Position numbers and translations under genes: made by a program
Assembly (NCBI GenBank): GCA_963729215.1
Contig: CAVSND010000030.1
Coordinates: 74,239 to 138,238 of the forward strand
DNA from: an uncultured Acidobacteriota bacterium
Lineage (GTDB): Bacteria; Acidobacteriota; Vicinamibacteria; Vicinamibacterales; CAVVIG01
Direction of reading: 5' to 3'
DNA: 64,000 nucleotides
Notes under the pieces: generated by a model
What the model saw: the letters and a program-made list of their open reading frames with translations, nothing else
Told to the model about the DNA's origin: nothing
The model's database searches: none
Shown: positions 1 to 64,000 of the stretch, in pieces
Layout: each line of letters begins with the position of its first letter
How positions within the stretch are numbered: the first letter of the stretch is position 1

Positions 1-1
1 G

Positions 2-577
2 GCCGGCTTCTGGCTCTGGTTCTCCTGCTGTCGGTCACTCGCCTCGCTGTCGGCGCAGCAGCCGGCAAGCGCGGTGCGAAAGCCGAAGACGGCGCCGGCG
101 GCCAGCCTGACTCCCACCGGTGTGCCGGCGCCGAACGCGGCCGATGCGGCAACCATCGCCGAGGTGCTGGCGTTCGAGAAGGACATGGAGGCGGCGGTCG
201 TGCGAGGAGACGTGAAGTTTCTGGAACGGGCACTCACCGCCGATTTCATCTTCACGCACGGCGACGGTTGGACGACGGGCGGGGCGCCGCTCAAAGTGGA
301 CACGAAAGCGAGCTGGCTGGCTTATGTCGCGAAGCAGCCTGCGCCCTACATCTACCGCGAGCTCGACCACGTGCAGGTTGAGCTCCACGGCAACGTGGCG
401 CTGACAATCGGGCGATACCTGTACCTGCCGCAGTCGAACCCACCGCAAACGGCGAAGGAACATCTCTACGTGTGGTTCGAACGCGTGTACGTCAAACAGA
501 ACGGCGAATGGAAACACGCTTCGCACAGGACGGTGAAGGGCCCGGTGCGGGAGGCGGACGAGCCGGCCGCGAACTAG
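2..577 (+). CDS. SnoaL-like / DUF4440 (NTF2-fold) protein, 5' end outside window
   Basis: The frame of ORF 74..577 stays open to the window edge. Upstream residues (AGFWLWFSCC..ASLSAQQ) look like a signal peptide. The body AEVLAFEKDMEAAVVRGDVKFLE..FIFTHGDG..WFERVYVKQNGEWK fits the DUF4440/SnoaL pattern. Confidence 0.6.
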   Translation, partial: AGFWLWFSCCRSLASLSAQQPASAVRKPKTAPAASLTPTGVPAPNAADAATIAEVLAFEKDMEAAVVRGDVKFLERALTADFIFTHGDGWTTGGAPLKVDTKASWLAYVAKQPAPYIYRELDHVQVELHGNVALTIGRYLYLPQSNPPQTAKEHLYVWFERVYVKQNGEWKHASHRTVKGPVREADEPAAN

Positions 578-605
578 CGACCAGCCGGCGCCAGACAGGT
601 GGCGG

Positions 606-1268
606 TTACTTCTCCGAAGGATTCTTCTTACCCTTCGACATCATCTCGATGGCTTTCGTCAGGCGTGCCGCACGGGTCTCGGTCCGCTTGGCTTCGATAA
701 TCCAGCCGACGTATTCGCGCCTGTGCGTAAACGAGAGGGTGTCGAACAGGGCGCGCGCCTTCGCGCTCCTGTCCAGCAGCTTCTGAAGGTCGGCGGGCGG
801 CGTGATGATGCGATTCTTCCGGTCGATGCAGACCGTGCCGTCGGCGTCGCGGATCAGTTCCTCCTGGCGTTGCTGGCGCGCCTGCGCCAGGCCCGGCCGC
901 TGCTTGAAGCACACCGCCGACCACACCTCGTCTACCGCGATTCTCGACACGGGCTGCCAGGCGGAGTCCGCAGACACCTCCCAGTCCCCACCCATGGCCG
1001 TGAGATCGGAGTCGATGCCGGAACCCTTCTTGGGATGCGAGATCCAGAGCGCGCCGTCAGCCTTCAACGCCTTCAGCGCTTTTGGCCATCGTTCCTTGAG
1101 CGCCTTCTTGCTGACGGCAAACAGCAGCACGAGATCGAGCGCACCCTTGAGCGACCCGACGCGGACGACGCCGGACGGCAGTTTCCCGATGGTCCGATCG
1201 AATCCCGGCGGCGCATTCACGACGGCCACCGACATCCCGGGCTTGACGTGGAGTTTCCTGGCCAGCAT
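606..1268 (-). CDS. DUF3052-like N-domain fused to YdeI/OmpD-associated C-domain protein
   Basis: 220-aa ORF. N-half is MLARKLHVKPGMSVAVVNAPPGF..DLVLLFA. C-half PADLQKLLDRSAKARALFDTLSFTHRREYVGWIIEAKRTETRAARL is typical of the YdeI family. Confidence 0.6.
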   Translation of the reverse strand: MLARKLHVKPGMSVAVVNAPPGFDRTIGKLPSGVVRVGSLKGALDLVLLFAVSKKALKERWPKALKALKADGALWISHPKKGSGIDSDLTAMGGDWEVSADSAWQPVSRIAVDEVWSAVCFKQRPGLAQARQQRQEELIRDADGTVCIDRKNRIITPPADLQKLLDRSAKARALFDTLSFTHRREYVGWIIEAKRTETRAARLTKAIEMMSKGKKNPSEK

Positions 1269-1286
1269 GGCTCTTGCCCTTGCGTG

Positions 1287-1838
1287 CTATCGATCGCGTT
1301 CGGCGTCGAGATGGCTCAAGGTGTACTGGCAGGGTCCGTATCCCTGCAACTCGGCGGCCTTGAGAACGGACGCCGCAGCGCGGGCCAGGGCGCTGTAAGC
1401 CGGCAGCCCGTCCGCGGCGTGCAGCTCTCTCGCGGCGTGGCTGAAGAGGGTCAGCGACGACACCAGTTTCAGCGCGTCCGTGGACGATCCCATCAGCGTG
1501 TTGATGGACGCGCCCCTCGACAGATGGTTCGCCACCTCGGTCGCGATCGCCAGCAGGCGTGAGCGAAGCGTGGGATGCCGCAGATACTCTTTGGCTTCCT
1601 CGAGGCCGTGAATGCCGTACGTGCGCGAGACGCTCGACGAACCAAGCCCCGCCAGCTGCGGACACACGTACCAAATCCAGTGGCCGGTCTTCGCCCCGGA
1701 CTGAATCTCCCGCAGCGCGGCGTCAAATCCCGAGGACGGCTGATCCTGCGCGTCCGTGAACCGCGCCAGCGCTGACGCGCCGGGACGGTCAGGGCGCTTT
1801 GCAGACAAAGTTCGCCGCGTCGTTGGTGCTGCCCGCAC
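1287..1838 (-). CDS. DUF1810 family protein
   Basis: Motifs LARFTDAQD..ALREIQSGAKTGHWIWYVCPQLAGLGSS..SRTYGI..EEAKEYLRHP. The ATG at 1838 overlaps the upstream gene by 50 nt, so the true start may be internal (about 1769). Confidence 0.65.
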   Translation of the reverse strand: MRAAPTTRRTLSAKRPDRPGASALARFTDAQDQPSSGFDAALREIQSGAKTGHWIWYVCPQLAGLGSSSVSRTYGIHGLEEAKEYLRHPTLRSRLLAIATEVANHLSRGASINTLMGSSTDALKLVSSLTLFSHAARELHAADGLPAYSALARAAASVLKAAELQGYGPCQYTLSHLDAERDR

Positions 1839-3307
1839 CCTTGTACTGGGCGACCGCGGGATACGGACAGAGCGGACGGACGATGTCCACGCGATTGTTC
1901 GTCACGTGATAGGCGGTCATCGTGTCCGGCGCGATGTTGCCCTCGCGCCAGCGTTCCATGATCGCCATGTAGTTGACCTGATTGGGTCCTGGACCACCGC
2001 CGCAGTGCTGCATGCCGGGCGCCATGAACAGCCGGACGAACTGATCCTGCTTGCCGCCCATCTTCCTGACCACGCTCTCGTAGTAGTTGATGCTGTTGCC
2101 CGGTGAAATGGCGGTGTCATCCCAGCCGTGGTACATCAGGAGCTTGCCGCCGTGGGCCTTGAACGCGGACAGATCCGGGTTGACGGCGTTGATGACGCTC
2201 CCGACCTTCTCATCCACGATCTTCAGGTCGCGGTCGAGGTCGAAGGTTTTCGCGTCCCAGTTCGCGTCGTTGTAGGCCACTTGAAACGATCCGACCGAGA
2301 CGCCGGGCGCGAGTTGGCCGGCGAGCACGCCCCAGCCGGTTTCACTGCCAGGCTCCTTGCCTGGAAATACCGCTTCCCCGCTCTTCGTCTTCGTCGTCGC
2401 GTAGGCTCGCTTCACCGATTCGAGCTGCGGCGCCGTCAGACAGCTGTCCGAGTCGGATTCCTTGCACAGGAGCGTTGACGGATCGAAGGAGCAGGCGCGC
2501 GGGTTGTTGATGAGGCCATCCTTCACGCCGTCTTTCGCGTCGCACGCGTCGATGGCGGCCTTGTTGAGCATCGCGAGCTTGGCGGCCGGCACGGCGGCGG
2601 CCGGATCCTTGAGCGCCGGCACGGCGACGCTGAGATCCCACGCGTGCAGATGCGTCTGGAAGTTGGCCGGCGCACCGGCCACGATCGCATCGAAATCCTC
2701 GGGGTATTTCTGCGCTTCCATCAGGCCCTGCCGTCCTCCCGTCGAGCAGCCGTTCCAGTACGACAGGCGCGGCGCCCGATCGTAGAACCTGGTGATCAGC
2801 GTCTTGCTGACGACGGTTGTCTCGTGCACGGCGCGGTACGCGAAGTCCACGACCTTTTCAGGATGGCCAATGGCGAACAGCGCGTTGCCGCCCTTGTGCC
2901 CGGTGTCGGTCGACGCCGTCGCATACCCTTCCTGCACGGCCGTCACCATCGCCGGAAAGCTGATGATGCCGGCCCAGCCGCCCCCGCCGACGAACTGAAA
3001 CTTGCCGTTCCAATTCTCCGGCAGCCACGCCTCCATCTCGATCTCCGAGTCGGACGACGGCCGCAGGATCGCGTTGACCCGGCAGTGCGCGGGCACGATC
3101 TGCGGCGGTGCTGCCGGTCCGCCCCGCCCGCCCTGGGCACGGACCACGTCCGGCCGGCGCGCCCGCGGGAGCCGGCGGCGTGAACGGGCCAGCCGCCACC
3201 ATTCCGGCCGCGACGATCGTCACGTTCGGCAGGGAGAGCGATTTCAGGCTTTCACACGTCGCCGGAGACGAAGCCAGGGTGGCGGAGAGCGCAAGTGCCA
3301 GAATCAT
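1789..3307 (-). pseudogene. tannase/feruloyl esterase family hydrolase, frame broken once near 3140-3165
   Basis: Signal peptide plus CESLKSLSLPNVTIVAAGMVAAGPFTPP lies in the frame of ORF 2858..3307. The rest (PAHCRVNAILRPSSDSEIEMEAWLPENWNGKFQFVGGGGWAG..NGCSTGGRQG) lies in ORF 1789..3147. The shift equals one extra nt. Confidence 0.75.
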
Positions 3308-3341
3308 CTTCAGCCCCCAATCCTAGTCATGAAATGCTTTT

Positions 3342-3413
3342 CACGAAGACACGAAGATCACGAAGTTACCTGGAACCGCCCCCGCAGACTTCGTGACTTC
3401 GTGATGTCACGTG
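3342..3413. repeat. palindrome built from CACGAAGA(T) tandem units (3 units, 21-nt loop, about 2.5 inverted units)
   Basis: CACGAAGA CACGAAGAT CACGAAGT ..loop.. ACTTCGTG ACTTCGTGATG TCACGTG. It sits between the Vgb-like stop (3417) and the tannase start (3307). The same unit occurs at 44669..44735. Confidence 0.8.
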
Positions 3414-3416
3414 CGA

Positions 3417-4463
3417 TCATTGAGTGAACCTGAGAAACGCGAGCTTGTTGCCGGCCGTAAACCAGAGCTTGTCGATCAATCGGTCCGCCGGACGACGATC
3501 GCTGCCTGCCGTCAGGCCCGTGGGACCTCCCGCCGGTGCCGGCAGGGGGAACTCGGTGATGACACCGTCCGGCGTGACACGGCCAAGCCTGCCGCCTTTC
3601 GTGTACCACACGTTGCGATCGGGGCCCACCGCGATATTGATCGGCGATCCGCCCTGGCTGGGAATCGGAAACTCGGTGATCTTGCCGTCAAGCGTGATGC
3701 GCGCCACGCGATTGCCGTCCACCACGCGGTCGTCCATGCGGCCGTTCAGTTCCACGAACCACATGTGGCCGTCGGCACCGGCGGTGATGTCACCCGGGCC
3801 GCTGTTGGGACGAGGCAGATCGAATTCCGTCACGTGCCCGTCAAGCGTCATGCGGCCGATCTTGCTCGCATGAAATTCCGAAAACCAGATATTGCCATCC
3901 GGTCCGGCTGCGAGCGCGCGCGGGCCGCTGTTGGGTGTCGGGATCGCAAACTCGGTAATCTCGCCGCGGGGCGTGACGCGGCCGATCTTGCCGGCGGCGA
4001 ACTCGCCAAACCAGACGTTGCCGTCGCGGCCCAGGGCCGTGGCGCGCGGCTGGCTGTCCGGTGTCGGAATGTCGAACTCCGTGATGACCCCGGCGGGCGT
4101 GATACGGCCCATCCGATTGCCAAGGTGCTCCGAGAACCAGAAGTTGCCGTCTGACCCGGCCGTAATGATTCGCGGCGCGCTCCCGGGATGCGGCAGCGGA
4201 TACTCGACAAGCCCCGATCCGTCCTGCGCCATGCGGCCGATCCGGTTGCCTGCGCTTTCGGTGAACCACAGCGTGCCGTCCGGCGCGATGGAAATCGTCG
4301 TGGGGCCGCTGCCCGGGTTCGGCAGCGAAAATTCCGTGAACGTCCCGGTCGCCGCCGGCGGATCAACCGCGACAGCCACGAGCTCCACCATGGAGACTAT
4401 CGTCAAGCAGAACAATGCGTTACGGACGATGGCGACGACTGGATCGGACGGGCTGACACGCAT
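3417..4463 (-). CDS. virginiamycin B lyase (Vgb)-like beta-propeller repeat protein with N-terminal anchor/signal
   Basis: Seven repeats of the form TEF.LP.P.SGP..I..G.DG..WF.E....IGR.T..G, characteristic of the Vgb/streptogramin lyase fold. Confidence 0.7.
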   Translation of the reverse strand: MRVSPSDPVVAIVRNALFCLTIVSMVELVAVAVDPPAATGTFTEFSLPNPGSGPTTISIAPDGTLWFTESAGNRIGRMAQDGSGLVEYPLPHPGSAPRIITAGSDGNFWFSEHLGNRMGRITPAGVITEFDIPTPDSQPRATALGRDGNVWFGEFAAGKIGRVTPRGEITEFAIPTPNSGPRALAAGPDGNIWFSEFHASKIGRMTLDGHVTEFDLPRPNSGPGDITAGADGHMWFVELNGRMDDRVVDGNRVARITLDGKITEFPIPSQGGSPINIAVGPDRNVWYTKGGRLGRVTPDGVITEFPLPAPAGGPTGLTAGSDRRPADRLIDKLWFTAGNKLAFLRFTQ

Positions 4464-4470
4464 TCAGACG

Positions 4471-4479
4471 TGCTAGAAT
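4471..4479 (+). promoter_or_regulatory. extended -10-like box TGCTAGAAT upstream of the DUF1592 gene
   Basis: TGnTAGAAT is followed 15 nt later by GTG 4495. This makes the TTG at 4480 an unlikely start. Confidence 0.35.
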
Positions 4480-7039
4480 TTGCCCAGCACGAGGGTGAAA
4501 GTCAAGCTGCGTCGGGTGTCGTCGTTCGCGGGCCTCACGTTGGCACTCTGGCTGGGCATCCTCTGGGTTGCCCTGTCGGCCGTGTCAGCGGTATCGGGTT
4601 CGAGTCCTGTACGCGCCGCTCGCGGCGTCCCGGCTCCCCAGGCACCGGTTCCCTCCCACGCGGCGGCTGCTCAGGATATTCCGGCGGACGCCGTCGCCCA
4701 GCGTGCGCTGCTCGACAAATACTGCGTCACCTGTCACAACCCCCGAACGAAATCGGGCGGCCTGGTTCTGGCCAAGGACGCGATTGACGTGGCGCAGCCC
4801 CCGGAACACGCTGAAGTCTGGGAAAAGGTCATCCGGAAGCTGCACGGACGGATGATGCCGCCCCAGGGCATGCCGCGCCCGGACGAGGCGACGCTCGACA
4901 CCTTCGCGACGTCGCTTGAACGGTCCATCGATCGCGTCGCGCTCACCAGGCCCAACCCTGGCCGCTCTCCGCTCCACCGGCTGAACCGTTCCGAATATGC
5001 CGCCGCCGTACGCGACGTGCTCGCGCTCGACGTGGACGCGACGGCGCTCCTGCCGGCCGATGACGAGGCAAACGGGTTCGACAACATCGCCGATGTCCTG
5101 AAGGTCTCGCCGTCGCTGCTCGAGCAATATCTGACCGCCGCGCGCAGGATCAGCGCGCTTGCCGTCGGCGATCCAGGGACGACGCTGGTCGGCACGGTCT
5201 ACCGCGTGCCGCCCGATCGCGCGCAGGAAGATCACATCGAGGGCCTGCCGCTCGGGACACGAGGCGGCATCCTTGTGCGGCACAACTTCCCGCTCGACGC
5301 CACCTACGAATTCAACGTGGTCCTCCTGCAGAACATCGTCGGCTACGTCCCCGGCCTCGAGTGGCCGCACGAGCTGGAGATCAGCATCGACGGCGCACGC
5401 GTCTTCCTGGCCCCCGTCGGCGGCGCCGAAGACAACAAGCTGTCGGACACGAACCTCGCGCAGACGAAGGAGACGCTCGATCGCCGGCTTCGAACGCGTG
5501 TGCCGGTAACCGCCGGGCCACATGCCGTGGGCGTCACGTTTCTCCGGCGGAACTCGGCAGAGTCCGACGAACCGCTGCAGCCGTTCACGCGCAATCTCGA
5601 TCTGCAGGACATGAACGGGTTCCCGACGATCAACTTCGTGCAGATCACCGGGCCCTTCGCCGCAACCGGACCCGGCGACACGCCGAGCCGCCGGAAGATT
5701 TTCGTCTGCCGACCGCCCGACGAACGCGCCGCGGCCGCGCGGACCGGTGGAGACGAGGGGTCCGCGTGCGCGAAGCAAATCCTCTCGACGCTCGCGCGCC
5801 GCGCGTACCGACGGCCTCCGACCGACGCCGAGATCGACAGCCTGCTGGCGTTCTACAACACGGGCCGCCGCCGCGGCTCGTTCGACACCGGAATCCAGGA
5901 ATCGCTGACGCTCCTCCTCGCCAGTCCGACGTTTCTTTTCCGCGCCGAGCCGGATCCTCCGCAGGTTGCCGCGGGCACCATCTATCCGGTCTCGGATTTC
6001 GAGCTGGCGTCGCGCCTGTCGTTCTTCTTGTGGAGCACGATTCCCGACGACGAGCTGTTGAGCGTCGCGGCGCAGGGCAAGCTTCGGGATCCGGGCACGC
6101 TGGAGAAGCAGGTGCGGCGCATGCTCGCCGACCCGCGGTCGAAGGCTCTCGTCGACAACTTCGCCGCGCAGTGGCTGTTCCTGCGGAATCTCCAGAGCTT
6201 TGTCCCCGACAGCGACGAATTTCCCAACTGGGACGACAACCTGCGCCAGGCGATGCGAACGGAAACGAGCCTGTTCTTCGAGAGCATCATGCGCGAGGAC
6301 CGGAACGTCCTCGATCTGCTGACGGCTGATTACACGTTCGTCAACGAGAGGCTGGCACGGCATTACGGCATTCCGAAGGTGTACGGCAGCCAGTTTCGCC
6401 GGGTGACGATCACGGATGAGAACCGGCGCGGGCTGCTCGGGCAGGGTTCGGTGCTCGCCGTGACGTCCTATCCGAATCGGACGTCGCCCGTCCTGCGCGG
6501 CAAGTACATCCTCGAAAATATCCTCGGCACGCCGCCGCCGTCGCCTCCCGCCAACGTGCCGCCGCTCAAGGAAACGGGCGAAGACGGCCAGGCGCTGTCC
6601 CTGAAGGCGCTCATGGAGCAGCACCGATCGAACCCGGCGTGCGCGACCTGCCATCGCGTCATGGATCCGCTGGGCTTCTCGCTCGAGAATTTCGATGCCA
6701 CGGGCAGGTGGCGCCTGAAGGAAGCCGCCGGCGTCGTCGATGCCTCGGGGCAGCTCGCCGACGGCTCGCCGGTGGATGGTCCGGCCGCGCTGCGCAAGGC
6801 CATCTTGAAGCACCCCGAGCAGTTCGTGCGCACGATGACCGAGAAGATGCTGACGTACGCGCTCGGCCGCGGCCTCGAGTACCACGATCTGCCGACGGTC
6901 AGGTCGATCGCGCGTGATGCCGCCTCGCAGAACAACCGCTTCTCGTCACTCGGTACTGGGCATCGTCCGGAGCACGCCATTTCAAATGAAGCTAAAGGCG
7001 CCAGATTCCGTCGTAGCGGCCGGATTCAGCCGGCCGTGA
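4480..7039 (+). pseudogene. PSD1-like heme-binding protein (PSCyt CxxCH + DUF1587/1592/1595/1588/1585), frame broken at about 6952
   Basis: Motifs DKYCVTCHNPRTKSGGLVL, RLSFFLWSTIPDDELL, NFAAQWLFLRNL, TSPVLRGKYILENILGTPPPSPPANVP, ACATCHRVMDPLGFSLENFD. After RFSSL one extra G shifts the frame. The corrected tail VLGIVRSTPFQMKLKAPDSVVAAGFSRP* stops at 7037-7039. The listed ORF to 7344 is wrong-frame read-through. The start is more likely GTG 4495. Confidence 0.85.
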
Positions 7040-7064
7040 ACGTCCGCCTGAAGGCGGACGCTAC
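7013..7064. repeat. REP-like double-hairpin element (reverse orientation copy)
   Basis: GTAGCGGCCGGATTCAGCCGGCCG-TGAAC-GTCCGCCTGAAGGCGGACGCTAC. It overlaps the last codons and stop of the DUF1592 gene. Confidence 0.85.
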
Positions 7065-7076
7065 GAGAGCATTCTT

Positions 7077-8405
7077 ATGTTCATCACCAAAAAACACATC
7101 GCGCGGCGGACGTTCCTGCGGGGCGCGGGCGCGACGCTGGCGCTGCCGCTCCTCGACGCGATGGTGCCGGCCCGCACGCTGCTCGCGAAGACCGCCGCCA
7201 ATCCCACGGCACGCCTGGGATTCGTGTATCTGCCGCACGGCGCCATCATGGACAAATGGACGCCGGCGACCGAGGGCAAGGGCTTCGAGTTCACCCCGAT
7301 CCTCAAGCCGCTCGAGCCGTTCCGCGAGTACGTGGACGTCGTGAGCGGCCTCGGGCACCGGGCGGCCGACACGTCGGCGGTCCACTCGCTGAGCCCGACG
7401 ACGTGGCTGAGCGGCGTCCGGCCGAAGCCGACGCAGGGCGTGGATGCGTTTGCCGGGATTACGGCCGATCAGATCGCCGCGCTGAAAATCGGGCAGGAGA
7501 CGCCGCTCCCGTCGATTGAAATCGCCACGGAAGATCAGTCGGGCCTCATCGGATCGTGCGACCGCGACTACGGGTGCATCTACATGAACACGTTGTCGTG
7601 GCGGACGCCGACCACGCCAATGCCGATGGAGATCAACCCGCGCAAGGTGTTCGAGCGGATGTTCGGCCAGGGCGGCAGCCCCGCGGAACGCCAGGCGCGG
7701 ACGGAAAGCGACCGCAGCATCCTCGATGCGGTGACGCAGCAGATCAAGGATCTGCAGCGCAGCCTCGGCCGCAAGGACACGGTCACGGTGAACGACTATC
7801 TCGAAAGCGTCCGCGAGATCGAGCGGCGCCTTCAGGTGGCCGGGCACGAACAGCAGACCAGCCTCGATCTGCCCCCGGCGCCCGTCGGCATCCCGTTCAA
7901 CTTCGAAGAGCACATCACGCTGATGTACGACCTCATGGCGCTCGCCTACCAGGCGAACATCACCCGCGTCTTCACGTATATGGTGGCGCGCGAGGAGAGC
8001 AACAAGACGTACCCGCAGGTGGACGTCCACGAAGGACACCACGCGACGTCGCACCACCAGAACAGGCCGGAAAAAATCGAGAAGCTGGTCAGGATCCAGA
8101 CGTACCACATCGGCTTGTTCGCGGAGTTCCTCAAGAAGCTCAACTCGATTCAGGACGGCGACGGCACGCTGCTCGATCATTCGCTGATCCTCTACGGCAG
8201 CAACATGAGCAACAGCAACGTGCACAACCACTTTCCGCTGCCCAACCTTGTCGTCGGCCGCGCCGCCGGCAACCATCAGGGAGGCAGGCACCTGAAGTAT
8301 CCGGACCACACCCCCATGACGAACCTCGTGTTGTCGATGCTGGACAAGGTCGGCGTACCGATGGATACGCTGGGCGACAGCACCGGACCGCTCGAAAACG
8401 CCTGA
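7077..8405 (+). CDS. DUF1552 domain protein with twin-arginine signal
   Basis: MFITKKHIARRTFLRGAGATLALPLLDAM is a Tat-type N-terminus. It is the usual downstream partner of DUF1592 proteins. The ORF is intact at 442 aa. Confidence 0.85.
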   Translation: MFITKKHIARRTFLRGAGATLALPLLDAMVPARTLLAKTAANPTARLGFVYLPHGAIMDKWTPATEGKGFEFTPILKPLEPFREYVDVVSGLGHRAADTSAVHSLSPTTWLSGVRPKPTQGVDAFAGITADQIAALKIGQETPLPSIEIATEDQSGLIGSCDRDYGCIYMNTLSWRTPTTPMPMEINPRKVFERMFGQGGSPAERQARTESDRSILDAVTQQIKDLQRSLGRKDTVTVNDYLESVREIERRLQVAGHEQQTSLDLPPAPVGIPFNFEEHITLMYDLMALAYQANITRVFTYMVAREESNKTYPQVDVHEGHHATSHHQNRPEKIEKLVRIQTYHIGLFAEFLKKLNSIQDGDGTLLDHSLILYGSNMSNSNVHNHFPLPNLVVGRAAGNHQGGRHLKYPDHTPMTNLVLSMLDKVGVPMDTLGDSTGPLENA

Positions 8406-8406
8406 C

Positions 8407-10008
8407 ATGCGCGCGAAGTGGCTGCTCCACGCGGGGTTCGCACTTGCATTGGCGGTGCGTAGCGTCTGCCTTCAGGCAGACGGACAGGACGTCCGGCTGA
8501 AGCCGGACGCTACGGGTGTTCGTCTGGTGGAGGCCGTAAAAGCTGGCGACAAGGCCGCCATCACGACGCTGCTGAAGCAGAAGTCCGGCATCAATACGCC
8601 CGAACCGGACGGCACGACCGCGCTGCACTGGGCTGTTCGCCAGGACGATCTGGAGCTGACCGATCGCCTGCTGCGCGCCGGCGCTGACGTCAAGGCGGCG
8701 AATCGGTACGGGATCACACCGCTCTATCTGGCCAGCCTCAACGGCAACGCCGCCGTCATCGACAAACTGATCAAAGCCGGCGCAGACGCGAACGCCGCCG
8801 TGACTGAAGGCGAGACGGCGCTGATGACCGCTGCCCGCTCCGGCCACGTCGAGGCCGCCAGGGCACTGATCGCGCACGGGGCCGTGGTCGATGCCCGCGA
8901 GCAGTGGCGCGGCCAGACGGCGCTCATGTGGGCCGCGGCCGAGGGCCACGCGGACATGATCAAGGAGCTCGCCGCCCGCGGCGCAGACGTCAACGCGCGG
9001 TCAACCACGCAGCAGTGGGAACGCCAGGTGACCGCCGAGCCTCGCGAAAAATGGCTGCCGCCGGGCGGACTCACGCCGATGCTCTTCGCGAGCCGACAGG
9101 GATGCGTCGAGTGCGTGCGGGTGCTCGCTTCACTCGGCGCCGACGTGAACGCCACCGACCAGGACGGCATCAGCCCGATGATCTCGGCGATCATCAACGG
9201 GCATTTCGATGTCGCGGGCGCACTGCTCGAAAAGAACGCCGACCCCAACATTGCTGATGCGACGGGCCGGACGCCGCTGTATTCGGCCGTGGACCTGAAC
9301 ACCGTGCCCGACTCGAACCGTCCGGCGCCCCACGTCGTCGACAACCAGATGAGCGCGATGGAGCTGATCGCGTCCCTTCTCGACCACGGCGCGAACCCAA
9401 ACGCGCGGCTGAAGAAACAACAGCCGTACCGGACGAAGGTCGACCGCGGCAGCGACAGCATGCTCGGCGCCGGGACGACCCCGTTCCTGCGGGCGGCCAG
9501 GGCCGGCGACGCGCCGGCCATGCGACTCCTGCTCAAACGGGGCGCGGATCCGAAGATCGCCACGGGCTCTGACGTCCCGGTTGACGTCAGCCAGCCCGCG
9601 CGGCGCGCGCCCGGGGGCATCAACGCCCTGATGGCGGCGGCCGGACTGGGCTCGAAGGAAGAGGATACGGTCGGCCGCAGGAAGACCGAACGTCAGTCGA
9701 TCGAAGCGATCCAGGTATGCCTCGAAGCCGGCGTAGACATCAACGCCGTGGACGGCCGGGGTCAGACCGCCTTGTACGGCGCGGCGCTGCAGGGTTACGA
9801 CGAGGTCGTGAAATTTCTCCTCGCGCACGGCGCGAAACTCGACATCAAGGATCAGCGCGGTTTCACCGCGCTTGACGCCGCCGAAGGAAAGGCCGGCGGG
9901 TTCGGCTTCGGCGGCGGCTCCGCCAATCCGCACCCGGCCACCGCGAAGATCCTCCGGGACTCGATGAGCCCGCCCGCAACTCCGACGTCAACTCAGCAGG
10001 TCCGATAG
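8407..10008 (+). CDS. ankyrin-repeat protein, probably secreted
   Basis: Many G.TALH.A...G...V..LL..GADVNA-type repeats. The N-terminus MRAKWLLHAGFALALAV is signal-like. The start lies 2 nt after the DUF1552 stop. A REP copy lies inside codons 18-36. Confidence 0.85.
   Translation: MRAKWLLHAGFALALAVRSVCLQADGQDVRLKPDATGVRLVEAVKAGDKAAITTLLKQKSGINTPEPDGTTALHWAVRQDDLELTDRLLRAGADVKAANRYGITPLYLASLNGNAAVIDKLIKAGADANAAVTEGETALMTAARSGHVEAARALIAHGAVVDAREQWRGQTALMWAAAEGHADMIKELAARGADVNARSTTQQWERQVTAEPREKWLPPGGLTPMLFASRQGCVECVRVLASLGADVNATDQDGISPMISAIINGHFDVAGALLEKNADPNIADATGRTPLYSAVDLNTVPDSNRPAPHVVDNQMSAMELIASLLDHGANPNARLKKQQPYRTKVDRGSDSMLGAGTTPFLRAARAGDAPAMRLLLKRGADPKIATGSDVPVDVSQPARRAPGGINALMAAAGLGSKEEDTVGRRKTERQSIEAIQVCLEAGVDINAVDGRGQTALYGAALQGYDEVVKFLLAHGAKLDIKDQRGFTALDAAEGKAGGFGFGGGSANPHPATAKILRDSMSPPATPTSTQQVR
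8459..8513. repeat. REP-like double-hairpin element with compensatory stem changes
   Basis: GTAGCGTCTGCCTTCAGGCAGACG-GACAGGAC-GTCCGGCTGAAGCCGGACGCTAC. Both stems differ from the consensus by paired substitutions. Confidence 0.85.
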
Positions 10009-10035
10009 CGCACGGCTCTTCTGGATTTTCCACAC

Positions 10036-11416
10036 GTGCCCCTGCGAGCTGGCCTGATCGTTTTTGTGGCGCTTGCAGGGCTCGCCCTGCCGCTTGCCGC
10101 GCCGGCGGCACCGACCGACGACCCTAACGCACGCATCCTCAGGGTGGAGCGCTGGCTCAAGGCAGTGCTCAGCCATCAGCCCGGCCAGAAGGACGATGCG
10201 GTCAGCGAGGTCGCGGCGTGGTCGAATGCCGATCTCCGCACGCTGGGCTTCGACGAGCGCGTCCTCGTCGAGCTGATGCGGAATCCCGCAGTCAAGCAGC
10301 TGAAAGCTGCGATCCCGACAGGCCGCGGGCGTCCGCTGGCTGACCTATACCTCCTGGCAGCTGCACAGGCTCCGCGTTCTGAGTTGCGCGGGCGGCGGCC
10401 TGGTCTCCTCACGCGACTGCCGGGATCTCAACGCCGGGGACGAAATCGATGCCCGCTTGAGCCGCCTCGCAAATCTGGCGGCGCAGTCGCGAGCCCTCGG
10501 CGACGACAACTACGTCGTCCGGCGCGGTGCGCTGCTTCACGGGGATGTCGCGATGTCCGCGGAAGCGCTGGGATGGGCCGGCGCCGACGCAGGAAGCGGC
10601 GGCCCGCTGCGGGTCGCCGTGGAAGACGGCCGGGAAACCAGCCTGAGGGTGGGCGCGCTCCACTGGGAGTTCGCCCGGGCGCTCTTCGATGCCGTGAAGC
10701 CCGGACCCGACGAGATGGTCCGCCGCTGGTATGTCGCCACCAGCAGCTGGATGCAGGGCCGCGAGCAGCACGATACGGAGCATCTCAAACGCGCGCGGCA
10801 ACTGTTCCCCGACGACGCCGAGATCCTCTTTTGGAGTGGCTGCCAGCAGGAGGTCTACGCGAGCCCGATGATTCAGGCGGTGGCGCGCTCGGCGGTCCTT
10901 CCCACCGGGTATCACGTCGATGTCCCGCCGCAAGGTCCGGCGCTCGCCGATGCCGAGACGTTTTTCCGGCGCGCGCTGAACGTCAACCCAGGATTGGTCG
11001 AGGGCCGCGTGCGTCTGGGGCATGTGCTGCTGGCCCAGGGCAAGGTTCAGGAGGCGGCGGACGAGTTGCGCGAGGCCGCCCCGGCGGCCGACGAGCCGCA
11101 GCTCCGATACTTCGCCGCGTTGTTTCTCGGCACGGCGGAAGAAGAGTTGGGCCATTTCGACGCCGCACGCGACCAGTACAAGCGAGCCGCCGCGCTTTAC
11201 CCGCGTGCCCAGGCCCCCTACCTGGCGCTGAGCGCGCTGATTTCGCGACGGGGCGATCGCGCGGGCGCACGGAATGAGGTGCAGCGTGTCTTCGAGCTCC
11301 CCGCTGCGCCGCCGCGGCGGGACGATCCGTGGTGGGATTACACGATCTTCCAGGCGCGCAACGTCGACGCGCTGTTCAAACGACTGCACGAGTTGTTCCC
11401 GGTGCCCGAGCCATGA
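10036..11416 (+). pseudogene. secreted TPR-containing protein, frame broken near 10327
   Basis: The signal peptide and N-part lie in ORF 10036.. (MPLRAGLIVFVALAGLALPLAAPAAP..VKQLKAAIPTGR). The rest lies in the frame of ORF 10457..11416, which is open back to 10304 (GVRWLTYTSWQLH...TPR-like LGHVLLAQGKVQEAADELREA). The junction is in a GGG run. Confidence 0.65.
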
Positions 11417-12291
11417 GGCTGCGACGAGGCCCTGTAATCCTCGTGGTCGCGACGTACCTGGCGGTATCGGTTGTCGTCGTGCGAACGCAGGACGTGACTT
11501 TCTCGAGCCGCATCGAGGCCGTGCGCGTCGACGTGCTGGTGACCGACAACGGCCAGCCCGTTCGCGGCCTGGGTCCGGCCGATTTCGAGATCAGGGATAA
11601 CGGGGTCGTGCAGCAAGTCGACCTGGTCAGCTTCGATCAGGTGCCGCTGAACGCCATCCTGGCGCTCGATATGAGCGACAGCGTCGCCGGCGAGCGCCTG
11701 GATCGATTGCGCGCCGCGGGCAACGCCGTTCTCACGGGCCTGAAGCCCGCCGATCAGTCGGCGCTCGTCACGTTCAGTCACGTCGTGCAGCTGGGCGCGA
11801 AGCTGACGCACGACGTCGGACTGGTGCGCGCGGCTCTCGTGCGGGCAGCCGGCACGGGCAATACGGCGCTGTTCGACGGCACGTACGCAGGAATCACGGT
11901 CGGCGGAACAGAGGCCGGGCGGGCACTGTTGATTGTGTTCAGCGACGGACTCGACACTTCGAGCTGGCTGACCGCCGACAAGGTGCTCGACGCGGCCCGG
12001 CGATCCGACGTGATCGTCTATGCGGTGTCAGTGCGATCGCCGACTAAACCCGATTTCCTGCGCGACCTGACGTCGCTGACATCCGGGCGGCTCTTCGAGG
12101 TCGAAAAGACCGAAAGCCTCGAGGCCGTCTTCGTGGGCATCCTCGAGGAGTTCCGCCACCGCTACCTGGTGAGCTACACGCCGCGTGGCGTCTCCCCGGA
12201 AGGCTGGCACAAGCTGGACGTTCGCGTGAAGCGAAAGGCGGTCGTCAGGGCGCGGCCGGGCTACCAGTCCGCGCCAGCCGCCGCGAAATGA
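11413..12291 (+). CDS. VWA domain protein (acidobacterial VWFA-related, TIGR03436-like)
   Basis: MRLRRGPVILVVATYL.. TFSSRIEAVRVDVLVTDNGQPVRGLGPADFEIRDNGV.Q.V..F...PL...LALDMSDS. ATG 11413 overlaps the upstream stop (ATGA). Confidence 0.8.
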   Translation: MRLRRGPVILVVATYLAVSVVVVRTQDVTFSSRIEAVRVDVLVTDNGQPVRGLGPADFEIRDNGVVQQVDLVSFDQVPLNAILALDMSDSVAGERLDRLRAAGNAVLTGLKPADQSALVTFSHVVQLGAKLTHDVGLVRAALVRAAGTGNTALFDGTYAGITVGGTEAGRALLIVFSDGLDTSSWLTADKVLDAARRSDVIVYAVSVRSPTKPDFLRDLTSLTSGRLFEVEKTESLEAVFVGILEEFRHRYLVSYTPRGVSPEGWHKLDVRVKRKAVVRARPGYQSAPAAAK

Positions 12292-12297
12292 CGCGCG

Positions 12298-12840
12298 TTA
12301 CTTGATCGTCATCGGCACGGTCGCGGCGTGCTGTTCCCACGCGAGCTTCAGTTCGACCTTGCCCGAGCCCTGGTCGGTCAGTGTGTAGTGCAGCGTCTCG
12401 ACGGGCGCCGGCGGCTTCGACATCGTCATCTTGACGCGGCCGAGGTCCTGCGAAGCCGCGTAGCTCAGGCCCCACTGCCCCGTCTGTTTGTTGATGATCA
12501 GCTGCCAGTTGTCGGGGTCTTTCACCCACACGTAAAGCGTGTAGGTGCCCTTCGGGACCGTGAGGCCGCCCACGTCGAGATCGGCGTCTGTGTGGAACGT
12601 GGTCGCCGAGTTCGCGCCCGCCCGCCACGCCGGGTACGTCGGATCCCTCGACAGGAGGCCGCCGTCGCCGAAGATCTTCCGGCCGCGCACCGACGGCGCG
12701 GAATAACGCACGCTCAGATTCTTCCCCGCCACCGTCACGGTGGCCGTGGCCGGAGGGCTCTGCGCCCAGACGGCAGTGGCGTTGACGACAAACAAGGCGG
12801 CACTGCACGTCAGGAGGAATTTCGACATAAGGGTCCTCAT
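12298..12840 (-). CDS. DUF2911 family protein (secreted)
   Basis: MRTLMSKFLLTCSAALFVVNATAVWA signal; GRKIFGDGGLL..DPTYPAWRAGANSATTFHTDADL..G..VPKGTYTLYV. The longer ORF to 12915 only adds translated REP sequence. Confidence 0.8.
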   Translation of the reverse strand: MRTLMSKFLLTCSAALFVVNATAVWAQSPPATATVTVAGKNLSVRYSAPSVRGRKIFGDGGLLSRDPTYPAWRAGANSATTFHTDADLDVGGLTVPKGTYTLYVWVKDPDNWQLIINKQTGQWGLSYAASQDLGRVKMTMSKPPAPVETLHYTLTDQGSGKVELKLAWEQHAATVPMTIK

Positions 12841-12850
12841 CGCACTGGGT

Positions 12851-12903
12851 GTAGCGTCCGCCTTCAGGCGGACGGCGAACGGCCGGCTGAAGCCGGCCGC
12901 TAC
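12851..12903. repeat. REP-like double-hairpin element (consensus-like copy)
   Basis: GTAGCGTCCGCCTTCAGGCGGACG-GCGAAC-GGCCGGCTGAAGCCGGCCGCTAC. Confidence 0.9.
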
Positions 12904-12921
12904 ATGGTTCGGCAAATCGTT

Positions 12922-14100
12922 CTAATACTCATCAGCGAGCGCAAAACGCGGGTCCGCGGCGAGGCACGGCGCCTCTGGCAGCCCGATTTCCTTTCGAACG
13001 ATATTGGTGCCGCGCACGATCGCGACCATCTTGTAGAACGCGATGCGCCGCGACATGCCTTCCCGCCCGAATCCGCAGTCGCTCGTCACGACCAGGCGCT
13101 CGACCGGGATGTACTGCAGCGCCTTGCGAATGACGGCCGCGACCTGATCGGGCGTCTCCACCTGGAGGTTCCGGTGATCGACGACGCCGATCGCGATTTT
13201 CTTCCCGGTGATCGTCCTGCCGATGGCCTCGAGATCCAGGCCGTCGTTGGCGCACGTCTCGAACGTCATCACGTCGACGTCGAGCTTGTCGAGCAGCGGC
13301 AGGGCGCTCGCATAAGACTGATTCGTCGCGTAGAGGCGCTGCTGCGCGGGATTGCCCCAGCACGTGTGACACCAGACCTCCGTGGTGTCGCGCAGGCCTT
13401 TCACGGTGCGGTTGAACGTGTCGACGAAGAACTCGGGGCCGAGCAGCGGCGCGCCGCCGCCGCGCTGGATTCCGGCAAGGTGAATGTTTGGCTCTTCCAT
13501 CTGGATGATGGCGCACCCCGCATTCGCCAGATCCCCCAGTTCGGCACGCATGGCATCGGCGAGCGCAAACAGCAGATCCTCCTGGCTCGCGTAGTGATCG
13601 TTGCCGATCGACGTGCCAATGAGGTCCGGCACGATCGTCCCGAACTTGACCGGCCTCGACGTGAGCCCCTGCGCCACCTTCCACAGATAGGTGTAGTGCA
13701 GCGAGCCGCGTTCGACCGGTCCGACGCAACGCGGCATCACGCGGCTTTCCATCACTTCGAAGATAATGTCCCCCTTGCGCGTGCCGCCGTAGCCCTTCCT
13801 GGTGCGGTGGTAATCGCCGCCGCCGAGGCCCTTGAACCGGCGCGCCGGGTACTGGAACCAGCTCATGCCGCCGACGTCGGAGTCGAAGCGCGCGTCGCCG
13901 TCAGTGACGATATCGAGGCCGGCTCGTTCCTGGTCGCGGATGAACGTGCCAACGGCGTCGGTGTACTGCTCGCGGAAACGTGCGTCGGCGATGGCGTCGC
14001 GGAATGAACGTTGACCGAGGTTCTCGACGTACCACGCGGGCCGCGGAAGCGAGCCGGTGATCGTCGTCGGCAGGGTCATCGAGTCGGTTGTCTTGGGCAT
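12922..14100 (-). CDS. cobalamin-independent methionine synthase (MetE C-terminal/UROD-like) family protein
   Basis: LPTTITGSLPRPAWY.., GLDIVTDGD.R.D, IQMEEP.., TSDCGFG.. are motifs of the MetE-like family. The ORF is intact at 392 aa. Confidence 0.7.
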   Translation of the reverse strand: MPKTTDSMTLPTTITGSLPRPAWYVENLGQRSFRDAIADARFREQYTDAVGTFIRDQERAGLDIVTDGDARFDSDVGGMSWFQYPARRFKGLGGGDYHRTRKGYGGTRKGDIIFEVMESRVMPRCVGPVERGSLHYTYLWKVAQGLTSRPVKFGTIVPDLIGTSIGNDHYASQEDLLFALADAMRAELGDLANAGCAIIQMEEPNIHLAGIQRGGGAPLLGPEFFVDTFNRTVKGLRDTTEVWCHTCWGNPAQQRLYATNQSYASALPLLDKLDVDVMTFETCANDGLDLEAIGRTITGKKIAIGVVDHRNLQVETPDQVAAVIRKALQYIPVERLVVTSDCGFGREGMSRRIAFYKMVAIVRGTNIVRKEIGLPEAPCLAADPRFALADEY

Positions 14101-14216
14101 CGGTCTTCGTATTCGCGTTGAGGGCCACGCACGTGGGATCTTTGACGCGTCCGGGCTGGCCGGGGGTTCTCGTTAAGGTCGGTGACAGTTTAACTCTGCA
14201 GGAGAATTTCAGACAT

Positions 14217-15098
14217 ATGGCGAATCTCGGCTACGTGGGTCTTGGCGCGATGGGCAGTCAGATGGCGGACCGCCTGATGGGAAAAGGCCACACGGTCACT
14301 GGCTACAATCGCACGAAATCGAAAGCGGACTGGCTGATCAAGAAAGGCATGGCGTTCGCTGAAACGCCGAAGGCCGTGTGTCAGGCCGCCGACTACGTGT
14401 TCGTGATGGTGACCAACTCGGCATCGCTCGAGGCGGTGGCGAACGGGCCCGACGGCCTCCTCGCCGGCCTCGCGCCGGGCAAGGTCATCATCGACATGAG
14501 CACGGTCAGCCCCGCCGTGAGCAAGGCGCTGGCGGCGAAGGTCCGGGAGAAGGGCGCCGATATGGTCGATGCGCCCGTGTCGGGCAGCATCGTGACTCTC
14601 CAGCAGGGCAAACTCTCGGTGATGGTCGGCGGCAGCAAATCCACCTTCGACAAGATCAAACCGATCCTGGACGACGTCGGCCCCAAGGTGACCCACGTCG
14701 GCGACAACGGCCTCGCGCTGGTGATGAAGATCGCGAGCAACCTGAGCCTCGCCGTCCAGATGCTCGCGTTTTCAGAAGGCGTGCTGCTCGCCGAAAAGAG
14801 CGGGATCTCGCGCGCGACCGCCGTCGACGTGCTGACGCACAGCGCGATCGCCTCGCCGATGGTCGTCTATCGTGGACCGTTCGTGCTGCAGATGCCGGAA
14901 GAAGCCTGGTTCAACGTGAACATGATGCAGAAGGACATGATGCTCGCATTGGACCTGGGCCGTCAGATGGACGTCCCGCTGCCGACAACCGCCGTGACCA
15001 ACGAATACCTGACGGCCGCCCGCGCGATGGGGCTGGTGGAAGAGGACTTCGCGACCATCTTCAAGGTCCTCGCGCACATGTCCGGCGTGAAGCCATAG
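14217..15098 (+). CDS. NAD(P)-dependent oxidoreductase, 3-hydroxyisobutyrate/6-phosphogluconate dehydrogenase-like
   Basis: MANLGYVGLGAMGSQMADRLMGKGHTVTGYNRT is a Rossmann motif, followed by DAPVSGS. AGGAG lies 12 nt upstream of ATG 14217. The longer ORF from 14088 is unlikely. Confidence 0.8.
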   Translation: MANLGYVGLGAMGSQMADRLMGKGHTVTGYNRTKSKADWLIKKGMAFAETPKAVCQAADYVFVMVTNSASLEAVANGPDGLLAGLAPGKVIIDMSTVSPAVSKALAAKVREKGADMVDAPVSGSIVTLQQGKLSVMVGGSKSTFDKIKPILDDVGPKVTHVGDNGLALVMKIASNLSLAVQMLAFSEGVLLAEKSGISRATAVDVLTHSAIASPMVVYRGPFVLQMPEEAWFNVNMMQKDMMLALDLGRQMDVPLPTTAVTNEYLTAARAMGLVEEDFATIFKVLAHMSGVKP

Positions 15099-15111
15099 CC
15101 CGCCGCGTCGG

Positions 15112-15137
15112 GGCGTCCGGCTGAAGCCGGCCGCTAC
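15112..15137. repeat. half REP-like element (single hairpin)
   Basis: GGCGTCCGGCTGAAGCCGGCCGCTAC. Its terminal CTAC supplies the TAG stop of the minus-strand gene ending at 15134. Confidence 0.7.
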
Positions 15138-16330
15138 GGGACGGCCGCCCGCGCGGTCTTGACGCGAGACGACTCCTGCTCGCTTTCGGTCCAGGCGAGC
15201 ACCACCTCGTCGCGGGCCAGCGCCATCCGCGGATATCGGGTTCCGGACTGATTCGCCACGACGACGGCCGGCGAGCGCGTGCCGTTCGCCTCGACGTGCC
15301 GGATGGAGAACTGCGGCGTCTGCCCGGCGGACTCCACCCAGCCGACGATTGCCGAGCCGTCTTTCTTCAGCGCCACGACCACGCGCCCGAGCGACTCCAC
15401 ATCGTCGGCGCGGACGGGCGCGCCGAAGGTCTTGCCGCCGTCGTGCGAGAACGCGAGATACGAGCGGTTGACGTCCTTCGGCGCCGTGAACCACGCGACG
15501 ACGACGTCGCGGCCGCGGGCCGCGACCGACGGTCCATTCACCGGGCAACCCTCGATCTTGAAATTGTCGCGATGCACGGGAATGGGCATCGTCCAGCGGC
15601 CCGCCGAGAGGCGCGTCACGTAGATGTCGCGAATCTCGCCGGGGCTGCGGTTCCTGAACGCCGCGATCGGGCCATCGGCGGTCAGCGCCACGCTGGTCGG
15701 ACAGCATTCGCAGACGCGCGAGTCGATGAGCGTGTCCGACAGCGGCTTGTGGCTCTTGTCGAAAATCGCCGCGCGCAGCTGCATGTCGCCTTCGTCACCA
15801 TGTGTGGCACGGCCGTCCAGCCAGACCAGTCCCGTTCCCCCATCCGGCATCGGAAATATCGACCCGAACCCGTGCTGCGAAATCGTCTTGTCGCGGTTTG
15901 GCGCCACAGGCGCCGACCAGCTCCTTCCGTCGGTTGACCATGCAATTCGCAGGTCGTAGGCCTCGGGATCGGGGCCGTTTTCCTCCATCCAGTGGGCGGC
16001 CAGCGTGCCATCGGGCAACGGCCGCACCGACGGGACGTCCGCCGAATTGACCATCAGGTGTTCGCTCGACACCACCACGCGCGAATCCGACCAGCCGCCG
16101 GCGGTCCGCTCCGCAAATTTCAGAGCGGCCTGCTTCCCCGACCGTTCGATCCAGCTCAGGATGGCGCGGTCGCCCTCAACGGTCAGTTGGGGCGCGGAGC
16201 TGTTGGCGCCGGCAGGAGAGGTCAGCGGCTCGATGGTCAGAGAGCGTCCGTCGGCGGCGTGTGGAACGCGCGCCATCAGGCAGAGCGACAAAGTGAGGGC
16301 GATTGGGACAAATACCCGCGCTTTCCACAT
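15134..16330 (-). CDS. sialidase/BNR-like beta-propeller protein (secreted)
   Basis: Signal MWKARVFVPIALTLSLCLMA. Repeated S.DGG.TW/S.DG..W-like blades (AWSTDGRSWS, FSHDGGKTFG). Confidence 0.6.
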   Translation of the reverse strand: MWKARVFVPIALTLSLCLMARVPHAADGRSLTIEPLTSPAGANSSAPQLTVEGDRAILSWIERSGKQAALKFAERTAGGWSDSRVVVSSEHLMVNSADVPSVRPLPDGTLAAHWMEENGPDPEAYDLRIAWSTDGRSWSAPVAPNRDKTISQHGFGSIFPMPDGGTGLVWLDGRATHGDEGDMQLRAAIFDKSHKPLSDTLIDSRVCECCPTSVALTADGPIAAFRNRSPGEIRDIYVTRLSAGRWTMPIPVHRDNFKIEGCPVNGPSVAARGRDVVVAWFTAPKDVNRSYLAFSHDGGKTFGAPVRADDVESLGRVVVALKKDGSAIVGWVESAGQTPQFSIRHVEANGTRSPAVVVANQSGTRYPRMALARDEVVLAWTESEQESSRVKTARAAVP

Positions 16331-16408
16331 GTTCTCTCTCCATGTCGTGAGGCCTTCGCCTTCGCTGAGCGGCTGAAGGTCCGCACTACTCTCGACATAC
16401 TACGATTC

Positions 16409-16843
16409 TTACGTACGGTCCAGATCGGGCAGCCAGTTCGTAATGGCCTTCTTGATTTGATCGGCCGTCAGATGCTCCCGATCGGCGCGTTCGACGAGCG
16501 TTCCGAGCTCGGCATCCGAAGCAAATCGCAGCGACACGATCTGCGGTTTCGTGAGGCGGGCCACGACGGCCTGCTGTGCCGGCGTCAGCAGCGACGCGCA
16601 TCGTACCCGCATCTCGAGCTTGATGATCCGGTCCTGCAGGGCGGTCGTGTACGTACGGCTGATGAGAAGCAGCGTGAGAATCGCGCCGGCGAGCCCGAAC
16701 AGGCCGACGCCCATTGTGAGGTGGCCGCCGATACCGGCGCCGCGGATGACGAAACCAACGATTCCGATGATGAGAAATGCAAACCCGATCCCGGTCATCC
16801 TCGGCTGATGCCGGTGGGTGGCGTACGTTTGAGTGGCCATCAA
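16409..16843 (-). CDS. small membrane protein (DUF6526-like)
   Basis: Two TM helices (GIGFAFLIIGIVGFVI, GVGLFGLAGAILTLLLI) followed by a soluble tail. The family assignment is from memory only. Confidence 0.5.
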   Translation of the reverse strand: MMATQTYATHRHQPRMTGIGFAFLIIGIVGFVIRGAGIGGHLTMGVGLFGLAGAILTLLLISRTYTTALQDRIIKLEMRVRCASLLTPAQQAVVARLTKPQIVSLRFASDAELGTLVERADREHLTADQIKKAITNWLPDLDRT

Positions 16844-16894
16844 TCGAGTATGCCATGGGGACGACGTCCGGGCCGTTCCGCGCTTATGGCCTTT

Positions 16895-17824
16895 TCACAC
16901 CGAACGGCGGAGCCGTGCCAGCAGGTCGTTCATATCGGCGGGAATCGGCGCCTCGAAGCGAAGCACCTCACCGGTGGCCGGGTGCTCGAACACCAGGCGA
17001 TGCGCATGAAGCGCCTGCCGCTCGAACTGAATCGGCCGCAGTTCGTCCGGGCCATAGACGTACCGCCGCTCGCCGACGAGCGTGTGCCCGCGCAGCCGGG
17101 CCTGAATCCTGATCTGGTTGCGCTTCCCTGTTTCAAGGCGGACTTCGACCAGCGACGAGATACGAAACCGCTCGAGCACCTTGTAGTGACTTACGGCGTC
17201 CATGCCCTTGGGATCCCGGGGATGCGTTTCCTTCTGAATCAGGACTCTCTCGTCCCACACGAGCCGGTCGCGCCACGTGCCGTCGGGTGGTTCGGGATGA
17301 CCGTACACGACGGCCCAGTACACGCGCTCGACCGTGTGGCGCTTGAACTGCAGCCTCAGGCGATTCTGCGCGGCCGGGTCCCTGGCGAACACGACGAGGC
17401 CGGACGTGTCGCGATCGATGCGGTGGACCACCAGCGGCCGGCGCTTGCCGTGCGGCCGCAGATACGCCATCACCTGGTCGAAGATTGACGGTGCGCCGCC
17501 TCGCCGTTCGAGGGGAACGGCCAGCAGGCCCGCAGGCTTGTCGAGCACGATCAGCGAGTCGTCTTCGAAGACGATGCGGAGGTCGCCGGCGCGCCGGGCG
17601 ACGCGGCCGCGCGCGCTGCCCGGGCGGTCGATCCAGACGCGCACATGGTCGCCGGCCGCAAGCCGCCGGGCCGCGGCATCCTTCGGCGCCTCCACCGTGT
17701 TGACGAACACCTTGCCGCGATCCAGGGCCACCGACGCGCGGCGGCGAGACCCCAGTCGTCCGGTCTCGGCAAGGAACTTGTCGAGCCGCAGGCCCTGCTC
17801 ATCGGTACTGACGATCCATTCCAT
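16895..17824 (-). CDS. RluA-family 23S rRNA pseudouridine synthase (S4 domain + catalytic domain)
   Basis: LRLDKFLA (S4 domain) and the HRIDRDTSGLVVFA catalytic motif. Confidence 0.85.
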   Translation of the reverse strand: MEWIVSTDEQGLRLDKFLAETGRLGSRRRASVALDRGKVFVNTVEAPKDAAARRLAAGDHVRVWIDRPGSARGRVARRAGDLRIVFEDDSLIVLDKPAGLLAVPLERRGGAPSIFDQVMAYLRPHGKRRPLVVHRIDRDTSGLVVFARDPAAQNRLRLQFKRHTVERVYWAVVYGHPEPPDGTWRDRLVWDERVLIQKETHPRDPKGMDAVSHYKVLERFRISSLVEVRLETGKRNQIRIQARLRGHTLVGERRYVYGPDELRPIQFERQALHAHRLVFEHPATGEVLRFEAPIPADMNDLLARLRRSV

Positions 17825-17825
17825 C

Positions 17826-17834
17826 TGTTAGAAT
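17826..17834 (+). promoter_or_regulatory. extended -10-like box TGTTAGAAT, 9 nt upstream of GTG 17844
   Basis: TGnTAGAAT lies directly before the start codon with no SD, which suggests a very short leader. Confidence 0.4.
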
Positions 17835-17843
17835 TCCGCGCGG

Positions 17844-18965
17844 GTGCTCATCCTCAAACGCGTCGCGGCGATCGTCGTGCTCGCCGTCGGCTTTCCCTAC
17901 GTGCTCTCGCCAGTTTACCGGTTTCCGCCACCACGCACGTTCAGCGGTCCCGCGCTCTGGAATCCGTACGCCCACCTGACCGGGTCGTGGCAGCGCGCGA
18001 ACCTGCACGCGCACGGGCACGCGTGGAGCGGCCTCACCAACGGCACACACACCGACGACGAGGTCGTGCAGGCGTACCGCGAGCGCGGCTACTCCGTCGC
18101 GGGCGTGTCGGACTACCAGTGGATCGCCGCCCAGCACGGCGTCCCGACGATGCCGCTATATGAGCATGGCTTCAACATCAGCAAGGAGCACCAGCTCGCC
18201 ATCGGCGCCGAGCGGGTCGAGTGGCTCGACTTCCTGTTGTGGACATGGATCAATCAGAAGCAGTTCATCCTGAACTGCGTGGCGGGGACGACGGCCCTCG
18301 TGGCCATCAACCATCCGGGCACCGCCTACAGCGAAGGCGATTTCCGCAAGTTGACGGGCTATCACCTGATGGAGGTCATCAACGGACCATTCGGGTTCGA
18401 GGACCTCTGGGACGCGGCGCTGTCGAGCGGCCATCCGGTGTGGGCCCTCGCCAACGACGACATCCACGATCTGACAAACGTCCGGCGCCTCGCCATCGCC
18501 TGGAACATGATCGACGCGCCGTCGGCCAGCGTGCCGGACGTCATCGCCGCGCTGCGCGCCGGCCGCGCGTATGCCGTCTCGCTCGTTGGTGAGAAGGCCG
18601 ATGCCGCCCTCGCCAGCGTCAAGGTACAGGATTCGAAGCTCACCGTGGCGTCCTCAGGCGTGCCGGCGACGTACGTCTTCATCGGGCAGAATGGTTCGGT
18701 GCGGCAGTCGTTCGATCAGGTCATGCAGGCGACCTACGAAATCGGCAAGGACGACACATACGTCCGAACGGTCATTCGGACTCCCAACATGGTGATGTAT
18801 CTGAACCCGGTTCTGCGGTACGACGGCGTCGCGCTGCCGGCGCCGCTGGCAGTCGTCAACGAGCCGCTCACATGGCTGTCCCGGGCGTTCGCCGGCGCGG
18901 TGTGCATCATCATTCCGCTGCTGTTGTGGCGCCGGGGCGCGGCGCGCGGATCGGAGCGGGCGTGA
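17844..18965 (+). CDS. membrane-anchored PHP-like metal-dependent phosphoesterase family protein
   Basis: N- and C-terminal TM segments. ANLHAHGHAWSG..., INHPG and NDDIHD are His/Asp clusters reminiscent of the PHP fold. Confidence 0.45.
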   Translation: MLILKRVAAIVVLAVGFPYVLSPVYRFPPPRTFSGPALWNPYAHLTGSWQRANLHAHGHAWSGLTNGTHTDDEVVQAYRERGYSVAGVSDYQWIAAQHGVPTMPLYEHGFNISKEHQLAIGAERVEWLDFLLWTWINQKQFILNCVAGTTALVAINHPGTAYSEGDFRKLTGYHLMEVINGPFGFEDLWDAALSSGHPVWALANDDIHDLTNVRRLAIAWNMIDAPSASVPDVIAALRAGRAYAVSLVGEKADAALASVKVQDSKLTVASSGVPATYVFIGQNGSVRQSFDQVMQATYEIGKDDTYVRTVIRTPNMVMYLNPVLRYDGVALPAPLAVVNEPLTWLSRAFAGAVCIIIPLLLWRRGAARGSERA

Positions 18966-21388
18966 AACACCGTGTCGCCATCGCGCGGCTGCTGGCCGCT
19001 GTATCACTCGTCCTGATCGTGCTCAGCGTGCCGTCCGCGGCACGCGCGCAGCAGGCGGCGGCCCCGGACGAGCACGCGCCGACCGGATCGAGTTTCTCCC
19101 TCATGATGCTCCGCGACCTGCCCTCGAGCAACAACCTGTTCTCGCTCCTCGAGGGCGTAGAACCCAACGTGATCACCGATCGCTTCTACGGCGGGGGGCT
19201 CAATACCGGGCAGAGGGCGCGCATCGGGGCATTCCTGAACTCCTGGACGCAGACGCAGTACCGCGTGGGAGACGTCAATATCACCGCGCCGGATGGCAGC
19301 GGATCGCCGTTCTTGTTCCCGGCGCTTCCGCTGTGGGAGCGCGTGGACGTCGCCGCGGGCGTCATGCCCATCGGCTTCGGCGCTCCCGGCCTCGGCGTGT
19401 CGTTCGAACCGATGCGACCGTCTGGCAGATGGACCGGCGCCGCGGAGGCGTCGTTCGCCGGATCCGGCCTGGTCGCGAGCCCCTCCGCGGGCGCGCCGGC
19501 GAACCCCATCGAGACGCTGACGAACTGGGGCCACGGAGGATTTCTCGTGAGCGGACCCGTCACACCCCGCCTGGGCCTGGTGACGGCGATCGAGTGGTCC
19601 CAGTCGGATCAAGTGGAGCGAGCCGGCGCGACACAAGCCAGCGGACGCGCATCTTCAGCGTTCGCCAACGTCGTGTTCGCGCCAAACGGCCGTGACGAGT
19701 TCCGCACCGTCGCCTGGTTTCAACATGCGCAGGCGCCGTTCGTGCCGGCGCTGACTGCCGCGCCGTCGACGGCCACCGACGAGCAGACGTTTACGCATCT
19801 CCAGTCCACGTGGCAGCGCGCGGACGCAGGACTGTTGTGGCGATTGTTTGGCGCGTACTCCCAGAGAACCAGCACCCGCACGCCGCTCAACTGGGCTGGC
19901 TCGACCCAACTGATCGAACGGCTCACGGATGGCCCGGTGCCGCTGCTCGCCGCGTCAGGCGACCGGAGCGACCATCGATGGTCCATCGGTATGCGGGCCT
20001 CTCCGGCGCCTCCGCCGATAGGCGGCGTCACCCAGGCCCTGCAGTTTGGCGCCGACCTGATGGGCGCAGGGTCTCGCGTGGGAGCCTTTTCGGGCTCCAT
20101 TGGCGAGCTGGTGGACGGTGCGCGCGCGCGCATGTGGACGTTCACGAGCCCGGGCATCGATGCGCAGCGCCACGAGACGGCCTTTTCGGCGTTTGTCGCC
20201 GATCGTATTCAGGCTGGCAGCAGCATTACGGCCGAAATCGGCCTCACCTACGACGGCGTCAGGGGGTCTGCCGAGTCCGCGGCACAGGGCATCAGCTGGG
20301 ACACCTTGCTGCCGAGCGCCTCGATCTGGTGGGCGGCCACCAAATCGGGACACACGTGGATATTCGGGTCCTACCGGAAGGCCGCCGATGTCCTCACGCT
20401 CGACACGCTGGCGGTCGGCGATCCCGCGGCGCCGACCGGCACCATGTCCGCCTGGACCTCGCAGGGCGTCGGCCCCATCGTCGCGCGTGTCGGGCCGGGC
20501 ACCGGAGGCAACCAGTCGTTCAGCGCGATTTCCCCTTCGCTGAACCGTCCCACGACGGACGAATTGACGGTTGGCGCGGAGTATCGGCCGGGTGCGGGCA
20601 TGCGGTTCCGGCTCGCGGGCGTCATCAAGCGCCAGCACAATCGGATCGATCTCGTGAACACGGGGGTGCCCGTGTCGAGCTATTCCCTGTCCACGGTCGT
20701 AGACGGACGGCCCTCCGCTGACGGGGGCGACACGCTTTTGCCGGTCTACAACCGGCTCCCGTCGAGCTTCGGCCGCGATCAATATTTGCTGTCGAACCCG
20801 GCGTCGGATGACGACACGTTCGAGGGCCTTGTCCTGAGCGGCGACATGTCGCGCGGCAAATGGTCCCTGCTGTTTGGCGCGACCGCGAGCCAGACCTCGG
20901 GGCTTGCCTCGAACCGCGGATTCCATGCCGACGAAAACGATCCCGGGATTGCGGGTGAAGTGTTCACCGATCCAAACGCAACCAACGACGCGCGGGGCCG
21001 TCTTTTTTTCGACCGGGCGTTCACCATCAAGATCGCAACCGTCCGTCGATTTACACACGACGTCACCGTCGGCCTGATCGCGCGCTATCAGGACGGCCAG
21101 CCGTTCTCCCGCGTGACGGTTGTGCCGGGCCTGAATCAGGGAACGGACTTCATACGGGCGTTCCCGGCTGGCGACGCGCGGTTCAGCTTCACGGGCACGC
21201 TCGACTTCCGAGTGCAGAAGGGATTTGGGGCTGGCCCGGCGCGAGTGGACGCCTTCCTCGACGTGTATAACCTCTTCGACCTGGGCTACGAGGTGGAAGA
21301 GCGGGTCGTAACCGGCAGCAGCTTCCGCACCATCACCGCGATCCAGCCGCCCATGGCGGCGCATATCGGCGTGCGCGTGACGTTTTAG
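18962..21388 (+). CDS. TonB-dependent receptor-like outer-membrane beta-barrel (no CarboxypepD_reg domain)
   Basis: GTG 18962 overlaps the upstream stop (GTGA). Signal VKHRVAIARLLAAVSLVLIVLSVPSAARA. Plug-like LRDLPSSNNLFSLLEGVEPNV. C-terminal ...HIGVRVTF ends in an aromatic residue, as in OMPs. Confidence 0.65.
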   Translation: MKHRVAIARLLAAVSLVLIVLSVPSAARAQQAAAPDEHAPTGSSFSLMMLRDLPSSNNLFSLLEGVEPNVITDRFYGGGLNTGQRARIGAFLNSWTQTQYRVGDVNITAPDGSGSPFLFPALPLWERVDVAAGVMPIGFGAPGLGVSFEPMRPSGRWTGAAEASFAGSGLVASPSAGAPANPIETLTNWGHGGFLVSGPVTPRLGLVTAIEWSQSDQVERAGATQASGRASSAFANVVFAPNGRDEFRTVAWFQHAQAPFVPALTAAPSTATDEQTFTHLQSTWQRADAGLLWRLFGAYSQRTSTRTPLNWAGSTQLIERLTDGPVPLLAASGDRSDHRWSIGMRASPAPPPIGGVTQALQFGADLMGAGSRVGAFSGSIGELVDGARARMWTFTSPGIDAQRHETAFSAFVADRIQAGSSITAEIGLTYDGVRGSAESAAQGISWDTLLPSASIWWAATKSGHTWIFGSYRKAADVLTLDTLAVGDPAAPTGTMSAWTSQGVGPIVARVGPGTGGNQSFSAISPSLNRPTTDELTVGAEYRPGAGMRFRLAGVIKRQHNRIDLVNTGVPVSSYSLSTVVDGRPSADGGDTLLPVYNRLPSSFGRDQYLLSNPASDDDTFEGLVLSGDMSRGKWSLLFGATASQTSGLASNRGFHADENDPGIAGEVFTDPNATNDARGRLFFDRAFTIKIATVRRFTHDVTVGLIARYQDGQPFSRVTVVPGLNQGTDFIRAFPAGDARFSFTGTLDFRVQKGFGAGPARVDAFLDVYNLFDLGYEVEERVVTGSSFRTITAIQPPMAAHIGVRVTF

Positions 21389-21406
21389 CGAGCGTGTTTG
21401 TCAGTC

Positions 21407-21459
21407 GTAGCGTCCGCCTTCAGGCGGACGTTCGCCGGCCGGCTGAAGCCGGCCGCTAC
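21407..21459. repeat. REP-like double-hairpin element
   Basis: GTAGCGTCCGCCTTCAGGCGGACG-TTCGCC-GGCCGGCTGAAGCCGGCCGCTAC, between convergent genes. Confidence 0.9.
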
Positions 21460-21517
21460 GGCTGTTCGCCGAGCAGGCCTTCAAGCCTGCACTCCACGTG
21501 ACTTACTCGGACAGGGT

Positions 21518-23449
21518 TTAGACGGCGAGCGCGCGCAGCCGCAGCTTGTTTTCGTACATCCGGACGTCGGCGGCGGCAAACAGGGCGTCGAGTGTGTCGC
21601 CGTCGGCCGGGTAGAGCGCGGCGCCCACGCTCGCCGAGACGGACAGCGGTTCACGACGGCCCACGTCGATGGACAACTCCTCGATGGCTCGTGCGAGCTC
21701 ATCGCTCTTGCGCTCGACAACATCCGCTCCGGCGCCTGTCAGCAGGACGACGAACTCGTCGCCACCGTGACGGCCGCAGACGTCGTGCGGCCGCAGGCTT
21801 CGACGCAGGCACTGCGCCACCGCCTTGAGGACGATGTCGCCGGCGCCGTGGCCGAGCCGATCGTTGATCACCTTGAAGTCGTTCATGTCGATCACGAGCA
21901 CGGCGAACGCGGTCCCGGCCCGCTGTGCCCGCGCCAGCTCGCGAGCGACGTGCGCTTCGACAAACCGGCGGTTCGGCAGGTCGGTCAGCGCGTCGGTGTG
22001 CGACTCGGCGGTGGCGCGTTCGAACAATTCGTAGAGCTCGCCCTGGGCCTCCGAGATGTTGTCGAACACCCGCCGGTCCAGCCGGTCGCCGTCGGCCGCC
22101 CTGGCTTCGATGGCCGGCAGGATCTCGACGAACTTCCTGACGAGCGTCGGATCGAGGCTCGTGCCGGCTTCGTGCTGAATGTGCGCCACGGCTTCGTGCA
22201 TCGACAGCGGCGGACGATACGGCCGTTCGCTGCGCAGCGCGTCGAACCGCTCGGCGATCGCGATAATCCGCGCGCCCAGCGGGATCAGGTCGCCGCCGAT
22301 CATGTCGGGATACCCCGTGCCATCCCATCGCTCATGGTGATGACGGATGAACGGCGCGACGGGATAGGGAAACGGCACGGCCGCAACAATGTCCGCGCCG
22401 ATCTCCGGATAGCGGCATACGCGCGCGAATTCCTCCGGGGTCAGCGGCCCGGACTTCGCCAGCAGGTGGTCGGGCACGCCGAGCTTGCCCACGTCGTGAA
22501 GCAGCGACGCAATGCGCACGCCTTCGATCAGATCGTCGCGCAGGCCGAGCGAGCGGCCGAGCTCGGTCGCGTAGTACTGCACGCGCCGCACGTGGCTCTT
22601 GGCGGTCGCATCCTTCGCCTCGATCGCAAGGGCGAGCGCTTCCACGGTGGCGAGGTGCATGTCCGACAGCTCTCTGACATGCCGGCGCTCGTCGTCCATC
22701 CGCCCGAGATAGACCTTGTACAGCCGGAACGTGAGAAACAGCGGCAGCAGCAGGGCGAGCGCGCCGTACCCCAGCGCCGGCACGGCCTTCACCGCGATCG
22801 TCGCGACGAACGCCCCGACGAAGTAGTTGGGCGCGCCCCAGAGATACTCCTGGTCCCAGACGCGCAGCAGCGACTGGCGGGTGGACAGCGCGACAACGGT
22901 CGCGACGAGCAGCGAGTTGCACAGGAAATACGCAAAGGCCGACGCCGCGATCGACGGGAGGACGCGGCTCGCGTCGCCGTTCGCGCCGCCGGTCCAGGCC
23001 AGCACCCTCGCGCCAAGCTCCATCGACAGGACAAGAGACGAGACGCTGAACAGCGTCCGGTACCAGGGGTTGCGCACCGTGACCTTGAACGTGCACTGCG
23101 CCCACCCGCCCGCCGCAGTCACCCAGGTTGCCGCGCCGGGCCCCAGGACGAGCAGCGTCCCGAAGTTCACCGCGTATCCGAGCGACAGCGTGGACACGGA
23201 CCGCCCGACGGGCAGCTTGAACTTGATCACGTTGGCGCCAATCGACAAGCCCAGCAGCGATCCCAGCAGCAGCGGCTGTTCGAGCGACCCGCGCCAGAAG
23301 GACGCCAGGAGGAGCGCCGCTCCGGCGGCGATGACGGCCGCGACGAAGGCGCGGGCGGCCGCGGGCTGACGTTGAAGCGTATCGATGGAGATCATGCCCG
23401 GCAGGGAGCGTGATACGCTCTGTAATTGTCTGGCCCGTGGCAGCAGCAC
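21518..23449 (-). CDS. multi-pass membrane protein with HD-GYP phosphodiesterase and GGDEF diguanylate cyclase domains
   Basis: About 250-aa polytopic N-domain. HD-GYP motifs LLHDVGKLGVPD, HHERWDGTGYP. GGDEF motifs DLPNRR.., RHGGDEFVVLL. The start is uncertain (GTG 23449 or ATG 23398). Confidence 0.85.
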   Translation of the reverse strand: MLLPRARQLQSVSRSLPGMISIDTLQRQPAAARAFVAAVIAAGAALLLASFWRGSLEQPLLLGSLLGLSIGANVIKFKLPVGRSVSTLSLGYAVNFGTLLVLGPGAATWVTAAGGWAQCTFKVTVRNPWYRTLFSVSSLVLSMELGARVLAWTGGANGDASRVLPSIAASAFAYFLCNSLLVATVVALSTRQSLLRVWDQEYLWGAPNYFVGAFVATIAVKAVPALGYGALALLLPLFLTFRLYKVYLGRMDDERRHVRELSDMHLATVEALALAIEAKDATAKSHVRRVQYYATELGRSLGLRDDLIEGVRIASLLHDVGKLGVPDHLLAKSGPLTPEEFARVCRYPEIGADIVAAVPFPYPVAPFIRHHHERWDGTGYPDMIGGDLIPLGARIIAIAERFDALRSERPYRPPLSMHEAVAHIQHEAGTSLDPTLVRKFVEILPAIEARAADGDRLDRRVFDNISEAQGELYELFERATAESHTDALTDLPNRRFVEAHVARELARAQRAGTAFAVLVIDMNDFKVINDRLGHGAGDIVLKAVAQCLRRSLRPHDVCGRHGGDEFVVLLTGAGADVVERKSDELARAIEELSIDVGRREPLSVSASVGAALYPADGDTLDALFAAADVRMYENKLRLRALAV

Positions 23450-23862
23450 ACCTTCTCATCCGCAGGCATTACGACTGCTTCAACGAGCGGCGCTTCGCCG
23501 ATGGAGCGGACCTCTTCTCCGAGGACTGCGTCCTCGAACACCCGCCGTTTGGCCAGAAGCGCGTTGGGCGTGAGGGCTATCTCGAACTGGTGAAGAACTG
23601 GGTGGACGCGTTTCCCGACGGCCGGCTGCAGATCGACCATGTGGAACAACGCGGCGACACCATCTGCGAAGTGGACCTCATCGGCACCGGCACCCACCAG
23701 GGCGATTTCGACATGGGCGGGTACGGCGTGCTGAAGGCCTCGGGCGTCAAGACGACGCTCAGGTTCCGCGAACTGCTCGAAATTCGTGGGGGCCAGATCA
23801 CGTACTCGAGCCTCACGTTCGACGTACATGACCTGCTGCGACAGCTCGCGGGAAGAGCCTGA
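23410..23862 (+). CDS. SnoaL-like ester cyclase (NTF2-fold) protein
   Basis: LLIRRHYDCFNERRFADGADLFSEDCV.EHP...........GY.E.VKNWVDAFPD. The start is uncertain (GTG 23410 or 23437). Confidence 0.6.
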   Translation: MIRSVIVWPVAAAHLLIRRHYDCFNERRFADGADLFSEDCVLEHPPFGQKRVGREGYLELVKNWVDAFPDGRLQIDHVEQRGDTICEVDLIGTGTHQGDFDMGGYGVLKASGVKTTLRFRELLEIRGGQITYSSLTFDVHDLLRQLAGRA

Positions 23863-24119
23863 TGGAAGATGTACCGACAACGCTGTGGACCCTCCACCGC
23901 GACGGCCGCGAGGCGGCCTGCCGCGCACGTCTCGCACCGTACGGCATCGAGATCGACCTGACGAGCGACGGCGATCCCGTCGTCACACGCGTATTCGCCA
24001 CGGGCGAGGAAGCGCTCGCCTGGGCGGACAAGAAGCGCGCGGACCGCGAAACGCAAGGATGGCGGCCCGCCGACGCCTCGCAGCGCGCCGAACCAGGCCA
24101 TCCTGAAGGCAAAACGTAA
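23862..24119 (+). CDS. small conserved-looking hypothetical protein (85 aa)
   Basis: Its ATG overlaps the upstream stop (TGATG), which implies translational coupling. Composition is non-shadow. I recognise no family. Confidence 0.45.
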   Translation: MEDVPTTLWTLHRDGREAACRARLAPYGIEIDLTSDGDPVVTRVFATGEEALAWADKKRADRETQGWRPADASQRAEPGHPEGKT

Positions 24120-24200
24120 AAAGCCGAGCGCAGGAACGGCCCGGAATACTCCGGTCGTCATTCCGCGTTCGACGTCCAGGCTGCGCCTTCGGCCAGCCTG

Positions 24201-24953
24201 CTAGTGCAGGATCATCTTGCCGCCGCCCCAGATGGCTTTGGCCCGCCAGTCCTCGTCCAGTACCGTCCAGAGCATCTGATCGAGGTATTCGCCGTCGCGC
24301 AGGAATGACTTGCGCAGGATGCCCTCCTGCACCGCCCCGATCTTGCGCAGCGCGCCGTTGCCGCGCCCGTTCTTCACCGCCGCGCGCGCTTCGAGCCGAT
24401 GCACGCCGACGGTCTCGAACGCGAATTCCATGACGAGCTTGGCGCCCTTCTCGAAAATTCCGCTGCCCCAGAACGGCGAGCCGAGCGCAAAGCCCCATTC
24501 GGCCGTGGCGAACCCAGGTTCCGTGGACCGCAGCTGGAAGATCCCGATGGCCGTGTCCGACTCGGCAAGCGTGACAGCAAAGCAGACATACGCGCCTGCG
24601 GCACGCTGGCGAGCCGCCCAGACGATGAACCGCTCGAATCCCTCGACCGTGCCGGGCGGCGGCGAGATGAATCGGGCGACTTCCTCAGTGGTCAGCAGCG
24701 CGAACAGGGAGGGTGCATCCGACGTGCGCATCTCGCGCAACGTGATGCTGGTGGCGCTCAGAACGGGCAGGGCGTCGCGCCAGTCCGTGGTGACGACCGA
24801 CGTGGCGGCCGGAGCCGTCACCGTCGTCCGCGGAGCGGTCACGTCTTGCGGCCGGAGGAGCGGCATCTTGTCCACTAGACGCCTCCCCACGTGATATCCG
24901 ACGCGTCTGTCGGGAGAACGACTGGTTGCCGCAAGCCGACGGTCATGTGCCAC
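24201..24953 (-). CDS. GNAT N-acetyltransferase (RimJ/RimL-like, Acetyltransf_3)
   Basis: ITLREMRTSDAPSLFALL.., EWGFALGSPFWGSGIFEKGAKLVMEFAFETVGVHRLEARAAVKNGRGNGALRKIGAVQEGILRKSF. The start is probably ATG 24866 (MPLLRP). Confidence 0.8.
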   Translation of the reverse strand: MAHDRRLAATSRSPDRRVGYHVGRRLVDKMPLLRPQDVTAPRTTVTAPAATSVVTTDWRDALPVLSATSITLREMRTSDAPSLFALLTTEEVARFISPPPGTVEGFERFIVWAARQRAAGAYVCFAVTLAESDTAIGIFQLRSTEPGFATAEWGFALGSPFWGSGIFEKGAKLVMEFAFETVGVHRLEARAAVKNGRGNGALRKIGAVQEGILRKSFLRDGEYLDQMLWTVLDEDWRAKAIWGGGKMILH

Positions 24954-25295
24954 ACCGCATTGTGCAAAGGCACGGCCACACGAGCGAATTGATGTTGTTG
25001 TGAGTTAAGTCGTTGGAAACAGCCTGTTTAGCGCAAAAGAGGCAGTTTCCCTAATTCAGTCGCGTCTGTCTTATAAAGAACCATGAAATTCTGGAACATT
25101 CGATGGTGATGAGAAGCTAAACATCTACAGCAATGACCTTTATATGGTTGTGTTCTTTCCTGAATGGCGACTGCCACTAAATGGAACACACTGTCATTTT
25201 TTGTCCTATGACAATCGCCGTCTGCCGCGGATTGCCAGTGCCGGAGACCGTCCGCGGCTCATGGTAGATAATGCGATGGACGCGATGCCTCCGCG

Positions 25296-26417
25296 ATGAA
25301 CAAACTGAGTACCGTCTTCCCGCTTGCGCTGTCCCTGAGTTCGATGATGCTGCAGCCGGCGTCGACGCCCTACCAGGAACGCGACTTCCTGACGCGCGTC
25401 CGGCGGCTCACCGTCGAGGGCAAGCGGGCTGGCGAAGGCTATTGGTCTCCCGATGGCAAGCGCCTCGTGTTTCAGAGCGAACGCGAGCCGGGCAATCCCT
25501 TCTATCAGATATACACGCTGGATCTCGAGACGGGCGACACGAAGCGGATCTCCCCCGGGCTCGGCAAGACCACCTGCGCATTCATCCGGCCGGGCGCCGA
25601 CGGCGACATCGAGTTTGCGTCGACGCATGCCGACCCGAAATCGAAGCAGCTGCAGGACGAGGAGAACGCGTTTCGCGCGTCGGGGAAGGAACGCCGCTAC
25701 TCGTGGGACTACGACCCCGAGATGGACATCTACGTCTACGGCGGACGCACGGGCAAGCTCACGCGCCTGACGACCGCCCGCGGGTACGACGCCGAGGGCA
25801 GCTATTCGCCCGACGGCCAGTGGATTGTCTTCACATCGATGCGCGACGCCTACAACCGGACGCTCAGCGACGCCGAGAAGAAGCAGCTCGAGACCGACCC
25901 CAGCTACTTCGCCGAGATTTACATCATGAAGGCCGACGGCTCCGGCCAGAAGCGCCTGACCAACGTCGCCGGGTACGATGGCGGGCCGTTTTTTACGCAC
26001 GACGGCTCACGCGTCGTCTGGCGGCGGTTCGACGTGACCGGCCTCATTGCCGACGTCTGGACGATGAAGCCCGACGGCAGCGATCAGCAGCAGATCACGG
26101 ATTTCGGCGCCATGAGCTGGGCGCCGTACGAACATCCGTCCGGCAAGTACTTCATCTTCGCGTCGAACAAGCTGGGGTTCGACAACTTCGAGCTGTTCAT
26201 GGTCGACGCGGCGGGCACGAAGGAGCCCGTGCGCGTCACCTACTCACCGGGATTCGACGGCCTGCCTGTGCCGTCGCCGGATGGGAAGCAGCTGGCGTGG
26301 ACGTCGTCTCGCGGCGGCGGATCCGCGGGCCAGCTCTTCCTGGGCCAGTGGAACCACGAGAAAGCACTCGAAGCGATCGCGCAGGCGCCGCTCAAGAAGG
26401 CTGCAAAGAAGCCATGA
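25296..26417 (+). CDS. TolB-like PD40/WD40 beta-propeller protein (secreted)
   Basis: Repeated YWSPDGKRLVF, SYSPDGQWIVFTS, FTHDGSRVVW, PSPDGKQLAWTS PD40 blades. Signal MNKLSTVFPLALSLSS. Confidence 0.8.
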   Translation: MNKLSTVFPLALSLSSMMLQPASTPYQERDFLTRVRRLTVEGKRAGEGYWSPDGKRLVFQSEREPGNPFYQIYTLDLETGDTKRISPGLGKTTCAFIRPGADGDIEFASTHADPKSKQLQDEENAFRASGKERRYSWDYDPEMDIYVYGGRTGKLTRLTTARGYDAEGSYSPDGQWIVFTSMRDAYNRTLSDAEKKQLETDPSYFAEIYIMKADGSGQKRLTNVAGYDGGPFFTHDGSRVVWRRFDVTGLIADVWTMKPDGSDQQQITDFGAMSWAPYEHPSGKYFIFASNKLGFDNFELFMVDAAGTKEPVRVTYSPGFDGLPVPSPDGKQLAWTSSRGGGSAGQLFLGQWNHEKALEAIAQAPLKKAAKKP

Positions 26418-28257
26418 GACACCGAGCCCTTCTACTGGCCGTGGCGCTGGTCGCCGCGGCGGTTGGCCATCCCACGGCCGACGCCTCGAAACTTCGCAGC
26501 TACGTACAGACGCTCGCCTCCGACCGGTTTGGCGGGCGCATGACCGGCACCGAAGGCGAGACACTCGCCCGCGAGTTCATCGTCGCCGAGCTGAAGCGCA
26601 TCGGCGCGAAGCCGCTGCCCGGCCGCGAGTGATTTCGAATTGCCGTTCGAGTTCACGGCCGGGTACCCGTGACGCCGGGTCGAGGGTCTCGACCAGCATC
26701 GAGTTTCCGCGGCCACGAGACGGCGTCGTGGGCGGCATCGTGGGAGGAACGGCACCGGGCGATGCTCGGGCGTTGTCCTTCTCGGACAACGGTGACGTTG
26801 ACGGCCCCGTGGTCTTCGCCGGCTACGGCATCGTTGTTCCGGACAACCAGGAGTTCGGCTACGACAGCTACACCGGCCTCGATGTGAAGGACAAGGTCGT
26901 GCTCGTCCTCCGCTACTTCCCGGAAGATGCCGACCAGAAGACCAAGGCGATCCTCGTCCCGGTACTCGGATCTTCGGTACAAGGCGATGGCGGCGCGGCA
27001 GCACGGAGCCAAGGCCATTCTCGTCGTCACCGGCCCGCATTCGCCCAATGCGGGCGAACTGGCGCCGATGACATTCGACACCGCGATTGCCGGGTCGGGC
27101 ATCCTGGCGCTCAGTATCACGGGGAAGATGGCGGAAGGTCTGTTCGCGGGCATGCCGGACAAGAATCTGGCGGACGCGCAGAAGTCGCTCGACTCCGGGA
27201 ACCCCCACGTCGTCCGGCTTTCCGCTCACGGGCGCGAAGGTCCGCGTTCACGCCGACGTCGTTCGTGAGACGCGGACAGGCCGCAACATCACCGGTTATC
27301 TGCCGGCAACCACGTCGCCGGCATCGGGCCCGAAGCCGTGGGTGGCGCTTGGCGCCCACTACGATCACCTGGGCAGCGGCGGCAACGGGCTGTCGCTGGC
27401 GTCGAAGGAAGACGCCGGACGCGTGCATGGCGGCGCGGACGACAACGCGTCCGGTACGGCCGCCGTGCTGGCCGTCGCGGACACGTTCGCGAAGGAACGC
27501 CGGCGGCGGAACCTCGTCTTCAGCTTCTGGTCCGGCGAGGAACTGGGTCTGCTCGGTTCGGCGGCTTTCACGTCGCATCCGCCGATTCCACTGGCCGACA
27601 TCGAGGCGTATCTCAACTTCGACATGGTCGGCCGCATGCAGGAGAACAGGCTCAACGTCCAGGCCAGCGGATCGAGCCCGGTGTGGGACAAGCTGATCGA
27701 ACAGGCGAACGTCAAGGCGGGATTCGATCTGCGGCTGCAGCCCGACCCCTATCAGCCGACCGACGTGCAGACGTTCAACATGGCGAGCATTCCGAGCCTG
27801 AACTTCTTCACTGGCTCGCACGTGGACTACCACAAGCCCAGCGACACGGCGGACAAGATCGACTACGAGGATTCTCGATCGCATCGTCGACTTTGCCGCG
27901 GCGATTCTCCGGCGCCTCGACGCGCTGACGGAAGCGCCAGCCTTTACGAAGGTCGAACCGCAGACGCAGGGCGGCGCGAGCCGCACGGGCGTCCGGATCT
28001 TCACGGGCACCATCCCGGACTACGCGTCGGATGCGAAAGGACTTCTGCTCGGCGGCGTGGTGGGCGGCGGCCCGGCCGAGCAGGCCGGCCTCCAGAAGGG
28101 CGACGTGATCGTCGAAATCGCCGGCCAGACGATCACGAACATCTACGACTACACCTACGCGCTCGAGGTGCTGAAAGTGGGCCAGTCCGCCAAGGTCGTC
28201 TACATGCGCAACGGCGAGCGGAAAGAAACGACGCTCACCCCTTCCGCTCGAAAGTAA
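26414..28257 (+). pseudogene. M28 family aminopeptidase with PA and C-terminal PDZ domains, 5 frame breaks
   Basis: Segments read in successive frames: MRHRALLLAVALV..DRFGGRMTGTEGE.. | SDFELPFEFTAG | TRDAGSRV..VVFAGYGIVVPD..DVKDKVVLVLRYFPE.. | SRYSDLRYKAMAARQHGAKAILVV.. | GFPLTGAKVRVHADV..GAHYDHLG..GADDNASGTAAVL..FWSGEELGLLGS..YLNFDMVG.. | LDRIVDFAAA..PAEQAGLQKGDVIVEIAGQ..TPSARK*. Breaks are at about 26628, 26660, 26956, 27215 and 27873. Confidence 0.8.
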
Positions 28258-28337
28258 CTCGAGTGCAGCGGCAGGGGCGTTAGAGCATATTTCAGACTCG
28301 CGTACCATCTCCGATCGTACCCACGCCGACGCGTCAC

Positions 28338-28775
28338 GTGGTGGTCGGTGGGCCCTGCGTCGGGCACGGTCGTCAGCCCGGAAAAACGACGCGGCGGCAT
28401 CATCGTGTAATGTCATGGCGCTCGGCCCAGGTTTGGGCTCTCGCGGTGGTGGCCGCCGCGTCGTTTTTCGCGTTCGAGACGGGCTGAGACCTATCGCCCG
28501 ACGCAGGGCCCGCCGACCACCGCCTGACGCACACGGGTGCGTGAGACTCCCACGGATTAGCCAGCCCCCGGATCAGGGACGAGGAGTCGCGGTCTCGCAT
28601 CGTGGCTGGGCCAATGATGGAAGGCGGCGTGACCGTCGTCAGACGATAAAACGCCGGGTTTTTCCACGCCGAGCTTCGTATTGGCCAAGCCGCGATGCGG
28701 GACCGCGACGGTGGTTCGACGACTCGCCGTAAAAACGCTATGTCCCCCGCGCTTCGCACTCCGGCGAGCGTCGTC
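28338..28775 (+). ncRNA. candidate structured RNA / palindromic element cluster (unclassified)
   Basis: H1: 28338-28365 pairs with 28496-28523 (28 bp, 2 G-U), 28374-80 with 28480-86, 28381-98 with 28452-69 (18 bp perfect), plus 9 more bp with 3 G-U. H2: 28597-28615 pairs with 28680-28698 and encloses two small hairpins. H3: about 28718-28775. I saw no known RNA-family motif. Confidence 0.3.
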
Positions 28776-28803
28776 GTCGTGAAGCGAAGGCGAGCAGACC
28801 TGC

Positions 28804-29302
28804 TCACTCGCGCAGTCTGTAGAACGTGATCATGTCGGTGCTCTTCGGCGGAGGAGCCCCGAGCTGGCGCAGCAGCGTTGTCACCTGGCCGCGGTGATAG
28901 CTTCCGTGATTGACCACGTGAGTGAGCATCTGAAAGAACGGTGACGCGCCCGTTGCGCCGCTGAGCAGCTTGTACTCGAACACGCGCGAGACGCCGGCCT
29001 CGCCAAGGCCTTCGACGAACCCGCGGACTTTCCCCTCGAGATCGACCCACGACCTGCGAATGGAATCAACATCGGGAAACGTGTCGTACGCGATCAGAGA
29101 CGAAGGGGATTCGCCAAGCCACCGCGTGTACCACACAAGGTCGGCGGCGTAGATGTGCGCCACGGTGTCGCGAACGGACTTGAAGCTGCTGTCCACCGAG
29201 ACGGGTGAACTGCTCCGGCGTCAGCGGCGTGACGGCTTCCAGGATGAGGTCGCGGGCCCAGTAGTGATAATCGAGCAGCGTGCGGAGATCCTTGAGGTCC
29301 AT
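28804..29302 (-). pseudogene. DinB-family (DinB_2/DUF664-like) protein, frame broken near 29200
   Basis: MDLKDLRTLLDYHYWARDLILEAVTPLTPEQFTR lies in one frame. VDSSFKSVRDTVAHIYAADLVWYTRW..HVVNHGSYHRGQVTTLLRQLG lies in the next (ORF 28804..29196). Confidence 0.75.
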
Positions 29303-29309
29303 GCCGCGG

Positions 29310-29315
29310 ATTATA
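29310..29315 (-). promoter_or_regulatory. perfect TATAAT box 7 nt upstream of DinB-like ATG 29302 (leaderless-type)
   Basis: Minus-strand sequence is ccgacTATAATccgcggcATG, with no SD. Confidence 0.45.
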
Positions 29316-29404
29316 GTCGGCAGCCGGGCGGCCCGTAGCTGATGATTCACGCTGATGATTGGTGATGCGAACTGCAGGTTTGGACGCTGACAAACGGCGG
29401 CGGC

Positions 29405-29430
29405 GGTGCCGGTCATCCCGACCGGCCACC
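29405..29430 (-). terminator. candidate hairpin terminator downstream of the HtrA-like gene
   Basis: Minus strand GGTGGCCGGTC-ggga-TGACCGGCACC, about 25 nt after stop 29454. It is followed only by a weak TTTGT tract. Confidence 0.3.
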
Positions 29431-29453
29431 GCCCACCGACCTCCGGCGGCCAG

Positions 29454-30974
29454 TTAAGCCGCCGGCTTCACCGTGAAGAACAGGCTGTGGCCCTCGCGCT
29501 CGACGAGCAGGAGCGCGGGACGGTCGGTCGTTTTGCGGACCGCCGCCCGAAGCTCGTCCACCGACTGCACCGGCTGCCGATTCACCTCGAGAATCACGTC
29601 GCCTTCCTGGAGTCCCGCGTCGGCGGCACGACTGTCAGGATTCACCGCGGTGATCACGAGCCCCTTCTGTCCGCGCTCGACGCCGATGCCCAGCGCTCCC
29701 TTGTCGGCGCTCGCCGGTTCGGCGCTGCGCGACGATCGCGCGCCGACTTCGGCTTCGTCCAGCTTGACCGAAATCGTTTTCTCGGCGCCATCGCGGACAA
29801 CCCCGACGGTGGCGTTCGATCCCGGCTGGGTCTCGGCCACATGGTTGCGGAGGCTGTTGAAGTCGGTCACGGCCTGGCCGTTGAACGACTCGATGACGTC
29901 ACCGCGCTTCAACCCTGCGCGGTCGGCCGCACTGTCGGGCGTGACCTTGCTGATGATGGCGCCGCCCACGTGTTTGAGGCCCATGCTGGCCGCGAGATCC
30001 GACGTCACCGGCTGCACTTCCACGCCCAGCTGCGAGCGGCGGACGCGGCCGTCCTTACGCAGGTCGTCCATGACGCGGCGCGCCATGTTCGACGGAATCG
30101 CGAATCCGATGCCGATGTTCGCGTCTACGGGCGACAGCATTTCGGCATTGATGCCGATGACCTCGCCCTTCGTGTTCACCAGCGCACCGCCCGAGTTGCC
30201 GTGATTGATCGGCGCATCGGTCTGCAGGAAATCCTGGTAGGTGCGGCCGCCGTCACCGTCGCCCGAACCGGTCGATCGGCCCTTGGCGCTGACAATCCCC
30301 ATCGTCACGGTCTGCCCCACGCCAAGGGGGTTGCCGATCGCGAGCACGAGATCGCCGACCTGTGCGTTGTCGGAATTCCCCAGCTGCGCGGTCTGGAGAC
30401 CCGTGGTGTTGACCTTGATAAGAGCCAGGTCGCTCGGCTTGTCGGTGCCGATGACCTTGGCTTCGAGGGTACGTCCGTCGGCGAGGTCGATGTGGATCGC
30501 ATCGGCACCGTCGACGACGTGGTTGTTGGTCAGGATGTAGCCGTCGCTCGTGACGACCACTCCGGAACCGAGGCCGCGCTGACGATAGCTGCGCGGAACG
30601 GCCCGCTGCCTTCGGCCGCGCGGGTTGTCGTCGCCGTCATCGCCGAAGAAGCGGCGGAAGAAGTCGTCGCCCTCGAACTGCGTCGGCGAGACCTTGGCCT
30701 TGCCTTCCACGCGGATGGTGACGACGGCGGGGGCGACAGCCTTGACCACGTCGGCGTACGAATCGCGTCCGCCGGGGATGCGCGACTGCGCGCTGGCTGA
30801 CTGCTGGCTGCCGGCGGCCGCGGACTGCTGACCGGCGACCGCCGAATGAACGCCGCTGACGACTGTTTGCGGGTTGGCCGAAGCTGCCAGGCTGTGCCAG
30901 GCCGCGCCGCTGATAAGGGCGGTGGCAGCCAGGACGGCGAGCCCCGTCCGGATGCTGAAATGTCGGATCTTCAT
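29454..30974 (-). CDS. Do/DegP/HtrA family periplasmic serine endopeptidase with two PDZ domains
   Basis: Signal peptide; TNNHVV, DLALIKV and GNSGGALVN catalytic triad motifs; two PDZ-like regions (GLKRGDVIESFNGQ, GLQEGDVILEVNRQ). Confidence 0.9.
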   Translation of the reverse strand: MKIRHFSIRTGLAVLAATALISGAAWHSLAASANPQTVVSGVHSAVAGQQSAAAGSQQSASAQSRIPGGRDSYADVVKAVAPAVVTIRVEGKAKVSPTQFEGDDFFRRFFGDDGDDNPRGRRQRAVPRSYRQRGLGSGVVVTSDGYILTNNHVVDGADAIHIDLADGRTLEAKVIGTDKPSDLALIKVNTTGLQTAQLGNSDNAQVGDLVLAIGNPLGVGQTVTMGIVSAKGRSTGSGDGDGGRTYQDFLQTDAPINHGNSGGALVNTKGEVIGINAEMLSPVDANIGIGFAIPSNMARRVMDDLRKDGRVRRSQLGVEVQPVTSDLAASMGLKHVGGAIISKVTPDSAADRAGLKRGDVIESFNGQAVTDFNSLRNHVAETQPGSNATVGVVRDGAEKTISVKLDEAEVGARSSRSAEPASADKGALGIGVERGQKGLVITAVNPDSRAADAGLQEGDVILEVNRQPVQSVDELRAAVRKTTDRPALLLVEREGHSLFFTVKPAA

Positions 30975-31070
30975 GGTGTCTGGGTCCTTTCCTTTCAGGA
31001 AATGCGCTTCTGAACCATTAGACGGCGCACCGCCTGTCAGGGACGTGGCTGGGACATTACAAAGAGGAAA

Positions 31071-31135
31071 GGTTCGAGAGGTTCGAGAGGTTCGAGGGGT
31101 TCGAGAGGTTCTAGGGGTTCGAGAGGTTCAGGTGG
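31071..31135. repeat. solitary tandem array of 7 GGTTCGAGA-type units
   Basis: GGTTCGAGA GGTTCGAGA GGTTCGAGGG GTTCGAGAG GTTCTAGGG GTTCGAGAG GTTCAGGTGG. It encodes the last residues (HLNLSNP*) and the stop of the histidine kinase. The unit is the same as at 63166-63752. Confidence 0.85.
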
Positions 31136-32445
31136 ACCGTGAATGTTGAGCCATGGCCGGGCTGGCTGCTGACGCTGACGGTGCCGTGGTGAGCCTCGAC
31201 GATGGCTTTCACGAGGCTGAGGCCGAGGCCGAGGCCGCGTTCGGCACGGCTCCGGTCACCGCGGAACAGGCGATCCCAGATCCGGGGCTGTTCATCGGCG
31301 GGAATGCCGAGACCGGTGTCGCTCACGCGCAGGACGGCGCGGTCGCCGTCCCGGCCGGCGGCGATTTCGACACGCCCGCCCGCGGAGGTGTACTCGATCG
31401 CGTTGTCCAGAAGGTTGGCGGCGACCTGCTCGAGACGCGTGCGATCGACGTTCACGCGCACGTCATCGGCGACGCTCGCGGCGAGCGCCACGCCTTTCGC
31501 GTCGGCGGTGTCGCGATAGAGGTCCGTCGCCCGCGCGACGATGTCCGCCAGCGCGACCGGCTCGCGCTTGAGCGGCATCGTGCCGCTTTCGGCCTCGGTG
31601 ATATCCATCAACGTCGTGAGGATGACGAGCACGCGATCGGCTTCCTCTACGCAGTCGGCCAGCGCTTCGCGGTAGCGGTCGAGGTCGGGCGGGGCGGCCA
31701 GCGCCAGCTCCGCCGATGCGCGGAGGCGGGTCATGGGCGTGCGCAAGTCGTGCGACACGTTGTCGAGCGCGCCGCGCATGCCGTCAACGAGCCCTTCGAT
31801 CTTGTCCAGCATCGCGTTGAAGAGTCCGGACAACTCGTCGATCGCGTCGCGGCGCTCGGCGAGCGGCACGCGGGCGTCGGTCTGGCCCGTCGTGATGATC
31901 CGCTTGACGGCGTCGATGAGCTGGCGGATGGGTTTGAGCGCCGTTTGCGTCGCGAGCGCGCCTCCCGTCAGCGCCACGAGCAGGATCGACAGCGTGACGA
32001 GACCGAGGGCGGCTCGGAACCTGGCGAGCAGGTCATCGCGCGCTTCGGTGCTCTTCCCTACCTGTACGAGCGTGCCGTCGGCCAGCCGTATCGATCCGGT
32101 TTCGAGGGACGCCAGATCCCATCCCTGCGGCTGACTCAGGACAACAGCTTCGGCGCCGCGATCCACCACGCGCACGAACAGCCGTTCGGGAGCGGTTTGC
32201 TGCTCCGCCTGCACCGTCGCGGCGAGGGCGTCGAGTCCGCCGCGATCGTACGCGGTCGCGTAGAGGCCGAGCTTGCTGTCGATCAGCTGGCGATCGCGCT
32301 GAGCGAGGGAGGCCGACGCGAGAAGATACGTCAGCGTCACGATCGCCATCGACCCGGCAACGAACAACGACGCGTACCACACGCCGATGCGCAGCCCGTA
32401 CACGAGCGGACGCGCGTCGCGCTCAGGCCCTGAGGACATATCCAA
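31111..32445 (-). CDS. two-component sensor histidine kinase (2 TM, HAMP, HisKA, HATPase_c)
   Basis: SHDLRTPMTRL H-box, LLDNAIEYT N-box, DTGLGIP, GLGLGLSLV G-boxes. Confidence 0.85.
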   Translation of the reverse strand: MDMSSGPERDARPLVYGLRIGVWYASLFVAGSMAIVTLTYLLASASLAQRDRQLIDSKLGLYATAYDRGGLDALAATVQAEQQTAPERLFVRVVDRGAEAVVLSQPQGWDLASLETGSIRLADGTLVQVGKSTEARDDLLARFRAALGLVTLSILLVALTGGALATQTALKPIRQLIDAVKRIITTGQTDARVPLAERRDAIDELSGLFNAMLDKIEGLVDGMRGALDNVSHDLRTPMTRLRASAELALAAPPDLDRYREALADCVEEADRVLVILTTLMDITEAESGTMPLKREPVALADIVARATDLYRDTADAKGVALAASVADDVRVNVDRTRLEQVAANLLDNAIEYTSAGGRVEIAAGRDGDRAVLRVSDTGLGIPADEQPRIWDRLFRGDRSRAERGLGLGLSLVKAIVEAHHGTVSVSSQPGHGSTFTVHLNLSNP

Positions 32446-33095
32446 CCCCGCGGACGGTGTGAATGAGCTTGGTCTCGAACGGCCGATCGACCTTGTCCCG
32501 CAAGCGGCTGACGAGCACGTCCACGATATTGGTTTGCGGGTCGAAGTTGTACTCCCACACGTGCGACAGGATCATCGTCTTCGAGACGACTTTGCCGGTA
32601 TTGCGCATCAGGTATTCGAGCAGCGCGAACTCGCGCGGGCGCAGATCGACCTGGGTTCCCCCGCGCGACACCCGGCGCGACAGCAGGTCGAGCACGAGAT
32701 CTTCGACCGTGAGCGTCGTGGGTTCCGGCGTGCGGGATGCGCGGCGGACCAGCGCCTGCACGCGCGCCAGCAGTTCCGCGAACGCGAATGGCTTGGTCAG
32801 GTAGTCGTCGCCGCCCGCCTGCAGGCCGCGTACGCGATCGTCCACCGTTTGCCGTGCGCTCAGAATCAACACGGGCGTCATCACGCCTTTCCGCCTCAAC
32901 TCCTCGATGACCGACAGCCCGTCGCGCCTGGGCAGCATGACATCCACGACCGCGACGTCGTAGGCCTGATCGAGCGCCGCCGCCAGCCCCTCGGCGCCGT
33001 CGGACACACGATCGACCGCAAACCCGGCCTCGCGCAGCCCACGCGCCACGAACTCCGCGATCGTGTCGTCGTCTTCGATGAGCAGCGACGTGCAC
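32423..33095 (-). CDS. OmpR-family response regulator (start region frame-ambiguous)
   Basis: LLIEDDDTIAEFVARGL..VDVMLPRRDG..LILSAR..GGDDYLTKPF plus a winged-helix C-domain (LVSRLRDKVD..IHTVRGVGYVL). AGGAGG-11 nt-GTG 33095 is 1 nt out of frame with the body, so one extra nt at about 33088 is implied. Confidence 0.8.
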
Positions 33096-33110
33096 GTTCG
33101 TCGAGTCCTC

Positions 33111-34209
<1,099 letters not shown>

Positions 34210-34216
34210 GTCCAGT

Positions 34217-34222
34217 ATTCTC
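34217..34222 (-). promoter_or_regulatory. -10-like GAGAAT 7 nt upstream of ATG 34209 (leaderless-type)
   Basis: Minus-strand sequence is gggcGAGAATactggacATG, with no SD. Confidence 0.4.
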
Positions 34223-34392
34223 GCCCAAGAGCACGATTCTCAGCCGAGCGCGGAGCGTGCTACGCTCAGACGCTGACCTCTGCGCGGCCTGGCCTTCGGC
34301 CGCGTACGACCACCACCAGCGTGCGCGTCGCCTGCGCCACGCACCGCGTCACCCGGTGTCACCGTCATGACGCATGTCGAGGAGGATAGTCC

Positions 34393-35805
34393 GTGAGAGC
34401 CGTGCTCTTGTCTCTTGTACTGTTGTTGGCGTCCGCCCTTGGTTCGTCTCCTGCCGCCGCCCAGGAGCCGCCGGCCCGGCAGCCGGGCCTCACCACGTCG
34501 CCGTTCATGGGCGGAGTGCCGAGCGGGACGGCGACAACGGAACCAATCGCCGTCTCGATTCTCGACGCGATCAACCGCGCGCTCGAGCACAACCTCGGCG
34601 CCCTGCTCGCCGAAAACAGCGTCGGGCGGGCGGACGGTGCGCGCATCCGGGCGCTGAGCGCCCTGCTCCCGAACGTGAACGGGCATCTCGCGGAGTCGCG
34701 GCAGGTCGTCAACCTCGCGGCGTACGGTTTTCCTCTCCCGGCGGGCATTCCCGCGATTGTCGGACCGTTCAACGTGTTCGATTTGCGGGCGTCCGTCACG
34801 CAGTCGATTTTCGACCTGCGCGCCATCAACGACCGCCGCACCGAAGAGCACAACCTTGCGGCGGCGCAGTTTTCTTCCAAGGGCGCGCGTGATCTGGTTG
34901 TGCTGGCGTCGGCCAACGCCTACCTGCAGACGCTGGCGGCATCGGCGCGCGCGGACACGGCCCGCGCCGAAGGCGAAACGGCGCAGGCGCTGTACAACCA
35001 GGCCATCAACCTGCGGCAGAACGGCATCGTCGCCGGCATCGATGTCCTGCGCGCGGAGCTCCAGGCAAGCACGCAGCGGCAGCGCTTCACGGCCGCGCGG
35101 AACGAGTTCGAAAAAGCGAAGCTCCAGCTCGCTCGAATCATGGGACTTCCGATCGGTCAGCCGTTTACGCTGGTCAGTCAGCTGCCGACGGTCCCCAACC
35201 CCGATCTCTCGCTCGAGGCCGCGCTGGAGCGCGCCTATAAAGATCGACCGGACTACCAGGCCGCACTCGAGCGCGTGAAGGCGGCCGAAACGGCGCGCGC
35301 TGCCGCCTCCGGCGACTCGATGCCATCGGTCCGGCTCAACGCGGACTATGGCGCGCTCGGCCTGACGCCTGCGGATGCGCATGCCACGTATACGATCACG
35401 GGGCTGGTGAGCGTCCCGATCTTTCAGGGAGGCCGCGCGAAGGGCCGCGTCCTCGAAGCAGACGCCGACCTCCGCAACCGCCGCGCGGAAGCGGACGACA
35501 TGCGCGCCGGCATCTATTACGAAGTAAGGACGGCGTTCCTCGATCTCCAGGCCACGAGCGAGCAACTGGAGGTGGCGACACGCGCCAAGGAGATCGCCGC
35601 GGTCACCCTCACGCAGGCCCGGGATCGGTTTGCGGCAGGCGTGGCAGACAATATAGAAGTTGTCCAGGCGCAGGAAGCGGTCAGCCTTGCCAACGAGCGA
35701 TACATCACCGCGCTCTACCTGAACAGCGTTGGCAAGGCCGTGCTCGCGCGCGACCTCGGCAGCGCCGAACAGGCCGTTCGACAATACCTCGGAGGCTCCC
35801 GCTGA
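34393..35805 (+). CDS. TolC-family outer membrane efflux protein
   Basis: Signal MRAVLLSLVLLLASALG. Two OEP repeats. It is the first gene of a TolC-HlyD-MFS operon with overlapping stop/start codons. Confidence 0.85.
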   Translation: MRAVLLSLVLLLASALGSSPAAAQEPPARQPGLTTSPFMGGVPSGTATTEPIAVSILDAINRALEHNLGALLAENSVGRADGARIRALSALLPNVNGHLAESRQVVNLAAYGFPLPAGIPAIVGPFNVFDLRASVTQSIFDLRAINDRRTEEHNLAAAQFSSKGARDLVVLASANAYLQTLAASARADTARAEGETAQALYNQAINLRQNGIVAGIDVLRAELQASTQRQRFTAARNEFEKAKLQLARIMGLPIGQPFTLVSQLPTVPNPDLSLEAALERAYKDRPDYQAALERVKAAETARAAASGDSMPSVRLNADYGALGLTPADAHATYTITGLVSVPIFQGGRAKGRVLEADADLRNRRAEADDMRAGIYYEVRTAFLDLQATSEQLEVATRAKEIAAVTLTQARDRFAAGVADNIEVVQAQEAVSLANERYITALYLNSVGKAVLARDLGSAEQAVRQYLGGSR

Positions 35806-37034
35806 TGGCCGATCAAGCTGGTGGATGGACCGGACAAAAACGATATCAGGCGCTCATCGCCCTCGTCATCGTGATCGCCGTGGCGACCGGCGTGTGGCTC
35901 TACGCGACCGCCGGACGCGAGACGACCGACGATGCCCAGGTGGATGCACACGTGGCGCAGATTTCGGCGCGGGTGAGCGGTACGGTCCTGCGCGTGCTCG
36001 TGAAGGACAACCAGCCCGCTGAGGCCAACGCGACGCTGGTCGAGATCGACCCGCGCGACTACCAGATCGCGGTCGACAAGGCGAAGGCGGAATTGCTGGA
36101 TGCCGAGGCCGCCGCACAGGCCGCCCAGAGCAACGTGCCGATTACGTCAACGGCGGCCGCCGGGAACGTCACGAGCGCGCAAAACTCGATCGACCAGGCG
36201 GAGGCGGGCATCAACGAGGCCGAGAAGGGTATCGAAGCCGCCCGTGCGCGGCTCGCGGCCGCATCGTCCAGGGTGCGCGAGGTCGAGGCCAACTCGACCC
36301 GGGCCACCCGCGACGTCGAGCGGCTCAAGGGACTGCTGGCCAAGGACGAAGTGTCGCAGCAGCAATACGACGCGGCCGTGGCCGCCGCCGAGGGACAGCG
36401 CGCGGCCGTGGAAACCGCCAAGAGTCAGGTCCTCGAGGCAGAGACCGGTATTCGCACCGCCGAAAGCCGTCTCGTGCAGGCCAAGTCTGCCGTAAAGACG
36501 GCGCAGGCCGGGCTGCGATCGGCGCAAACAGGACCCGAACAGGTGGCGGCGATCCGCGCGCGGGCCGCAGCCGCCGAGGCGCACGCGCAGCAGGCGCGCG
36601 CCGTGCTGGCGCAGGCTGAGTTGAACCTCCAGCACACCGCCGTCAAGGCTCCCGTCGCGGGGATCATCAGCCGGAAGAGCGTCGAGGTCGGCCAGAACGT
36701 GCAGGTGGGACAGCCGCTCATGGCCATCATCCCGCTCGACGAAGTGTGGGTGACGGCGAACTTCAAGGAGACGCAGCTGCAGCACATGCGGCCGGGCCAG
36801 AAGGCGACGCTCAAGGTGGACGCCATCGGCGGGCGCGAGTTCACCGGGCATGTCGACAGCATGGCGGCGGCCACGGGCGCCAGGTTCAGCCTGCTGCCTC
36901 CCGAAAACGCCACCGGCAACTTCGTCAAAGTGGTCCAGCGCGTGCCTGTGAAGATCGTGCTCGAGCCCGGTCAGGATCCCGATCACCTGCTGCGGCCCGG
37001 GCTGTCTGTGGAACCGACGGTCTATACCAAGTGA
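35805..37034 (+). CDS. HlyD/EmrA-family membrane fusion protein
   Basis: N-terminal TM, long Ala/Gln coiled coil, C-terminal FTGHVDSMAAATGARFSLLPPENATGNFVKVVQRVPVKI. Its ATG overlaps the TolC stop. Confidence 0.85.
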   Translation: MADQAGGWTGQKRYQALIALVIVIAVATGVWLYATAGRETTDDAQVDAHVAQISARVSGTVLRVLVKDNQPAEANATLVEIDPRDYQIAVDKAKAELLDAEAAAQAAQSNVPITSTAAAGNVTSAQNSIDQAEAGINEAEKGIEAARARLAAASSRVREVEANSTRATRDVERLKGLLAKDEVSQQQYDAAVAAAEGQRAAVETAKSQVLEAETGIRTAESRLVQAKSAVKTAQAGLRSAQTGPEQVAAIRARAAAAEAHAQQARAVLAQAELNLQHTAVKAPVAGIISRKSVEVGQNVQVGQPLMAIIPLDEVWVTANFKETQLQHMRPGQKATLKVDAIGGREFTGHVDSMAAATGARFSLLPPENATGNFVKVVQRVPVKIVLEPGQDPDHLLRPGLSVEPTVYTK

Positions 37035-38623
37035 TGGCAGGAGGGGCGGGACTGGCCAGGACGACACACGATATGACCGAGCAGCGACAGATCAACCCGT
37101 GGCTCATCGCCGTGTCGGTGATGCTCGCCACGTTCATGGAAGTGCTCGACACCACCGTGGTCAACGTGTCGCTGCCGCACATCGCGGGCAGCCTGTCCGT
37201 GACCATCGACGAAGCGACGTGGGCGCTGACGTCCTACCTGGTCGCCAACGCCATCATCCTGCCGATGACAGGGTGGCTCGCGAGCGTCTTTGGACGGAAG
37301 AATCTGCTGATGATCTCGGTGGTCGGGTTTACTGCCGCTTCGTTCTTGTGCGGCCTGGCGCCCACGCTTGGCTCGCTCATCTTCTTCCGTATCGTGCAGG
37401 GCGCGACGGGCGGCGCGCTCCAGCCGCTGTCGCAGGCGGTGCTGCTCGAATCATTTTCGCCGCAGGACCGCGGCAAGGCGATGGGCTTCTGGGGCCTGGG
37501 TGTCGTGGTCGCGCCCATTCTCGGCCCCGTGCTCGGCGGCTGGCTGACCGACAGCTACAGCTGGCGCTGGGTGTTCTACATCAACATCCCGGTGGGCATC
37601 GCGTCGCTCGTGATGACGAAGATGTTCATCTTCGATCCGCCGTATTTGAGCCGCGAGAGGCGCAGCATCGACTACTGGGGCATCGGCATGCTGGCCGTCG
37701 GTATCGGCACGCTGCAGTTCGTGCTCGACAAGGGGCAGGAAGCCGACTGGTTTTCGTCGCATCTGATCACGACGCTCGCCGTGATCAGCGCCGTCACATT
37801 GACGGCCCTCGTCTGGCACCTGCTGCGGACCGACGATCCGGTGGTCGATCTCCGCGTGTTCAAGGCGCGCAGCTACGCCGTGGGTGTGTTCCTGATGACG
37901 GTGGTCGGGTTCGTGCTCTACGGCAGCCTGGTCCTGCTGCCGATCATGCTGCAGACGCTGCTCGGCTATCCGTCGCTCCAGGCGGGCATCGCCATGGCGC
38001 CCCGCGGCATCGGATCGTTTTTCTTCATGCCGCTGACGGGCATGATGACCGGCCGGTTCGACGCGCGAAAACTCCTGACGATAGGACTGGTCGTCGGCGG
38101 AGGAACGCTGCTGTGGCTCTCGTACCTGAACCTGCAGGCTGGATACTGGGACATCTTCTGGCCGCAGCTCGTGCAGGGCGCAGGGCTCTCGCTGCTCTTC
38201 GTGCCGTTGACGACGGTCTCCATGGATCCGATTCCACGCGAGAAAATGGGCAACGCGACCAGCCTGTTCAACCTGATGCGCAACATCGGCGGCAGCATCG
38301 GCATCGCGACGACCGGCACGATGATCGCGCGCAACCAGCAGCGCGTGACGGCCACCCTCGGCGCGCACGTCAGCGCCTACGATCCCGCGTCGCAGAACAT
38401 GTTCCTGCAGCTGCGGGCGGGGTTCATGGCGGCCGGGTCGGACGCCGTGACCGCGACCGAACGCGCCTACGCGGCGCTCTTCGGCATGCTGCAGCGCCAG
38501 GCCGCGATGGTGTCGTTCGTCGGACTGTTCCAGACCCTCGGCATCGTCTTCCTGCTGTTGATTCCGCTCGTCCTGCTCATGAAGCGGCCGGGCGGGGGCG
38601 CTCCGGCTGTCGGCGCGCACTGA
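37034..38623 (+). CDS. MFS transporter, DHA2/EmrB family (14 TM)
   Basis: INPWLIAVSVMLATFMEVLDTTVVNVSLPHIAGSL..TSYLVANAI..P..GWL. The start is ATG 37034 (TGATG overlap) or ATG 37073. Confidence 0.85.
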   Translation: MAGGAGLARTTHDMTEQRQINPWLIAVSVMLATFMEVLDTTVVNVSLPHIAGSLSVTIDEATWALTSYLVANAIILPMTGWLASVFGRKNLLMISVVGFTAASFLCGLAPTLGSLIFFRIVQGATGGALQPLSQAVLLESFSPQDRGKAMGFWGLGVVVAPILGPVLGGWLTDSYSWRWVFYINIPVGIASLVMTKMFIFDPPYLSRERRSIDYWGIGMLAVGIGTLQFVLDKGQEADWFSSHLITTLAVISAVTLTALVWHLLRTDDPVVDLRVFKARSYAVGVFLMTVVGFVLYGSLVLLPIMLQTLLGYPSLQAGIAMAPRGIGSFFFMPLTGMMTGRFDARKLLTIGLVVGGGTLLWLSYLNLQAGYWDIFWPQLVQGAGLSLLFVPLTTVSMDPIPREKMGNATSLFNLMRNIGGSIGIATTGTMIARNQQRVTATLGAHVSAYDPASQNMFLQLRAGFMAAGSDAVTATERAYAALFGMLQRQAAMVSFVGLFQTLGIVFLLLIPLVLLMKRPGGGAPAVGAH

Positions 38624-38723
38624 TCGCGCCACCTGCGTCACGGCGATGCACAGGCCTTCAGTTTTTCGAGCGGCGTCCGCCACGAAAGGCGTCGCCAAAG
38701 CCCTGCCGTATCGCGTTCGCGAC

Positions 38724-38732
38724 TGTTAAACT
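38724..38732 (+). promoter_or_regulatory. extended -10-like TGTTAAACT, 6 nt upstream of GTG 38739 (leaderless-type)
   Basis: gacTGTTAAACTgtttcgGTG, with no SD. Confidence 0.4.
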
Positions 38733-38738
38733 GTTTCG

Positions 38739-39905
38739 GTGAGGCGCTTACAGGGGCTCGCGGCGGCGCTGATCGCAGCTCAGCTGTTATGGGTGGCGGT
38801 CCGCGCACAATCCGAGGCGCCGCGCCCGCCCGAGGCATCGCCTCAGCTCGAGACGCCGCGCCAGCCCGAGGCGCCGCGCCAGCCCGATGCGCCGCGTCCC
38901 TCGTTCGCCGAGTTTCTCGCCGGCGTTCGCGCAGAAGCCCTGATGCGCGGGATTCGCGCGGAGGTCCTCGACGAGGCGCTCGCCCACATCGCCGAGCCGA
39001 GCGCCGTGATCCTGGAACGCGACCGTACGCAGGCCGAAGCCGTCCAGCCGCTCGAGCAGTACCTCGATCAGCATGTGACAAAGAAGACGGTGGCGACCGG
39101 CCGCGAGATGCTCGCTCGCCACCACGATCTGCTGGAGCAGATCGGCACCCGCTACGGCGTCGCCCCGTCGGTCATCGTCGGCATCTGGGGCTTCGAATCG
39201 AATTACGGGCGGTTCAACGGCGTTCGCCCGACGATTACCGCGCTCGCCACGCTCGCCTGGGATCCCCGACGATCCGCGCTGTTTCGGGCGGAACTGTTCG
39301 ACGCACTCGCCATTGTCAACCGCGGCGACATCGAACTGGCCAGGCTGAACGGATCGTGGGCCGGCGCGATGGGCCAGGTCCAGTTCATGCCGTCGAGCTA
39401 CCTGAAGTTCGCCGAGGACTTCGACGGCGATGGACGGCGTGATATCTGGACGACGCCCGCGGACATCTTCGCGTCGATCGCGAACTACATGAAGGGCCAC
39501 GGATGGGTCGACGGCGACACCTGGGGCCGCGAGGTCAGCGTGTCCGCGGATGTGCGGCGGCGGATTTCGGGCGAAGTCGAACAGCGCAACGGTACCTGCC
39601 GCGCGACGCGTGACATGACCACGGTCCTTCCCGTCGCGACGTGGCAGGCGCTCGGCGTCCGCACCGCCGCGGGCGGCTCGCTCGCCCCCGGGGCCCCCGA
39701 TGCCGCGCTGGTGACCGGCCCGACGCGCGCCTTCCTGGTCACCCACAACTACGACGCGCTCCTTGAATACAACTGCTCGCATGCCTATGCCATCGGCGTG
39801 AGCCTGCTGTCCGATCGGATCGCCGGCGCCGATGCGGCGCCGCGGACGGCGAAAGCCAAGGCCGCACAGTCTGCTAAACATAAGCCGAAAAAGGGACAGG
39901 CATGA
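38739..39905 (+). CDS. lytic murein transglycosylase (MltB/SLT_2 family) with N-terminal E-A-P-R-Q-P repeat linker
   Basis: YGVAPSVIVGIWGFESNYGRF, GSWAGAMGQVQFMPSSY..A.DFDGDGRRDIW. Five 18-nt tandem units lie at 38814-38903. Confidence 0.85.
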   Translation: MRRLQGLAAALIAAQLLWVAVRAQSEAPRPPEASPQLETPRQPEAPRQPDAPRPSFAEFLAGVRAEALMRGIRAEVLDEALAHIAEPSAVILERDRTQAEAVQPLEQYLDQHVTKKTVATGREMLARHHDLLEQIGTRYGVAPSVIVGIWGFESNYGRFNGVRPTITALATLAWDPRRSALFRAELFDALAIVNRGDIELARLNGSWAGAMGQVQFMPSSYLKFAEDFDGDGRRDIWTTPADIFASIANYMKGHGWVDGDTWGREVSVSADVRRRISGEVEQRNGTCRATRDMTTVLPVATWQALGVRTAAGGSLAPGAPDAALVTGPTRAFLVTHNYDALLEYNCSHAYAIGVSLLSDRIAGADAAPRTAKAKAAQSAKHKPKKGQA

Positions 39906-40375
39906 CAGCCCTCGCCGCCGACGATCGAGGCGTCATCGCCGCGTGCCCGTCGTGCGGACAGAAGAACCGGCTCGCTTACGATCGCCTGAGCGACACCGTC
40001 CGGTGCGGAAAGTGCAAGGGAGAGCTTCCCGCCGCGTCGGCGCCCGTCGAGGTCGCGCACGCGGCCGACTTCGACCAGCTCGTCGCGTCGGCGTCGATTC
40101 CGGTCGTGGTGGACTTCTGGGCGCCGTGGTGCGGACCGTGCCGCATGGTGGCGCCCGAAATCGAAAAGGTCGCTGCCCGCCAGGCCGGCCGTCTCCTCGT
40201 CGTCAAGGTGAACACCGACGCCGTCGAGACGCTGGGCGAACGCCTCGGCATCCGGTCCATACCGACGATGGCCGTTTACAGCGGCGGGCGCGAGATCGCG
40301 CGTACGACTGGCGCGCGCCCGGCCGCCGACATCGAAGCGTTCGTGACGGGAGCCCTGAGCGCTCCGCGCGGCTGA
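39902..40375 (+). CDS. trxC: thioredoxin 2-type thioredoxin with N-terminal zinc-finger
   Basis: CPSCGQKNRL..VRCGKCKGEL zinc finger plus the WAPWCGPC active site. ATGA overlap with the upstream gene. Confidence 0.85.
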   Translation: MTALAADDRGVIAACPSCGQKNRLAYDRLSDTVRCGKCKGELPAASAPVEVAHAADFDQLVASASIPVVVDFWAPWCGPCRMVAPEIEKVAARQAGRLLVVKVNTDAVETLGERLGIRSIPTMAVYSGGREIARTTGARPAADIEAFVTGALSAPRG

Positions 40376-40378
40376 CGC

Positions 40379-40924
40379 GTGGTTCGCGCCGGGCGAATCG
40401 TCCTGCTGCTGCTCCTGCTTCGCTGGACGGGCCTCTTTCTCCTGTGGCCGATGCGCGAAGACGTAATCGGCGCGTCATTCCTCCATCTCATCAACCTGCC
40501 CTTTCATGAAGCCGGCCACATCCTGTTCTCGCCGTTCGGCGAGTTCATGACCACGCTCGGCGGCAGCCTCGCGCAGGTGCTGGTGCCGATCGTCTGCGCC
40601 GGCGCGTTCCTGACCACGAGCTGGAATCCTTTCGGGGCCGCGGTCATGGGATGGTGGGCCGGCGAGAACCTGCTGGACGTGGCCATCTACATCAACGATG
40701 CGCGGGCACTTCAGCTGACGCTCATTGGCGGCCAGACGGGCGCCGAGGTCGAGGGCCACGACTGGGAGCACATCCTGCTCATGACCAACTCGCTGCATCT
40801 CGATCACCGCATCGCGAACATCGCGCAGTTTCTCGGCGCATGCGTGATGATCGCGTGCCTGGTGTGGGGTCTGGTTGTCACGCTGAAGGCGAAGGAAGAA
40901 ACATGGTCCGGCGGAACACGCTGA
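40379..40924 (+). CDS. polytopic membrane protein with HEAGH motif (peptidase M50B-like, putative)
   Basis: LINLPFHEAGHILF is an HExxH motif in a TM context, with 4-5 TM segments. The family assignment is from memory. Confidence 0.45.
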   Translation: MVRAGRIVLLLLLLRWTGLFLLWPMREDVIGASFLHLINLPFHEAGHILFSPFGEFMTTLGGSLAQVLVPIVCAGAFLTTSWNPFGAAVMGWWAGENLLDVAIYINDARALQLTLIGGQTGAEVEGHDWEHILLMTNSLHLDHRIANIAQFLGACVMIACLVWGLVVTLKAKEETWSGGTR

Positions 40925-42529
40925 TTCTCGCAACCGTCGCGGCGCTGATCGCGCTGGCGTCCGCGCCGATGGTGTCGCCGGCCGCGCAGGCGCCGCAGCG
41001 CAGGCTATTCGAGCTCGAGGAAGCCACCATCGCCGATTTGCAGCACCGGATGGAAACCGGGCAGAACACGTCGCGGTCGCTCGTCGAGCAGTACCCTGAC
41101 GAAGATCGGCATGGTCGACGTGGATGGCTCCCAGCTCCGAAGCATCCTCGAGCTCAACCCCGACGCGCTCGCAATCGCCGACGAGCGCGACGCCGAGCGG
41201 CGCGGCGGGCGCGTGCGCGGCCCGCTGCACGGCGTCCCGATCCTGCTCAAAGACAACATCGCGACTGCGGATCGCATGATGACCACCGCCGGATCGCGCG
41301 CCCTGGCGGGCCCGCCGGCACCGGCCGACGCCTTCATCGTCGAGCGCCTCAGAGCCGCGGGGGCGGTCATCCTCGGCAAGACCAACTTGAGCGAGTGGGC
41401 GAATTTCCGATCGACACATTCGTCGAGCGGGTGGAGCGGGCGCGGGGGCCAGACGCGCAACCCGTACGCGCTCGATCGGAACCCGTCGGGATCGAGTTCC
41501 GGATCGGGCGCGGCCGTTGCCGCCAGCCTGGCTGCGGCGGCCATCGGGACCGAGACGGACGGATCGATCGTCTCGCCCTCGAGCAACGCCGCGCTCGTCG
41601 GCATCAAGCCAACGCTGGGGCTCGTGAGCCGGACGGGGATTGTCCCCATCGCGCACAGCCAGGATACCGCGGGGCCCATGGCGCGGACCGTCACCGATGC
41701 CGCGCTGCTGCTGGGCGTGCTCGCGGGAGTGGATCCACAGGATCGCGCAACCAGGGACGCCGCTCGCAGAGGACAGCGCGACTACACGCCGTATCTCAAT
41801 CGCGACGGACTGCGCGGCGCGCGAATCGGTGTCGTCCGGAACCGCCTCTTCGGCTACAGCCCGGCCGCCGATCGTCTGGCCGACGCCGCTATCGCCGACA
41901 TGAAACGCCAGGGCGCCGTCATCGTCGATCCGGCGAATATTCCGACGCTGGGCAAGTTCGACGAGAGCGAGTTCGACGTGCTGCTGTACGAGTTCAAGGC
42001 CGATCTGAACGCGTACCTCGCGTCGCGAGGACCGGCGGCGCCCGTCCACTCGCTGGCAGACGTCATCGCATTCAACAACGGTCACCAGGCCGAGGAGCTG
42101 CAGTACTTCGGTCAGGAAATCCTGACGATGGCCGAGAAGAAGGGGCCGCTCACTGAACAGAAGTACAAGACCGAACTGGCGCGCAACCACCTGCTCGCGC
42201 GCCAGCGCGGGATCGACGCGGTGATGACGAAATACAAGTTGGACGCGCTGGTCGCGCCCACGGGCGGGCCCGCCTGGTTGATCGATCTCGTCAACGGCGA
42301 CGGTGGCACGGCCAGCGCACCCGGACCGTCAACCGTTGCGGCGGTCGCCGGCTACCCGCACATTACCGTGCCGATGGGATACGTGGGCGGTCTGCCGGTC
42401 GGCGTGTCCTTCTTCGGTCGAGCGTGGAGCGAGCCCACGCTCATTCGTCTCGCGTACGCCTACGAGCAGGCCACGAAACACCGGCGTCCGCCGATGTTGG
42501 CTCCGACGGCCGTTCTGACGCGGCCGTAA
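40903..42529 (+). pseudogene. amidase (amidase-signature family), secreted, frame broken at CCC 41094-41096
   Basis: MVRRNTLILATVAALIALASAP..SLVEQY lies in the frame of ORF 40651... LTKIGMVDVDG..GPLHGVPILLKDNI..NPSGSSSGSGAAVAASLAAAAIGTETDGSI lies in ORF 41111..42529. Confidence 0.85.
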
Positions 42530-42548
42530 TTCCCTCGAGCGTGCCTTC

Positions 42549-42594
42549 GTAGCGTCCGCCTTCAGGCGGACGTCCGGCTGAAGCCGGACGCTAC
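42549..42594. repeat. REP-like double-hairpin element (no spacer)
   Basis: GTAGCGTCCGCCTTCAGGCGGAC-GTCCGGCTGAAGCCGGACGCTAC, between convergent genes. Confidence 0.9.
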
Positions 42595-42608
42595 TCGCGC
42601 GCGCCCTA

Positions 42609-43364
42609 CTACGCCCCCAGCGCGCTCTGCCAGACCGCCCGCCCGACGAAAAACGGGCCGAGCCGTTCGAGATAGAGCGACGTCTGCTGCGTCTTCCTCA
42701 TCGTCTGGACGATTGAAGACAGCGGATAGAGGTCCTTCCCGACGAGGCCGACGATGAAGTCGTTGTCGCTCTTGTCGAGGCCGTGGCAGGCGAGGCGGAC
42801 GTCGTGGGCGTAATCCCCCGCACCGTAAGACATGCCGATGGCGCCGTGCTCGGCCAGGATGACGCGCTGCTCGTCGGGCGGCAGCGCCGCGAACCGGCCG
42901 CTCCGGCGAAGCGGATACCAGACCGCCCATTTCCACTGCGGGTTGAGCACCGTGCGCCGCGGCCGGTGCAGGAGCACGTCGGTCAGGTCGGGCTCGTAGC
43001 CGAGCGAATAGCTCCGGCCCAGCATCGTGTACTCGGGCTTCTGCGCAAGAGACGCGAACGGCTGACGGTTGAGCATCGGCCGGACCGAGTCGAGGAAGAA
43101 GTCCGGATCGTCGCTGAAGGTCAGGAGGCCGATGCCGCGCGGGTCGTTGACATCCGCATAGATGACGCCCGACACGCCCGCGGCATCGAGCGCGTCGCCG
43201 ATCAGCCGCATGTCCTGTGTACAACCGCCGAACGCCAGAAACTGCATGAAGAGCCGCCGGTCGAGGCGCTGGGGCTGACCGTCCTTCATGCCGCCCTTCT
43301 CCGCGAGGTCGGGTGGTTCAGGACCGCGTCGGACGGCGGCCGGGTCGGAGGTCGGGTGAGCCAT
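42609..43364 (-). CDS. chlorite dismutase family (Cld/HemQ-like) protein
   Basis: WAVWYPLRRSGRFAALPPDEQRVILAEHGAIGMSYG..DVRLACHGLDKSDNDFIVGL. The start is probably ATG 43364 (MAHPTSDP). The longer ORF to 43532 is unlikely. Confidence 0.7.
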   Translation of the reverse strand: MAHPTSDPAAVRRGPEPPDLAEKGGMKDGQPQRLDRRLFMQFLAFGGCTQDMRLIGDALDAAGVSGVIYADVNDPRGIGLLTFSDDPDFFLDSVRPMLNRQPFASLAQKPEYTMLGRSYSLGYEPDLTDVLLHRPRRTVLNPQWKWAVWYPLRRSGRFAALPPDEQRVILAEHGAIGMSYGAGDYAHDVRLACHGLDKSDNDFIVGLVGKDLYPLSSIVQTMRKTQQTSLYLERLGPFFVGRAVWQSALGA

Positions 43365-43525
43365 GCCGCCCAGTATAATCCGCGCACCGATCCTGATCCG
43401 CCGTCGGCCGCGGACGCGCCCGGCCCGATGATCTACAAAATGATGTAATGCCGACCTTTCCGGGCCTAGCGAAACCCGGGGCTTTCCGATAGGATCCTGA
43501 CCTCGGAGGCTGGAGACGCACAACG

Positions 43526-43900
43526 ATGCCATTCATCATTACCGACCCCTGCATTGAAACAAAGGACACGGCCTGCGTGGACGTGTGCCCGGTCGACTGT
43601 ATTCATCCGCGCAAGGACGAACCCGAATTCGCGCAGGTGACGATGCTCTACATCCACCCGGATGAGTGCATCGACTGCGGCGCATGCGTGCCGGCGTGCC
43701 CGGTGGCGGCGATTTACGAGAGCATCGACGCGACGCCGGCGCACCAGAAGGATCTGATCGAGGCCAACGCGATCTACCGGAACGCCGAACCCGACACGAT
43801 CGCGCGAGCCGAAGAGATCGTCAAGAAACACGTCGCGGACCACGCGGACATCATGGCCGTGCCGGCGGCGGAGCGGCAGGCCGCGCACGCGCGATTCTGA
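43526..43900 (+). CDS. ferredoxin (FdxA-like, [3Fe-4S][4Fe-4S] type)
   Basis: MPFIITDPCIETKDTACVDVCPVDCIH...HPDECIDCGACVPACPVAAI. GGAG lies upstream of the ATG. Confidence 0.85.
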   Translation: MPFIITDPCIETKDTACVDVCPVDCIHPRKDEPEFAQVTMLYIHPDECIDCGACVPACPVAAIYESIDATPAHQKDLIEANAIYRNAEPDTIARAEEIVKKHVADHADIMAVPAAERQAAHARF

Positions 43901-44643
43901 AAATCGCCACCTGGAACGTCAACGGCATCCGGGCGCGTCACGCGCAGGTTCAGGAATGGATCGCGCGGGACCGTCCGGACGTCGTCTGCCTCCAGGAAAT
44001 CAAAGCCACACCCGATCAAATCCCCGAGCTGCTGCTCGATCTCGACGGCTACTGGTGTTACTGGCACGGCGCCAAGGGCTATTCGGGCGTCGGCCTTCAC
44101 GTCAGCCGATCGCTGGCGTCCGAGCGTCCCACCTGTTCCCATCCTGAATTCAATTTCGAAAACCGGATCGCGGCCGTCGAGGTCGGCGAGATCACGGTCG
44201 CGTCCATTTACGTGCCGAACGGCGGGAAGGACTTCCCCGCCAAGATGCGATTCCTCGAGGCGCTCGACGACTACGCGGCTTCGTTCACGGCCAGCGGCCG
44301 GCAGCTGGTGCTCTGCGGGGATCTCAACGTCGCGCGCAGCGAGCAGGACGTGCACCCCAAGGAGCGCAAGCCGAAGGCGATCGGACAGCTGCCGGAAGAG
44401 CGCGCGCTCATCGAGCGCATACTCGGCCGCGGGCTGGTGGACCTCGGACGGGCTCTCGATCCCGCCAACGACGGGATGTTCAGCTGGTGGGCGCCCTGGC
44501 GCAACATGAGGCAGCGCAACATCGGCTGGCGGCTCGACTATGTGCTGGCGACCCACGCGCTTGCATCGCGCGCGCAGAGCTGTCCCGTGCAGGCGGACGT
44601 CGGGACGAGCGACCACGCGCCGGTCATGGCGACGTTCACCTAG
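43897..44643 (+). CDS. xth: exodeoxyribonuclease III
   Basis: LKIATWNVNGIRAR...VVCLQEIK..., GDLNVA, SDHAPV. No canonical start lies near the N-terminus (CTG 43897 / ATT 43894), and the gene overlaps the ferredoxin stop. Confidence 0.85.
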   Translation: MKIATWNVNGIRARHAQVQEWIARDRPDVVCLQEIKATPDQIPELLLDLDGYWCYWHGAKGYSGVGLHVSRSLASERPTCSHPEFNFENRIAAVEVGEITVASIYVPNGGKDFPAKMRFLEALDDYAASFTASGRQLVLCGDLNVARSEQDVHPKERKPKAIGQLPEERALIERILGRGLVDLGRALDPANDGMFSWWAPWRNMRQRNIGWRLDYVLATHALASRAQSCPVQADVGTSDHAPVMATFT

Positions 44644-44668
44644 AGTCCTGCGCAGCTAGAACAATGAA

Positions 44669-44735
44669 CCACGAAGATCACGAAGGTCACGAAGAAGGCT
44701 TAACCTGTAGAGAGAACTTCGTGATCTTCGTGATT
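44669..44735. repeat. palindrome built from CACGAAGAT tandem units (16-bp perfect stem)
   Basis: CACGAAGATCACGAAG (44670-85) pairs with CTTCGTGATCTTCGTG (44717-32). It is followed by the tandem CTGCTCTCGA/CTGCTCTCGC (44742-61). It lies between xth and pepT. Confidence 0.85.
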
Positions 44736-44770
44736 CGAGGATCTGCTCTCGACTGCTCTCGCAACCTGTC

Positions 44771-46016
44771 ATGAGTGACGTCCTCGAGCGGTTTCTGCGC
44801 TACGTGCGGTTCGACACGCGGTCGGACGAGAGCTCGACGACCGTCCCCAGCACCGCCTCCCAGCTGACCTTTCAGCGCCAGCTGGTCGAGGAGTTGAAGG
44901 GGCTCGGGCTCGCTGATGCCGCCCTCGATAACGCACGGTTACGTGATGGCCACCATCCCGGCCACGACGGCCAAGACCGGCGTGCCCGCCATCGGATTCA
45001 TCGCACACGTCGATACGTCACCCGAAATGAGCGGCTCGAACGTCGTGCCCCTCGTGCACGCCCGGTACGACGGCGGGGACATCCGCCTGCCGGACGATCC
45101 GGCGGCCGTCCTGCGGCTGGCCGACAATCCCGCGCTGCGCGCACAGATCGGCCACGACATCGTCACGGCGTCCGGCAACACGCTCCTTGGCGCGGACGAC
45201 AAGGCCGGCGTCGCCGAAATCGTCACGGCCGCCGAGTATCTGATGGCACATCCCGAGATCCCGCACGGGGTCGTCCGGATCGCCTTCACGCCGGACGAAG
45301 AGATCGGACGCGGCGCCACGCACTTCGACGTGCCGAGATTTGGATGCCGGTGTGCCTACACGCTCGATGGCGGCACCCGCGGCGAGGTCGAGAGCGAGAG
45401 CTTCTCGGCCGACGCGATGACACTCACGTTCGACGGCTTCAACACGCACCCCGGCTATGCGAAGGGCCGCATGGTGAACGCGATAAAGGTCGCCGCGGAC
45501 TTCATCCATCACCTGCCCTCCGACCGGCTGTCGCCTGAAATGACAGAGGGGTACGAGGGTTTCGTGCATCCGTACGTCCAGCAGTCAGGCGTCGATCGCA
45601 CCACCGTCCGGCTGATCGTGCGCGACTTCCGCACCGAGGGCCTCAAGGAGAAGGAAGCCCTCGTCGAACGCCTGGCCCGTGAGGCGGCCGCGCGCCATGC
45701 CGGCGCCCGCGTTGAAATCGTCCATCGAGGAACAGGTACCCGGAACATGAAGGCTGTCCTCGACCAGCACCCGGAAGTCGTGGAATACGCGTACGAGGCC
45801 GTCCGCCGCGCGGGTGTCGACGTCCGGGCCACGCCCATCAGGGGCGGCACGGACGGATCGAAGCTGTCGTTCATGGGCCTCCCCACGCCGAATCTGTTCG
45901 CCGGCGAGCACAACTTTCATTCGCGGCTCGAGTGGGTCTCGCGGCAGGACATGGAGAAAGCCGTCGACGTCATCGTCTGGCTCTGCCGCGTCTGGGAGGA
46001 GCGTTCCCCCGTCTAA
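44771..46016 (+). pseudogene. pepT: peptidase T (tripeptide aminopeptidase, M20B), frame broken near 44932
   Basis: MSDVLERFLRYVRFDTRSDESSTTVPSTASQLTFQRQLVEELKGLGLADAALD lies in the first frame. HGYVMATIPATT..IGFIAHVDTSPE..GADDKAGVAEI..FTPDEEIG lies in ORF 44916..46016. Confidence 0.85.
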
Positions 46017-46090
46017 ACGTCTGGCAGGTGCCGCCGGGACACGTTTCAACGAAAAGCGCCCAATCTGGGGTATTCTGTTTCCGTAAGATC

Positions 46091-46837
46091 ATGTCCGATC
46101 ACGAGTTCGAATCAGACCCGCCGCCACAGACCGTCGAGCCGGCTGGCGAAACCAGCTCAGTGGCGCCCGGCGAGCCGGTTCAGGGTGACATCTGGGGCGA
46201 CGCACCGCCCCAACAGACCGAGCTGTCGTCGCCGCCCCGCCTGGATGAGTGGGGTCTGACGGCGCCGCCGGTACTTCCCGATCCGTCAGGTCCGCTTCCC
46301 CCCGCGTCACCGTCCGCGTGGACGCGTGCGGGCCAGGAAATCGTGGCCGGCCTGAAAACGCTCGTGTCCGCCGCCGTCTACGCGACGCTCATCGTGACCT
46401 TCGGCTTTCAGGTCGCACGCGTCGACGGCCTCAGCATGGCACCCACGCTCGAGGATCACGATCGGTTGATCGTGAACAAGCTCGTCTACGAGTTGGGCGA
46501 GCCTCGTCCCGGCGACATCGTCATGCTGTACTACCCGCTCAACCCGGAGAAGATGTTCGTCAAGCGGGTCATCGCCAAGGAAGGCGATTCCGTGCGGATT
46601 GTGGACGGCCACGTCTACGTCAACGACATCCCCCTGCACGACGACTACGTGCCGGAGGACTTCCGCAGCCACGACGACTGGGGCCCGCAGATCGTGCAGC
46701 AGGGCTACTACTTCGTCATGGGCGACCACCGCAACAACAGCTCCGACAGCCGCCACTGGGGTCCCGTGCCGAAGAAGTACATCGTCGGCAAGGTGAAGGT
46801 CAGGTGGTGGCCCCTTCAGGACGCCAAGATCTTCTAG
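46091..46837 (+). CDS. lepB: signal peptidase I
   Basis: GLSMAPTL (Ser box), KRVIAKEGD, GDHRNNSSDSRHWGPVP. The start is ATG 46091. Confidence 0.9.
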   Translation: MSDHEFESDPPPQTVEPAGETSSVAPGEPVQGDIWGDAPPQQTELSSPPRLDEWGLTAPPVLPDPSGPLPPASPSAWTRAGQEIVAGLKTLVSAAVYATLIVTFGFQVARVDGLSMAPTLEDHDRLIVNKLVYELGEPRPGDIVMLYYPLNPEKMFVKRVIAKEGDSVRIVDGHVYVNDIPLHDDYVPEDFRSHDDWGPQIVQQGYYFVMGDHRNNSSDSRHWGPVPKKYIVGKVKVRWWPLQDAKIF

Positions 46838-46838
46838 C

Positions 46839-48809
<1,971 letters not shown>

Positions 48810-48814
48810 CTACG

Positions 48815-48820
48815 ATTCTA
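48815..48820 (-). promoter_or_regulatory. -10-like TAGAAT 11 nt upstream of purA ATG
   Basis: Minus-strand sequence is gaagTAGAATcgtagcccgatATG, with no SD. Confidence 0.35.
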
Positions 48821-48829
48821 CTTCGTAAC

Positions 48830-48864
48830 TGCCGATCTCGTGCCATCTCGTGCCGATCTCGTGG
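48830..48864. repeat. tandem array TGCCGATCTCG x3
   Basis: TGCCGATCTCG TGCCATCTCG TGCCGATCTCG TGG, in the purA upstream region. Confidence 0.8.
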
Positions 48865-48935
48865 ATGAAACGGCTCGAGAAATGTTCAGCGCGCACACGC
48901 CGCGCGAGTCAAGAAAAAAAAGTTTTCATTTTCAA

Positions 48936-48964
48936 TTGACAACGTGCGCGCCGCTTCTTAAGGT
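48936..48964 (+). promoter_or_regulatory. sigma70-type promoter TTGACA-17 nt-TAAGGT preceded by an A/T tract
   Basis: A perfect -35 lies at 48936-41, followed by a 17-nt spacer. The -10 has the conserved T1, A2 and T6. ATG 48977 is 12 nt downstream. The upstream aagaaaaaaaagttttcattttc resembles an UP element. Confidence 0.45.
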
Positions 48965-48976
48965 CTATTCTTTCGC

Positions 48977-50188
48977 ATGTTGACGCCGCGCACCAACCTC
49001 ACACGCCGCATCCTGGGCGCGCTCGACGCGTCGCCGTCGCGCATTCCCGTGCTCGTCGGCGGATGCGGCAGCGGACGCACCACGCTGCTCCAGCAGCTGC
49101 GCGAACGGCTCGGCCGCACGTCCGCGCTCTACCTCGACGTCGAGCGCACGGCGACGACGCCCGAGCGTTTCCTGAAGGCCATTGTCGGCTCGTCGCCGTT
49201 TCCGGTCAGCGAGCCGGCGCCGGCGGGGGCCCGGGCCGCCTTCGATGCCACGCTCGCCTTTCTCTGCCGGCCGCGTACCGGCAGCGGCGAGCCCGTGACG
49301 ATGCTTCTCGACGAGTTCCTCGAGATGCGGACGTTCGAGAGCTTCCCGGGGCTTCGCCGCGTGCTCCACGACCTCATCGACGGCCTGACGACCAGCGGGA
49401 ACCGCTTCGTCCTGACCAGCCGCTACAACGCCCGCACGCTCCGCCTGCTGCGCGACCGGTCATCGCGGTTCGAGGTCATCCACATGCCGGCCCTGCACGG
49501 CAGAGGACACGCTCGACATGCTCGGCCTCGCCGGCGAGCCGTCGCCGAGGGACGCCGGGAGCGGGCAGGAGCGGCACGGCGCCGGGCGACCGCGACAACT
49601 ACGACGACAACTACCTCGCGCGGACCGTTCAGGCGCTCGCCGACGGCCGGCCGGCGTACGTCAAGGCGCTCGCCGACGAGCTCGCGCTCATGCGGGAACA
49701 CGGCGGCAGCCCGGCGGTCATCGACCCGCTTGCGGCTCTGGCGGCGCTGATGGGATCCGAGGGCCGGCTCGTCGAAGCACTGCAGCTTCTGCTACGAGCT
49801 TCGCCTGCACCGGGCGCGAGGCTACGGCGCGCTCAAGGCGATCCTCGAGATTCTGGGTGAGGAAGAAGGGCTGACGCTGACGGAAATCTCGCTGCGGCTG
49901 CAGCGGACGCCCGGCTCCACGAAGGACTACCTGTCCTGGCTCGAAGACGTGGACCTGGTCACCGCGAGGCAGAAGCGCTACAGCTTCACCGATCCGCTGT
50001 TGCGCGTGTGGGTGCGCCTGCATTGCCGCGTCACGGCGCCGACCGAAGACGATCTCGCGCGCGAAGTGCACCGCTACGCCCTGCCCCGCCTGCCGCAGCC
50101 GCCCGAGCCCCGCGAGCAGCCCGCCGAAGCCGCGTACGCGATGGCGTCGGCCGGCGGGTCGGGATCCGGCATCATCGAAATCGACTGA
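48977..50188 (+). pseudogene. Arch_ATPase/DUF234-like ATP-binding protein, 3 frame breaks, Walker A Lys replaced by Arg
   Basis: Frame order: ..VLVGGCGSGRTTLLQQL..LLDEFLE..RFEVIHMPAL | TAEDTLDMLG.. | ..YLARTVQALADGRPAYVKALADEL..GRLV | KHCSFCYELRLHRARGYGALKAILEILGEEEGLTLTEIS..YSFTDPLLRVWVRL. Breaks are at 49496, 49540-49600 and 49774. Confidence 0.65.
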
Positions 50189-50190
50189 CC

Positions 50191-50232
50191 CGTTCCTCGT
50201 TTTCCGTTTTCCGTTCTACGTTCTACGTTCTA
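50191..50232. repeat. six tandem heptamers CGTTYYM
   Basis: CGTTCCT CGTTTTC CGTTTTC CGTTCTA CGTTCTA CGTTCTA, between convergent stops. It encodes the ..RT* end of the minus-strand gene. Confidence 0.85.
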
Positions 50233-51227
50233 GTTCCCAGGACTGGCAGCTTGATCAGCTTCGCCGGATTGTCCTTGAACATCATGTTCAACTCTTTCTC
50301 GGTGAAGCCGGCGCCGCGCAGCGCCTTGGCCGCCAGCGCCAGGGCGTCGGGATGGTTGTTGCCGGGCAAGCCGCTGTCGCTCGAGACAAAGGTCATTGCG
50401 GGTCCCACCTTGCGAATCGCGTCGAAGGCGCGGGCCTGGCCTGCCCCCTCGCGCGAGACCGTTCCCGCGGTGACCTCGATGTAGGCGCCCAGCCTGGTCG
50501 CCTCCTGCATCTGCTCGACGGTCATCGCCCCGCCAAGGCCGAGCAGCGGGTGCGTGACGATCATGCGCTGGACACCCCGCTTCTTGGCTTCGCGCATGAT
50601 CAGGAACGCCTCGTCCGGCGTCACGTGGCCGGTCGCAAGCGTCAGATCGTTCTGAGCGATGACCGAGAGCACTTCGAGCACCTCGGGGAGGAGCTGTCCG
50701 TTGCGCGACACGGCGACGAACGGGCGGTTCTCCTTGCCGGCCTTCACTTCCGGCTCGGAGTCGTGCGTCGGCATCCAGACGATGCGTCCCAGATGGCCGA
50801 CGACGTCGGCCATGTACCGGACCGCCTGCGGATTCATTCCGCCGACCGGGGTGTCGAGCGACACGCCGCCGAACACTTCGAACCCCGGCGTCGCGTACTT
50901 GCGCGCGAGGTACGCGAGTCCGGCCGTCTCGGTCCAGTGATTCTTCAGGAGCACGCCACGCATGCCGCGCTCCTGTGCCAGCTTCGCGACCTCGAAGCCG
51001 TCCCACGAGCGCGGATAGCTGTCCGGATCGCAGTGGGCGTGCAGGTCGATGGCGCCGATCAGTGCGGGGTCGGTCAGATGCTTGTCGACGGAGGGCGGAT
51101 ATTTTCGGTTCTTATACGACTCCCAGGCCGTCTGCGCACGAAGCGTGACGCCAGCCGTCCGCAACCCGACGGCAACAGCCATCACCGATCCGAGCACCAC
51201 CATGAACCGCTTCTGTCCTGCCGTCAT
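50223..51227 (-). CDS. amidohydrolase-fold metal-dependent hydrolase-like protein (secreted; DUF6282-like)
   Basis: Signal/TM MVVLGSVMAVAVGL. IDLHAHCDPD... and VTHP.. are His clusters of TIM-barrel hydrolases. The family name is from memory only. Confidence 0.5.
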   Translation of the reverse strand: MTAGQKRFMVVLGSVMAVAVGLRTAGVTLRAQTAWESYKNRKYPPSVDKHLTDPALIGAIDLHAHCDPDSYPRSWDGFEVAKLAQERGMRGVLLKNHWTETAGLAYLARKYATPGFEVFGGVSLDTPVGGMNPQAVRYMADVVGHLGRIVWMPTHDSEPEVKAGKENRPFVAVSRNGQLLPEVLEVLSVIAQNDLTLATGHVTPDEAFLIMREAKKRGVQRMIVTHPLLGLGGAMTVEQMQEATRLGAYIEVTAGTVSREGAGQARAFDAIRKVGPAMTFVSSDSGLPGNNHPDALALAAKALRGAGFTEKELNMMFKDNPAKLIKLPVLGTRT

Positions 51228-51240
51228 CGATCACCTCGTT

Positions 51241-51390
51241 CCGTGGAGAACGCCGGACCCGTGGAGAACGCAGAGGAGGGTCATAACGCAGAGATCGCAG
51301 AGATCGCCGAGAAGAGTACTTTGGAAAGTCAGTCTTTCTCTGCGATCTCCGCGATCTCTGCGTTTGAGAATGTCTCCGCGTTCTCAAAAG
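51241..51390. repeat. about 150-nt imperfect palindrome built from GCAGAGATC and GGAGAACGC units
   Basis: Inner arms GCAGAGATCGCAGAGATCGCCGAGAAGAG (51288-316) and TCTTTCTCTGCGATCTCCGCGATCTCTGC (51333-61) match at about 25/29. The centre is ACTTTGGAAAGT. Outer arms are TGGAGAACGCCGGAC and GTCTCCGCGTTCTCA. Confidence 0.85.
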
Positions 51391-54300
51391 TCGAATTGCC
51401 CACCGATCTTGAAATACCGCGCCGGCGCAATCCTCGTCGGCGTCAGCCAGGCGCCGCCCGGCACGAACGAATTGTTGAAGGTGATCACTGTATCCGAGTT
51501 CGAGAGGTTGTAGACGTCGGCCGAAATAATCGCCCGCCTCGTCGTCCCGAACCTCAAGACCTTACTCAGGCGAAGATCGAAGTTATTGCGCACGGGCCCA
51601 AATACTGTGCCCGGCTGGATCAGGTTCACCGTGGCATTGGCGCCCCCCGAGAGAGGGCGGCCGAGCGGCTGCGGGCCTGCCGCGATGACCGCATTCGACG
51701 CGACATAGTTGGCGGCAATCTCCGGTCCCGGATTGCTTTGCCACGTCACGCTCGTCTGGATGTCCACCTTGGGGACCAGATACGAGGCGAGCCCGGTCAC
51801 CGACGTGCGGTACGGTTCGACGACACGGCAATAGGGGTTCGTCACGGACGTTAAGAGTCCGCCTGCCGGCACGATGGCCGTGCTTGGCGTGGCCTCCGGC
51901 ATCAGCGCCCGCACCGCGCAGGCGTCCGTCAGCCGACGCCCGGTGCTCGTGCCCCCTTGCACGATAATGCCGTTCTGCAGGCGCGCGTTGACGCTGACAT
52001 CCACTCCCTGCCAGTTCATGGTCTCCTCGCCGACCACGGACCCGAGTTCATGGAGGTTGCTGACCTGACCGACTTTGTTCGGGTTCAGATCATAGAGGCC
52101 GCTGACAACCTGCCCCCCGCCCCCGGGTAACCGCGGATCGAGCGGGGCCCGGACGCTGAACGGCGTGTAGTCGGAGATGAGTGTCGATGTGTTGTCGACA
52201 ATGGACAAGTTGCCCCACGAGTTCCGGTTGTAGCCGACGGTCAACGCCACACGGGGCATGAGCTCCTGCTGCACCGACACCCCCGTCGACCAGACGTAGG
52301 GGCGGTTTCCCCAACCGGTCACCATGTTGGGATCGTAGTTGGTGTTGAAGACCTCGGTCCCGAAGGATTGATTGGCCATGGGCCCGCAATCGCGCTGCGC
52401 CGTGGGGATCGCGAGATTGCAGCCCGGGCTGTTCGTAAAGTTGAAGTTCGTCGGGTTCAGCCACGGCCGTGTCGTCATCGTGGGAATGCGGAAGATCGGG
52501 TTCATGTCCAGCCCGAACAACGAACTGAGACCTTCCACATATTTCCCGGTGTTGAATTTGACAGCCGTCTTGCCGTTCCCGAACAGATCGTAGGCCACGC
52601 CCACTCGGGGCGTGATGTCCTTCCAGGCGATCCCCTGCGTGGACCCCGTGGGAAACGACACTTGCTTCGGCATGAGGATGTAGTCCTGACCACCAATCGG
52701 GTCGGACGTGTAGTTTGTAATGCCGTTGTCCCACCGCAGGCCGCCCTGCAGCGTCAGTCTGTTTCGGGTCCACTGATCCTGCGCGTACAGGTTGATGGGG
52801 ATGACGTGGCGGCCCGTCCGAAGCCAGCCGGGATACGCGAGGTTCTCCGTGATTTGATTCGGCACGCCGTTGTTCGTCCGCACCTGGATGACGGTGCTGT
52901 CGTAGTAGTAGTTCTTCGTGGGCGTGCTGAACCCGCCCTGGTAGCCGAACTTCATATTGTGCGCGCCGCTGACGTAAGAGAGGGACGCTCGCCATTCCTG
53001 CGTCCCGATCTGGCTGGCGCTGAATCCGCCGTTCGCGAGCCCGGGGTGCCGGGAGATCAGGCCCGGGATCGAACAGTTGCAGCTCGGGATGTTGCCCGTT
53101 TGTTCGAGCTGCTGAATCATCAGCGGATTGTTGACGCCGCCGATGCCGCCGGTGCGCGGTCCACCCCCACCGCTCTGGGTGTACGTGCCCTCGTAGGTGC
53201 CGATCCCCGCCTCCGCCAGCAGCCTGGCGTTGATCGGGAACGTCCAGGTGGCCTGCTGGATGCGGGACGGTTTGAAGAGGGTCAAGCCCGTGCCGTCGGG
53301 CGTCTGCGTCGGCGTGCCGCCGCCCTCGGCGCCAATGTAGTTGTACTGTTCCTGCCAGTACAACGTCAGCTTGTTGCGTCGCGTCGCCTGCCACGTCAGA
53401 CGCCCGATGATGTGCTGGTCGAATGAGTCCGTAAACGCCGGCTGCGACAGGTCGAAATCCACCACCCACAGGTTCGGATTGTTGGCGTTCTTGTTGACCC
53501 ACATACCGGGGACCGTGCTGTTCGACCCGACCTGGCGGTAGGTCACGTAGAACCAGAGCTTGTCCCGTTTGATGGGGCCGCCACCCATGGCATCCCAGTC
53601 GTACAGGCTCTTCAGCTTCGACGGCGCCCGCAGGCCCTGGTCCTTGAGCGACTGCGTGTAGTTGTCGCCCTGCATCCCGCCTGTCGCGCCGTTGACGAAG
53701 GCGGATCCTCTGAACGTGTTGCCGCCGTCCTTCGGGGTGATGTTAAGGATCACCCCGGCGCCCTCCGCTTCACCGAGCCCGCCGGACACGTTGATCACCA
53801 CTTCCGACGCGCCGGCCGTGTTCAGGAGCTGACCGCCGGCAATGGCCTGGCCCGTGAAATCCGTGTTCAATCCATCGGTCTTCGTTCGTGAACCATAGGT
53901 GTTCCCGCCGTGGATGGTCCCTGCGAGTCCCCCGATGCCGCCCGCGATGCCACCGGAGTCGCCACCACCCACAGCGACGCCGGCCTGCGACACGTTCAGT
54001 CCGGGAATCAAGGACTGGATCCCGGAGGCATTCCGCGAGCTGGGGATGGCGGCGATCACGTCGCTGCTCACCGTCTGCTGCACGAGCACGCTCTGGACGT
54101 CCACGACCGGTGACTGACTCGTGACGGTGACCGATTCCGTCAGCGCACCAATGCTCAGATCGGCATTCACCGTGGCCACAAACCGGCCCGTGAGCTCGAT
54201 GCCATCGCGCTTCATGGTCTTGAAGCCCGCCATCGAGACCGTCACCGAGTAAGTGCCCGGCCGGAGGTCGACGACGCGGTATTGCCCCGTTCCATCAGTG

Positions 54301-54494
54301 GTGACCGAACGCACCTTCTCAATGAGGACGTCGCTCGCCACTTCCACGGTCACGCCGGGTAACACGGCACCGGACGCGTCCTTGACGAGGCCGGTAATGG
54401 CGGCCTGCGCGAGGGCAGCCGCCGGGAAGAGTAACAACACCGACAGTGCCGCTACCGACCGCCTGACAAAGCGGACCACTCCTGCTCGCTGCAT
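51384..54494 (-). CDS. TonB-dependent receptor with N-terminal CarboxypepD_reg domain (Oar-like)
   Basis: Signal; ITGLVKDASGAVLPGVTVEV..GQYRVVDLRPGTYSVTVSMAGFKT; C-terminal ..YFKIGGQFDF. The ORF is intact at 1036 aa. Confidence 0.9.
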   Translation of the reverse strand: MQRAGVVRFVRRSVAALSVLLLFPAAALAQAAITGLVKDASGAVLPGVTVEVASDVLIEKVRSVTTDGTGQYRVVDLRPGTYSVTVSMAGFKTMKRDGIELTGRFVATVNADLSIGALTESVTVTSQSPVVDVQSVLVQQTVSSDVIAAIPSSRNASGIQSLIPGLNVSQAGVAVGGGDSGGIAGGIGGLAGTIHGGNTYGSRTKTDGLNTDFTGQAIAGGQLLNTAGASEVVINVSGGLGEAEGAGVILNITPKDGGNTFRGSAFVNGATGGMQGDNYTQSLKDQGLRAPSKLKSLYDWDAMGGGPIKRDKLWFYVTYRQVGSNSTVPGMWVNKNANNPNLWVVDFDLSQPAFTDSFDQHIIGRLTWQATRRNKLTLYWQEQYNYIGAEGGGTPTQTPDGTGLTLFKPSRIQQATWTFPINARLLAEAGIGTYEGTYTQSGGGGPRTGGIGGVNNPLMIQQLEQTGNIPSCNCSIPGLISRHPGLANGGFSASQIGTQEWRASLSYVSGAHNMKFGYQGGFSTPTKNYYYDSTVIQVRTNNGVPNQITENLAYPGWLRTGRHVIPINLYAQDQWTRNRLTLQGGLRWDNGITNYTSDPIGGQDYILMPKQVSFPTGSTQGIAWKDITPRVGVAYDLFGNGKTAVKFNTGKYVEGLSSLFGLDMNPIFRIPTMTTRPWLNPTNFNFTNSPGCNLAIPTAQRDCGPMANQSFGTEVFNTNYDPNMVTGWGNRPYVWSTGVSVQQELMPRVALTVGYNRNSWGNLSIVDNTSTLISDYTPFSVRAPLDPRLPGGGGQVVSGLYDLNPNKVGQVSNLHELGSVVGEETMNWQGVDVSVNARLQNGIIVQGGTSTGRRLTDACAVRALMPEATPSTAIVPAGGLLTSVTNPYCRVVEPYRTSVTGLASYLVPKVDIQTSVTWQSNPGPEIAANYVASNAVIAAGPQPLGRPLSGGANATVNLIQPGTVFGPVRNNFDLRLSKVLRFGTTRRAIISADVYNLSNSDTVITFNNSFVPGGAWLTPTRIAPARYFKIGGQFDF

Positions 54495-54587
54495 CTCGCC
54501 CTCCTCTGCTACGTAAAGATGCGGTAAGCCTAGCGACTTGATGTTCGTCCCGCTCTACCTAAATGGAGGTATGAACACGCGCGCCGA

Positions 54588-54616
54588 TTGACTTGCGTGG
54601 GGCGCGGCGTCAGAAT
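54588..54616 (+). promoter_or_regulatory. sigma70-type promoter TTGACT-17 nt-CAGAAT, 9 nt upstream of ATG 54626
   Basis: Hexamers and spacing were read directly. There is no SD before the ATG. Confidence 0.5.
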
Positions 54617-54625
54617 CGCCGCCCG

Positions 54626-57553
54626 ATGCCGCGCGTATATCGCCTGGCGCTCGTCGTCCTGCTGGCGTTTCCTGCAGGCGCCTACTCGCACCCGTTCACG
54701 CCATCACGTCACGAGCCGCTCGGCGACTACACGGTCGCGACGTGGGGCGAACGCGACGGTGTGCCTCCCGGACGCATCCGCACGATCAGGCAGGACGGCG
54801 ACGGCTACCTGTGGCTGGCCACGGACGCCGGACTCATGCGCTTCGACGGCGCCAGGTTCGACGAGTGGCGCGGAACCGGCAGCAGCCGGCTGCCGTCCGG
54901 CGCAGCGACCGCGCTGCTGATCGCCCGCGATCGGAGCCTCTGGGTGGGCGTCACCGGCCCGTCGGCGATCGCCCGGGTCCGCAACGGCGCCTTCACGTTG
55001 TTCGGTCCGGGGGAAGGGCTCACCGGACGTTACGTGCTGTCGTTGACCGAGGATCGGGCCGGGACGATCTGGGCCGCGACGTTTCAGGGACTCTTTCAGT
55101 TTCGCGGCGATCGCTGGCGCGCGGTCGGGGCCGCCGAAGGACTGGCCGAAGGGCCGGTGCTCGGCACATACGAAGATCGCGAAGGACAGCTGTGGGTGGC
55201 GACGCAGTCGGCCGTGTTCAGGAAGGCTTCCGGCAGCGACCACTTCGATCAGATCGACGTGATCGGGATTTCCAGCAACCTCTGGCAGAGTTTCAGCGAA
55301 GACGCCGCGGGCAGGGTCTGGATGACCGATTTCACCGAGGGCTACCGCCTCCCGGGGCATCGTCCGCCAGGCGTCGAGAAATCTCCGCGTCACGGCTTCG
55401 GCGTCCAGCTCCTGCACGATCGACGGGGAGACTTGTGGGTCGCGACGCAGGGACAGGGCCTGTGGCGCGTCCGCGCCGACGCGACGTCGGATGGCTTCCA
55501 GGCCGCCACGATTGCCGACGGACTCCTGAGCGATTCGGTGCAGGCCCTGTTCGAGGACCGCGAGGGCAACCTCTGGATGAGCACGCGCGACGGTCTCCAG
55601 CGGCTGTCACCGAGGCGCGTCAGGCCGATCAGGAACATGCCGATCGGCACGACCGTCGCCGTGACGCCGGACGGCAGCACCTGGGTGGGCACGGCTGGCG
55701 GGCTCACGCAGTTCTCGGCGGCGGGCCGGCGCGACTACGGTCCGGCGGACGGGCTGCCCGGATCGGTGGTGATGGCCCTGCAGGCCGGCGAAGGCGACGA
55801 CCTGTGGGTCTCGACCGAGCGCGGGGTTTCGCATTTCGCCCGGGGGCGGTTCTCACCGGTCCTGATTCCGCCAGGCGACGGGAGTCACCGCGTCACGGGC
55901 ATGGTCGTCGCCGGCGGTACGTTGTGGCTGCGTGACTTCCACAGCCGTCTGTCGCAGTGGAGCGCAGGGCACACGACGGTGCCGGACGCAGTCCCCGACA
56001 TGTTCCTGAAGGGCGTCACGACACTGCTCGCCGATCGCGCCGGGAGCGTCTGGATCGCTGCCGGAGGACAGATAGGCGTGGTGCCGTCGAACGGCCGCTT
56101 CCGCTCCTACAACCTTTCGATCGGCAGCATCGCCTGCATCTTCGAGGATGCGGGCGGCACGCTCTGGGTCGGCGGCGACGACGGTCTCAGCCTGCTGTCC
56201 GGCGACCGCTTCATTCCTGTCACGCACGGTGACGGATTCCCGGCCAACGTCCGGACCATCGTCGAAGACGACCTGGGATTCCTGTGGGTCGGCGTCGCCT
56301 CGGGCATCCTCCGCCTCGATCGACGCGAGCTGGTCGAGGCGAGCACGAATCCAGGCCATCCGCTGCGTTACCGGTTGTTCAACGCGGCTGACGGCGTCGC
56401 AGGCGCGCCGATGGGCGAAGGACGGCACTCCTCGGTGCGCGCGAGCACGGGCAAGCTGTGGTTCCTGACCACCAGCGGCGTCACGGTGGTGGACCCTCAC
56501 AATCTCGGCGAGTCGCGGCCGATGCCGCCGGTCCGGATTGAGACCGTCACCGCCGACTCGCGAACGCTGGACGCCACTCCCGGCCTCCAGCTCGTTCCCC
56601 GGACGTCGCACGTACAGATCGCGTTCAGCGTCCTGACGCTGACCGATCCGGCCAGGGTTCGTTTCCGGTATCGCCTCGACGACTACGATCGCGACTGGGT
56701 GGACGCCGCGGCCGCGCGGCAGGCCTCGTACACCAACCTGCCCCCCGGACACTACCGGTTCCGCGTCCTGGCGAACGGCGGCGACGGCGTCTGGCGCGAC
56801 CCGGGCGCCGTCTGGGACTTCGGCGTCGAGCCGATTTTCTATCAGACGAAGTGGTTTCAGGCGCTGTGTTTGTGCGCGGTCTGCCTGATGGTGTACGCAT
56901 CGTGGCGGGTGCACGTCCGCCAGGTCCGCCGCCAATTCGCACTGGTACTCGCCGAGCGGATCCGCATGAGCCGCGCCATCCATGACACGCTGCTGCAGGG
57001 GCTGGCGGCGCTCGCGCTGCAGGTCGATGACTTGTCGCACACGGTGGCGACGTCGCCGCAGTCGGCACGCGACCGCATGCTGCGCATCCGGCGGCAGGTC
57101 GAGGACTCGATTCGCGAAGCACGGCACTCGATCTGGGACTTGCGCTCGCCCATGCTGGTGTCCCGCGATCTACCCAGGGCGCTTCGCGAGGCCGGCGAAC
57201 GCGTTATCGCGGGCCGGCCGGTGGAACTCGACGTCAAGGTCTCAGGCTCGGCCCGGACATCGGCACCGCTGGTGGACGAACAGCTTCTGCTCATCGGCCA
57301 GGAGGCGCTCAGCAATGCCGTCCGTCACGGCGGCGCCACCATCGTGACGGTCGAACTCGATTACCGCGATGACGAGACGCGGCTTCGCGTGAGGGACGAC
57401 GGGTGCGGCTTCGATCCAGACGAAGCGAGCCGGCGGCAGGATCGCTACGGGCTCGTGAGCATGCGCGAGCGCGCGGAACAGGTGCGCGGCCACGTCGTCA
57501 TTTCCTCCGTGCCCGGCAAAGGCACGGACGTCCAGGCCATTGTTCCCGCATAA
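54626..57553 (+). CDS. sensor histidine kinase with periplasmic two-component-regulator propeller repeats, Y_Y_Y domain, HisKA_3 and HATPase_c
   Basis: Many G.LW.GT..GL..F repeats; FRYRLDDYDRDW..YTNLPPGHYRF; TM; IHDTLLQGL H-box; EALSNAVRHG; RDDGCGF. Confidence 0.85.
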   Translation: MPRVYRLALVVLLAFPAGAYSHPFTPSRHEPLGDYTVATWGERDGVPPGRIRTIRQDGDGYLWLATDAGLMRFDGARFDEWRGTGSSRLPSGAATALLIARDRSLWVGVTGPSAIARVRNGAFTLFGPGEGLTGRYVLSLTEDRAGTIWAATFQGLFQFRGDRWRAVGAAEGLAEGPVLGTYEDREGQLWVATQSAVFRKASGSDHFDQIDVIGISSNLWQSFSEDAAGRVWMTDFTEGYRLPGHRPPGVEKSPRHGFGVQLLHDRRGDLWVATQGQGLWRVRADATSDGFQAATIADGLLSDSVQALFEDREGNLWMSTRDGLQRLSPRRVRPIRNMPIGTTVAVTPDGSTWVGTAGGLTQFSAAGRRDYGPADGLPGSVVMALQAGEGDDLWVSTERGVSHFARGRFSPVLIPPGDGSHRVTGMVVAGGTLWLRDFHSRLSQWSAGHTTVPDAVPDMFLKGVTTLLADRAGSVWIAAGGQIGVVPSNGRFRSYNLSIGSIACIFEDAGGTLWVGGDDGLSLLSGDRFIPVTHGDGFPANVRTIVEDDLGFLWVGVASGILRLDRRELVEASTNPGHPLRYRLFNAADGVAGAPMGEGRHSSVRASTGKLWFLTTSGVTVVDPHNLGESRPMPPVRIETVTADSRTLDATPGLQLVPRTSHVQIAFSVLTLTDPARVRFRYRLDDYDRDWVDAAAARQASYTNLPPGHYRFRVLANGGDGVWRDPGAVWDFGVEPIFYQTKWFQALCLCAVCLMVYASWRVHVRQVRRQFALVLAERIRMSRAIHDTLLQGLAALALQVDDLSHTVATSPQSARDRMLRIRRQVEDSIREARHSIWDLRSPMLVSRDLPRALREAGERVIAGRPVELDVKVSGSARTSAPLVDEQLLLIGQEALSNAVRHGGATIVTVELDYRDDETRLRVRDDGCGFDPDEASRRQDRYGLVSMRERAEQVRGHVVISSVPGKGTDVQAIVPA

Positions 57554-58184
57554 CCACGGCGAACGGCGCATTCGCGTGCTCTGCGTCGACGATCACCGTG
57601 TGATGCTGGACGGCCTCTCCCTGCTCATTGGCAGACAGCCGGACATGGAGGTGGTGGCCTCGGCCACGAGCGGCGAGGAGGCGGTGGAGCTGTTCGCGCG
57701 ACACGAACCCGACGTGACGTTGATGGACCTGCAACTGCCGACGATGAGCGGTCTGGAGGCCATCCAGACCATCTGCCGCGACCGTGAGGGCGCTCGCATC
57801 GTCGTGCTGACGATGTATCAGGGAGACGAGGACATCTACCGCGCGCTCGAAGCGGGGGCCGCGGCGTACGTCCTGAAGGACGCGCTCTCGGACGATCTGG
57901 TGTGCGTCATCCGGGATGTCCACACGGGCAAGCGTCCAATACCCTCGGACATCGCCGCGACGCTCGCCACGCGCCGGGAACACGCGGCGCTGACGCCGAG
58001 GGAAGTCGAGGTCGTGCGGCACGTCGCCGAGGGCCTTCGCAACAAGGAGATCGCGTTCGCGCTGGGCATCACCGAGCAGACGGCCAAGGTCCACGTGAAG
58101 AACATCCTGGCCAAGTTGAACGTGAACGACCGCACCGCCATCATCCCCATCGCGCTCAGGCGAGGCATCATTCACATACGGTGA
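57540..58184 (+). CDS. NarL/LuxR-family response regulator
   Basis: IRVLCVDDHRVMLDGL..DVTLMDLQLP..; C-terminal LTPREVEVVRHVAEGLRNKEIAFALGITEQTAKVHVKNILAKL. The start is uncertain (TTG 57540 / GTG 57576). Confidence 0.85.
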   Translation: MFPHNHGERRIRVLCVDDHRVMLDGLSLLIGRQPDMEVVASATSGEEAVELFARHEPDVTLMDLQLPTMSGLEAIQTICRDREGARIVVLTMYQGDEDIYRALEAGAAAYVLKDALSDDLVCVIRDVHTGKRPIPSDIAATLATRREHAALTPREVEVVRHVAEGLRNKEIAFALGITEQTAKVHVKNILAKLNVNDRTAIIPIALRRGIIHIR

Positions 58185-58237
58185 GCTCGTGGCTCGTGCT
58201 CGAGCTCGTGGCTCGTCGTGGCTAGTGGTCGGTGGTC
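58183..58237. repeat. tandem CTCGTGG/CTCGTG-type short repeats between convergent stops
   Basis: GAGCTCGTGGCTCGTGCTC GAGCTCGTGGCTCGTCGTGGCTAGTGGTCGGTGGTC. It encodes the ..TTDH* end of rnc. Confidence 0.75.
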
Positions 58238-59178
58238 AGGCGGCTGAGCGCGAGGCGGGCGGCTTCCTGCTCCGCCTCCTTCTTGCTCGGCCCGGTCGCG
58301 CGCGCCAGCGGCTCCCCCGCCACCAGGACTTCCACGTCGAACAATTTCTGATGATCCGGCCCCGCCGCGCCGACCACCCGATACTCGGGCAGCGGACGGT
58401 TGCGCCCCTGTACGAGCTCCTGCAACGTCGACTTGTAGTCCTGCGCCGAGACGCCGTCGCGGCGCAGGTCGTCGATGAAGCCGCCCAGCTCGCGCACGAT
58501 GAACGCCCTGGACTGCTCGATGCCGCCGTCCAGGTACATCGCGGCGATCAACGCCTCGCACCCGTCGGCCAGCAGGGCCTGCTTCCGCCGGCCGCCGGTC
58601 TTCTCTTCGCCGCGTCCGAGCAGCAGGTGGTCGCCAAGCCCCAGCCGCTCGGCCACGCGCGCCAGCGTCGCCGTGGACACCAGCATGGCCTTCATCTTCG
58701 ATTTCTCGCCCTCATCGCAGTCGGGAAACTCACGGAACAACAGGTCGGCCACGATGAACCCGAGGACGGCGTCGCCCAGGAACTCCAGGGACTCGTTGTC
58801 CACGACGCCGCCGCTCACGTCTTCGTTCGCGCGGGACGTGTGCGTCATCGCGTGCTCGAGCAGTCCGCGGTCGCGGAATCGGTAAGCGATGGCGGTCTGC
58901 AGCGTCTCGAACTCGTCGCGCAGGCGCACGAGCTGCCCGCTGGACAGCTCGGTACGGTGGCCATCGATGATGCGGCGGGCCTCGTCCGCGTCCTCCTCCC
59001 GCACCGAGATGCGCACCTCGCCGAGACCGTTGACGGTCAGCGGAAAGATGTTGTGCGGCACATCGGACGTGATGACCGACGGCACGCCGTTCGCCTCGAG
59101 CAGCCCCCGGACGATGCTGGCTTCCACGTCCGACTGCGTCCGGAAGATGACGATGAGATCAGGCACGAGTGCGATCAA
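58222..59178 (-). CDS. rnc: ribonuclease III with about 85-aa N-terminal DUF2007-like domain
   Basis: RNase III signature ESLEFLGDAVLGFIVADLLF; dsRBD ..DYKSTLQELVQ..LPEY...GPDHQKLF.VEV..; the N-terminus LIVIFRTQSDVEASIVRGLLEANGVPSV....EVRISVREEDADEARRII resembles DUF2007. Confidence 0.85.
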   Translation of the reverse strand: MIALVPDLIVIFRTQSDVEASIVRGLLEANGVPSVITSDVPHNIFPLTVNGLGEVRISVREEDADEARRIIDGHRTELSSGQLVRLRDEFETLQTAIAYRFRDRGLLEHAMTHTSRANEDVSGGVVDNESLEFLGDAVLGFIVADLLFREFPDCDEGEKSKMKAMLVSTATLARVAERLGLGDHLLLGRGEEKTGGRRKQALLADGCEALIAAMYLDGGIEQSRAFIVRELGGFIDDLRRDGVSAQDYKSTLQELVQGRNRPLPEYRVVGAAGPDHQKLFDVEVLVAGEPLARATGPSKKEAEQEAARLALSRLTTDH

Positions 59179-61303
59179 CCCTCAGGAAAATCATCGTCAT
59201 GTCATCGTGCTGGGGCGCGGCGCCCGCGAACGCCGCGATCTCGCGGAGGACGCGTTCGCGCAGCTCCTCGGACGGCAGATCGGCGTGCTCCTCGAGGATG
59301 CGGCCCAGCCGCTCGTCGCCGAAGCAGTCGTCAGCCTCGTTCATCGCCTCGCTGATGCCGTCGGTGTACAGCACGAACAGGTCGCCGTCGTGAAGCGGAA
59401 TCGTCTGCTCCTCGAGAAGCCGCTCGAACAGGTCCCCTTTGTCCATCTGCAACCCGAGCACCAGACCGTCCGGCGTCAGGATGCGGACGTGCCGGTGGCC
59501 CGGCACGTCGTCTCCAGGCAGATACATCAGCGGGGTGTGGCCGGCGCGTGCATAGGTCATCGTCCGATCCCGGAGGTCGATGATCGCATAAGTCATCGTG
59601 ATGAAGCTGCGCGAGTCGAGATTGCTGGCCATGATGCGATCCGCGGCGACGAGCAACGCACGGGGCGAGGTATGGATCTGGCTGAGCGACAGCATCAACC
59701 CCTTCAACTCGGCCATGTAGAGCGCCGCGGACGTCCCCTTGCCCGATACGTCGGCAATCAGCACGCCCAGCCGGTGCCCGTCGAGCGGAAAGAGGTCGTA
59801 GTAGTCGCCGCCGACTTCGCGCGCCGGCACGCAGAGCGCGGTGACGGAAAGGCCGGGCATGTGGAGTGCGCCCTGCGGCAGCAGCGACATCTGGATTTCG
59901 CGGGCGATGCGAAGTTCTTCTTCGAGCCGCTTCTTCTCTGCCGCCTCGCGCAGGAGGTCCTCGATGCTCGCGGTCATCGAATTGAACGATTGCGCCAGCT
60001 CGCCGAGCTGATCCTGCGCCGTCACGGCAATCTTGTGGGTGAAGTCGCCGCGACGCACACGCTCGGTGCCGGTGAACAGCTCGTGGACCGAGCCGGTGAT
60101 CGACTTCGCCAGCGCGAGACCGGTCCCGAGCGCCATCACCTCGATCAGGATGAACAACCCGCCGATGACGAAGAGGATGAGCAGCAGCGCCTGGCTCGAG
60201 CTGCGGCTGACCAGGCCCTGCGCCGACGAAATCCGCTCATACAATTCACCGACGCTGAGCTGGGTCGAGAGAATCAGCGTGCCCGACTCGCCCGAGTCCC
60301 AGTCCCGGTACTCGAGCAGGCTCGGCAGGTTGCTGAAGATTCCGCCGCCCACCTGTGCCGGAGTCGAAAGTCCGGCGGCGCCGGCGTTCCGGCCCTCGAT
60401 GGGCTTCACGGCGTGGCTCACCGACCCGCCGCTGATCGACACCGTGGCGCCTTTCATCTCGACGCCGGTGTCACGCCGCAGCTGGCGCGTAATCGTGTCC
60501 TGCACAGGCAGGTCGACCACAACGGCGAAGCTCGCCCGGCGGGTGTCGGGAAACGCCACGGACCGGACGAGGATGTCCGCTCGAGGAGAAGACGAGTTGT
60601 CGTGATCGGAGGAATAGGCCTCGACGCCGCTGGTCCCGGCGCAGTCGATCCACGCCGGAATCGACGTCGGCGGCTTCACGTGGGCCCATGACCCGGCCGT
60701 CACGGCCTGAACCGGCGCCGTCTCCGGCGCGGCCGCACCGCCGCCACAGAGGCGAACGGTGGGCACGACGGCCAGCGACACGCCGGCGAATTCGCCGCTG
60801 GAGTTGGCCCTCCGGCGTTCGATGATGCCGGCGATGTTGCGGCCTTCGTTGCGCTGGATCTCGAGCGCCGTGCTCTGGGCCAGGAAGCGCGCCTGATCCG
60901 CGATCCCCCTCAGATGGCTCTGCACGAGGTACGAGCTGAAATTGTAGAAAAGCAGAAAACCGCAGAGCAGGAAGAACACCGCGATCAGCGCCGCCGGAAA
61001 CACACCGACGAACACATACGAGAGCATCAGCTTCCGGCGTACCCGCCAGAGCAGGTGCCGCTTTCCCAGCGCCAGGAGCTTGACGACCACGTAGACCGCG
61101 CCGACCGCGAGCGCGAGGCCGGCGGCCGTGTCGATGACGGCGAGGAACGGCGGGACGGCGCCGAGCGCGAGGCCCGTCGCGTACACGGCCAGCCGCAGCA
61201 CGATCCCGATGACGATCGCCCGGCCCGGCAGCGTGCCGAACAGCGCGTGTCGCATGCCGTCCAAGCGGCCGGTACCTGAAGGAAGCGATCGAAGGGCGGG
61301 CAT
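59159..61303 (-). CDS. membrane sensor PP2C phosphatase (HAMP + SpoIIE/RsbU-like)
   Basis: N-terminal TM region, HAMP (LAKSITGSVHELFTGTERVRRGDF), SpoIIE domain (GGDYYD...ADVSGKG..LYTDGISEA). Its 3' end overlaps the rnc start by 20 nt. Confidence 0.8.
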   Translation of the reverse strand: MPALRSLPSGTGRLDGMRHALFGTLPGRAIVIGIVLRLAVYATGLALGAVPPFLAVIDTAAGLALAVGAVYVVVKLLALGKRHLLWRVRRKLMLSYVFVGVFPAALIAVFFLLCGFLLFYNFSSYLVQSHLRGIADQARFLAQSTALEIQRNEGRNIAGIIERRRANSSGEFAGVSLAVVPTVRLCGGGAAAPETAPVQAVTAGSWAHVKPPTSIPAWIDCAGTSGVEAYSSDHDNSSSPRADILVRSVAFPDTRRASFAVVVDLPVQDTITRQLRRDTGVEMKGATVSISGGSVSHAVKPIEGRNAGAAGLSTPAQVGGGIFSNLPSLLEYRDWDSGESGTLILSTQLSVGELYERISSAQGLVSRSSSQALLLILFVIGGLFILIEVMALGTGLALAKSITGSVHELFTGTERVRRGDFTHKIAVTAQDQLGELAQSFNSMTASIEDLLREAAEKKRLEEELRIAREIQMSLLPQGALHMPGLSVTALCVPAREVGGDYYDLFPLDGHRLGVLIADVSGKGTSAALYMAELKGLMLSLSQIHTSPRALLVAADRIMASNLDSRSFITMTYAIIDLRDRTMTYARAGHTPLMYLPGDDVPGHRHVRILTPDGLVLGLQMDKGDLFERLLEEQTIPLHDGDLFVLYTDGISEAMNEADDCFGDERLGRILEEHADLPSEELRERVLREIAAFAGAAPQHDDMTMIFLRVDRTRA

Positions 61304-61329
61304 GGACGTGGACTTCGCGTTATTAAAGC

Positions 61330-62505
61330 ATGTATCGTAAGTGGATCGTGAAGCTCACCGCGCACGCGCGATTCAGCACGCTGTGTCTGCATGCAGGCCA
61401 GGAACCGGATCCTTCCACCGGAGCGATCATCACGCCGATCTACCAGACGTCCACCTACGTGCAGGAGGCGCTGGGGAAACACAAAGGCTACGAGTACGCG
61501 CGCACCCAGAATCCCACGCGCGCCGCGCTCGAACGGAATCTCGCGGCGATCGAAGGCGGCAAGGCGGGCTTTGCCTTCGCGTCGGGCATGGCCGCCATCG
61601 GCGCCGTCGCGACGATGCTCAAGGCCGGCGACCATGTGATCGTGTCCGACAACACCTACGGCGGCACGTTCAGGTTCTTCGACAAGGTGCTGTCCCGCTA
61701 CCAGCTGTCCTTCTCGTACGTGGATACCTCGCAGCTGGATGCCGTCGAGCGCGCCTTTACCCCCGCGACGCGCATGCTGTTCGTCGAGACGCCGACGAAT
61801 CCGGTCATGCAGATCACCGATCTGCGAGCGGCGGCCGACCTGGCGCATCGGCACGACGCGCGCCTCGTCGTGGACAACACGTTCGCGAGCCCGTGCCTCC
61901 AGCGGCCGATCGAATTCGGGGCGGATCTGGTCGTCCACAGCACGACGAAATACCTGAACGGACACAGCGACAGCGTCGGCGGCGTGGCCATCGCCGTGCG
62001 TGACGAGGACATCGAGTGGCTGGGGTTCGTGCAGAACGCGGAAGGCGCGATCCTCGGCCCCTTCGACGCGTGGCTGGTGCTGCGCGGCACGAAGACGCTG
62101 CCGATTCGGATGGCCCGGCACAACGAGAACGGGCTCGCCCTCGCCCGTTTTCTCGAACCGCATCCCAAGGTCAGTCACGTGTACTATCCGGGCCTGCCGT
62201 CTCACCCGCAGCACGAACTGGCCGCGCGCCAGATGCGCGGTTTCGGCGGGATGCTGTCGTTCGACCTCGGGTCGCTCGAAGGGGCCCGGCGCCTGCTGAA
62301 CGGCGTCAGGCTGCTCGCGCTGGCGGAAAGCCTTGGCGGCGTCGAGTCACTCATCTCGCACCCCGCGACCATGACGCACGCGTCGGTGCCGGCCGATCGG
62401 CGCTCGGCCCTCGGCATCACGGACGGCCTGGTGCGGATCTCGGCGGGCATCGAGGACATCGAGGATCTGAAGGAAGACTTGTCGCAGGCCCTCGCCCGCG
62501 TCTGA
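61330..62505 (+). CDS. Cys/Met-metabolism PLP-dependent enzyme (cystathionine gamma-synthase/beta-lyase family)
   Basis: FSTLCLHAGQEPDPSTGAIITPIYQTSTY; HSTTKYLNGHSD (PLP lysine). The start is ATG 61330 or GTG 61348. Confidence 0.85.
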   Translation: MYRKWIVKLTAHARFSTLCLHAGQEPDPSTGAIITPIYQTSTYVQEALGKHKGYEYARTQNPTRAALERNLAAIEGGKAGFAFASGMAAIGAVATMLKAGDHVIVSDNTYGGTFRFFDKVLSRYQLSFSYVDTSQLDAVERAFTPATRMLFVETPTNPVMQITDLRAAADLAHRHDARLVVDNTFASPCLQRPIEFGADLVVHSTTKYLNGHSDSVGGVAIAVRDEDIEWLGFVQNAEGAILGPFDAWLVLRGTKTLPIRMARHNENGLALARFLEPHPKVSHVYYPGLPSHPQHELAARQMRGFGGMLSFDLGSLEGARRLLNGVRLLALAESLGGVESLISHPATMTHASVPADRRSALGITDGLVRISAGIEDIEDLKEDLSQALARV

Positions 62506-62523
62506 ACCGCTGAACCCTGACCC

Positions 62524-63165
62524 TTGAATCTTCTCGACTTCATTCTCCACAGCGATAAGAAGCTCCTCGAACTCGTCTCCACGTATGGGTCGTGGGTGTA
62601 CGGGATCCTGTTTGCGATCGTCTTCGCTGAAACAGGCTTCGTCGTGACGCCATTCCTGCCGGGCGATTCGCTGCTGTTCGCGACGGGCGCGCTCTGCGCG
62701 CAGGGGAGGCTCAGCACACCCGTGGCGATCGGGTTGCTGATCCTGGCCGCGTTCACGGGCAACGCCGTCAACTACACGATCGGGCGCCTCATCGGGCCGC
62801 GGGTCTTCAAGGCGACGGATCGATCGGGATTCTCCCACCGGCTGATGAACCAGGAACATCTGCAGCGGGCACACGCGTTCTTCGAGGAGTACGGCGGCAA
62901 GGCGATCATCCTGGGACGGTTCGTGCCGATCGTGCGGACGTTCGTGCCGTTCGTGGCCGGCGCGGCGTCGATGCGGTCTCACACGTTCGCGCTGGTCAAC
63001 CTGATCGGCGCGGCCGCCTGGGTCGGCCTCTGCGTCGGGGCGGGCCTGCTGTTCGGCAACATCCCCATCGTCAAGCAGAATTTCTCCCTCGTCACGATCG
63101 GCATCGTCGCCGTCTCCCTGCTGCCGATGGCGATCGAGATCATCAAGAGGCGGCGGCGACGGTAA
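62524..63165 (+). CDS. DedA-family (SNARE-associated) membrane protein
   Basis: FAETGFVVTPFLPGDSLLF..GRF.PIVRTF.PF.AG. Confidence 0.85.
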   Translation: MNLLDFILHSDKKLLELVSTYGSWVYGILFAIVFAETGFVVTPFLPGDSLLFATGALCAQGRLSTPVAIGLLILAAFTGNAVNYTIGRLIGPRVFKATDRSGFSHRLMNQEHLQRAHAFFEEYGGKAIILGRFVPIVRTFVPFVAGAASMRSHTFALVNLIGAAAWVGLCVGAGLLFGNIPIVKQNFSLVTIGIVAVSLLPMAIEIIKRRRRR

Positions 63166-63230
63166 TTCGAGGGTTCGAGAGGTTCGAGGGGTTCGAGAGG
63201 TTCGAGAGGTTCAAGAGGTTCCGGAGATTC
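63166..63230. repeat. left inverted arm of GGTTCGAGA tandem units
   Basis: TTCGAGG GTTCGAGAG GTTCGAGGG GTTCGAGAG GTTCGAGAG GTTCAAGAG GTTCCGGAG ATTC. It starts 1 nt after the dedA stop. Confidence 0.9.
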
Positions 63231-63252
63231 GTCGGAGCGGCGGGCATGCTTT

Positions 63253-63684
63253 GTGCTCCCACGAACCTCCGTGGCTGGCGTGTCGCGCTACGAAGACCTT
63301 GTCGCATGGCACCTTGCGCACGAATTGCAGCGGGAGGTGTTTGCACTGACTGCAACAGGGCCGGCGTCGAGGGATTTCAGATTTCGCGATCAGATTCGCG
63401 ACTCGTCGTCATCCGTCACACGCAACATCGCGGAGGGGTTTGGCCGGTACCGGCCGGGCGAGTTCGCCAGGTTTCTCGACATCGCCAGAGGGTCGCTGAC
63501 CGAAACCCACAACAGCCTGCGCGACGGTCACGACCGTGGTTACTTCACAGCGTTCGACACCGACCGGATGCAACTTCTCGCGGGACGAGCGGCGAAGGCC
63601 ATCACCGGTCTGATCCGCTACCTGCGGACCTGCGCGCGTAAAAATACCGCCGCTCCGTCTCCGCGAATACCGCGAACCTCTTGA
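63253..63684 (+). CDS. four-helix-bundle protein (23S rRNA intervening-sequence protein / S23p family, TIGR02436-like)
   Basis: SRYEDLVAWHLAHELQREVFALT...FRFRDQIRDSSSSVTRNIAEGFGRYRPGEFARFLDIARGSLTETHNSL. The true start is probably GTG 63271 or 63280. The stop TGA lies inside the right arm. Confidence 0.8.
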   Translation: MLPRTSVAGVSRYEDLVAWHLAHELQREVFALTATGPASRDFRFRDQIRDSSSSVTRNIAEGFGRYRPGEFARFLDIARGSLTETHNSLRDGHDRGYFTAFDTDRMQLLAGRAAKAITGLIRYLRTCARKNTAAPSPRIPRTS

Positions 63685-63752
63685 GCCCTGAACCTCTCGA
63701 ACCTCTCGAACCCCTCGAACCTCTCGAACCCCTCGAACCCTCGAACCTCTAG
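63674..63752. repeat. right inverted arm (GAACCTCTC/GAACCCCTC units), reverse complement of 63166-63230
   Basis: GAACCTCTTGAGCCCTGAACCTCTCGAACCTCTCGAACCCCTCGAACCTCTCGAACCCCTCGAACCCTCGAACCTCTAG. It contains the stop codons of the 4HB gene and of cutA. Confidence 0.9.
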
Positions 63753-64000
63753 GTCCCCGTTTCCCGTCGCACCCAATCGAGATACGCGTCGCTCCCGCCT
63801 TCGATCGGCACGATGACGAACTCGGGCAGTTCGTAAGAGTGGAGGGATTTGATCCGCGCCTCGAGGGCGGGCACGCGGTCACGCGTGGTCTTGATGATGA
63901 GCTGTCGTTCGGCTTCGCGCTCGAGCTCGCCCTTCCAGCGATAGATCGACGTCATCGGTCCGTGGATATTCACACAGGCCGCGAGGCGTTCCTCGACCAG
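63749..64000 (-). CDS. cutA: divalent-cation tolerance protein CutA, 5' end outside window
   Basis: ..VNIHGPMTSIYRWKGELEREAERQLIIKTT...YELPEFVIVPIEGGS..YL.WV. The frame is open to the window edge. Confidence 0.8.
   Translation of the reverse strand: MVEERLAACVNIHGPMTSIYRWKGELEREAERQLIIKTTRDRVPALEARIKSLHSYELPEFVIVPIEGGSDAYLDWVRRETGT

Follow-up and report, generated by a model that had tools for sequence, protein, structure and literature searches.

ORF-less CACGAAG palindromes in an acidobacterial contig as probable members of a hairpin-cassette family associated with GxxExxY genes

What is a palindrome of short tandem repeats doing between two protein-coding genes, and how did a second palindrome made of the same repeat come to lie elsewhere in the same stretch of DNA? 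The question arises in the window, that is, the whole 64,000-nucleotide (64-kb) stretch analysed here, from an uncultured Acidobacteriota bacterium (G+C ∼66%). In keeping with this origin, a protein that shares a 90%-identity cluster with the window's ferredoxin is assigned in NCBI to an Acidobacteria MAG. The original prediction was that the two palindromes share one unit, lack an ORF, sit between cistrons and differ from each other in loop and in unit number, and that expansion and contraction in place had shaped them. Indeed, both are built of one unit, CACGAAG, and both are ORF-less and intercistronic (Table 1).

Table 1. Coordinates of the palindromes, their neighbouring genes and related repeat elements in the window
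Feature	Position	Strand	Remarks
CACGAAG palindrome, copy 1	3341-3405	.	No ORF; between two minus-strand genes
CACGAAG palindrome, copy 2	44666-44736	.	No ORF; between xth and pepT, plus strand
Tannase/feruloyl esterase gene	1789-3307	-	Downstream of copy 1; Pfam match
Virginiamycin B lyase (Vgb) family gene	3417-4463	-	Upstream of copy 1; PF24684
Exonuclease III family (Exo_endo_phos) gene, xth	43666-44643	+	Upstream of copy 2
Peptidase T (M20) gene, pepT	44771-46016	+	Downstream of copy 2
ORF-less CGCAGAG(AT) palindrome	51285-51364	.	Three units, 22-nt loop, three inverted units; 7+2 design
(GGTTCGAGA)n cassette	63166-63750	+	Arrays at 63166-63231 and (inverted) 63673-63750, ∼440 nt apart
143-aa four-helix-bundle/23S rRNA IVS protein gene	63253-63684	+	TIGR02436, E 2.6e-23; PF05635, E 3e-25
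Solo GGTTCGAGA array	31070-31129	+	∼6.7 units, without inverted partner

Copy 1 consists of a left arm of three units (3342-3365), a loop (3366-3388) and a right arm of two inverted units (3389-3403), and reads ttTCACGAAGA CACGAAGAT CACGAAGTT, loop, ACTTCGTG ACTTCGTGATG. Its heptamers begin at 3342, 3350 and 3359 (CACGAAG, plus strand) and at 3389 and 3397 (CTTCGTG), with unit spacings of 8, 9 and 8 nt; the gap measures 23 nt between heptamers and 21 nt between the extended arms TCACGAAGT and ACTTCGTGA. Copy 2 has three units on the left (44670-44694), a 22-nt loop (44695-44716) and two inverted units on the right (44717-44732), and reads aaCCACGAAGAT CACGAAGGT CACGAAGAA, loop, CTTCGTGAT CTTCGTGAT. 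Here CACGAAG begins at 44670, 44679 and 44688 and CTTCGTG at 44717 and 44726, all spaced by 9 nt. Successive heptamers are separated by A, AT and TT in copy 1 and by AT, GT and AA in copy 2. Loop sequence and one spacer length thus differ between the copies, as had been claimed for the loops. The number of units was also said to differ; it is the same, three plus two in each.

Copy 1 lies in the minus-strand interval between the Vgb-lyase stop (3417) and a tannase start at 3307. The tannase reading frame is broken, with an N-terminal frame at 2858-3307 and the Pfam-matching frame at 1789-3147. Copy 2 occupies the spacer from the end of xth (44643) to the start of pepT (44771); the true xth start is probably later than 43666, and the pepT reading frame is broken near 44930. 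Allowing up to two mismatches, CACGAAGNNCACGAAG matches the 64-kb window 8 times against 0.75 expected, a number that none of 100 shuffles reached, and copies 1 and 2 are therefore not chance products. Exact matches to CACGAAGNNCACGAAG in the window are confined to the two copies, and there is no third cluster of exact heptamers.

As RNA, either strand of either copy is predicted to fold into a long stem (−31 to −42 kcal/mol, z −3.4 to −6.1). A terminator scan of 3100-3600 and 44450-44950 found no terminator-like site and no U-tract, and an intrinsic terminator is ruled out for both copies. A promoter scan at the two copies found nothing. Searching the whole window against Rfam gave no match at the gathering threshold, and at E ≤ 10 only miRNA hairpin models at chance level.

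We scanned one genome per species with the pattern CACGAAGNNCACGAAGN{10,40}CTTCGTG. At least 120 loci matched, against about 8 expected by chance on our own estimate: the further copies that had been anticipated do occur, in species-representative genomes of widely separated groups. These are Acidobacteriota, Desulfobacterota, Methylobacter and other Gammaproteobacteria, Verrucomicrobiota, Chloroflexota, Planctomycetota, Binatia, Nitrospirota, Schekmanbacteria and Sumerlaeota, and the matches include the cultured isolates Desulfobacter vibrioformis, Herpetosiphon and Bowmanella. Viral contigs (IMG/VR) hold another 44 CACGAAG palindrome loci.

All matches share a single design, (T)CAC-[CACGAAG+RR]x2-4 / loop / inverted arm. 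Each nine-base unit comprises the invariant heptamer and two purines, and the arms, with two to four heptamers each, are usually capped (T)CAC...GTG(A). Spacers between heptamers are 1-3 nt long, and 2 nt in 333 of ∼430 short spacers; GA and AG are the commonest, and GG and AA also occur. The loop of the ORF-less form has a median length of 24 nt. The end motif of this form (A at −2, frequency 0.70; C at −1, 0.62) is sharper in a second, ORF-bearing form described below (0.88 and 0.84). Terriglobia have a subfamily in which the third unit is offset by 3 nt, a Binatia and delta-group subfamily has a loop with its own small TTCGGA..TCCGAA hairpin, and several loci have two or three copies within 8 kb.

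Copies 1 and 2 each have at least two tandem CACGAAG heptamers 1-3 nt apart and an inverted CTTCGTG array past a short loop (23 and 22 nt). Copy 2 starts GAAC-CACGAAG, so that its left end fits the end motif (T)(C/A)AC, and ends CTTCGTG-ATTC; the motif is absent at copy 1, which starts TTTT-CACGAAG. We regard both copies as almost certainly members of the family.

Where do family members lie? For 87 elements with both neighbours called, albeit crudely, 58 stand between tandem, 20 between convergent and 9 between divergent genes, typically ∼50 nt from the gene on each side. In the neighbourhoods of the 120 loci listed, neither a host gene family nor a transposase or RAYT is enriched, and the largest cluster of neighbours accounts for 15 of the 120. 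A phmmer search detected no four-helix-bundle gene near CACGAAG elements. When E. coli rrn was compared by blastn with ∼290 family loci, none lay in or next to 23S rRNA; for copies 1 and 2, a 23S rRNA intervening sequence (IVS) is ruled out by their position between protein-coding genes. Flanking direct repeats in 235 elements are 0-3 nt long, which is the control level, and give no sign of target-site duplication.

The family also has a form that carries a gene. At two genome loci, CACGAAG arms ∼375 nt apart surround a 123-aa ORF that encodes a GxxExxY protein (TIGR04256, E 7e-45; PF13366 PDDEXK_3, E 2e-43). A metagenome scan for two units, 365-395 nt and two inverted units returned at least 120 loci. 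Among the 120 matches listed, 98 contain a GxxExxY gene, full length in 78, and the remaining 22 are clustered ORF-less palindromes or have CACGGAG, CGCAAAG or CAGYGAG hairpins nested in the loop. The CACGAAG hairpins are, as a family, the arms of GxxExxY gene cassettes. Cargo proteins are 45-85% identical to the first example, and the heptamer stays exact throughout. Gene and arms, of which three units each are the norm, fit together closely: the start codon lies 0-1 nt past the last unit in 33 of 67 cassettes and the stop codon 2-4 nt ahead of the first inverted unit in 47 of 67, and a Shine-Dalgarno-like GAAGGA ∼7 nt 5' of the ATG is supplied by the purine-rich spacer of the preceding unit.

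GxxExxY proteins are assigned by family match to the PD-(D/E)XK nuclease fold. In our alignment the catalytic D...ExK residues (D67, E77 and K79) and the GxxExxY motif itself are invariant; nuclease activity of this type with specificity for the arrays is a candidate function. No relative in the PDB was found by sequence, and an AlphaFold model made from a shallow alignment was poor (pLDDT 51). At least 8,000 relatives are found at E ≤ 1e-5. A Desulfobacteraceae copy has counterparts at 85% identity in Lacimicrobium (Gammaproteobacteria), Desantisbacteria and Bipolaricaulota, and the complete Lacimicrobium alkaliphilum genome carries a CACGAAG-armed GxxExxY cassette. To judge from such identities the gene moves between phyla; a survey of PD-(D/E)XK proteins likewise lists PF13366 as a family that has no known function and has been transferred between divisions multiple times (PMC3424549). 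Eight plasmid or chromid records contain GxxExxY genes, and phage records contain none.

How are the two forms related? Both are found in spacers between cistrons. The 64-kb window has no GxxExxY gene. None of 182 ORF-less loops holds a remnant of one, which indicates that the relation between ORF-less and ORF-bearing elements is neither simple insertion nor simple deletion. Flank-to-flank blast of orthologous hairpins revealed no clean gain or loss of an ORF, only extra nested hairpins.

The window contains other elements of similar construction. The GGTTCGAGA array and its inverted counterpart near the right end of the window enclose the 143-aa four-helix-bundle gene, and the solo GGTTCGAGA array is probably a half-cassette remnant. 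The ORF-less CGCAGAG palindrome has relatives beside GxxExxY genes in other genomes. In Bacteroides finegoldii, between radA and the neighbouring gene, a GxxExxY gene is associated with TCAC-CACAGAG/CGCAGAG/CACGGAG ... CTCTGTG-GTGA; in Gemmatirosa a CGCAGAG palindrome adjoins the gene. The occurrence of CGCAGAG near GxxExxY genes in these two genera places the window's CGCAGAG element in the same superfamily, with a unit of roughly C-R-C-R-R-A-G. In Bernardetia the heptamer is CACAGAG, and in Sphingomonas the gene lies between fabD and fabG with CGCGAAG units. Among these sequences, heptamer variants track GxxExxY clades. Cassettes with CACGGAG, CAGYGAG or CGCAGAG arms were few among the loci examined. 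Relatives at 35-37% identity are enclosed by inverted arrays whose 7-13-nt units are very different, as are four-helix-bundle genes, and the inverted-array design is common to GxxExxY and four-helix-bundle cassettes. Separately, the window has REP-like palindromes of GTAGCG type (8458-8514 and 42549-42594).

The xth-pepT spacer was compared across related metagenome contigs. The hairpin is kept there in relatives, as had been foreseen. The hairpin is complete in one contig (L129), where the right arm is altered to CTTTGTG/CTTTGCG; all three right-arm changes are C-to-T and keep G.U pairing on the sense strand. In six contigs (L121 and five others) the right arm is deleted, the three-unit left arm is present and the flanking genes are intact. 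The right arm has thus decayed by point mutation or by deletion, as expected of a dispensable element. Three more distant contigs have a palindrome of another unit, (GGCAGGAT)n, at the same spot. No comparable locus was found for copy 1: no record contains the exact Vgb protein, and the nearest Vgb homologues (72-79% identical) have an FKBP gene downstream, without tannase.

What do these comparisons say of expansion and contraction? Unit number does vary from two to four per arm across the family, and to that extent the proposal stands. It fails as the main cause, given a dispersed cross-phylum family with fixed architecture, conserved ends and a gene-carrying form. Nor is slippage seen at the orthologous locus, where the window, L129 and L121 all have a three-unit left arm and the right arm decays in other ways. 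A purely local, microsatellite-like palindrome, in which a 9-mer expands and contracts in place by slippage, is hardly credible. It would explain the range of units and the 1-3-nt range of spacers in the family, but one heptamer, one end motif and one design are found again at hundreds of unrelated loci in different phyla, and both window copies have three plus two units.

Is the repeat read as DNA or as RNA? In 58 co-directional elements, folding energies of sense and antisense strands are balanced (26 versus 32). In 92 gene-bearing cassettes, arm mismatches on the cargo strand comprise 109 of G.U type and 97 of A.C type (p = 0.44). Spacers drift from purine to purine or from pyrimidine to pyrimidine independently in each arm, and the heptamer is fixed; this fits a sequence that is read, not merely paired. 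Nevertheless, 81 of 150 spacer positions (54%) are complementary from one arm to the other, against 51.6 ± 5.6 by chance, so that pairing, or recent inverted copying, contributes to some degree.

On balance, we think that copies 1 and 2 are probably ORF-less members of a horizontally spread family of hairpin cassettes whose arms serve as recognition arrays, although our preference for this reading is a modest one. The heptamer arrays would be sequence-specific recognition sites, read mainly as DNA, and the likeliest reader would be the cassette's own predicted GxxExxY nuclease, supplied in trans by a copy at another genomic site; such a partner in the source genome is assumed here. ORF-less palindromes would then be non-autonomous or vacant copies, kept or spread by the nuclease through a process resembling homing or conversion. 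No empty site and no gain/loss pair was recovered; we infer mobility of the elements from their distribution only, and this mechanism of a trans-acting nuclease and its recognition array is offered tentatively, at somewhat less than even chances. Where palindromes are co-transcribed with their neighbours, a long stem-loop would have to form in the RNA. By analogy with 23S rRNA IVSs this stem could be cut by RNase III, which would be a side effect and not something selected. More doubtful is a wider generalization, in which GxxExxY genes with C-R-C-R-R-A-G arrays make up a hitherto undescribed class of mobile cassettes that home into or convert repeat-built hairpins, ORF-less palindromes are their vacant or non-autonomous targets, and four-helix-bundle cassettes are free-living relatives of the ORF-containing 23S IVSs.

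The palindromes might instead serve the host. As an RNA element, they could be processed by RNase III, stabilize mRNA 3' ends or act as a non-canonical terminator that uncouples the flanking genes. The great stability of the predicted folds would suit such a role, as would the position of both copies between co-directional genes, the rarity of family members between divergent genes and the above-chance complementarity of spacers. So would two features of the xth-pepT spacer: the right arm of L129 has changed in ways that keep sense-strand pairing, and the palindrome of another unit in relatives looks as if a hairpin were wanted there. Moreover, RNase III cleaves the comparably built stems of 23S IVSs (PMC4990558). 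We nevertheless judge this explanation unlikely, because structure alone needs no identical heptamer from Acidobacteriota to Gammaproteobacteria. G.U mismatches are not favoured over A.C on the transcribed or the cargo strand, close to half of the spacer positions do not pair, there is neither a U-tract nor an Rfam match, and six orthologous contigs have lost the right arm with the adjoining genes undamaged. A role in the host as DNA, namely as binding sites of a global regulator or nucleoid protein (compare IHF/HU in Geobacter metallireducens), is more improbable still. Tandem 7-9-bp units in inverted pairs do resemble cooperative operator arrays, and similar pairs are catalogued as putative global-regulator sites in a Geobacter metallireducens study (PMC2700814). 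However, the arms enclose a single selfish-looking gene family with codon-level precision and travel with GxxExxY across phyla; most arrays stand downstream of genes or within operons and not at promoters, and no host gene family is enriched beside the 120 loci listed.

The remaining alternative is a classical non-autonomous transposon, either a MITE dependent on a DDE transposase or a REP/REPIN mobilized by a RAYT. Being short, multicopy and intergenic, and sometimes clustered or nested, the palindrome invites the comparison, and a separate GTAGCG-type REP-like family does coexist in the window. We consider it very improbable, since target-site duplications are lacking, no transposase or RAYT is enriched near the 120 loci listed, the heptamer unit has no GTAG-type REP core and the sole recurrent cargo is GxxExxY. 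The comparison with these elements is instructive all the same. Like REPs, REPINs and MITEs, the elements are short multicopy intergenic palindromes, often between convergent or co-directional genes, and would be non-autonomous partners of a protein-coding element. In contrast to them, the flagged copies have no GTAG core, no RAYT or DDE partner nearby and no target-site duplication, the CACGAAG arms are modular 7+2 arrays, and the partner gene of the family lies inside the hairpin.

Two further systems offer parallels to the recognition-array reading. Homing endonuclease genes include PD-(D/E)XK types such as I-Ssp6803I. They share with the cassettes a small nuclease gene in a defined context, vacant versions of that context and wide horizontal spread; the context here is a multicopy, repeat-built hairpin instead of an intron, intein or conserved gene, and homing is our proposal, made from sequence comparison. 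The omega protein and MetJ are ribbon-helix-helix repressors that read heptad or octad operator arrays cooperatively. Their operators are likewise contiguous 7-8-bp units, direct and inverted, but they are few, located at promoters and specific to a plasmid or regulon, whereas CACGAAG arrays are scattered, stand downstream of genes and border a nuclease-fold gene.

Among the closest systems described are the 23S rRNA IVSs, known for example from Coxiella burnetii and Leptospira. The ORF-containing IVS of C. burnetii is 428 nt long; its terminal stem measures 28 bp and is cut midway by RNase III, and its loop carries an S23p ORF. The sporadic distribution of IVSs is attributed to horizontal transfer, and they are regarded as selfish (PMC4990558). 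They resemble the elements described here in their terminal inverted repeats, in a long stem and in a loop that is short or else contains a single small ORF, and their ORF family (PF05635, S23p, a four-helix bundle) is the cargo of the GGTTCGAGA cassette in the window. There are clear differences. IVSs occupy helix 9, 25 or 45 of 23S rRNA, and none of the ∼290 loci studied here is in rRNA; the Coxiella stem is described without short tandem repeats (PMC4990558); and the flagged copies are ORF-less, the cargo of their family being GxxExxY and not S23p. RNase III excision is known for IVSs, and here the stem itself is a prediction.

Also close are the arrays of Aklujkar et al. (2009), who list 24, 21 and 8 pairs of repeats with the units GTTGCTYN, TCTCCGTS[Y] and MTYCTGA in Geobacter metallireducens and read them as putative global-regulator sites, suggesting IHF/HU (PMC2700814). 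In the three classes, runs of three to five tandem 7-9-nt repeats are paired on opposite strands at variable distance; the classes are multicopy and mostly intergenic, and have an architecture that copies 1 and 2 fit, though with a different unit sequence. The class 2 unit, TCTCCGTS, is complementary to the CACGGAG variant that we find nested with CACGAAG arms. The text consulted treats one genome, and in it GxxExxY genes, four-helix-bundle genes, a cross-phylum family and CACGAAG go unmentioned. A full-text literature search for the repeat 16-mers returned only unrelated primer matches. Literature searches under the names of the GxxExxY and four-helix-bundle families yielded no description of flanking arrays, and we found no publication that connects such repeats with either kind of gene and none on a cross-phylum CACGAAG family.

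Few small hypothetical proteins of bacteria are as abundant as those of the GxxExxY and four-helix-bundle (23S IVS) families, which have no known function. Our analysis shows that their genes lie, to within a codon, inside hairpins made of clade-specific short repeats, and that gene-less hairpins of this kind are strewn through operons across phyla. Both the proteins and the orphan repeats thereby gain a concrete role that can be tested, that of a nuclease and its recognition array. If the proposal is correct, it would explain the origin of ORF-bearing rRNA intervening sequences and would provide a compact, exploitable protein-DNA recognition pair. For the genomes that carry them, these elements are a common source of strong stem-loops inside operons, one that annotation pipelines ignore.

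The window holds a second type of ORF-less palindrome (51285-51364), whose unit is a 9-mer other than that of the two CACGAAG palindromes. Its heptamer is one of several variants that flank or adjoin GxxExxY genes, a family of ~123-aa PD-(D/E)XK nuclease-like genes, in Bacteroides and Gemmatirosa. In loci from other genomes and metagenome contigs, hairpins with CAGYGAG, CACGGAG, CGCAAAG and CACGAAG units all share TCAC...GTGA ends, and hairpins of these families sit inside each other's loops to form dense intergenic stacks. A REP-like palindrome of the GTAGCG..CGCTAC type is also nested within the CACGAAG hairpins of two such loci (L061 and L220).

Repeat features of the window and of comparison loci (L numbers; own locus coordinates)
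Feature	Location	Composition	Setting
Inverted arrays	window 63166-63750	GGTTCGAGA, ~7 and ~9 units	enclose four-helix-bundle/23S rRNA IVS-family gene (63253-63684)
Solo array	window 31070-31129	GGTTCGAGA, ~6.7 units	without inverted partner nearby
ORF-less palindrome	window 51285-51364	CGCAGAGAT x3, 22-nt loop, inverted x3	
Short direct array	window 50190-50236	CGTTTTC/CGTTCTA	adjoins gene end
Short direct array	window 48830-48863	CGATCTCGTGC	adjoins gene end
Short direct array	window 58185-58216	GCTCGTG	adjoins gene end
REP-like palindromes	window 8458-8514, 42549-42594	GTAGCG..CCTTCAGGC / GCTGAAGCC..CGCTAC	family separate from CACGAAG hairpins
GxxExxY gene	L306, Sphingomonas parapaucimobilis chromid, 245-673	CGCGAAG left arm	between fabD and fabG
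Nested hairpin stacks	L159 2090-2680, 4140-4580; L182, L207, L215, L245, L247		

The four-helix-bundle element, an IVS-like cassette, is located outside rRNA, with protein-coding genes on either side, and the solo array of the same unit is possibly a half-cassette left over from a deletion. The Sphingomonas GxxExxY gene is a candidate datable insertion; the two genes that it separates are ordinarily adjacent. GxxExxY proteins have a conserved C-terminal motif, NFNVTK, encoded by ...AACGTCACGAAG... (1290-1300 in L031, and in other cassettes), so that one copy of the arm heptamer lies within the gene itself. This may be coincidence. Two of the short direct arrays (48830-48863 and 58185-58216) contain CTCGTG, which is similar to the CTTCGTG unit.

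Both genes downstream of the CACGAAG palindromes have broken reading frames: tannase after copy 1 (2858-3307 / 1789-3147, minus strand) and pepT after copy 2 (44771-45538 / 44916-46016, plus strand). They may be pseudogenes, or the breaks may be indel errors of long-read assembly, in which case the 8-nt spacings in copy 1 could be in doubt too.

Three related contigs (L123, L125 and L127) carry a palindrome of another unit, (GGCAGGAT)n ... (ATCCTGC)n, at ~4125-4245 in locus coordinates, in exactly the xth-pepT spacer that holds CACGAAG copy 2 in the window. Because palindromes of different units occupy the same spacer, we suggest that unit families turn over at this one site, or that the spacer is a preferred landing site.

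Follow-up and report, generated by a model that had tools for sequence, protein, structure and literature searches.

A dispersed family of GTAG-tagged, REP-like palindromic doublets in Acidobacteriota

The 64-kb stretch of DNA analysed here (the window, 66% G+C) carries 11 exact GTAGCG-N6-TTCA-N6-CG palindromes, arranged as five GTAG-outward inverted pairs (HH pairs) and one singleton; a single decayed member of a sister subfamily is also present. Each unit spans 24 nt, in which the tag GTAG is followed by an 8-bp stem (CG plus N6 on the first arm) closed by a TTCA loop. The tag is carried by 11 of the 11 window units. The pairs, their component units and the neighbouring genes are the following:

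7013-7064, minus strand, reversed relative to the other pairs: HH pair overlapping the 3′ end (last codons) of a DUF1592-family gene, 12 nt upstream of the DUF1552 start at 7077
7013-7036, plus strand: unit with a GCCGGA/GCCGGC stem containing one mismatch
7041-7064, minus strand: unit with a TCCGCC/GGCGGA stem, separated from 7013-7036 by a 4-nt spacer
8459-8513, plus strand: HH pair lying in frame within the ankyrin ORF 8407-10008
8459-8482, plus strand: unit with a TCTGCC/GGCAGA stem
8490-8513, minus strand: unit with a TCCGGC/GCCGGA stem, separated from 8459-8482 by a 7-nt spacer
12851-12903, plus strand: HH pair between the stop of a MetE-like gene (12922, minus strand) and the ATG of a DUF2911 gene (12829, minus strand)
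12851-12874, plus strand: unit with a TCCGCC/GGCGGA stem
12880-12903, minus strand: unit with a GCCGGC/GCCGGC stem, separated from 12851-12874 by a 5-nt spacer
15114-15137, minus strand: singleton unit with a GCCGGC/GCCGGA stem (one mismatch), between the convergent genes 14088-15098 (plus) and 15134-16330 (minus)
16366-16389, minus strand: decayed copy of the sister subfamily, upstream of the ATG at 16330 (15.4 bits, E 0.39)
21407-21459, plus strand: HH pair made of units 21407-21430 (plus, TCCGCC/GGCGGA) and 21436-21459 (minus, GCCGGC/GCCGGC) with a 5-nt spacer, between the convergent genes 18872-21388 (plus) and 21518-23449 (minus, HD-GGDEF protein)
42549-42594, plus strand: compact HH pair made of units 42549-42572 (plus, TCCGCC/GGCGGA) and 42571-42594 (minus, TCCGGC/GCCGGA) that overlap by 2 nt, between the convergent genes of an amidase (40949-42529, plus) and a chlorite-dismutase-like protein (42609-43532, minus)

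Dinucleotide-preserving shuffles lead one to expect 0.01 such units in the window, which agrees with the REP-like palindrome family proposed in the initial annotation; all the copy coordinates given there check out, the half copy being the singleton 15114-15137 on the minus strand. A covariance model based on 59 distinct unit variants gives the 11 window units scores of 34.6-41.6 bits and the next candidate 18 bits. The possible relic previously placed at 16348-16388 does correspond to a degenerate copy, whose position is 16366-16389 on the minus strand and which belongs to the sister subfamily: over its first 17 nt it is identical with GTAGTGCGGACCTTCAG... (GTAGTGCGGACCTTCAGGTCCGCC), found intact in another sequence (L083, 7518-7572), and its 3′ arm is lost, leaving no complementarity. 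Searches of the window returned no Rfam family at gathering thresholds and no tRNA by tRNA scan, the doublet has no match in the plasmid database, and exact-protein look-ups for the genes flanking 7013, 21407 and 42549 found none on record.

The family is dispersed. A degenerate 24-mer scan of the GTDB collection (one genome per species, block and assembly counts being lower bounds) recovered the same 24-mers in at least 94 eight-kb blocks from at least 27 Acidobacteriota assemblies, with many separate 8-kb blocks per MAG bearing units, and at least 120 JGI metagenome contigs contain them as well. A local duplication restricted to the window, the outcome that would have spoken against a genuine family, is thus not what is found. 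Acidobacteriota MAGs carrying the label Vicinamibacterales, Vicinamibacteria or Thermoanaerobaculia make up nearly all of the genome matches listed, and the names attached to the orthologues of the window DUF1552 protein are Acidobacteriota or Vicinamibacterales. Between the window and the MAGs, REP pairs are 93-98% identical, and the sole syntenic genes are 65-70% identical. To our knowledge, near-identity of the units across such divergent hosts is deeper than in the known cases of REPIN populations; a host function or horizontal spread could account for it.

Across all the DNA fetched, 373 units have at most one stem mismatch. The dominant perfectly complementary stems are CGTCCGGC (n=117), CGTCCGCC (n=100) and CGGCCGGC (n=53), TCCGGC/GCCGGA being the commonest subfamily overall with 117 of the 373 units; dozens of rarer co-varying stem versions exist, among which TCTGCC/GGCAGA is rare, and a TTTA loop variant also occurs. 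As GTAG is part of every search pattern used for these wider sets, its invariance there is by construction. In the 59 distinct variants, seven of the eight stem pairs vary on both sides and the paired fraction of cells is 94%, where shuffles give 68% and slid controls 22-42%. As only variants with no more than one stem mismatch had been admitted to this set, these figures describe the family and provide no independent test of it. More telling than these pairing statistics are two paired differences at orthologous sites: at the DUF1592/DUF1552 junction, the window has GCCGGC/GCCGGC where L053 has GCCGCC/GGCGGC, and in the ankyrin gene L216 has TCCGCC/GGCGGA where the window has TCTGCC/GGCAGA. 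The stem variants had been correctly described beforehand (TCTGCC/GGCAGA, and the paired change to GTCCGGC/GCCGGAC), and their interpretation as compensatory changes holds in so far as variation is paired, including at orthologous sites. It does not extend to most of the variants, which are amplified subfamilies rather than independent compensatory events, TCCGGC/GCCGGA being itself the commonest one.

The two hairpins with complementary termini initially drawn for the doublet are recovered with RNA parameters, under which the minimum-energy fold of pair 12851 consists of two hairpins and a GTAG/CTAC closing helix. DNA parameters, by contrast, slightly favour another structure, the pairs folding best as one long imperfect hairpin (-22 to -27 kcal/mol, z -4.4 to -5.8); across four pairs tested, the two-hairpin and long-hairpin folds lie 0.1-3.3 kcal/mol apart.

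The arrangement of the units is strongly oriented. The first set of loci comprises 39 HH pairs against 6 TT (GTAG-inward) and 5 HT (tandem) pairs, as well as 73 singletons. When all loci are considered, 77 of 80 HH pairs are heterodimers, nearly all of them associating a ..CCGCC.. unit with a ..CCGGC.. unit, and the spacers cluster at -2 nt (19 of the 80 pairs) and at 4-5 nt. Furthermore, tandem arrays of single units with a 40-nt period occur in L120 and L030. The heterodimer bias suggests that doublets behave as defined elements and avoid perfect long palindromes, such avoidance being a plausible reason why heterodimers are near-universal.

With genes predicted by a simple GC3-based caller that requires GC1 > GC2, 71 of 113 elements lie at most 120 nt downstream of a predicted stop, as compared with about 11 of 113 random positions. 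The TAG of GTAG supplies the stop codon itself in 49 of 388 units, and a pyrimidine (C or T) precedes the tag in 84% of units. In the window, the elements at 15114, 21407 and 42549 are located between convergent genes and those at 12851 and 7013 between co-directional genes. Contrary to the claim of the initial annotation that all copies lie at gene ends, the pair 8459-8513 is within the ankyrin ORF and the pair 7013-7064 shares sequence with the final codons of the gene before it. Nor are the translated copies merely a source of spurious peptides, as had been proposed: the peptides encoded by 8459-8513 (..SVCLQAD..VRLKPDAT..) belong to a conserved ankyrin ORF, and in the singleton 15114-15137 the TAG of GTAG (15136-15134) is the stop codon of gene 15134-16330 (minus strand). 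ORF 12298-12915, on the other hand, does carry the false N-terminal extension ascribed to it, the gene of an orthologue being called at an ATG that matches 12829. For annotation, these repeats thus have two effects, as they create false ORFs and false N-terminal extensions such as the latter and hide real features, namely GTAG-supplied stops and the genuine in-frame ankyrin insertion.

Turnover of the elements can be followed at orthologous sites, in particular with a 10-kb metagenome contig (L217) that is 95-97% identical to window positions 5839-15908 and covers four REP sites:

8459-8513, pair: identical pair present in L217, and likewise in L218
15114-15137, singleton: present at L217:9302-9325 with small differences, namely a perfect stem and a TTGA loop
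12851-12903, pair: absent from L217 (site 95-96% identical) and from L095
7013-7064, pair: L217 has an unrelated 133-nt element with inverted 8-mer arrays

Since L217 lacks the 12851 pair, shares two of the sites and has another repeat at 7013, REP turnover is recent. At 12851, the whole 53-nt doublet is present or absent between near-identical sites, by gain or loss, and the MetE-like protein of L095 is identical to that of the window. Besides the 53-nt block, about 9 flanking nucleotides differ between the filled and empty alleles; either the event was no clean 53-nt insertion or the site mutated later. At the DUF1592/DUF1552 junction, orthologues with 93%, 90% and 86% protein identity have gaps of 18, 14 and 3 nt and no REP, whereas the much more distant L083 and L053 have one, so that this site has been gained or lost repeatedly. 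Such filled and empty sites are usable for studying REP dynamics outside Proteobacteria. We also considered whether GTAG might have been in place beforehand as a target, like the TTAC of IS608, instead of being a part of the element, and did not retain this as a general rule because the empty 12851 site has no GTAG. L217 retains a TCG-TAG stop at site 7013 without a REP, an observation that had favoured the idea.

It is quite probable that these palindromes are GTAG-tagged REPs forming BIME- or REPIN-like heterodimers and mobilised by a RAYT. Their anatomy, abundance, distribution, context and turnover are as described above, and every sequence-level feature of the GTAG REP superfamily that we tested is present. 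This superfamily comprises families GTAG-1 to GTAG-24, with stems of 5-13 bp and loops of 2-20 nt (Di Nocera, De Gregorio & Rocco 2013, PMC3733652). As in its members, a terminal GTAG stands beside a short G+C-rich stem-loop, subfamilies differ by complementary changes, HH dimers predominate and are often heterodimers, and clusters occur; units are likewise found after ORFs and between co-directional or convergent genes, supply TAG as a stop and are occasionally intragenic. The differences, drawn from a comparison with the descriptions of GTAG-1 to GTAG-24, concern the stem, which here starts directly after GTAG and usually begins with CGTC, and the dimer spacers, which range from -2 to 9 nt as against 20-100 nt in most GTAG families and 1-2 nt in O. 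terrae (PMC3733652). They also concern the host phylum: the published survey found GTAG REPs in Proteobacteria, Cyanobacteria, Chloroflexi and the PVC group, and reported only TIR-flanked transposases from Acidobacteria (PMC3733652).

The family also resembles the REP/BIME system of E. coli in its GTAG tag, its tandem clusters, its extragenic location and the way in which its inverted doublets join two different REP types (Y with Z in E. coli, ..CCGCC.. with ..CCGGC.. in the present family). The E. coli REPs differ in being longer, imperfect and bulged, with larger loops and inter-REP motifs that bind IHF and gyrase, and the acidobacterial units have no sequence similarity to them. With the REPIN-RAYT system of Pseudomonas (Bertels & Rainey 2011, PMC3116915; 2017, PMC5581495), the family shares a doublet that is the apparent replicating unit and can form a long hairpin, singletons that seem to be decayed doublets, and presence/absence polymorphism among close relatives. 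The identity of the acidobacterial units, however, spans much more divergent hosts than that of the Pseudomonas REPINs. REPIN spacers in Pseudomonas are much longer than the acidobacterial ones.

Analogy with these systems points to mobilisation by a RAYT as the most likely mechanism. Hairpins would form from each unit, or from the whole doublet, in single-stranded DNA; a tyrosine transposase of the REP-associated type (HUH/Y1) would recognise the GTAG-plus-hairpin, cut and rejoin it, and doublets would be copied to new places without target duplication. Binding and cleavage of a single-stranded GTAG-hairpin by a RAYT is described for E. coli TnpA_REP only (cited in PMC3733652). Copies would then persist where they are least harmful, that is after stops, between genes in convergent or co-directional arrangement and, now and then, in a tolerant in-frame linker, and singletons and relics would represent decayed doublets.

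E. coli has a known cognate RayT flanked by BIMEs and the Pseudomonas REPINs depend on a single-copy RAYT of group 2 or group 3, whereas no RAYT/Y1 gene was identified here in the window and 214 REP-bearing stretches (about 1.36 Mb), whether by tblastn with E. coli TnpA_REP (query checked as PDB 4ER8), with an HMM of 120 RAYTs or with a regular expression for the HUH...Y motif, six-frame ORFs being used. Since a genome with hundreds of REPs and a single RAYT locus would lead to about one hit in such an amount of DNA, the absence is uninformative and does not count as a negative. The best 120 protein homologues of E. coli RayT listed are all from Enterobacteriaceae and give no acidobacterial lead. 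Two candidate arrangements were rejected: two pairs 830 bp apart in L080, a possible REPtron, flank a cytochrome b gene, and two arrays 2.3 kb apart in L120, considered as RAYT flanks, enclose two ordinary-sized genes too long for a RAYT.

The same absence over 1.36 Mb could also be taken as a sign that the REPs are orphan or RAYT-independent, their copies arising and disappearing by tandem duplication, gene conversion, hairpin slippage and deletion, or that the copies are fossils in decay whose RAYT is gone. In two of the three main stem types, GTAG is directly followed by CGTC, which is the tag of a class of REPs proposed to have no dedicated transposase (PMC3733652). The members of that class (PMC3733652; Neisseria dRS3, Rickettsia RPE) have 8-9 bp stems, 4-5 nt loops, predominant HH dimers and no transposase gene found nearby, all of which recalls the present family. 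They have no GTAG, however, while every acidobacterial unit bears one (the tag being part of the wider search pattern), and they carry a conserved 3-bp tail (PMC3733652). Copy number varies in the tandem arrays of L120 and L219, events recur at occupied sites (the DUF1592/DUF1552 junction and the ankyrin hot spot described below), and the allele boundaries at 12851 are untidy, all of which would suit processes of this sort. Against them, a pair at an otherwise REP-free site differs between genomes that are 95-97% identical, which calls for de novo insertion or for a loss that is precise enough; hundreds of near-identical copies at unrelated loci of many genomes are hard to obtain without a copying activity; and GTAG is the hallmark recognised by RAYTs (PMC3733652). 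On balance we regard RAYT-independent REPs as unlikely; spread without any RAYT would, if true, make this more than a routine REP family.

The strong enrichment just past stops and between convergent genes, the stable folds and a sequence conservation far above that of the flanking genes would also be expected of host regulatory hairpins, i.e., factor-independent terminators, attenuators or stabilisers of mRNA 3′ ends that are selected at gene ends and for which mobility is irrelevant, and REPs elsewhere do stabilise upstream mRNA (PMC3733652). No T run follows any window copy, the flanks being atggttcgg, gggtgttcg, ggctgttcg, tcgcgcgcg and gacggaatc, so that the copies are not canonical intrinsic terminators. 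Moreover, copies lie upstream of starts in operons (7013, 12851) and within a coding region (8459), their presence or absence differs in near-identical genomes with the same genes, and an RNA hairpin needs no conserved GTAG tag. We find it improbable that such hairpins are what the family is; regulatory roles would sit well with REPs that have been co-opted secondarily and are not an alternative identity. Finally, that the 46-55-bp doublet is a MITE moved by a DDE transposase through its GTAGCG... terminal inverted repeats appears very improbable: these repeats are perfect (GTAGCG/CGCTAC and beyond) and size and distribution are MITE-like, but no direct repeats that could be target-site duplications flank any of the five window pairs or appear in the filled/empty 12851 comparison, singletons and head-to-tail arrays of single units are common, and each arm is itself a GTAG-tagged palindrome, a signature of REPs and not of IS ends.

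Considered as RAYT-mobilised GTAG REPs, the elements form a family that is new for Acidobacteriota and of a well-known kind. No description of a GTAG-tagged REP family in this phylum was found in the literature searched: the Y1 transposases reported in Acidobacteria are TIR-flanked "TIRYTs" (PMC3733652) or class 3 enzymes with CnGA feet, the latter listed in a subsequent phylogenomic study (PMC6006769), which are not GTAG REPs, and a 2025 tool paper counted generic palindromes in three other Acidobacteriota. The present data extend GTAG-tagged REPs to one of the most abundant soil phyla, and the 24-mers can conveniently mark Vicinamibacterales-like DNA in metagenomes from soil. Only the deep conservation of the units and an in-frame hot spot in the ankyrin gene are mildly unusual.

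In the window as in orthologous contigs, the ankyrin ORF (8407-10008) starts 1 nt past the DUF1552 stop. Its N-terminus, MRAKWLLHAGFALALAV, is signal-peptide-like, and the pair is read through as RSVCLQADGQDVRLKPDAT ahead of the first ankyrin repeat. REP-encoded peptides occur in 55 of 118 full-length ankyrin orthologues, always within the first 95 residues and nowhere else in the protein, the commonest being SVRLQAD (21), SAGLQAG (9), RPAKAGR (6) and SVCLQAD (4), in addition to about 20 VRLKPDAT-like ones. At the DNA level, L216 has one in-frame unit and L219 in-frame tandem 24-nt units; since one unit equals 8 codons, its gain or loss preserves the reading frame. Just after the signal-peptide core, units have been gained, paired, tandemly duplicated, subfamily-swapped and lost in frame, which provides a natural series of in-frame REP alleles within one protein. 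That the unit, exactly 8 codons long, serves as a recurrent, frame-neutral coding module is a tentative and rather doubtful proposal; if selection did favour these insertions, for instance because they provide the lipobox or cleavage region or a flexible tether, the family would go beyond routine REPs in this respect too. The residue that precedes the Ser of the peptides is Cys (22), Arg (12), Gly (3) or Ser (1), exactly those specified by NGT codons, as predicted by an N-GTAG-C junction. The T-GTAG-C junction thereby encodes Cys-Ser in 22 orthologues, and in 14 of them a lipobox-like motif, loosely defined, has this Cys as its cysteine.

At the junction between the DUF1592-family and DUF1552 genes, the site of the window REP pair 7013-7064 is occupied in L217, a metagenome contig 97% identical to the window, by a 133-nt element (L217:1177-1300) made of inverted 8-mer arrays, (GTCATCTN)x4 ... 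(NAGATGAC)x3. This element is alike in architecture to the 9-mer arrays of the window, and it may belong to a second class of intergenic repeats that these genomes carry.

Tandem arrays, an associated gene and a long hairpin in the window
63166-63221: 9-mer array (TTCGAGAGG)x6, on one flank of the 63253-63684 gene
63253-63684: gene of the 23S rRNA-intervening-sequence-protein family (PF05635, E 3e-25)
63673-63750: 9-mer array (CGAACCTCT)x9, on the other flank of this gene, inverted relative to (TTCGAGAGG)x6
31070-31129: third window copy of the 9-mer array, (AGGTTCGAG)x6.7, located where the 5' end of a gene for an HtrA-like protease with Trypsin_2/PDZ domains appears to be
51287-51312 and 51337-51362: tandem array as an inverted pair, CGCAGAGAT, apparently intergenic
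28331-28530: near-perfect rod-like hairpin of ~200 nt, between ORFs 27802-28257(+) and 28804-29220(-)

The two array arms that surround the 63253-63684 gene are 92% complementary, and the segment 63166-63750 as a whole resembles an inserted cassette, with a VTT/DedA gene on one side and a CutA1 gene on the other. The 9-mer array was found in none of the 216 fetched loci. Further tandem arrays of 7-11-mers occur in the window at 48830, 50212, 58185, 3341 and 44670, in DNA that appears to be intergenic. In two MAGs, a (CAGTCGG)n heptamer array stands immediately 5' of an orthologous REP (L002:4520-4555 and L011:1040-1110), and its length differs by 8 repeat units between them, with flanks that are 91% identical.

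The DUF1592/PSD-family gene at 4480-7344 carries an apparent +1 frameshift at ~6945-6955 relative to three comparison loci (L083, L053 and L216), the window reading TCACTCGGTACTG where these read TCGCT-GGTGCTC; it reflects either an error in sequencing or a genuine lesion. Once the frame is corrected, the protein ends in ...PFQMKLKAPDSVVAAGFSRP*, with its TGA stop within the REP spacer.

The hairpin at 28331-28530, which is unrelated to the REP family, has an RNA minimum free energy of -157 kcal/mol (z = -11.7 against shuffles). Possible identities for it are a 6S-like RNA and a long-inverted-repeat element. The hairpin's sole Rfam match, to VA RNA, is sub-threshold and surely spurious.

Two REP-bearing contigs, L022 and L023 (67-69% G+C), come from CAZOIK01, a MAG that carries the label 'uncultured Bifidobacteriaceae'. 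Since all other REP-bearing assemblies among the matches listed are Acidobacteriota, the CAZOIK01 bin is possibly mislabelled or contaminated. In another REP-bearing locus, L120 (5577-5720 and 8040-8255), four tandem 40-nt repeats with one REP unit per repeat make up a BIME-like cluster, and a nearby tandem duplication of ~105 nt takes in a REP pair together with the 5' end of the gene next to it.

What the first reader, a model, noticed from the sequence alone, without database searches (positions are those of the whole stretch)
28338..28780. Highly structured 540-nt convergent intergenic region: candidate novel large ncRNA or nested MITE
This spacer between the M28 peptidase gene (+) and the DinB gene (-) is unusually long.
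- H1 is a rod of about 186 nt. 28338-65 pairs with 28496-523 (28 bp). An 8x9-nt internal loop follows. 28374-80 pairs with 28480-86. A 10-nt 3' bulge follows. 28381-98 pairs with 28452-69 (18 bp perfect). 28399-407 pairs with 28442-50 (9 bp). An apical GCCCA-GGTT-TGGGC hairpin closes it.
- All five non-Watson-Crick pairs in these helices are T-G as read on the plus strand. They would be A-C on the minus strand, which weakly favours a plus-strand RNA.
- H2 (28597-615 with 28680-98; 17 WC pairs, 1 G-U, 1 mismatch) continues with 7 + 4 bp and encloses two small hairpins (CGTC-GTCA-GACG and AAAAC-GCCGG-GTTTT), giving a three-way junction.
- H3 (about 28718-775) pairs CGACGACTCGCCG with CGGCGAGCGTCGTCG.
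The rod shape of H1 recalls 6S RNA, but its very long perfect helices look more like a young inverted repeat or MITE.
Basis: partly seen in the sequence, partly recalled or inferred. Interest (0 to 1): 0.7.

Follow-up and report, generated by a model that had tools for sequence, protein, structure and literature searches.

The report
Mobile hairpin-rich repeat element, not locus-specific RNA
The highly structured spacer is one copy of a roughly 0.5-kb non-coding repeat that also sits at unrelated places in other soil-bacterium contigs, so it is most likely a small mobile DNA element of a new family and not an RNA gene tied to this locus.

Summary
H1 (28331-28530) and H2 (28586-28709) are real and far beyond chance (z about -13 on either strand). 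H3 is not: z is -0.1, and its 3' arm lies outside the conserved unit.

The structured part is a discrete 460-nt unit, 28281-28740. Three relatives with about 91% identical M28 protein keep the M28->|<-DinB arrangement. Their spacers are only 104-153 nt and unrelated in sequence.

The same unit, at 79-90% identity, lies in four other metagenomic contigs with entirely different flanks. It is bounded by TA on both sides and has only a short, imperfect terminal inverted repeat. Five of its termini coincide exactly with the stop codon of the neighbouring gene. The left-flank tetranucleotide is always YTAR, the IS630-type target.

H1 and H2 each carry a paralogous 89-nt hairpin module (A-tract, GC stem, T-tract) in opposite orientations. 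The window copy has lost the one in H2.

There is no Rfam match, no promoter-like site, no consistent strand bias of wobble pairs and no conserved ORF.

Best reading: a new MITE-like, TA-targeting non-autonomous element of Vicinamibacterales-like bacteria. A mobile functional RNA or terminator cassette is not excluded, because the hairpins are two to four times better conserved than the linker and left end. The transposase is unknown.

The parts
26585..28257 (+). Upstream flank: M28 peptidase with a C-terminal PDZ domain. The reading frame is broken at least five times.
   Evidence: Pfam finds Peptidase_M28 and PDZ. tblastn with the 556-aa homologue P0003 gives pieces in frames 2, 3, 1, 2, 3, 1 at 61-92% identity.
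28258..28280 (.). Native left flank of the insertion. It is the 5' half of a small pre-existing hairpin.
   Evidence: This stretch is not shared with any other copy. Joined to 28741-28765 through a single TA, it forms a hairpin with the TA in the loop (-23.3 kcal/mol, z = -2.6).
28281..28740 (+). The repeat element itself: 460 nt including the TA at each end.
   Evidence: Homology to L007, L012, L013 and L014 starts at the TA at 28281-28282 and ends at the TA at 28739-28740. The flanks are unrelated.
28281..28330 (+). Left end, TAGAGCATATTTCAGA..., with a short imperfect terminal repeat. In other copies the TA plus the following purine serves as the stop codon of the adjacent gene.
   Evidence: The ends are aligned. 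The termini pair with each other in the L007 fold. Stop-codon coincidences are shown. Mean identity between copies is 74%.
28331..28530 (.). H1, a 200-nt rod: outer stem 28331-28365 / 28496-28530, and invariant middle stem 28368-28380 / 28480-28491.
   Evidence: H1 is present in all five copies, 86-88% identical, with the middle stem 100% identical.
28381..28469 (+). Module M1: A5, an 18-bp GC-rich stem, a branched apex, then T5. It resembles a bidirectional terminator.
   Evidence: Perfect 18-bp arms. Fold z = -6.7 on the + strand and -7.6 on the - strand. A terminator-like site is flagged at 28442-28460 plus the T run. The covariance model scores it 110 bits.
28531..28585 (.). Variable linker between H1 and H2.
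   Evidence: Mean identity between copies is 69%, with indels.
28586..28709 (.). H2: outer arms 28586-28615 / 28680-28709, enclosing two small hairpins.
   Evidence: The arms are 91-96% identical between copies.
28648..28663 (.). Scar of a roughly 70-nt deletion that removed module M2.
   Evidence: L007, L013, L014 and (in part) L012 carry an inverted paralogue of M1 at this position.
28710..28740 (+). Right end of the element, ...CGACGACTCGCCGTAAAAACGCTA.
   Evidence: Shared with L007, L013 and L014 up to the terminal TA. Mean identity is 86%.
28741..28803 (.). Native right flank.
   Evidence: Not shared with any other copy. The region 28710-28803 folds no better than shuffles (z = -0.1).
28804..29302 (-). 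Downstream flank: DinB-family gene, convergent with M28, with one frameshift near 29185-29200.
   Evidence: Translations. tblastn with the L001 DinB protein gives two pieces in different frames. The orthologues carry Pfam DinB and DinB_2.

Best explanation
Window 28281-28740 is one copy of a dispersed, non-coding family of 0.46-0.54-kb elements. The hosts are Vicinamibacterales-like Acidobacteriota.

The element most likely behaves as a non-autonomous DNA transposon (a MITE). It inserts at a TA dinucleotide in a YTAR context and is moved in trans by an IS630/Tc1-mariner-type transposase that has not been found.

In the window it landed in the loop of a small terminator-like hairpin between two convergent genes. 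H1 and H2 belong to the element itself. They are two long hairpins, each built around a paralogous 89-nt module (A-tract, GC stem, T-tract), and the two modules face in opposite directions. The window copy later lost the H2 module by a palindrome deletion.

The element begins with TA plus a purine. Its last base before the terminal TA is C or T. An insertion into the TA of a TAA or TAG stop codon therefore keeps a stop codon for the genes on both sides.

The stable hairpins and T-tracts probably act as 3'-end or terminator structures for read-through transcripts from either side. That would make such insertions tolerable.

Shown: the element is a discrete repeated unit, it is absent from orthologous sites, its ends are conserved and TA-bounded, its termini coincide with stop codons, and the hairpins are kept in every copy.

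Inferred: the TA duplication, the transposase family, and any terminator or mRNA-stabilising effect.
For: - Absence at the orthologous site. L001, L002 and L015 encode M28 proteins 91% identical to the window's and keep the M28->|<-DinB arrangement. Their spacers are 104, 140 and 153 nt and unrelated in sequence.
- Copies elsewhere. L007, L012, L013 and L014 match window 28278-28742 at 80-87% identity (79-90% among themselves). They share nothing else with the window or with each other.
- Different contexts. The neighbours are PQQ dehydrogenase / DinB_2, sulfatase / TonB-receptor-like, and adh_short / unknown.
- Ends. All four full-length copies start with TA(G/A)AGCA and end with AACGC(TT)TA. 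The tetranucleotide at each of the six left ends is YTAR: TTAG, CTAG, CTAA, CTAG, TTAA, TTAG.
- Stop codons. The terminal TA plus purine is the called stop codon in L012, L007, L014 and the L014 solo left end. After correcting a frameshift, the L007 right TA is the stop of the PQQ dehydrogenase gene.
- Empty-site reconstructions. Removing the L007 element leaves ...CGC TAG CG..., a CTAG shared by both convergent genes. The window's reconstructed empty site folds into a hairpin with the TA in its loop (z = -2.6).
- Known behaviour of the proposed transposase family. IS630-family elements insert at TA and duplicate it, with a reported preference for CTAG (PMC2170065, and the Tenzen and Ohtsubo 1991 title in its reference list).
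- The termini pair with each other in the L007 fold.
- L014 carries a second, solo left-end fragment beside the full copy.
- No conserved ORF: the indels between copies are not multiples of three, and the ORFs called over the element have no Pfam domain.
- No Rfam match and no promoter-like site.
- Both strands fold equally well.
Against: - No transposase gene with matching ends was found, and no true empty/filled pair of one orthologous site is available. The TA duplication therefore cannot be told apart from a TA that belongs to the element.
- The terminal inverted repeat is short and weak. It was better than shuffles in only one of four copies (2 of 500 shuffles in L013; 74-119 of 500 in the others).
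- The left end (74% identity) and the linker (69%) are less conserved than the internal hairpins (86-96%, and 100% in the H1 middle stem). This is the opposite of what is expected if only the termini matter for transposition.
- Copy number per genome is unknown. There is one copy in 64 kb of window.
- The GTDB species representatives gave no hit with a 23-mer or with back-translated seeds.
- At 460-540 nt the element is larger than most described bacterial MITEs (mostly under 200 bp, some about 400 bp; PMC3184786).
Confidence: 0.6

Rival explanations
1. The element is a structured RNA gene, or a bidirectional terminator / 3'-UTR cassette, that happens to be mobile or multicopy. On this reading H1 and H2 are kept by selection for an RNA-level function and are not just transposon cargo.
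For: - The hairpins are two to four times less diverged than the linker and left end.
- 95% of cells are paired in all copies, with 5 pairs changed on both sides against 2.2 in shuffles (18 of 500).
- 5 of the 16 main-stem pairs (28 pairs in all) show compensatory changes between the paralogous modules M1 and M2.
- In H2 the one-sided changes give 7 plus-strand G-U positions against 1 minus-strand position. Four G-U pairs are conserved in at least four copies.
- The modules have the A-tract / GC-stem / T-tract anatomy of bidirectional terminators.
Against: - No promoter-like site and no Rfam family.
- H1 shows no strand bias: 9 positions against 11.
- In the H1 outer stem, 9 of 12 variable pairs are simply broken, which looks like neutral decay.
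- The 33-nt apex of the module is conserved in both orientations within one element. That fits recognition as DNA better than a single RNA strand.
- Both strands fold equally well.
- Five sequences are too few for a covariation test.
Confidence: 0.17
2. The element is moved as single-stranded DNA by a hairpin-recognising HUH (Y1) transposase. That would make it an IS200/IS605-derived palindrome-associated element, or an oversized REPIN-like unit serviced by a RAYT. It would not be a TA-duplicating DDE element.
For: - The internal imperfect hairpins are the best conserved parts, and the terminal inverted repeats are weak.
- The left flank always ends in YTA and the element also ends in YTA. This would fit insertion 3' of a fixed short target with no duplication.
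- The position in extragenic space between convergent genes resembles REP and REPIN elements (PMC3184786, PMC3116915).
Against: - H1 and H2 are 125-200 nt, far larger than the subterminal hairpins of IS200/IS605 or the roughly 100-nt REPINs.
- No Y1 transposase or RAYT gene appears among the genes called or scanned around the copies. This was not a systematic search.
- The YTAR/CTAG context is the documented IS630 preference (PMC2170065).
Confidence: 0.15
3. The structure is a locus-specific regulatory or terminator spacer, a chance structure, or an assembly artefact of an error-prone long-read assembly.
For: - The window has many frameshifts in its genes.
- Related genomes also carry long hairpins in this same spacer.
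Against: - The same 460-540-nt sequence occurs in four independent assemblies from other samples, with different flanks.
- No shuffle of the sequence folds as well.
Confidence: 0.03

Closest known systems
IS630/Tc1-mariner-derived bacterial MITEs (for example RUP of Streptococcus pneumoniae; Correia/NEMIS elements, which also have TA termini)
   Same: - Non-coding and dispersed, lying in intergenic DNA.
- 5'-TA-3' at both termini.
- Transcripts would form long stable stem-loops.
- The flank context is YTAR/CTAG, as for IS630.
(Criteria from PMC2229807, PMC3184786 and PMC2170065; data.)
   Different: - The element is 460-540 nt, against about 100-200 nt.
- The terminal repeats are short and weak.
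- The stable structure comes from two internal palindromes and not from pairing of the termini.
- The internal hairpins are better conserved than the ends.
- No cognate IS has been identified.
REP / BIME / REPIN elements mobilised by RAYTs
   Same: They are GC-rich imperfect palindromes in extragenic space, often between convergent genes. Hairpin units occur in alternating orientation, and roles in mRNA stability and termination have been proposed (PMC3184786, PMC3116915, PMC2817692).
   Different: - The units here are 125-200 nt, not 20-40 nt REPs or roughly 100-nt doublets.
- The whole 0.5-kb array is conserved as one block with fixed TA-bounded ends.
- High copy number has not been shown, and no RAYT was seen.
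Bidirectional intrinsic terminators
   Same: M1 and M2 each have an A-tract, a GC-rich stem and a T-tract. They sit between convergent genes immediately after stop codons.
   Different: The stems are 18-27 bp with a 50-nt branched apex, embedded in still longer helices. The sequence is a dispersed repeat and not a locally evolved terminator. No termination data exist.
6S RNA and other large structured ncRNAs in Rfam
   Same: H1 has a rod-like shape of about 190 nt.
   Different: No Rfam model matches, even at E up to 10. H1 has no large central bubble. The helices are long and near-perfect. The element changes locus between genomes.

Membership tests
Bacterial MITE (Delihas criteria, PMC2229807 / PMC3184786) | Small and non-coding, with no transposase gene | tested here: met
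   The element is 460-540 nt. Indels between copies break every reading frame. ORFs called over it have no Pfam domain. It is larger than the usual size of under 200-400 bp.
Bacterial MITE (Delihas criteria, PMC2229807 / PMC3184786) | Multiple copies dispersed at unrelated sites | tested here: inconclusive
   Five copies plus one fragment lie in five contigs with unrelated flanks. These come from different assemblies. Within the one genome sampled (64 kb) there is a single copy.
Bacterial MITE (Delihas criteria, PMC2229807 / PMC3184786) | Terminal inverted repeats | tested here: inconclusive
   The candidate repeat is CTAGAGC..TTTCA / TGAAA..GCTTTAG, about 12 of 16 bases. It pairs in the L007 fold. 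It beats shuffles only in L013 (2 of 500) and not in the window, L007 or L014.
Bacterial MITE (Delihas criteria, PMC2229807 / PMC3184786) | Target-site duplication, shown by comparing filled and empty sites | tested here: inconclusive
   TA lies at both ends of all four full-length copies. Three relatives lack the element, but their spacers are too diverged to align. The L007 and window reconstructions are consistent with a single original TA.
IS630 / Tc1-mariner-derived MITE | Insertion at a TA dinucleotide, preferentially in CTAG | tested here: met
   All six left-end junctions read YTAR, two of them CTAG. The L007 empty site reconstructs as GCTAGC. Reference behaviour is from PMC2170065.
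IS630 / Tc1-mariner-derived MITE | Terminal repeats match those of an IS630-family transposase-encoding element in the same hosts | not testable with these tools
   No second copy of the ends exists in the window or loci.
REP / REPIN (RAYT-mobilised) | 20-40-nt REP units forming a hairpin doublet of about 100 nt, high copy number, and an associated RAYT gene | tested here: not met
   The hairpins are 125-200 nt within a fixed 0.5-kb block. There is one copy per held locus. No RAYT or Y1 gene is among the called neighbours. Copy number in whole genomes was not testable.
IS200/IS605-derived palindrome-associated element | Subterminal hairpins, no terminal repeats, no duplication, and insertion 3' of a fixed tetra- or pentanucleotide | tested here: inconclusive
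   Weak terminal repeats and a constant YTA on the left flank are compatible. The hairpins are not subterminal-sized, and no TnpA or TnpB gene was seen.
Any curated RNA family (Rfam 15, including 6S) | A covariance-model match | tested here: not met
   Nothing of note inside 28258-28803 at E up to 10: the only match there is a noise-level hit to a microRNA model (mir-288, 17.8 bits against a gathering score of 60, E = 5.9). L013 and L014, which hold complete copies, gave no match at E up to 1.
Intrinsic (bidirectional) terminator | A GC-rich hairpin followed by a T-run on the transcribed strand, downstream of a gene | tested here: inconclusive
   A terminator-like site lies at 28442-28460 plus TCGTTTTTCG. 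The scanned region had 3 such sites against 0.7 expected, but only two of them (overlapping, at 28442-28460) lie in the element; the third is inside the DinB gene on the other strand. A5 and T5 flank M1 in all copies. The stems and loop are far larger than canonical ones, and there are no transcript data.

The most novel reading that the evidence does not exclude
The element is a self-contained mobile '3'-end cassette'. On this reading it targets the TA of stop codons, including overlapping convergent stop codons. It restores a stop codon on both sides. It also delivers two oppositely oriented, selectively maintained hairpin and terminator modules, or a structured RNA made from them.

H1 and H2 would then be functional parts under purifying selection and not inert cargo. 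Alternatively, they could be the recognition structures of an undescribed hairpin-dependent mobilisation system.
Probability: 0.2. Interest if true: 0.6.

Novelty: new member of a known kind. Interest (0 to 1): 0.35.

Why it matters
- It removes a false lead: this is not a locus-specific large ncRNA.
- It documents a previously undescribed repeat family in a little-studied, mostly uncultured soil lineage (Vicinamibacterales).
- Two features deserve follow-up. The termini preserve stop codons, which lets the element sit exactly on gene ends in a GC-rich genome where TA is scarce. The internal hairpins are better conserved than the termini, which hints at a function beyond transposition.
- Practically, such elements generate spurious ORF calls. 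P0121-P0123 are examples. They also make convergent spacers hypervariable between close relatives.

Tried and rejected
- Rfam scans of the region at E up to 10, and of two complete copies at E up to 1, found nothing beyond one noise-level microRNA-model hit (mir-288, E = 5.9). This includes 6S.
- A search for further copies of the H1 arms, the H2 arms or the whole spacer in the 64-kb window found only the element's own arms.
- GTDB species representatives gave no hit. An H1-arm 23-mer found nothing. A back-translated peptide search matched 577 seeds, but none was confirmed.
- Two invariant 20-24-mers found nothing in viral contigs. A distant BLAST against plasmids found nothing.
- The metagenome 21-mer scan gave 9 loci, but 8 are chance GC-rich matches with no shared flanks. 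The pattern was also poorly chosen: it began at a variable base, so it could not match L012. L014 does contain a match but was still not returned, so its sample is evidently not in that collection. Copy counts from this scan mean little.
- Protein-level searches with spurious ORFs were the route that found L012, L013 and L014. A third search with P0123 added nothing.
- The protein-coding reading was rejected: frames are not conserved and there are no domains.
- The idea that module M is an independent nested MITE was rejected on the available data. A covariance model finds M only inside element copies.
- H3 was rejected.
- The plus-strand RNA argument from T-G pairs was rejected as a general property.
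- The assembly-artefact reading was rejected because independent copies exist.
- Aligning the spacers of relatives to define an exact empty site failed, because the spacers are unrelated.

Full report
**Observation**

The spacer between the stop of an M28/PDZ peptidase gene (+, stop at 28255-28257) and the stop of a DinB-family gene (-, stop at 28804-28806) is 546 nt long.

- The arms are 28331-28365 / 28496-28530 (35 nt, 91% complementary).
- There is a perfect inner 18-bp helix, 28381-28398 / 28452-28469.
- A 201-nt stretch folds at -155.9 kcal/mol, with z = -12.9 against dinucleotide shuffles. The opposite strand does almost as well (z = -12.2).

H2 (arms 28586-28615 / 28680-28709) and its two small inner hairpins are also present.

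H3 is not supported. The stretch 28710-28803 folds no better than shuffles (z = -0.1), and the proposed pairing is not in its minimum-free-energy structure.

Rfam has no family matching the spacer beyond a noise-level microRNA-model hit (mir-288, E = 5.9) at E up to 10.

**Host and orthologous sites**

The peptidase's nearest named homologue is from a Vicinamibacterales MAG (77% identity). Three unnamed homologues are 91% identical.

The contigs of those three (L001, L002, L015) keep the M28->|<-DinB arrangement. Their spacers are only 104, 140 and 153 nt. They are unrelated in sequence to the window's spacer and to one another, and each has its own GC-rich hairpin.

The structured 460 nt of the window is therefore lineage-specific extra DNA in a spacer that turns over quickly.

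**Copies elsewhere**

An H1-arm 21-mer scan of metagenome contigs returned nine loci. Eight are chance GC-rich matches. L007 matches window 28278-28741 at 87% identity in the reverse orientation, and its flanks are unrelated.

I then translated the element and searched for ORFs that gene callers had spuriously predicted over other copies. This found L012, L013 and L014.

The five copies are 79-90% identical to one another over the element and share nothing else. Their neighbours differ:

| Copy | Neighbouring genes |
|---|---|
| L007 | PQQ dehydrogenase and a DinB_2 protein |
| L012 | a sulfatase and a TonB-receptor-like protein |
| L014 | a short-chain dehydrogenase (adh_short) and an unknown gene |
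| L013 | two co-directional genes |

Nothing was found in GTDB species representatives, viral contigs or plasmids. These scans used exact or back-translated seeds, and my first patterns covered variable bases. Absence there is weak evidence.

**Anatomy of the family (alignment A6)**

From left to right the element consists of:
- A left end, TA(G/A)AGCAYATTTCAGA...
- H1, which contains an 89-nt module M1: A5, an 18-bp GC stem, a branched apex, then T5.
- A variable linker.
- H2, which in four of five copies contains M2, a paralogue of M1 in the opposite orientation.
- A right end, ...CGACGACACCGCTGTGAAAAACGCTA.

The window copy has lost about 70 nt of M2.

L012 is truncated within M2 and is followed by a canonical terminator. 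L014 has an extra solo left-end fragment in inverted orientation beside the full copy.

A covariance model of M finds it only inside element copies. It finds no solo M in the 64-kb window with filters off, nor in 105 kb of loci. 'Nested MITE' is therefore not supported as an independent insertion.

**Ends and targets**

All four full-length copies are bounded by TA on both sides. All six left junctions read YTAR.

The terminal TA plus the following purine is the called stop codon of the gene reading into the element in four cases:
- L012 (TAA at 7974-7976)
- L007 (TAG at 6242-6240)
- L014 (TAA at 1617-1615)
- the L014 solo end (TAG at 1007-1009)

After correcting a contig frameshift, the right TA of L007 is the TAA stop of the PQQ dehydrogenase gene, whose protein ends ...DLILSFALPRR*.

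Removing the L007 element leaves GCTAGC. There both convergent genes stop on the same CTAG. In the window, joining the flanks through one TA restores a 40-nt hairpin with the TA in its loop (z = -2.6).

IS630-family elements insert at TA and duplicate it, with a reported preference for CTAG (PMC2170065 and the Tenzen and Ohtsubo 1991 title in its reference list). 5'-TA-3' termini, terminal inverted repeats, target-site duplications and stem-loop-forming transcripts are the usual marks of bacterial MITEs (PMC2229807, PMC3184786).

The terminal inverted repeat here is weak. CTAGAGC..TTTCA pairs with TGAAA..GCTTTAG in the L007 fold. An alignment test beats shuffles only for L013.

**RNA or DNA?**

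Pairing is kept in every copy: 95% of cells are paired. Variation is scarce.
- Five pairs changed on both sides, against 2.2 in shuffles (18 of 500 shuffles reach this).
- In the H1 outer stem, 9 of 12 variable pairs are simply broken.
- Between the paralogues M1 and M2, 5 of the 16 main-stem pairs (28 pairs in all) changed on both sides. Hairpin pairing has therefore been maintained over a longer time span.

Wobble pairs do not pick out a strand. The table gives the number of positions with a wobble pair on each strand.

| Region | + strand G-U | - strand G-U |
|---|---|---|
| H1 | 9 | 11 |
| H2 | 7 | 1 |
| Total | 16 | 12 |

Further points:
- Both strands of a complete copy fold equally well (z = -13.9 and -14.1).
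- The 33-nt apex of M is conserved in both orientations within one element. This fits recognition as DNA, or use by transcripts from both sides, better than a single RNA strand.
- No promoter-like site was found.
- Against a purely selfish reading, the hairpins are better conserved than the left end and the linker:

| Region | Mean identity between copies |
|---|---|
| H1 | 86-88% |
| H1 middle stem | 100% |
| H2 arms | 91-96% |
| Left end | 74% |
| Linker | 69% |

**Conclusion**

The finding is a copy of a new MITE-like repeat family. It is most likely TA-targeting and mobilised in trans. Its two internal, oppositely oriented hairpin modules look like bidirectional terminators, and its termini preserve adjacent stop codons.

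The mobile or repeated nature is well supported. The transposase family, the TA duplication and any terminator or RNA function are inferences. The main rivals are a mobile functional RNA or terminator cassette, and a hairpin-dependent (HUH) mobilisation system.

The window sequence has many frameshifts in its genes, so single-base details should be treated with care.

Noticed in passing
window 26585-28257 and 28804-29302: Both genes flanking the spacer are frameshifted. The M28 peptidase matches its 556-aa homologue in six pieces whose frames run 2, 3, 1, 2, 3, 1. DinB matches in two frames. Identity within the pieces is high, so these are either long-read assembly indel errors or recent pseudogenes.
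   Followed up: partly
window 51285-51364; L007 3795-3865; L015 1310-1335: There is a second hairpin repeat family, built from tandem 9-mers (CGCAGAGAT x2 pairing with ATCTCTGCG x2; fold z = -8.0). It is shared between the window, L007 (96% over 28 nt) and the spacer of relative L015. It looks like a REP-like family of the same lineage.
   Followed up: partly
window 44666-44736 and 42549-42594: Two further long, near-perfect intergenic hairpins: CACGAAGAT-type repeats (z = -5.8), and a 23-bp palindrome with no loop. Long hairpins at gene ends seem to be a general habit of this genome.
   Followed up: partly
L001 7240-7343; L002 6597-6736; L002 9211-9300: The relatives' convergent spacers carry 100-140-nt hairpins made of short G-rich sub-repeats (GGGCAGG, GGTGGTC). 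The L002 9211-9300 hairpin weakly resembles the H1 outer arm (80% over 35 nt). This may be convergence or a distant relationship.
   Followed up: no
L014 1006-1081: A solo left end of the element (43 nt at 88% identity, with homology fading by about 60 nt) lies inverted next to the right end of the full copy. Its TA-G forms the stop codon of the adh_short gene. This suggests a second insertion, or a heavily deleted copy, at the same spot.
   Followed up: partly
L012 8420-8530: The truncated L012 copy is followed by short tandem repeats (GGCTCGT x3, TACGTTYT x3) and a textbook bidirectional terminator (AAAGGGGGAGCCCGAAGGCTCCCCCTTTTT).
   Followed up: no
L007 5400-5705: The PQQ dehydrogenase gene of L007 needs a frameshift to reach its conserved C-terminus (...FALPRR*). 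Uncorrected, the ORF runs 57 codons into the element. The public contigs holding the copies therefore also contain indel errors.
   Followed up: yes
L013 317-1114 (P0122); L012 8001-8498 (P0121); L014 1074-1404 (P0123): Public gene calls include arginine-rich 'hypothetical proteins' that are translations of this non-coding element. P0122 fuses a real N-terminal domain to it.
   Followed up: yes
L001 vs L002 downstream of DinB: Two contigs from one sample (ERZ25039510) carry 91%-identical M28 genes but differ between DinB and DegP. L002 has FAD-binding monooxygenase fragments and a glyoxalase gene that L001 and the window lack.
   Followed up: no

Follow-up and report, generated by a model that had tools for sequence, protein, structure and literature searches.

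Near the middle of the 64,000-nt stretch of DNA analyzed here (hereafter, the window), the gene of a sensor histidine kinase ends inside an array of 9-nt units, and the same unit builds the arms of a cassette 32 kb away. We ask how the array came to lie at the end of this gene, whether it is what remains of such a cassette, and whether it serves the genes between which it stands. We think it probable that the array is a hypervariable VNTR whose unit is 9 nt long, that it belongs to a family of 7- and 9-nt repeats spread over the genome, and that the tail it gives to the kinase is a by-product. By itself, such an array would be of little importance; its genomic context is more useful.

The array and the end of the kinase gene

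The array and the genes around it are as follows (coordinates are those of the window):

31071-31133, minus strand: solitary tandem array of 7 units of 9 nt each (Tandem Repeats Finder, pattern searches and the sequence itself)
31107-31115, minus strand: variant unit GGTTCTAGG (sense CCTAGAACC), whose CTAG gives the kinase its TAG stop at 31111-31113
31114-31134, minus strand: last seven kinase codons, HLNLSNP, of which NLSNP is repeat-derived and lies past HATPase_c
31111-32445, minus strand: sensor histidine kinase (HAMP, HisKA, HATPase_c), CpxA/MprB-like by Pfam and PDB matches
32423-33094, minus strand: OmpR/PhoB-type response regulator (Response_reg, Trans_reg_C; Pfam)
29454-30974, minus strand: HtrA/DegP-type serine protease (trypsin-like and two PDZ domains; Pfam)

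All genes are on the minus strand, in the order regulator, kinase, array, htrA, and the order regulator-kinase-htrA is conserved among relatives. This arrangement recalls envelope-stress systems such as CpxRA-DegP and MprAB-PepD. The mechanical open reading frame (ORF) of the regulator extends to 33238; because ortholog gene calls are 223 aa long, we place its start near 33094. The htrA start codon is the ATG at 30972-30974, with a Shine-Dalgarno sequence (GAAAGGAAAGGA) at 30985-30996.

Direct reading confirms the seven tandem units reported in the initial annotation, six of them good and one degenerate, in the order GGTTCGAGA, GGTTCGAGA, GGTTCGAGG, GGTTCGAGA, GGTTCTAGG, GGTTCGAGA and GGTTCAGGT (the degenerate one) at 31071-31133. 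On the kinase sense strand, the array reads (TCTCGAACC/CCCTCGAACC)n and is C-rich and G-poor. Tandem Repeats Finder delimits it at 31070-31129 (period 9, 6.7 copies, 88% matches, unit AGGTTCGAG). A probe of two units, 18 nt long, has 17 matches in the 64-kb window against 0.1 expected, all of them confined to 31071-31133 (+), 63172-63225 (+) and 63686-63739 (-), and a periodic GAACC-N4 probe finds the same three places with 0 expected. Head-to-tail copies of a short unit in such excess over chance, as found at the kinase-htrA site, are what defines a long-unit simple sequence repeat (SSR) or VNTR. The identity of the unit with that of the arms 32 kb away (63166-63231 and 63673-63750) was likewise borne out, and the reported lack of an inverted partner within 150 nt can be extended: a search of the window found no inverted copy within 800 nt, the nearest being 32 kb away. 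An Rfam scan of 29000-33500 on both strands, with E-values up to 1, gave no match.

How much of the kinase does the array encode? The minus-strand ORF at 31111-32445 is 444 aa long and ends in ...GSTFTVHLNLSNP, and its translation agrees with the earlier statement that the array supplies HLNLSNP and the TAG stop. Pfam places HATPase_c at residues 334-442 of the 444, and alignments to solved kinase structures (including CpxA and MprB) mostly stop at ...TFTVHL, so that it is the array that supplies NLSNP and the stop codon. The kinase has more than 6000 homologues, the nearest of which belong to Vicinamibacterales, phylum Acidobacteriota. When the C-termini of 120 homologues are compared, as the initial annotation had proposed, conservation runs through G-S-T-F-x-V-x-L and homology ends at the position of ...TFTVHL. 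Beyond it the tails diverge, and they look like translated repeats (HLNLSNP, HLNLSNPSNPSNL, HLNPLNL, SLPPEP, SLPPEPRTQNPEP, VNLSYL). The single ortholog with an HLNLSNP tail that was checked at the DNA level, L148 (L-numbers are labels of the compared loci or contigs), has the repeat as well, rather than the tail without it. The array thus contributes about five residues and the stop codon, all past the last structural element of the kinase. That a repeat shapes the 3' end of the gene is correct, but to call the gene "remodelled" overstates the functional consequence, since all that changes in the protein is a few residues past its last domain.

The 9-nt unit equals three codons and is stop-free in every frame, so an adjoining ORF continues into the array as far as a variant unit with a stop codon. 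Variant units bearing CTAG also terminate the kinase ORF in L001, L002, L010, L013, L019 and L148. A stop-free 9-nt repeat may in this way append variable residues to a protein without harm.

CTAG is a palindrome, and units that bear it give TAG to genes entering arrays in either direction, namely those of the kinase and CutA and, in L110, a convergent gene. The sites are 31107-31115 and, for CutA at the right cassette arm, 63745-63753 in the window, about 6680 in L110, and 2040-2095 in L148.

The kinase-htrA junction in related lineages

The junction was compared in 84 orthologous loci of the order Vicinamibacterales, namely one exact protein look-up, 80 metagenome contigs and further chosen orthologs. 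L001 and L002 have flanks that are 97.5-98.4% identical to those of the window and, over 1300 nt, free of indels on the kinase side (L002) and downstream (L001 and L002). Within these constant flanks, the arrays of the window, L001 and L002 hold 7, 6 and 7 units in different order, and the place of the TAG-bearing unit differs among the three. L148 has this unit amplified to six copies; in L003 (87% identical), the array has decayed and the repeat is lost, the length being similar. Differences in copy number and unit composition between constant flanks are characteristic of a VNTR, and they are found here in metagenome assemblies, which can mis-assemble tandem repeats and so affect the copy numbers. 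Across these assemblies, unit sequence, unit length and copy number are shown to turn over fast even where the flanks are 98% identical; judged by them, the array behaves as a VNTR shaped by the gain and loss of whole units, for which we infer slipped-strand mispairing or unequal exchange as the mechanism. A junction prone to slippage or recombination could serve for strain typing of uncultured soil Acidobacteria.

The kinase tail varies along with the array and is 7, 13 or 16 residues long among relatives whose flanks are 97.5-98.4% identical. Such differences between near-identical relatives might suggest a contingency (phase-variation) locus that switches kinase activity through the C-terminus. 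We find this scarcely credible: the unit is a multiple of three, so that a change in copy number keeps the frame; the variable residues lie past the last structural element of the ATPase domain; and orthologs that carry heptamers stop before most of the array. The spacing of the promoter does not shift either, as the array is upstream of the whole operator-promoter element described below, whose internal spacing is fixed.

Among the 84 loci, 16 have at least three sense-oriented GAACC-core units exactly at the kinase-htrA slot, and all 16 arrays have the same orientation. The units are 7, 8 or 9 nt long across orthologs, and the copy number ranges from 0 to ~11:

GAACCTCTC: window, L001, L002, L010
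CCCTAGAAC: amplified in L148
GAACCCT: L004, L151
GAACCGT and GAACCTTT: L005-L007
GGAACCT: L011
mixed units: L013, L019, L149

Every ortholog array keeps the GAACC core and closes with GAACCTTTC; this is also the 5' edge of a conserved element, one that relatives without arrays have too. Some array-less outgroup loci carry GAACCTTTCA at the same edge. GAACC arrays are restricted to one clade of the kinase tree. The array is shown to be old and local, long-lived at the kinase-htrA site across that clade. Other clades have CCCACCYGA nonamers, other short repeats or GTAG-type REP hairpins at the same junction. The GTAG-type REPs (in L025, L041, L033 and L028) indicate that the junction accepts several kinds of repeat. 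Within the window, GTAG-tagged REP-like palindromes (GTAGCGTCCGCCTTCAGGCGGAC) occur at 7041-7065, 8458-8482 and 42549-42594.

The minimal state of the junction is seen in L008, L014, L021 and L027, which have just 13 nt (AACCTTTCCTATT) between the kinase domain and the box described below; their kinases end in ...VNLSYL*, with the stop inside TGTAAT. Relatives without an array read AACCTTTCCTATTTGTAA, with a kinase end ...NLSYL*, and in several array-less lineages the kinase stop is the TAA of TGTAAT, so that the end of the gene overlaps the operator-like element. The array is likely to have been seeded on the CCTTTC motif at the edge of this element. The element itself has three parts:

31062-31075, minus strand: GAACCTTTCCTCTT, the last array unit merging into the conserved CCTTTC (consensus of 60 distinct orthologous sequences)
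31045-31061, minus strand: direct-repeat box TGTAAT-N5-(T/G)G(T/C)MAC with an 11-bp period (ortholog scan, match in the window)
31017-31025, minus strand: conserved CCGTCTAAT, candidate -10 region of htrA (fixed spacing and near-invariance)

Together, CCTTTC..TGTAAT-N5-TGTMAC-N19-CCGTCTAAT at 31017-31075 is strongly conserved and non-coding. The box is present in 66 of the 81 sequences scanned (80 orthologous loci with a located kinase end and the window), and in 64 of these 66, CCGTCTAA follows at a fixed distance of 19 nt. The consensus of the 60 distinct sequences is aaCCTttCa.c..TGTAATg.tcc.Gt.ACg.CccgG.aAGgc...g..cCGTCtAAt, and downstream of the element the orthologs have a conserved Shine-Dalgarno sequence, GAAAGGAC, followed by the htrA start codon. 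Regulators of the OmpR/PhoB family bind direct repeats with a period of ~10-11 bp. Because the 11-bp direct repeat is of this kind and is conserved together with the regulator, we read the element as a putative htrA operator and promoter, and the TGTAAT-N5-TGTMAC box as a probable binding site of the response regulator. A scan of 30700-31400 for strict sigma-70 consensus promoters found nothing, which leaves CCGTCTAAT a candidate -10 region. No convincing second TGTAAT box was found upstream of the regulator gene. The operator-like element that the comparison exposes would tie a CpxRA/MprAB-like two-component system to htrA in Vicinamibacterales.

Two further ideas about this element were dropped. 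ECF-sigma and sigma-54 readings, assessed by eye, do not fit its spacings. The CCTTTC at the array edge is complementary to the GAAAGG of the htrA Shine-Dalgarno sequence (15 nt, 80%), and the proposed pairing has no compensatory changes across orthologs.

The array appears to fill the sole unconstrained slot between the codons for ...TFTVHL and the htrA operator-like element. Its position directly upstream of that element, and the GAACC core kept in all array variants of the clade, could mean that the units are iterated sites for a DNA-binding protein (an OmpR-type regulator or another factor) that tunes the htrA promoter. This seems to us very improbable. The period is 9 nt here and 7, 8 or 9 nt in orthologs rather than the 10-11 nt of OmpR/PhoB sites, the units are unconserved, their number runs from none to about eleven, and the array is decayed in L003 and absent in several orthologs; the adjoining TGTAAT-N5-TGTMAC box, on the other hand, hardly varies, and its 11-bp period is the expected one. 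Descent from a single seed also accounts for the shared GAACC core.

The 5' coding region of htrA has repeats of its own. In several relatives, a heptamer array (CAGTCAG/CAGTCGG, 5-11 copies) lies past the signal peptide, at 11567-11644 in L152, 2376 in L004, 4090 in L006, 1611 in L007 and 2291 in L148; the equivalent site of the window (~30780-30850) has just a degenerate 24-nt repeat at 30799-30844. The htrA gene call of L152 begins only past its heptamer array, which could be a frame-shifting (on/off) repeat. Farther downstream in the window, a 35-nt inverted repeat (28331-28365/28496-28530, 91% complementary) has 130 nt between its arms and lies in a region with no clear gene call.

Cassette arms and the origin of the array

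The same-unit arms 32 kb away enclose a gene, and comparable cassettes were found in other contigs:

63166-63231, plus strand, and 63673-63750, minus strand: inverted same-unit arms flanking the 23S_rRNA_IVP (four-helix-bundle) gene
63253-63684, plus strand: 23S_rRNA_IVP gene (Pfam PF05635, E 3e-25)
63166-63750: the whole PF05635 cassette of the window
4494-5281 in L122; 2669-3032 and 6347-6688 in L110; 6120-6800 in L100; 540-1210 in L075; 14306-14899 in L152: further PF05635 cassettes

All seven PF05635 (23S rRNA IVS-protein) genes found lie between inverted tandem arrays, and the units of these arrays differ (GGTTCGAGA, a 25-mer, GGTGGGCCG/CCCACCTGA, the heptamer CAGTCAG). The arms could form duplexes of 60-100 bp around the gene. 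Arrays like the one at the kinase site do, in other words, serve as cassette arms.

The initial annotation suggested a half-site left after the loss of a cassette, or perhaps a seed array. More broadly, the array might be a solo arm, the remnant of either an inverted-array hairpin or a four-helix-bundle (23S rRNA IVS-protein) cassette, much as a REP singlet derives from a REPIN doublet. It shares its unit with the cassette arms at 63166-63750, the same units in related genomes often form inverted pairs directly past stop codons, inverted tandem arrays flank every one of the seven four-helix-bundle genes, and decayed cassettes with one good arm exist (L110). Even so, the orthologous loci make such an origin very improbable. 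An antisense (GGTTC) array was found in none of the 84 loci between -800 and +900 nt of the kinase end, and none of them has a full cassette at this position. Neither a PF05635 gene nor a remnant of one was detected at the junction by tblastn or with a profile derived from four seeds. These searches found PF05635 genes solely at other positions, namely at 63253 in the window, in L075, L100, L110 and L122, and in L152, where the gene is 3 kb downstream and has arms of a different unit. The arrays of the orthologs have a single orientation and all end in the conserved GAACCTTTC. Moreover, the cassette and hairpin arms of L152 use CAGTCGG, whereas its kinase site keeps the GAACC unit; this mismatch argues for local descent of the array at the kinase site and against its having been copied from the arms.

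Under the preferred reading, a local VNTR, the array would have been seeded on GAACCTTTC and would then gain and lose whole units through slipped-strand mispairing or unequal recombination, without deriving from a four-helix-bundle cassette or a hairpin. The kinase ORF would read into the stop-free array until a CTAG-bearing variant unit terminates it, and the resulting tail would be short, variable and probably functionless. One point speaks against a purely local origin: the 9-nt unit is shared with the arms 32 kb away and, in related genomes, with several loci. The shared unit may stem from spread between loci or from gene conversion.

Strand bias, described systems and a shared period

If the kinase tail is a by-product, the transcript past the kinase stop may still matter. 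On the sense strand, the 78 nt at 31058-31135 contain 34 C and 8 G (C/G 4.25) and form the most skewed window of this size in the 64 kb, where 0.003% of 78-nt windows reach this value. RNA folding of the kinase-htrA spacer gave no structure beyond that of shuffled controls (z -0.04), the array being unpaired in the centroid, and a scan for intrinsic terminators in 30700-31400 found none between kinase and htrA. The bias extends to other inserts at the junction: C exceeds G in 49 of 51 distinct insert sequences (median skew -0.25), unrelated repeat families included, although the inserts come from related lineages and fall, by eye, into some 8 independent C-rich families against 2 G-rich ones. 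In 28 other co-directional intergenic regions, the median skew is -0.02.

Published criteria for rut sites are at least 70-80 nt of ribosome-free, unstructured RNA in which C exceeds G (PMC6407284), and in length, composition and low predicted structure the array tract corresponds to them. The array may, then, be kept as a rut-like, Rho-loading tract past the kinase stop. Rho would end read-through from the regulator and kinase genes before or within the htrA promoter region, leaving htrA to its own regulator-controlled promoter, and a tandem repeat would be an easy evolutionary route to build, or rebuild, such a tract. The extreme skew, the predicted lack of structure, the missing terminator, the bias of the inserts relative to the near-zero skew elsewhere, and the fit to the published criteria all speak for this. 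Against it, several relatives are free of inserts (the 13-nt minimal state) and yet keep the operon, translation covers the first 24 nt of the array, the family has solitary arrays elsewhere in related genomes that point either way with respect to the upstream gene, and the 49 C-rich inserts are not 49 independent events. We regard a Rho-loading role as plausible but secondary, to be held tentatively. If true, repeat tracts would be a cheap way to build Rho-loading sites. The persistence of the array across the clade, together with the near-universal C-over-G bias of unrelated inserts, suggests some constraint on the tract, and the word "functionless" may be wrong.

Several described systems resemble the array in part. 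The array is like rut sites in being some 70 nt of C-rich, G-poor RNA, predicted to be unstructured, past a stop codon, although we know of no natural rut sites that consist of perfect tandem repeats. Closer in form are the GGGNATC heptamers of Xanthomonas and Nostoc, which recur between the same gene pairs in related species and there differ widely in both length and sequence (Rehm et al. 2015, PMC4692102). These and the cyanobacterial STRR heptamers likewise consist of short head-to-tail units with many copies per genome, concentrated in non-coding DNA, tens of bases from stop or start codons and without an established function. In contrast to them, the unit here is 9 nt long, or 7 nt in sister lineages, and with its GAACC core is not rich in G-tracts, so that no quadruplex is expected; further, a coding sequence ends within the kinase-htrA copy, which borders directly on a conserved operator-like element. 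The TAACTGA heptamers of Beggiatoaceae, Cyanobacteria and Bacteroidetes are intergenic direct repeats near gene boundaries, distributed patchily over distant phyla with no evident transfer mechanism (MacGregor 2015, PMC4679880). The distribution of (GGTTCGAGR)n is similarly patchy (Acidobacteriota, rumen Bacteroidales, Planctomycetota and others). Sets of TAACTGA mostly comprise 2-6 copies just upstream of start codons, with a proposed translational role (PMC4679880), whereas the array at the kinase site is ~95-160 nt upstream of the htrA ATG and upstream of the putative promoter.

REP and REPIN elements, including the GTAG-tagged ones (PMC3733652), are also multi-copy, extragenic and often paired as hairpins past stop codons, their singlets being decayed doublets, and GTAG-type REPs are present both in the window and, elsewhere, at the kinase-htrA junction. 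They are single imperfect palindromes, however, rather than a tandem array, and neither a partner element nor a RAYT-type transposase was seen at the kinase-htrA array. The layout of 23S rRNA intervening-sequence elements, with a PF05635 ORF between inverted repeats, is matched by the same-unit arms 32 kb away; the kinase-htrA array differs in having no ORF and no second arm and in lying outside an rRNA gene. A literature search returned no direct description of this repeat sequence, of Vicinamibacter tandem repeats or of four-helix-bundle cassettes. Going by sequence features, the closest described class is that of abundant intergenic long-unit simple repeats, whose tested features the array has; it lacks, on the same basis, those that define a cassette remnant, a regulator operator, a phase-variation switch or an Rfam family.

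How far does the family reach? A scan for (GGTTCGAGR)x3 in a 596-Gb collection, with one genome per species, returned 66 loci, and several genome bins of Acidobacteriota/Vicinamibacterales have 4-6 each. In those bins, the arrays usually begin 0-8 nt past a stop codon; arrays of the GGTTCGAGR type are often inverted pairs (potential long hairpins), and solitary ones, in both orientations, are common too. Since the window contains three arrays of this unit and related bins have 4-6 loci each, the repeat has the character of a multi-copy, non-coding family at gene ends. Coding status was assigned with a gene finder based on codon-position GC, which misses some genes, and the longest-ORF test is uninformative at high GC; matches in Actinobacteria resemble coding tripeptide repeats.

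Rumen Bacteroidales bins have several intergenic (GGTTCGAGR)n loci per genome, often in the C-rich orientation just upstream of a start codon, and single loci are found in Planctomycetota, Gemmatimonadota, an ANME-1 archaeon and Limnohabitans (the cross-phylum loci include L095, L104, L107, L116, L119, L137, L142, L146 and L147). No four-helix-bundle gene was detectable near the matches outside Acidobacteriota. We do not claim common descent for the cross-phylum matches: the 596-Gb collection must hold many nonamer arrays, and independent expansions are possible.

Arrays of unrelated sequence within one contig tend to share a period of 7 or 9 nt. Pairs with the same period number 75 and those with different periods 8 (permutation p ~1.5e-4, which overstates the evidence, as hairpin arms and related lineages are non-independent). 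All nine arrays of L152 have 7-nt units, and the window has 9-nt units in 6 of its 8 arrays of period 7-10 nt (6 of 10 for periods 5-11). In 9 of 11 lineages, the array at the kinase site has the same period as its contig. Contigs with 7-mers are L152, L004, L006, L011, L015 and L024, and those with 9-mers are L042, L063, L105, L110 and L122. Arrays with 7- or 9-nt units abound in the genomes of Vicinamibacterales, and their period is apparently contig-specific. A preferred unit length tied to the DNA polymerase is a published idea cited in PMC4692102.

The shared contig period, the inverted arrays around every PF05635 gene found and the recurrent, strand-biased solitary arrays could be combined in another way: some system that generates repeats at the level of the genome would have the array as one of its products, and as its seed or landing pad, perhaps also selected as a modular Rho-loading tract. 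We consider this rather unlikely as an account of the kinase site, for which a local VNTR remains our preferred explanation.

Other nonamer arrays of the window form hairpins, at 3341-3404, 44668-44736 and 51285-51364, whose arms are tandem 8-9-mers (CACGAAGAT or CGCAGAGAT); each lies ~15-30 nt past a stop codon and has no U-tract.
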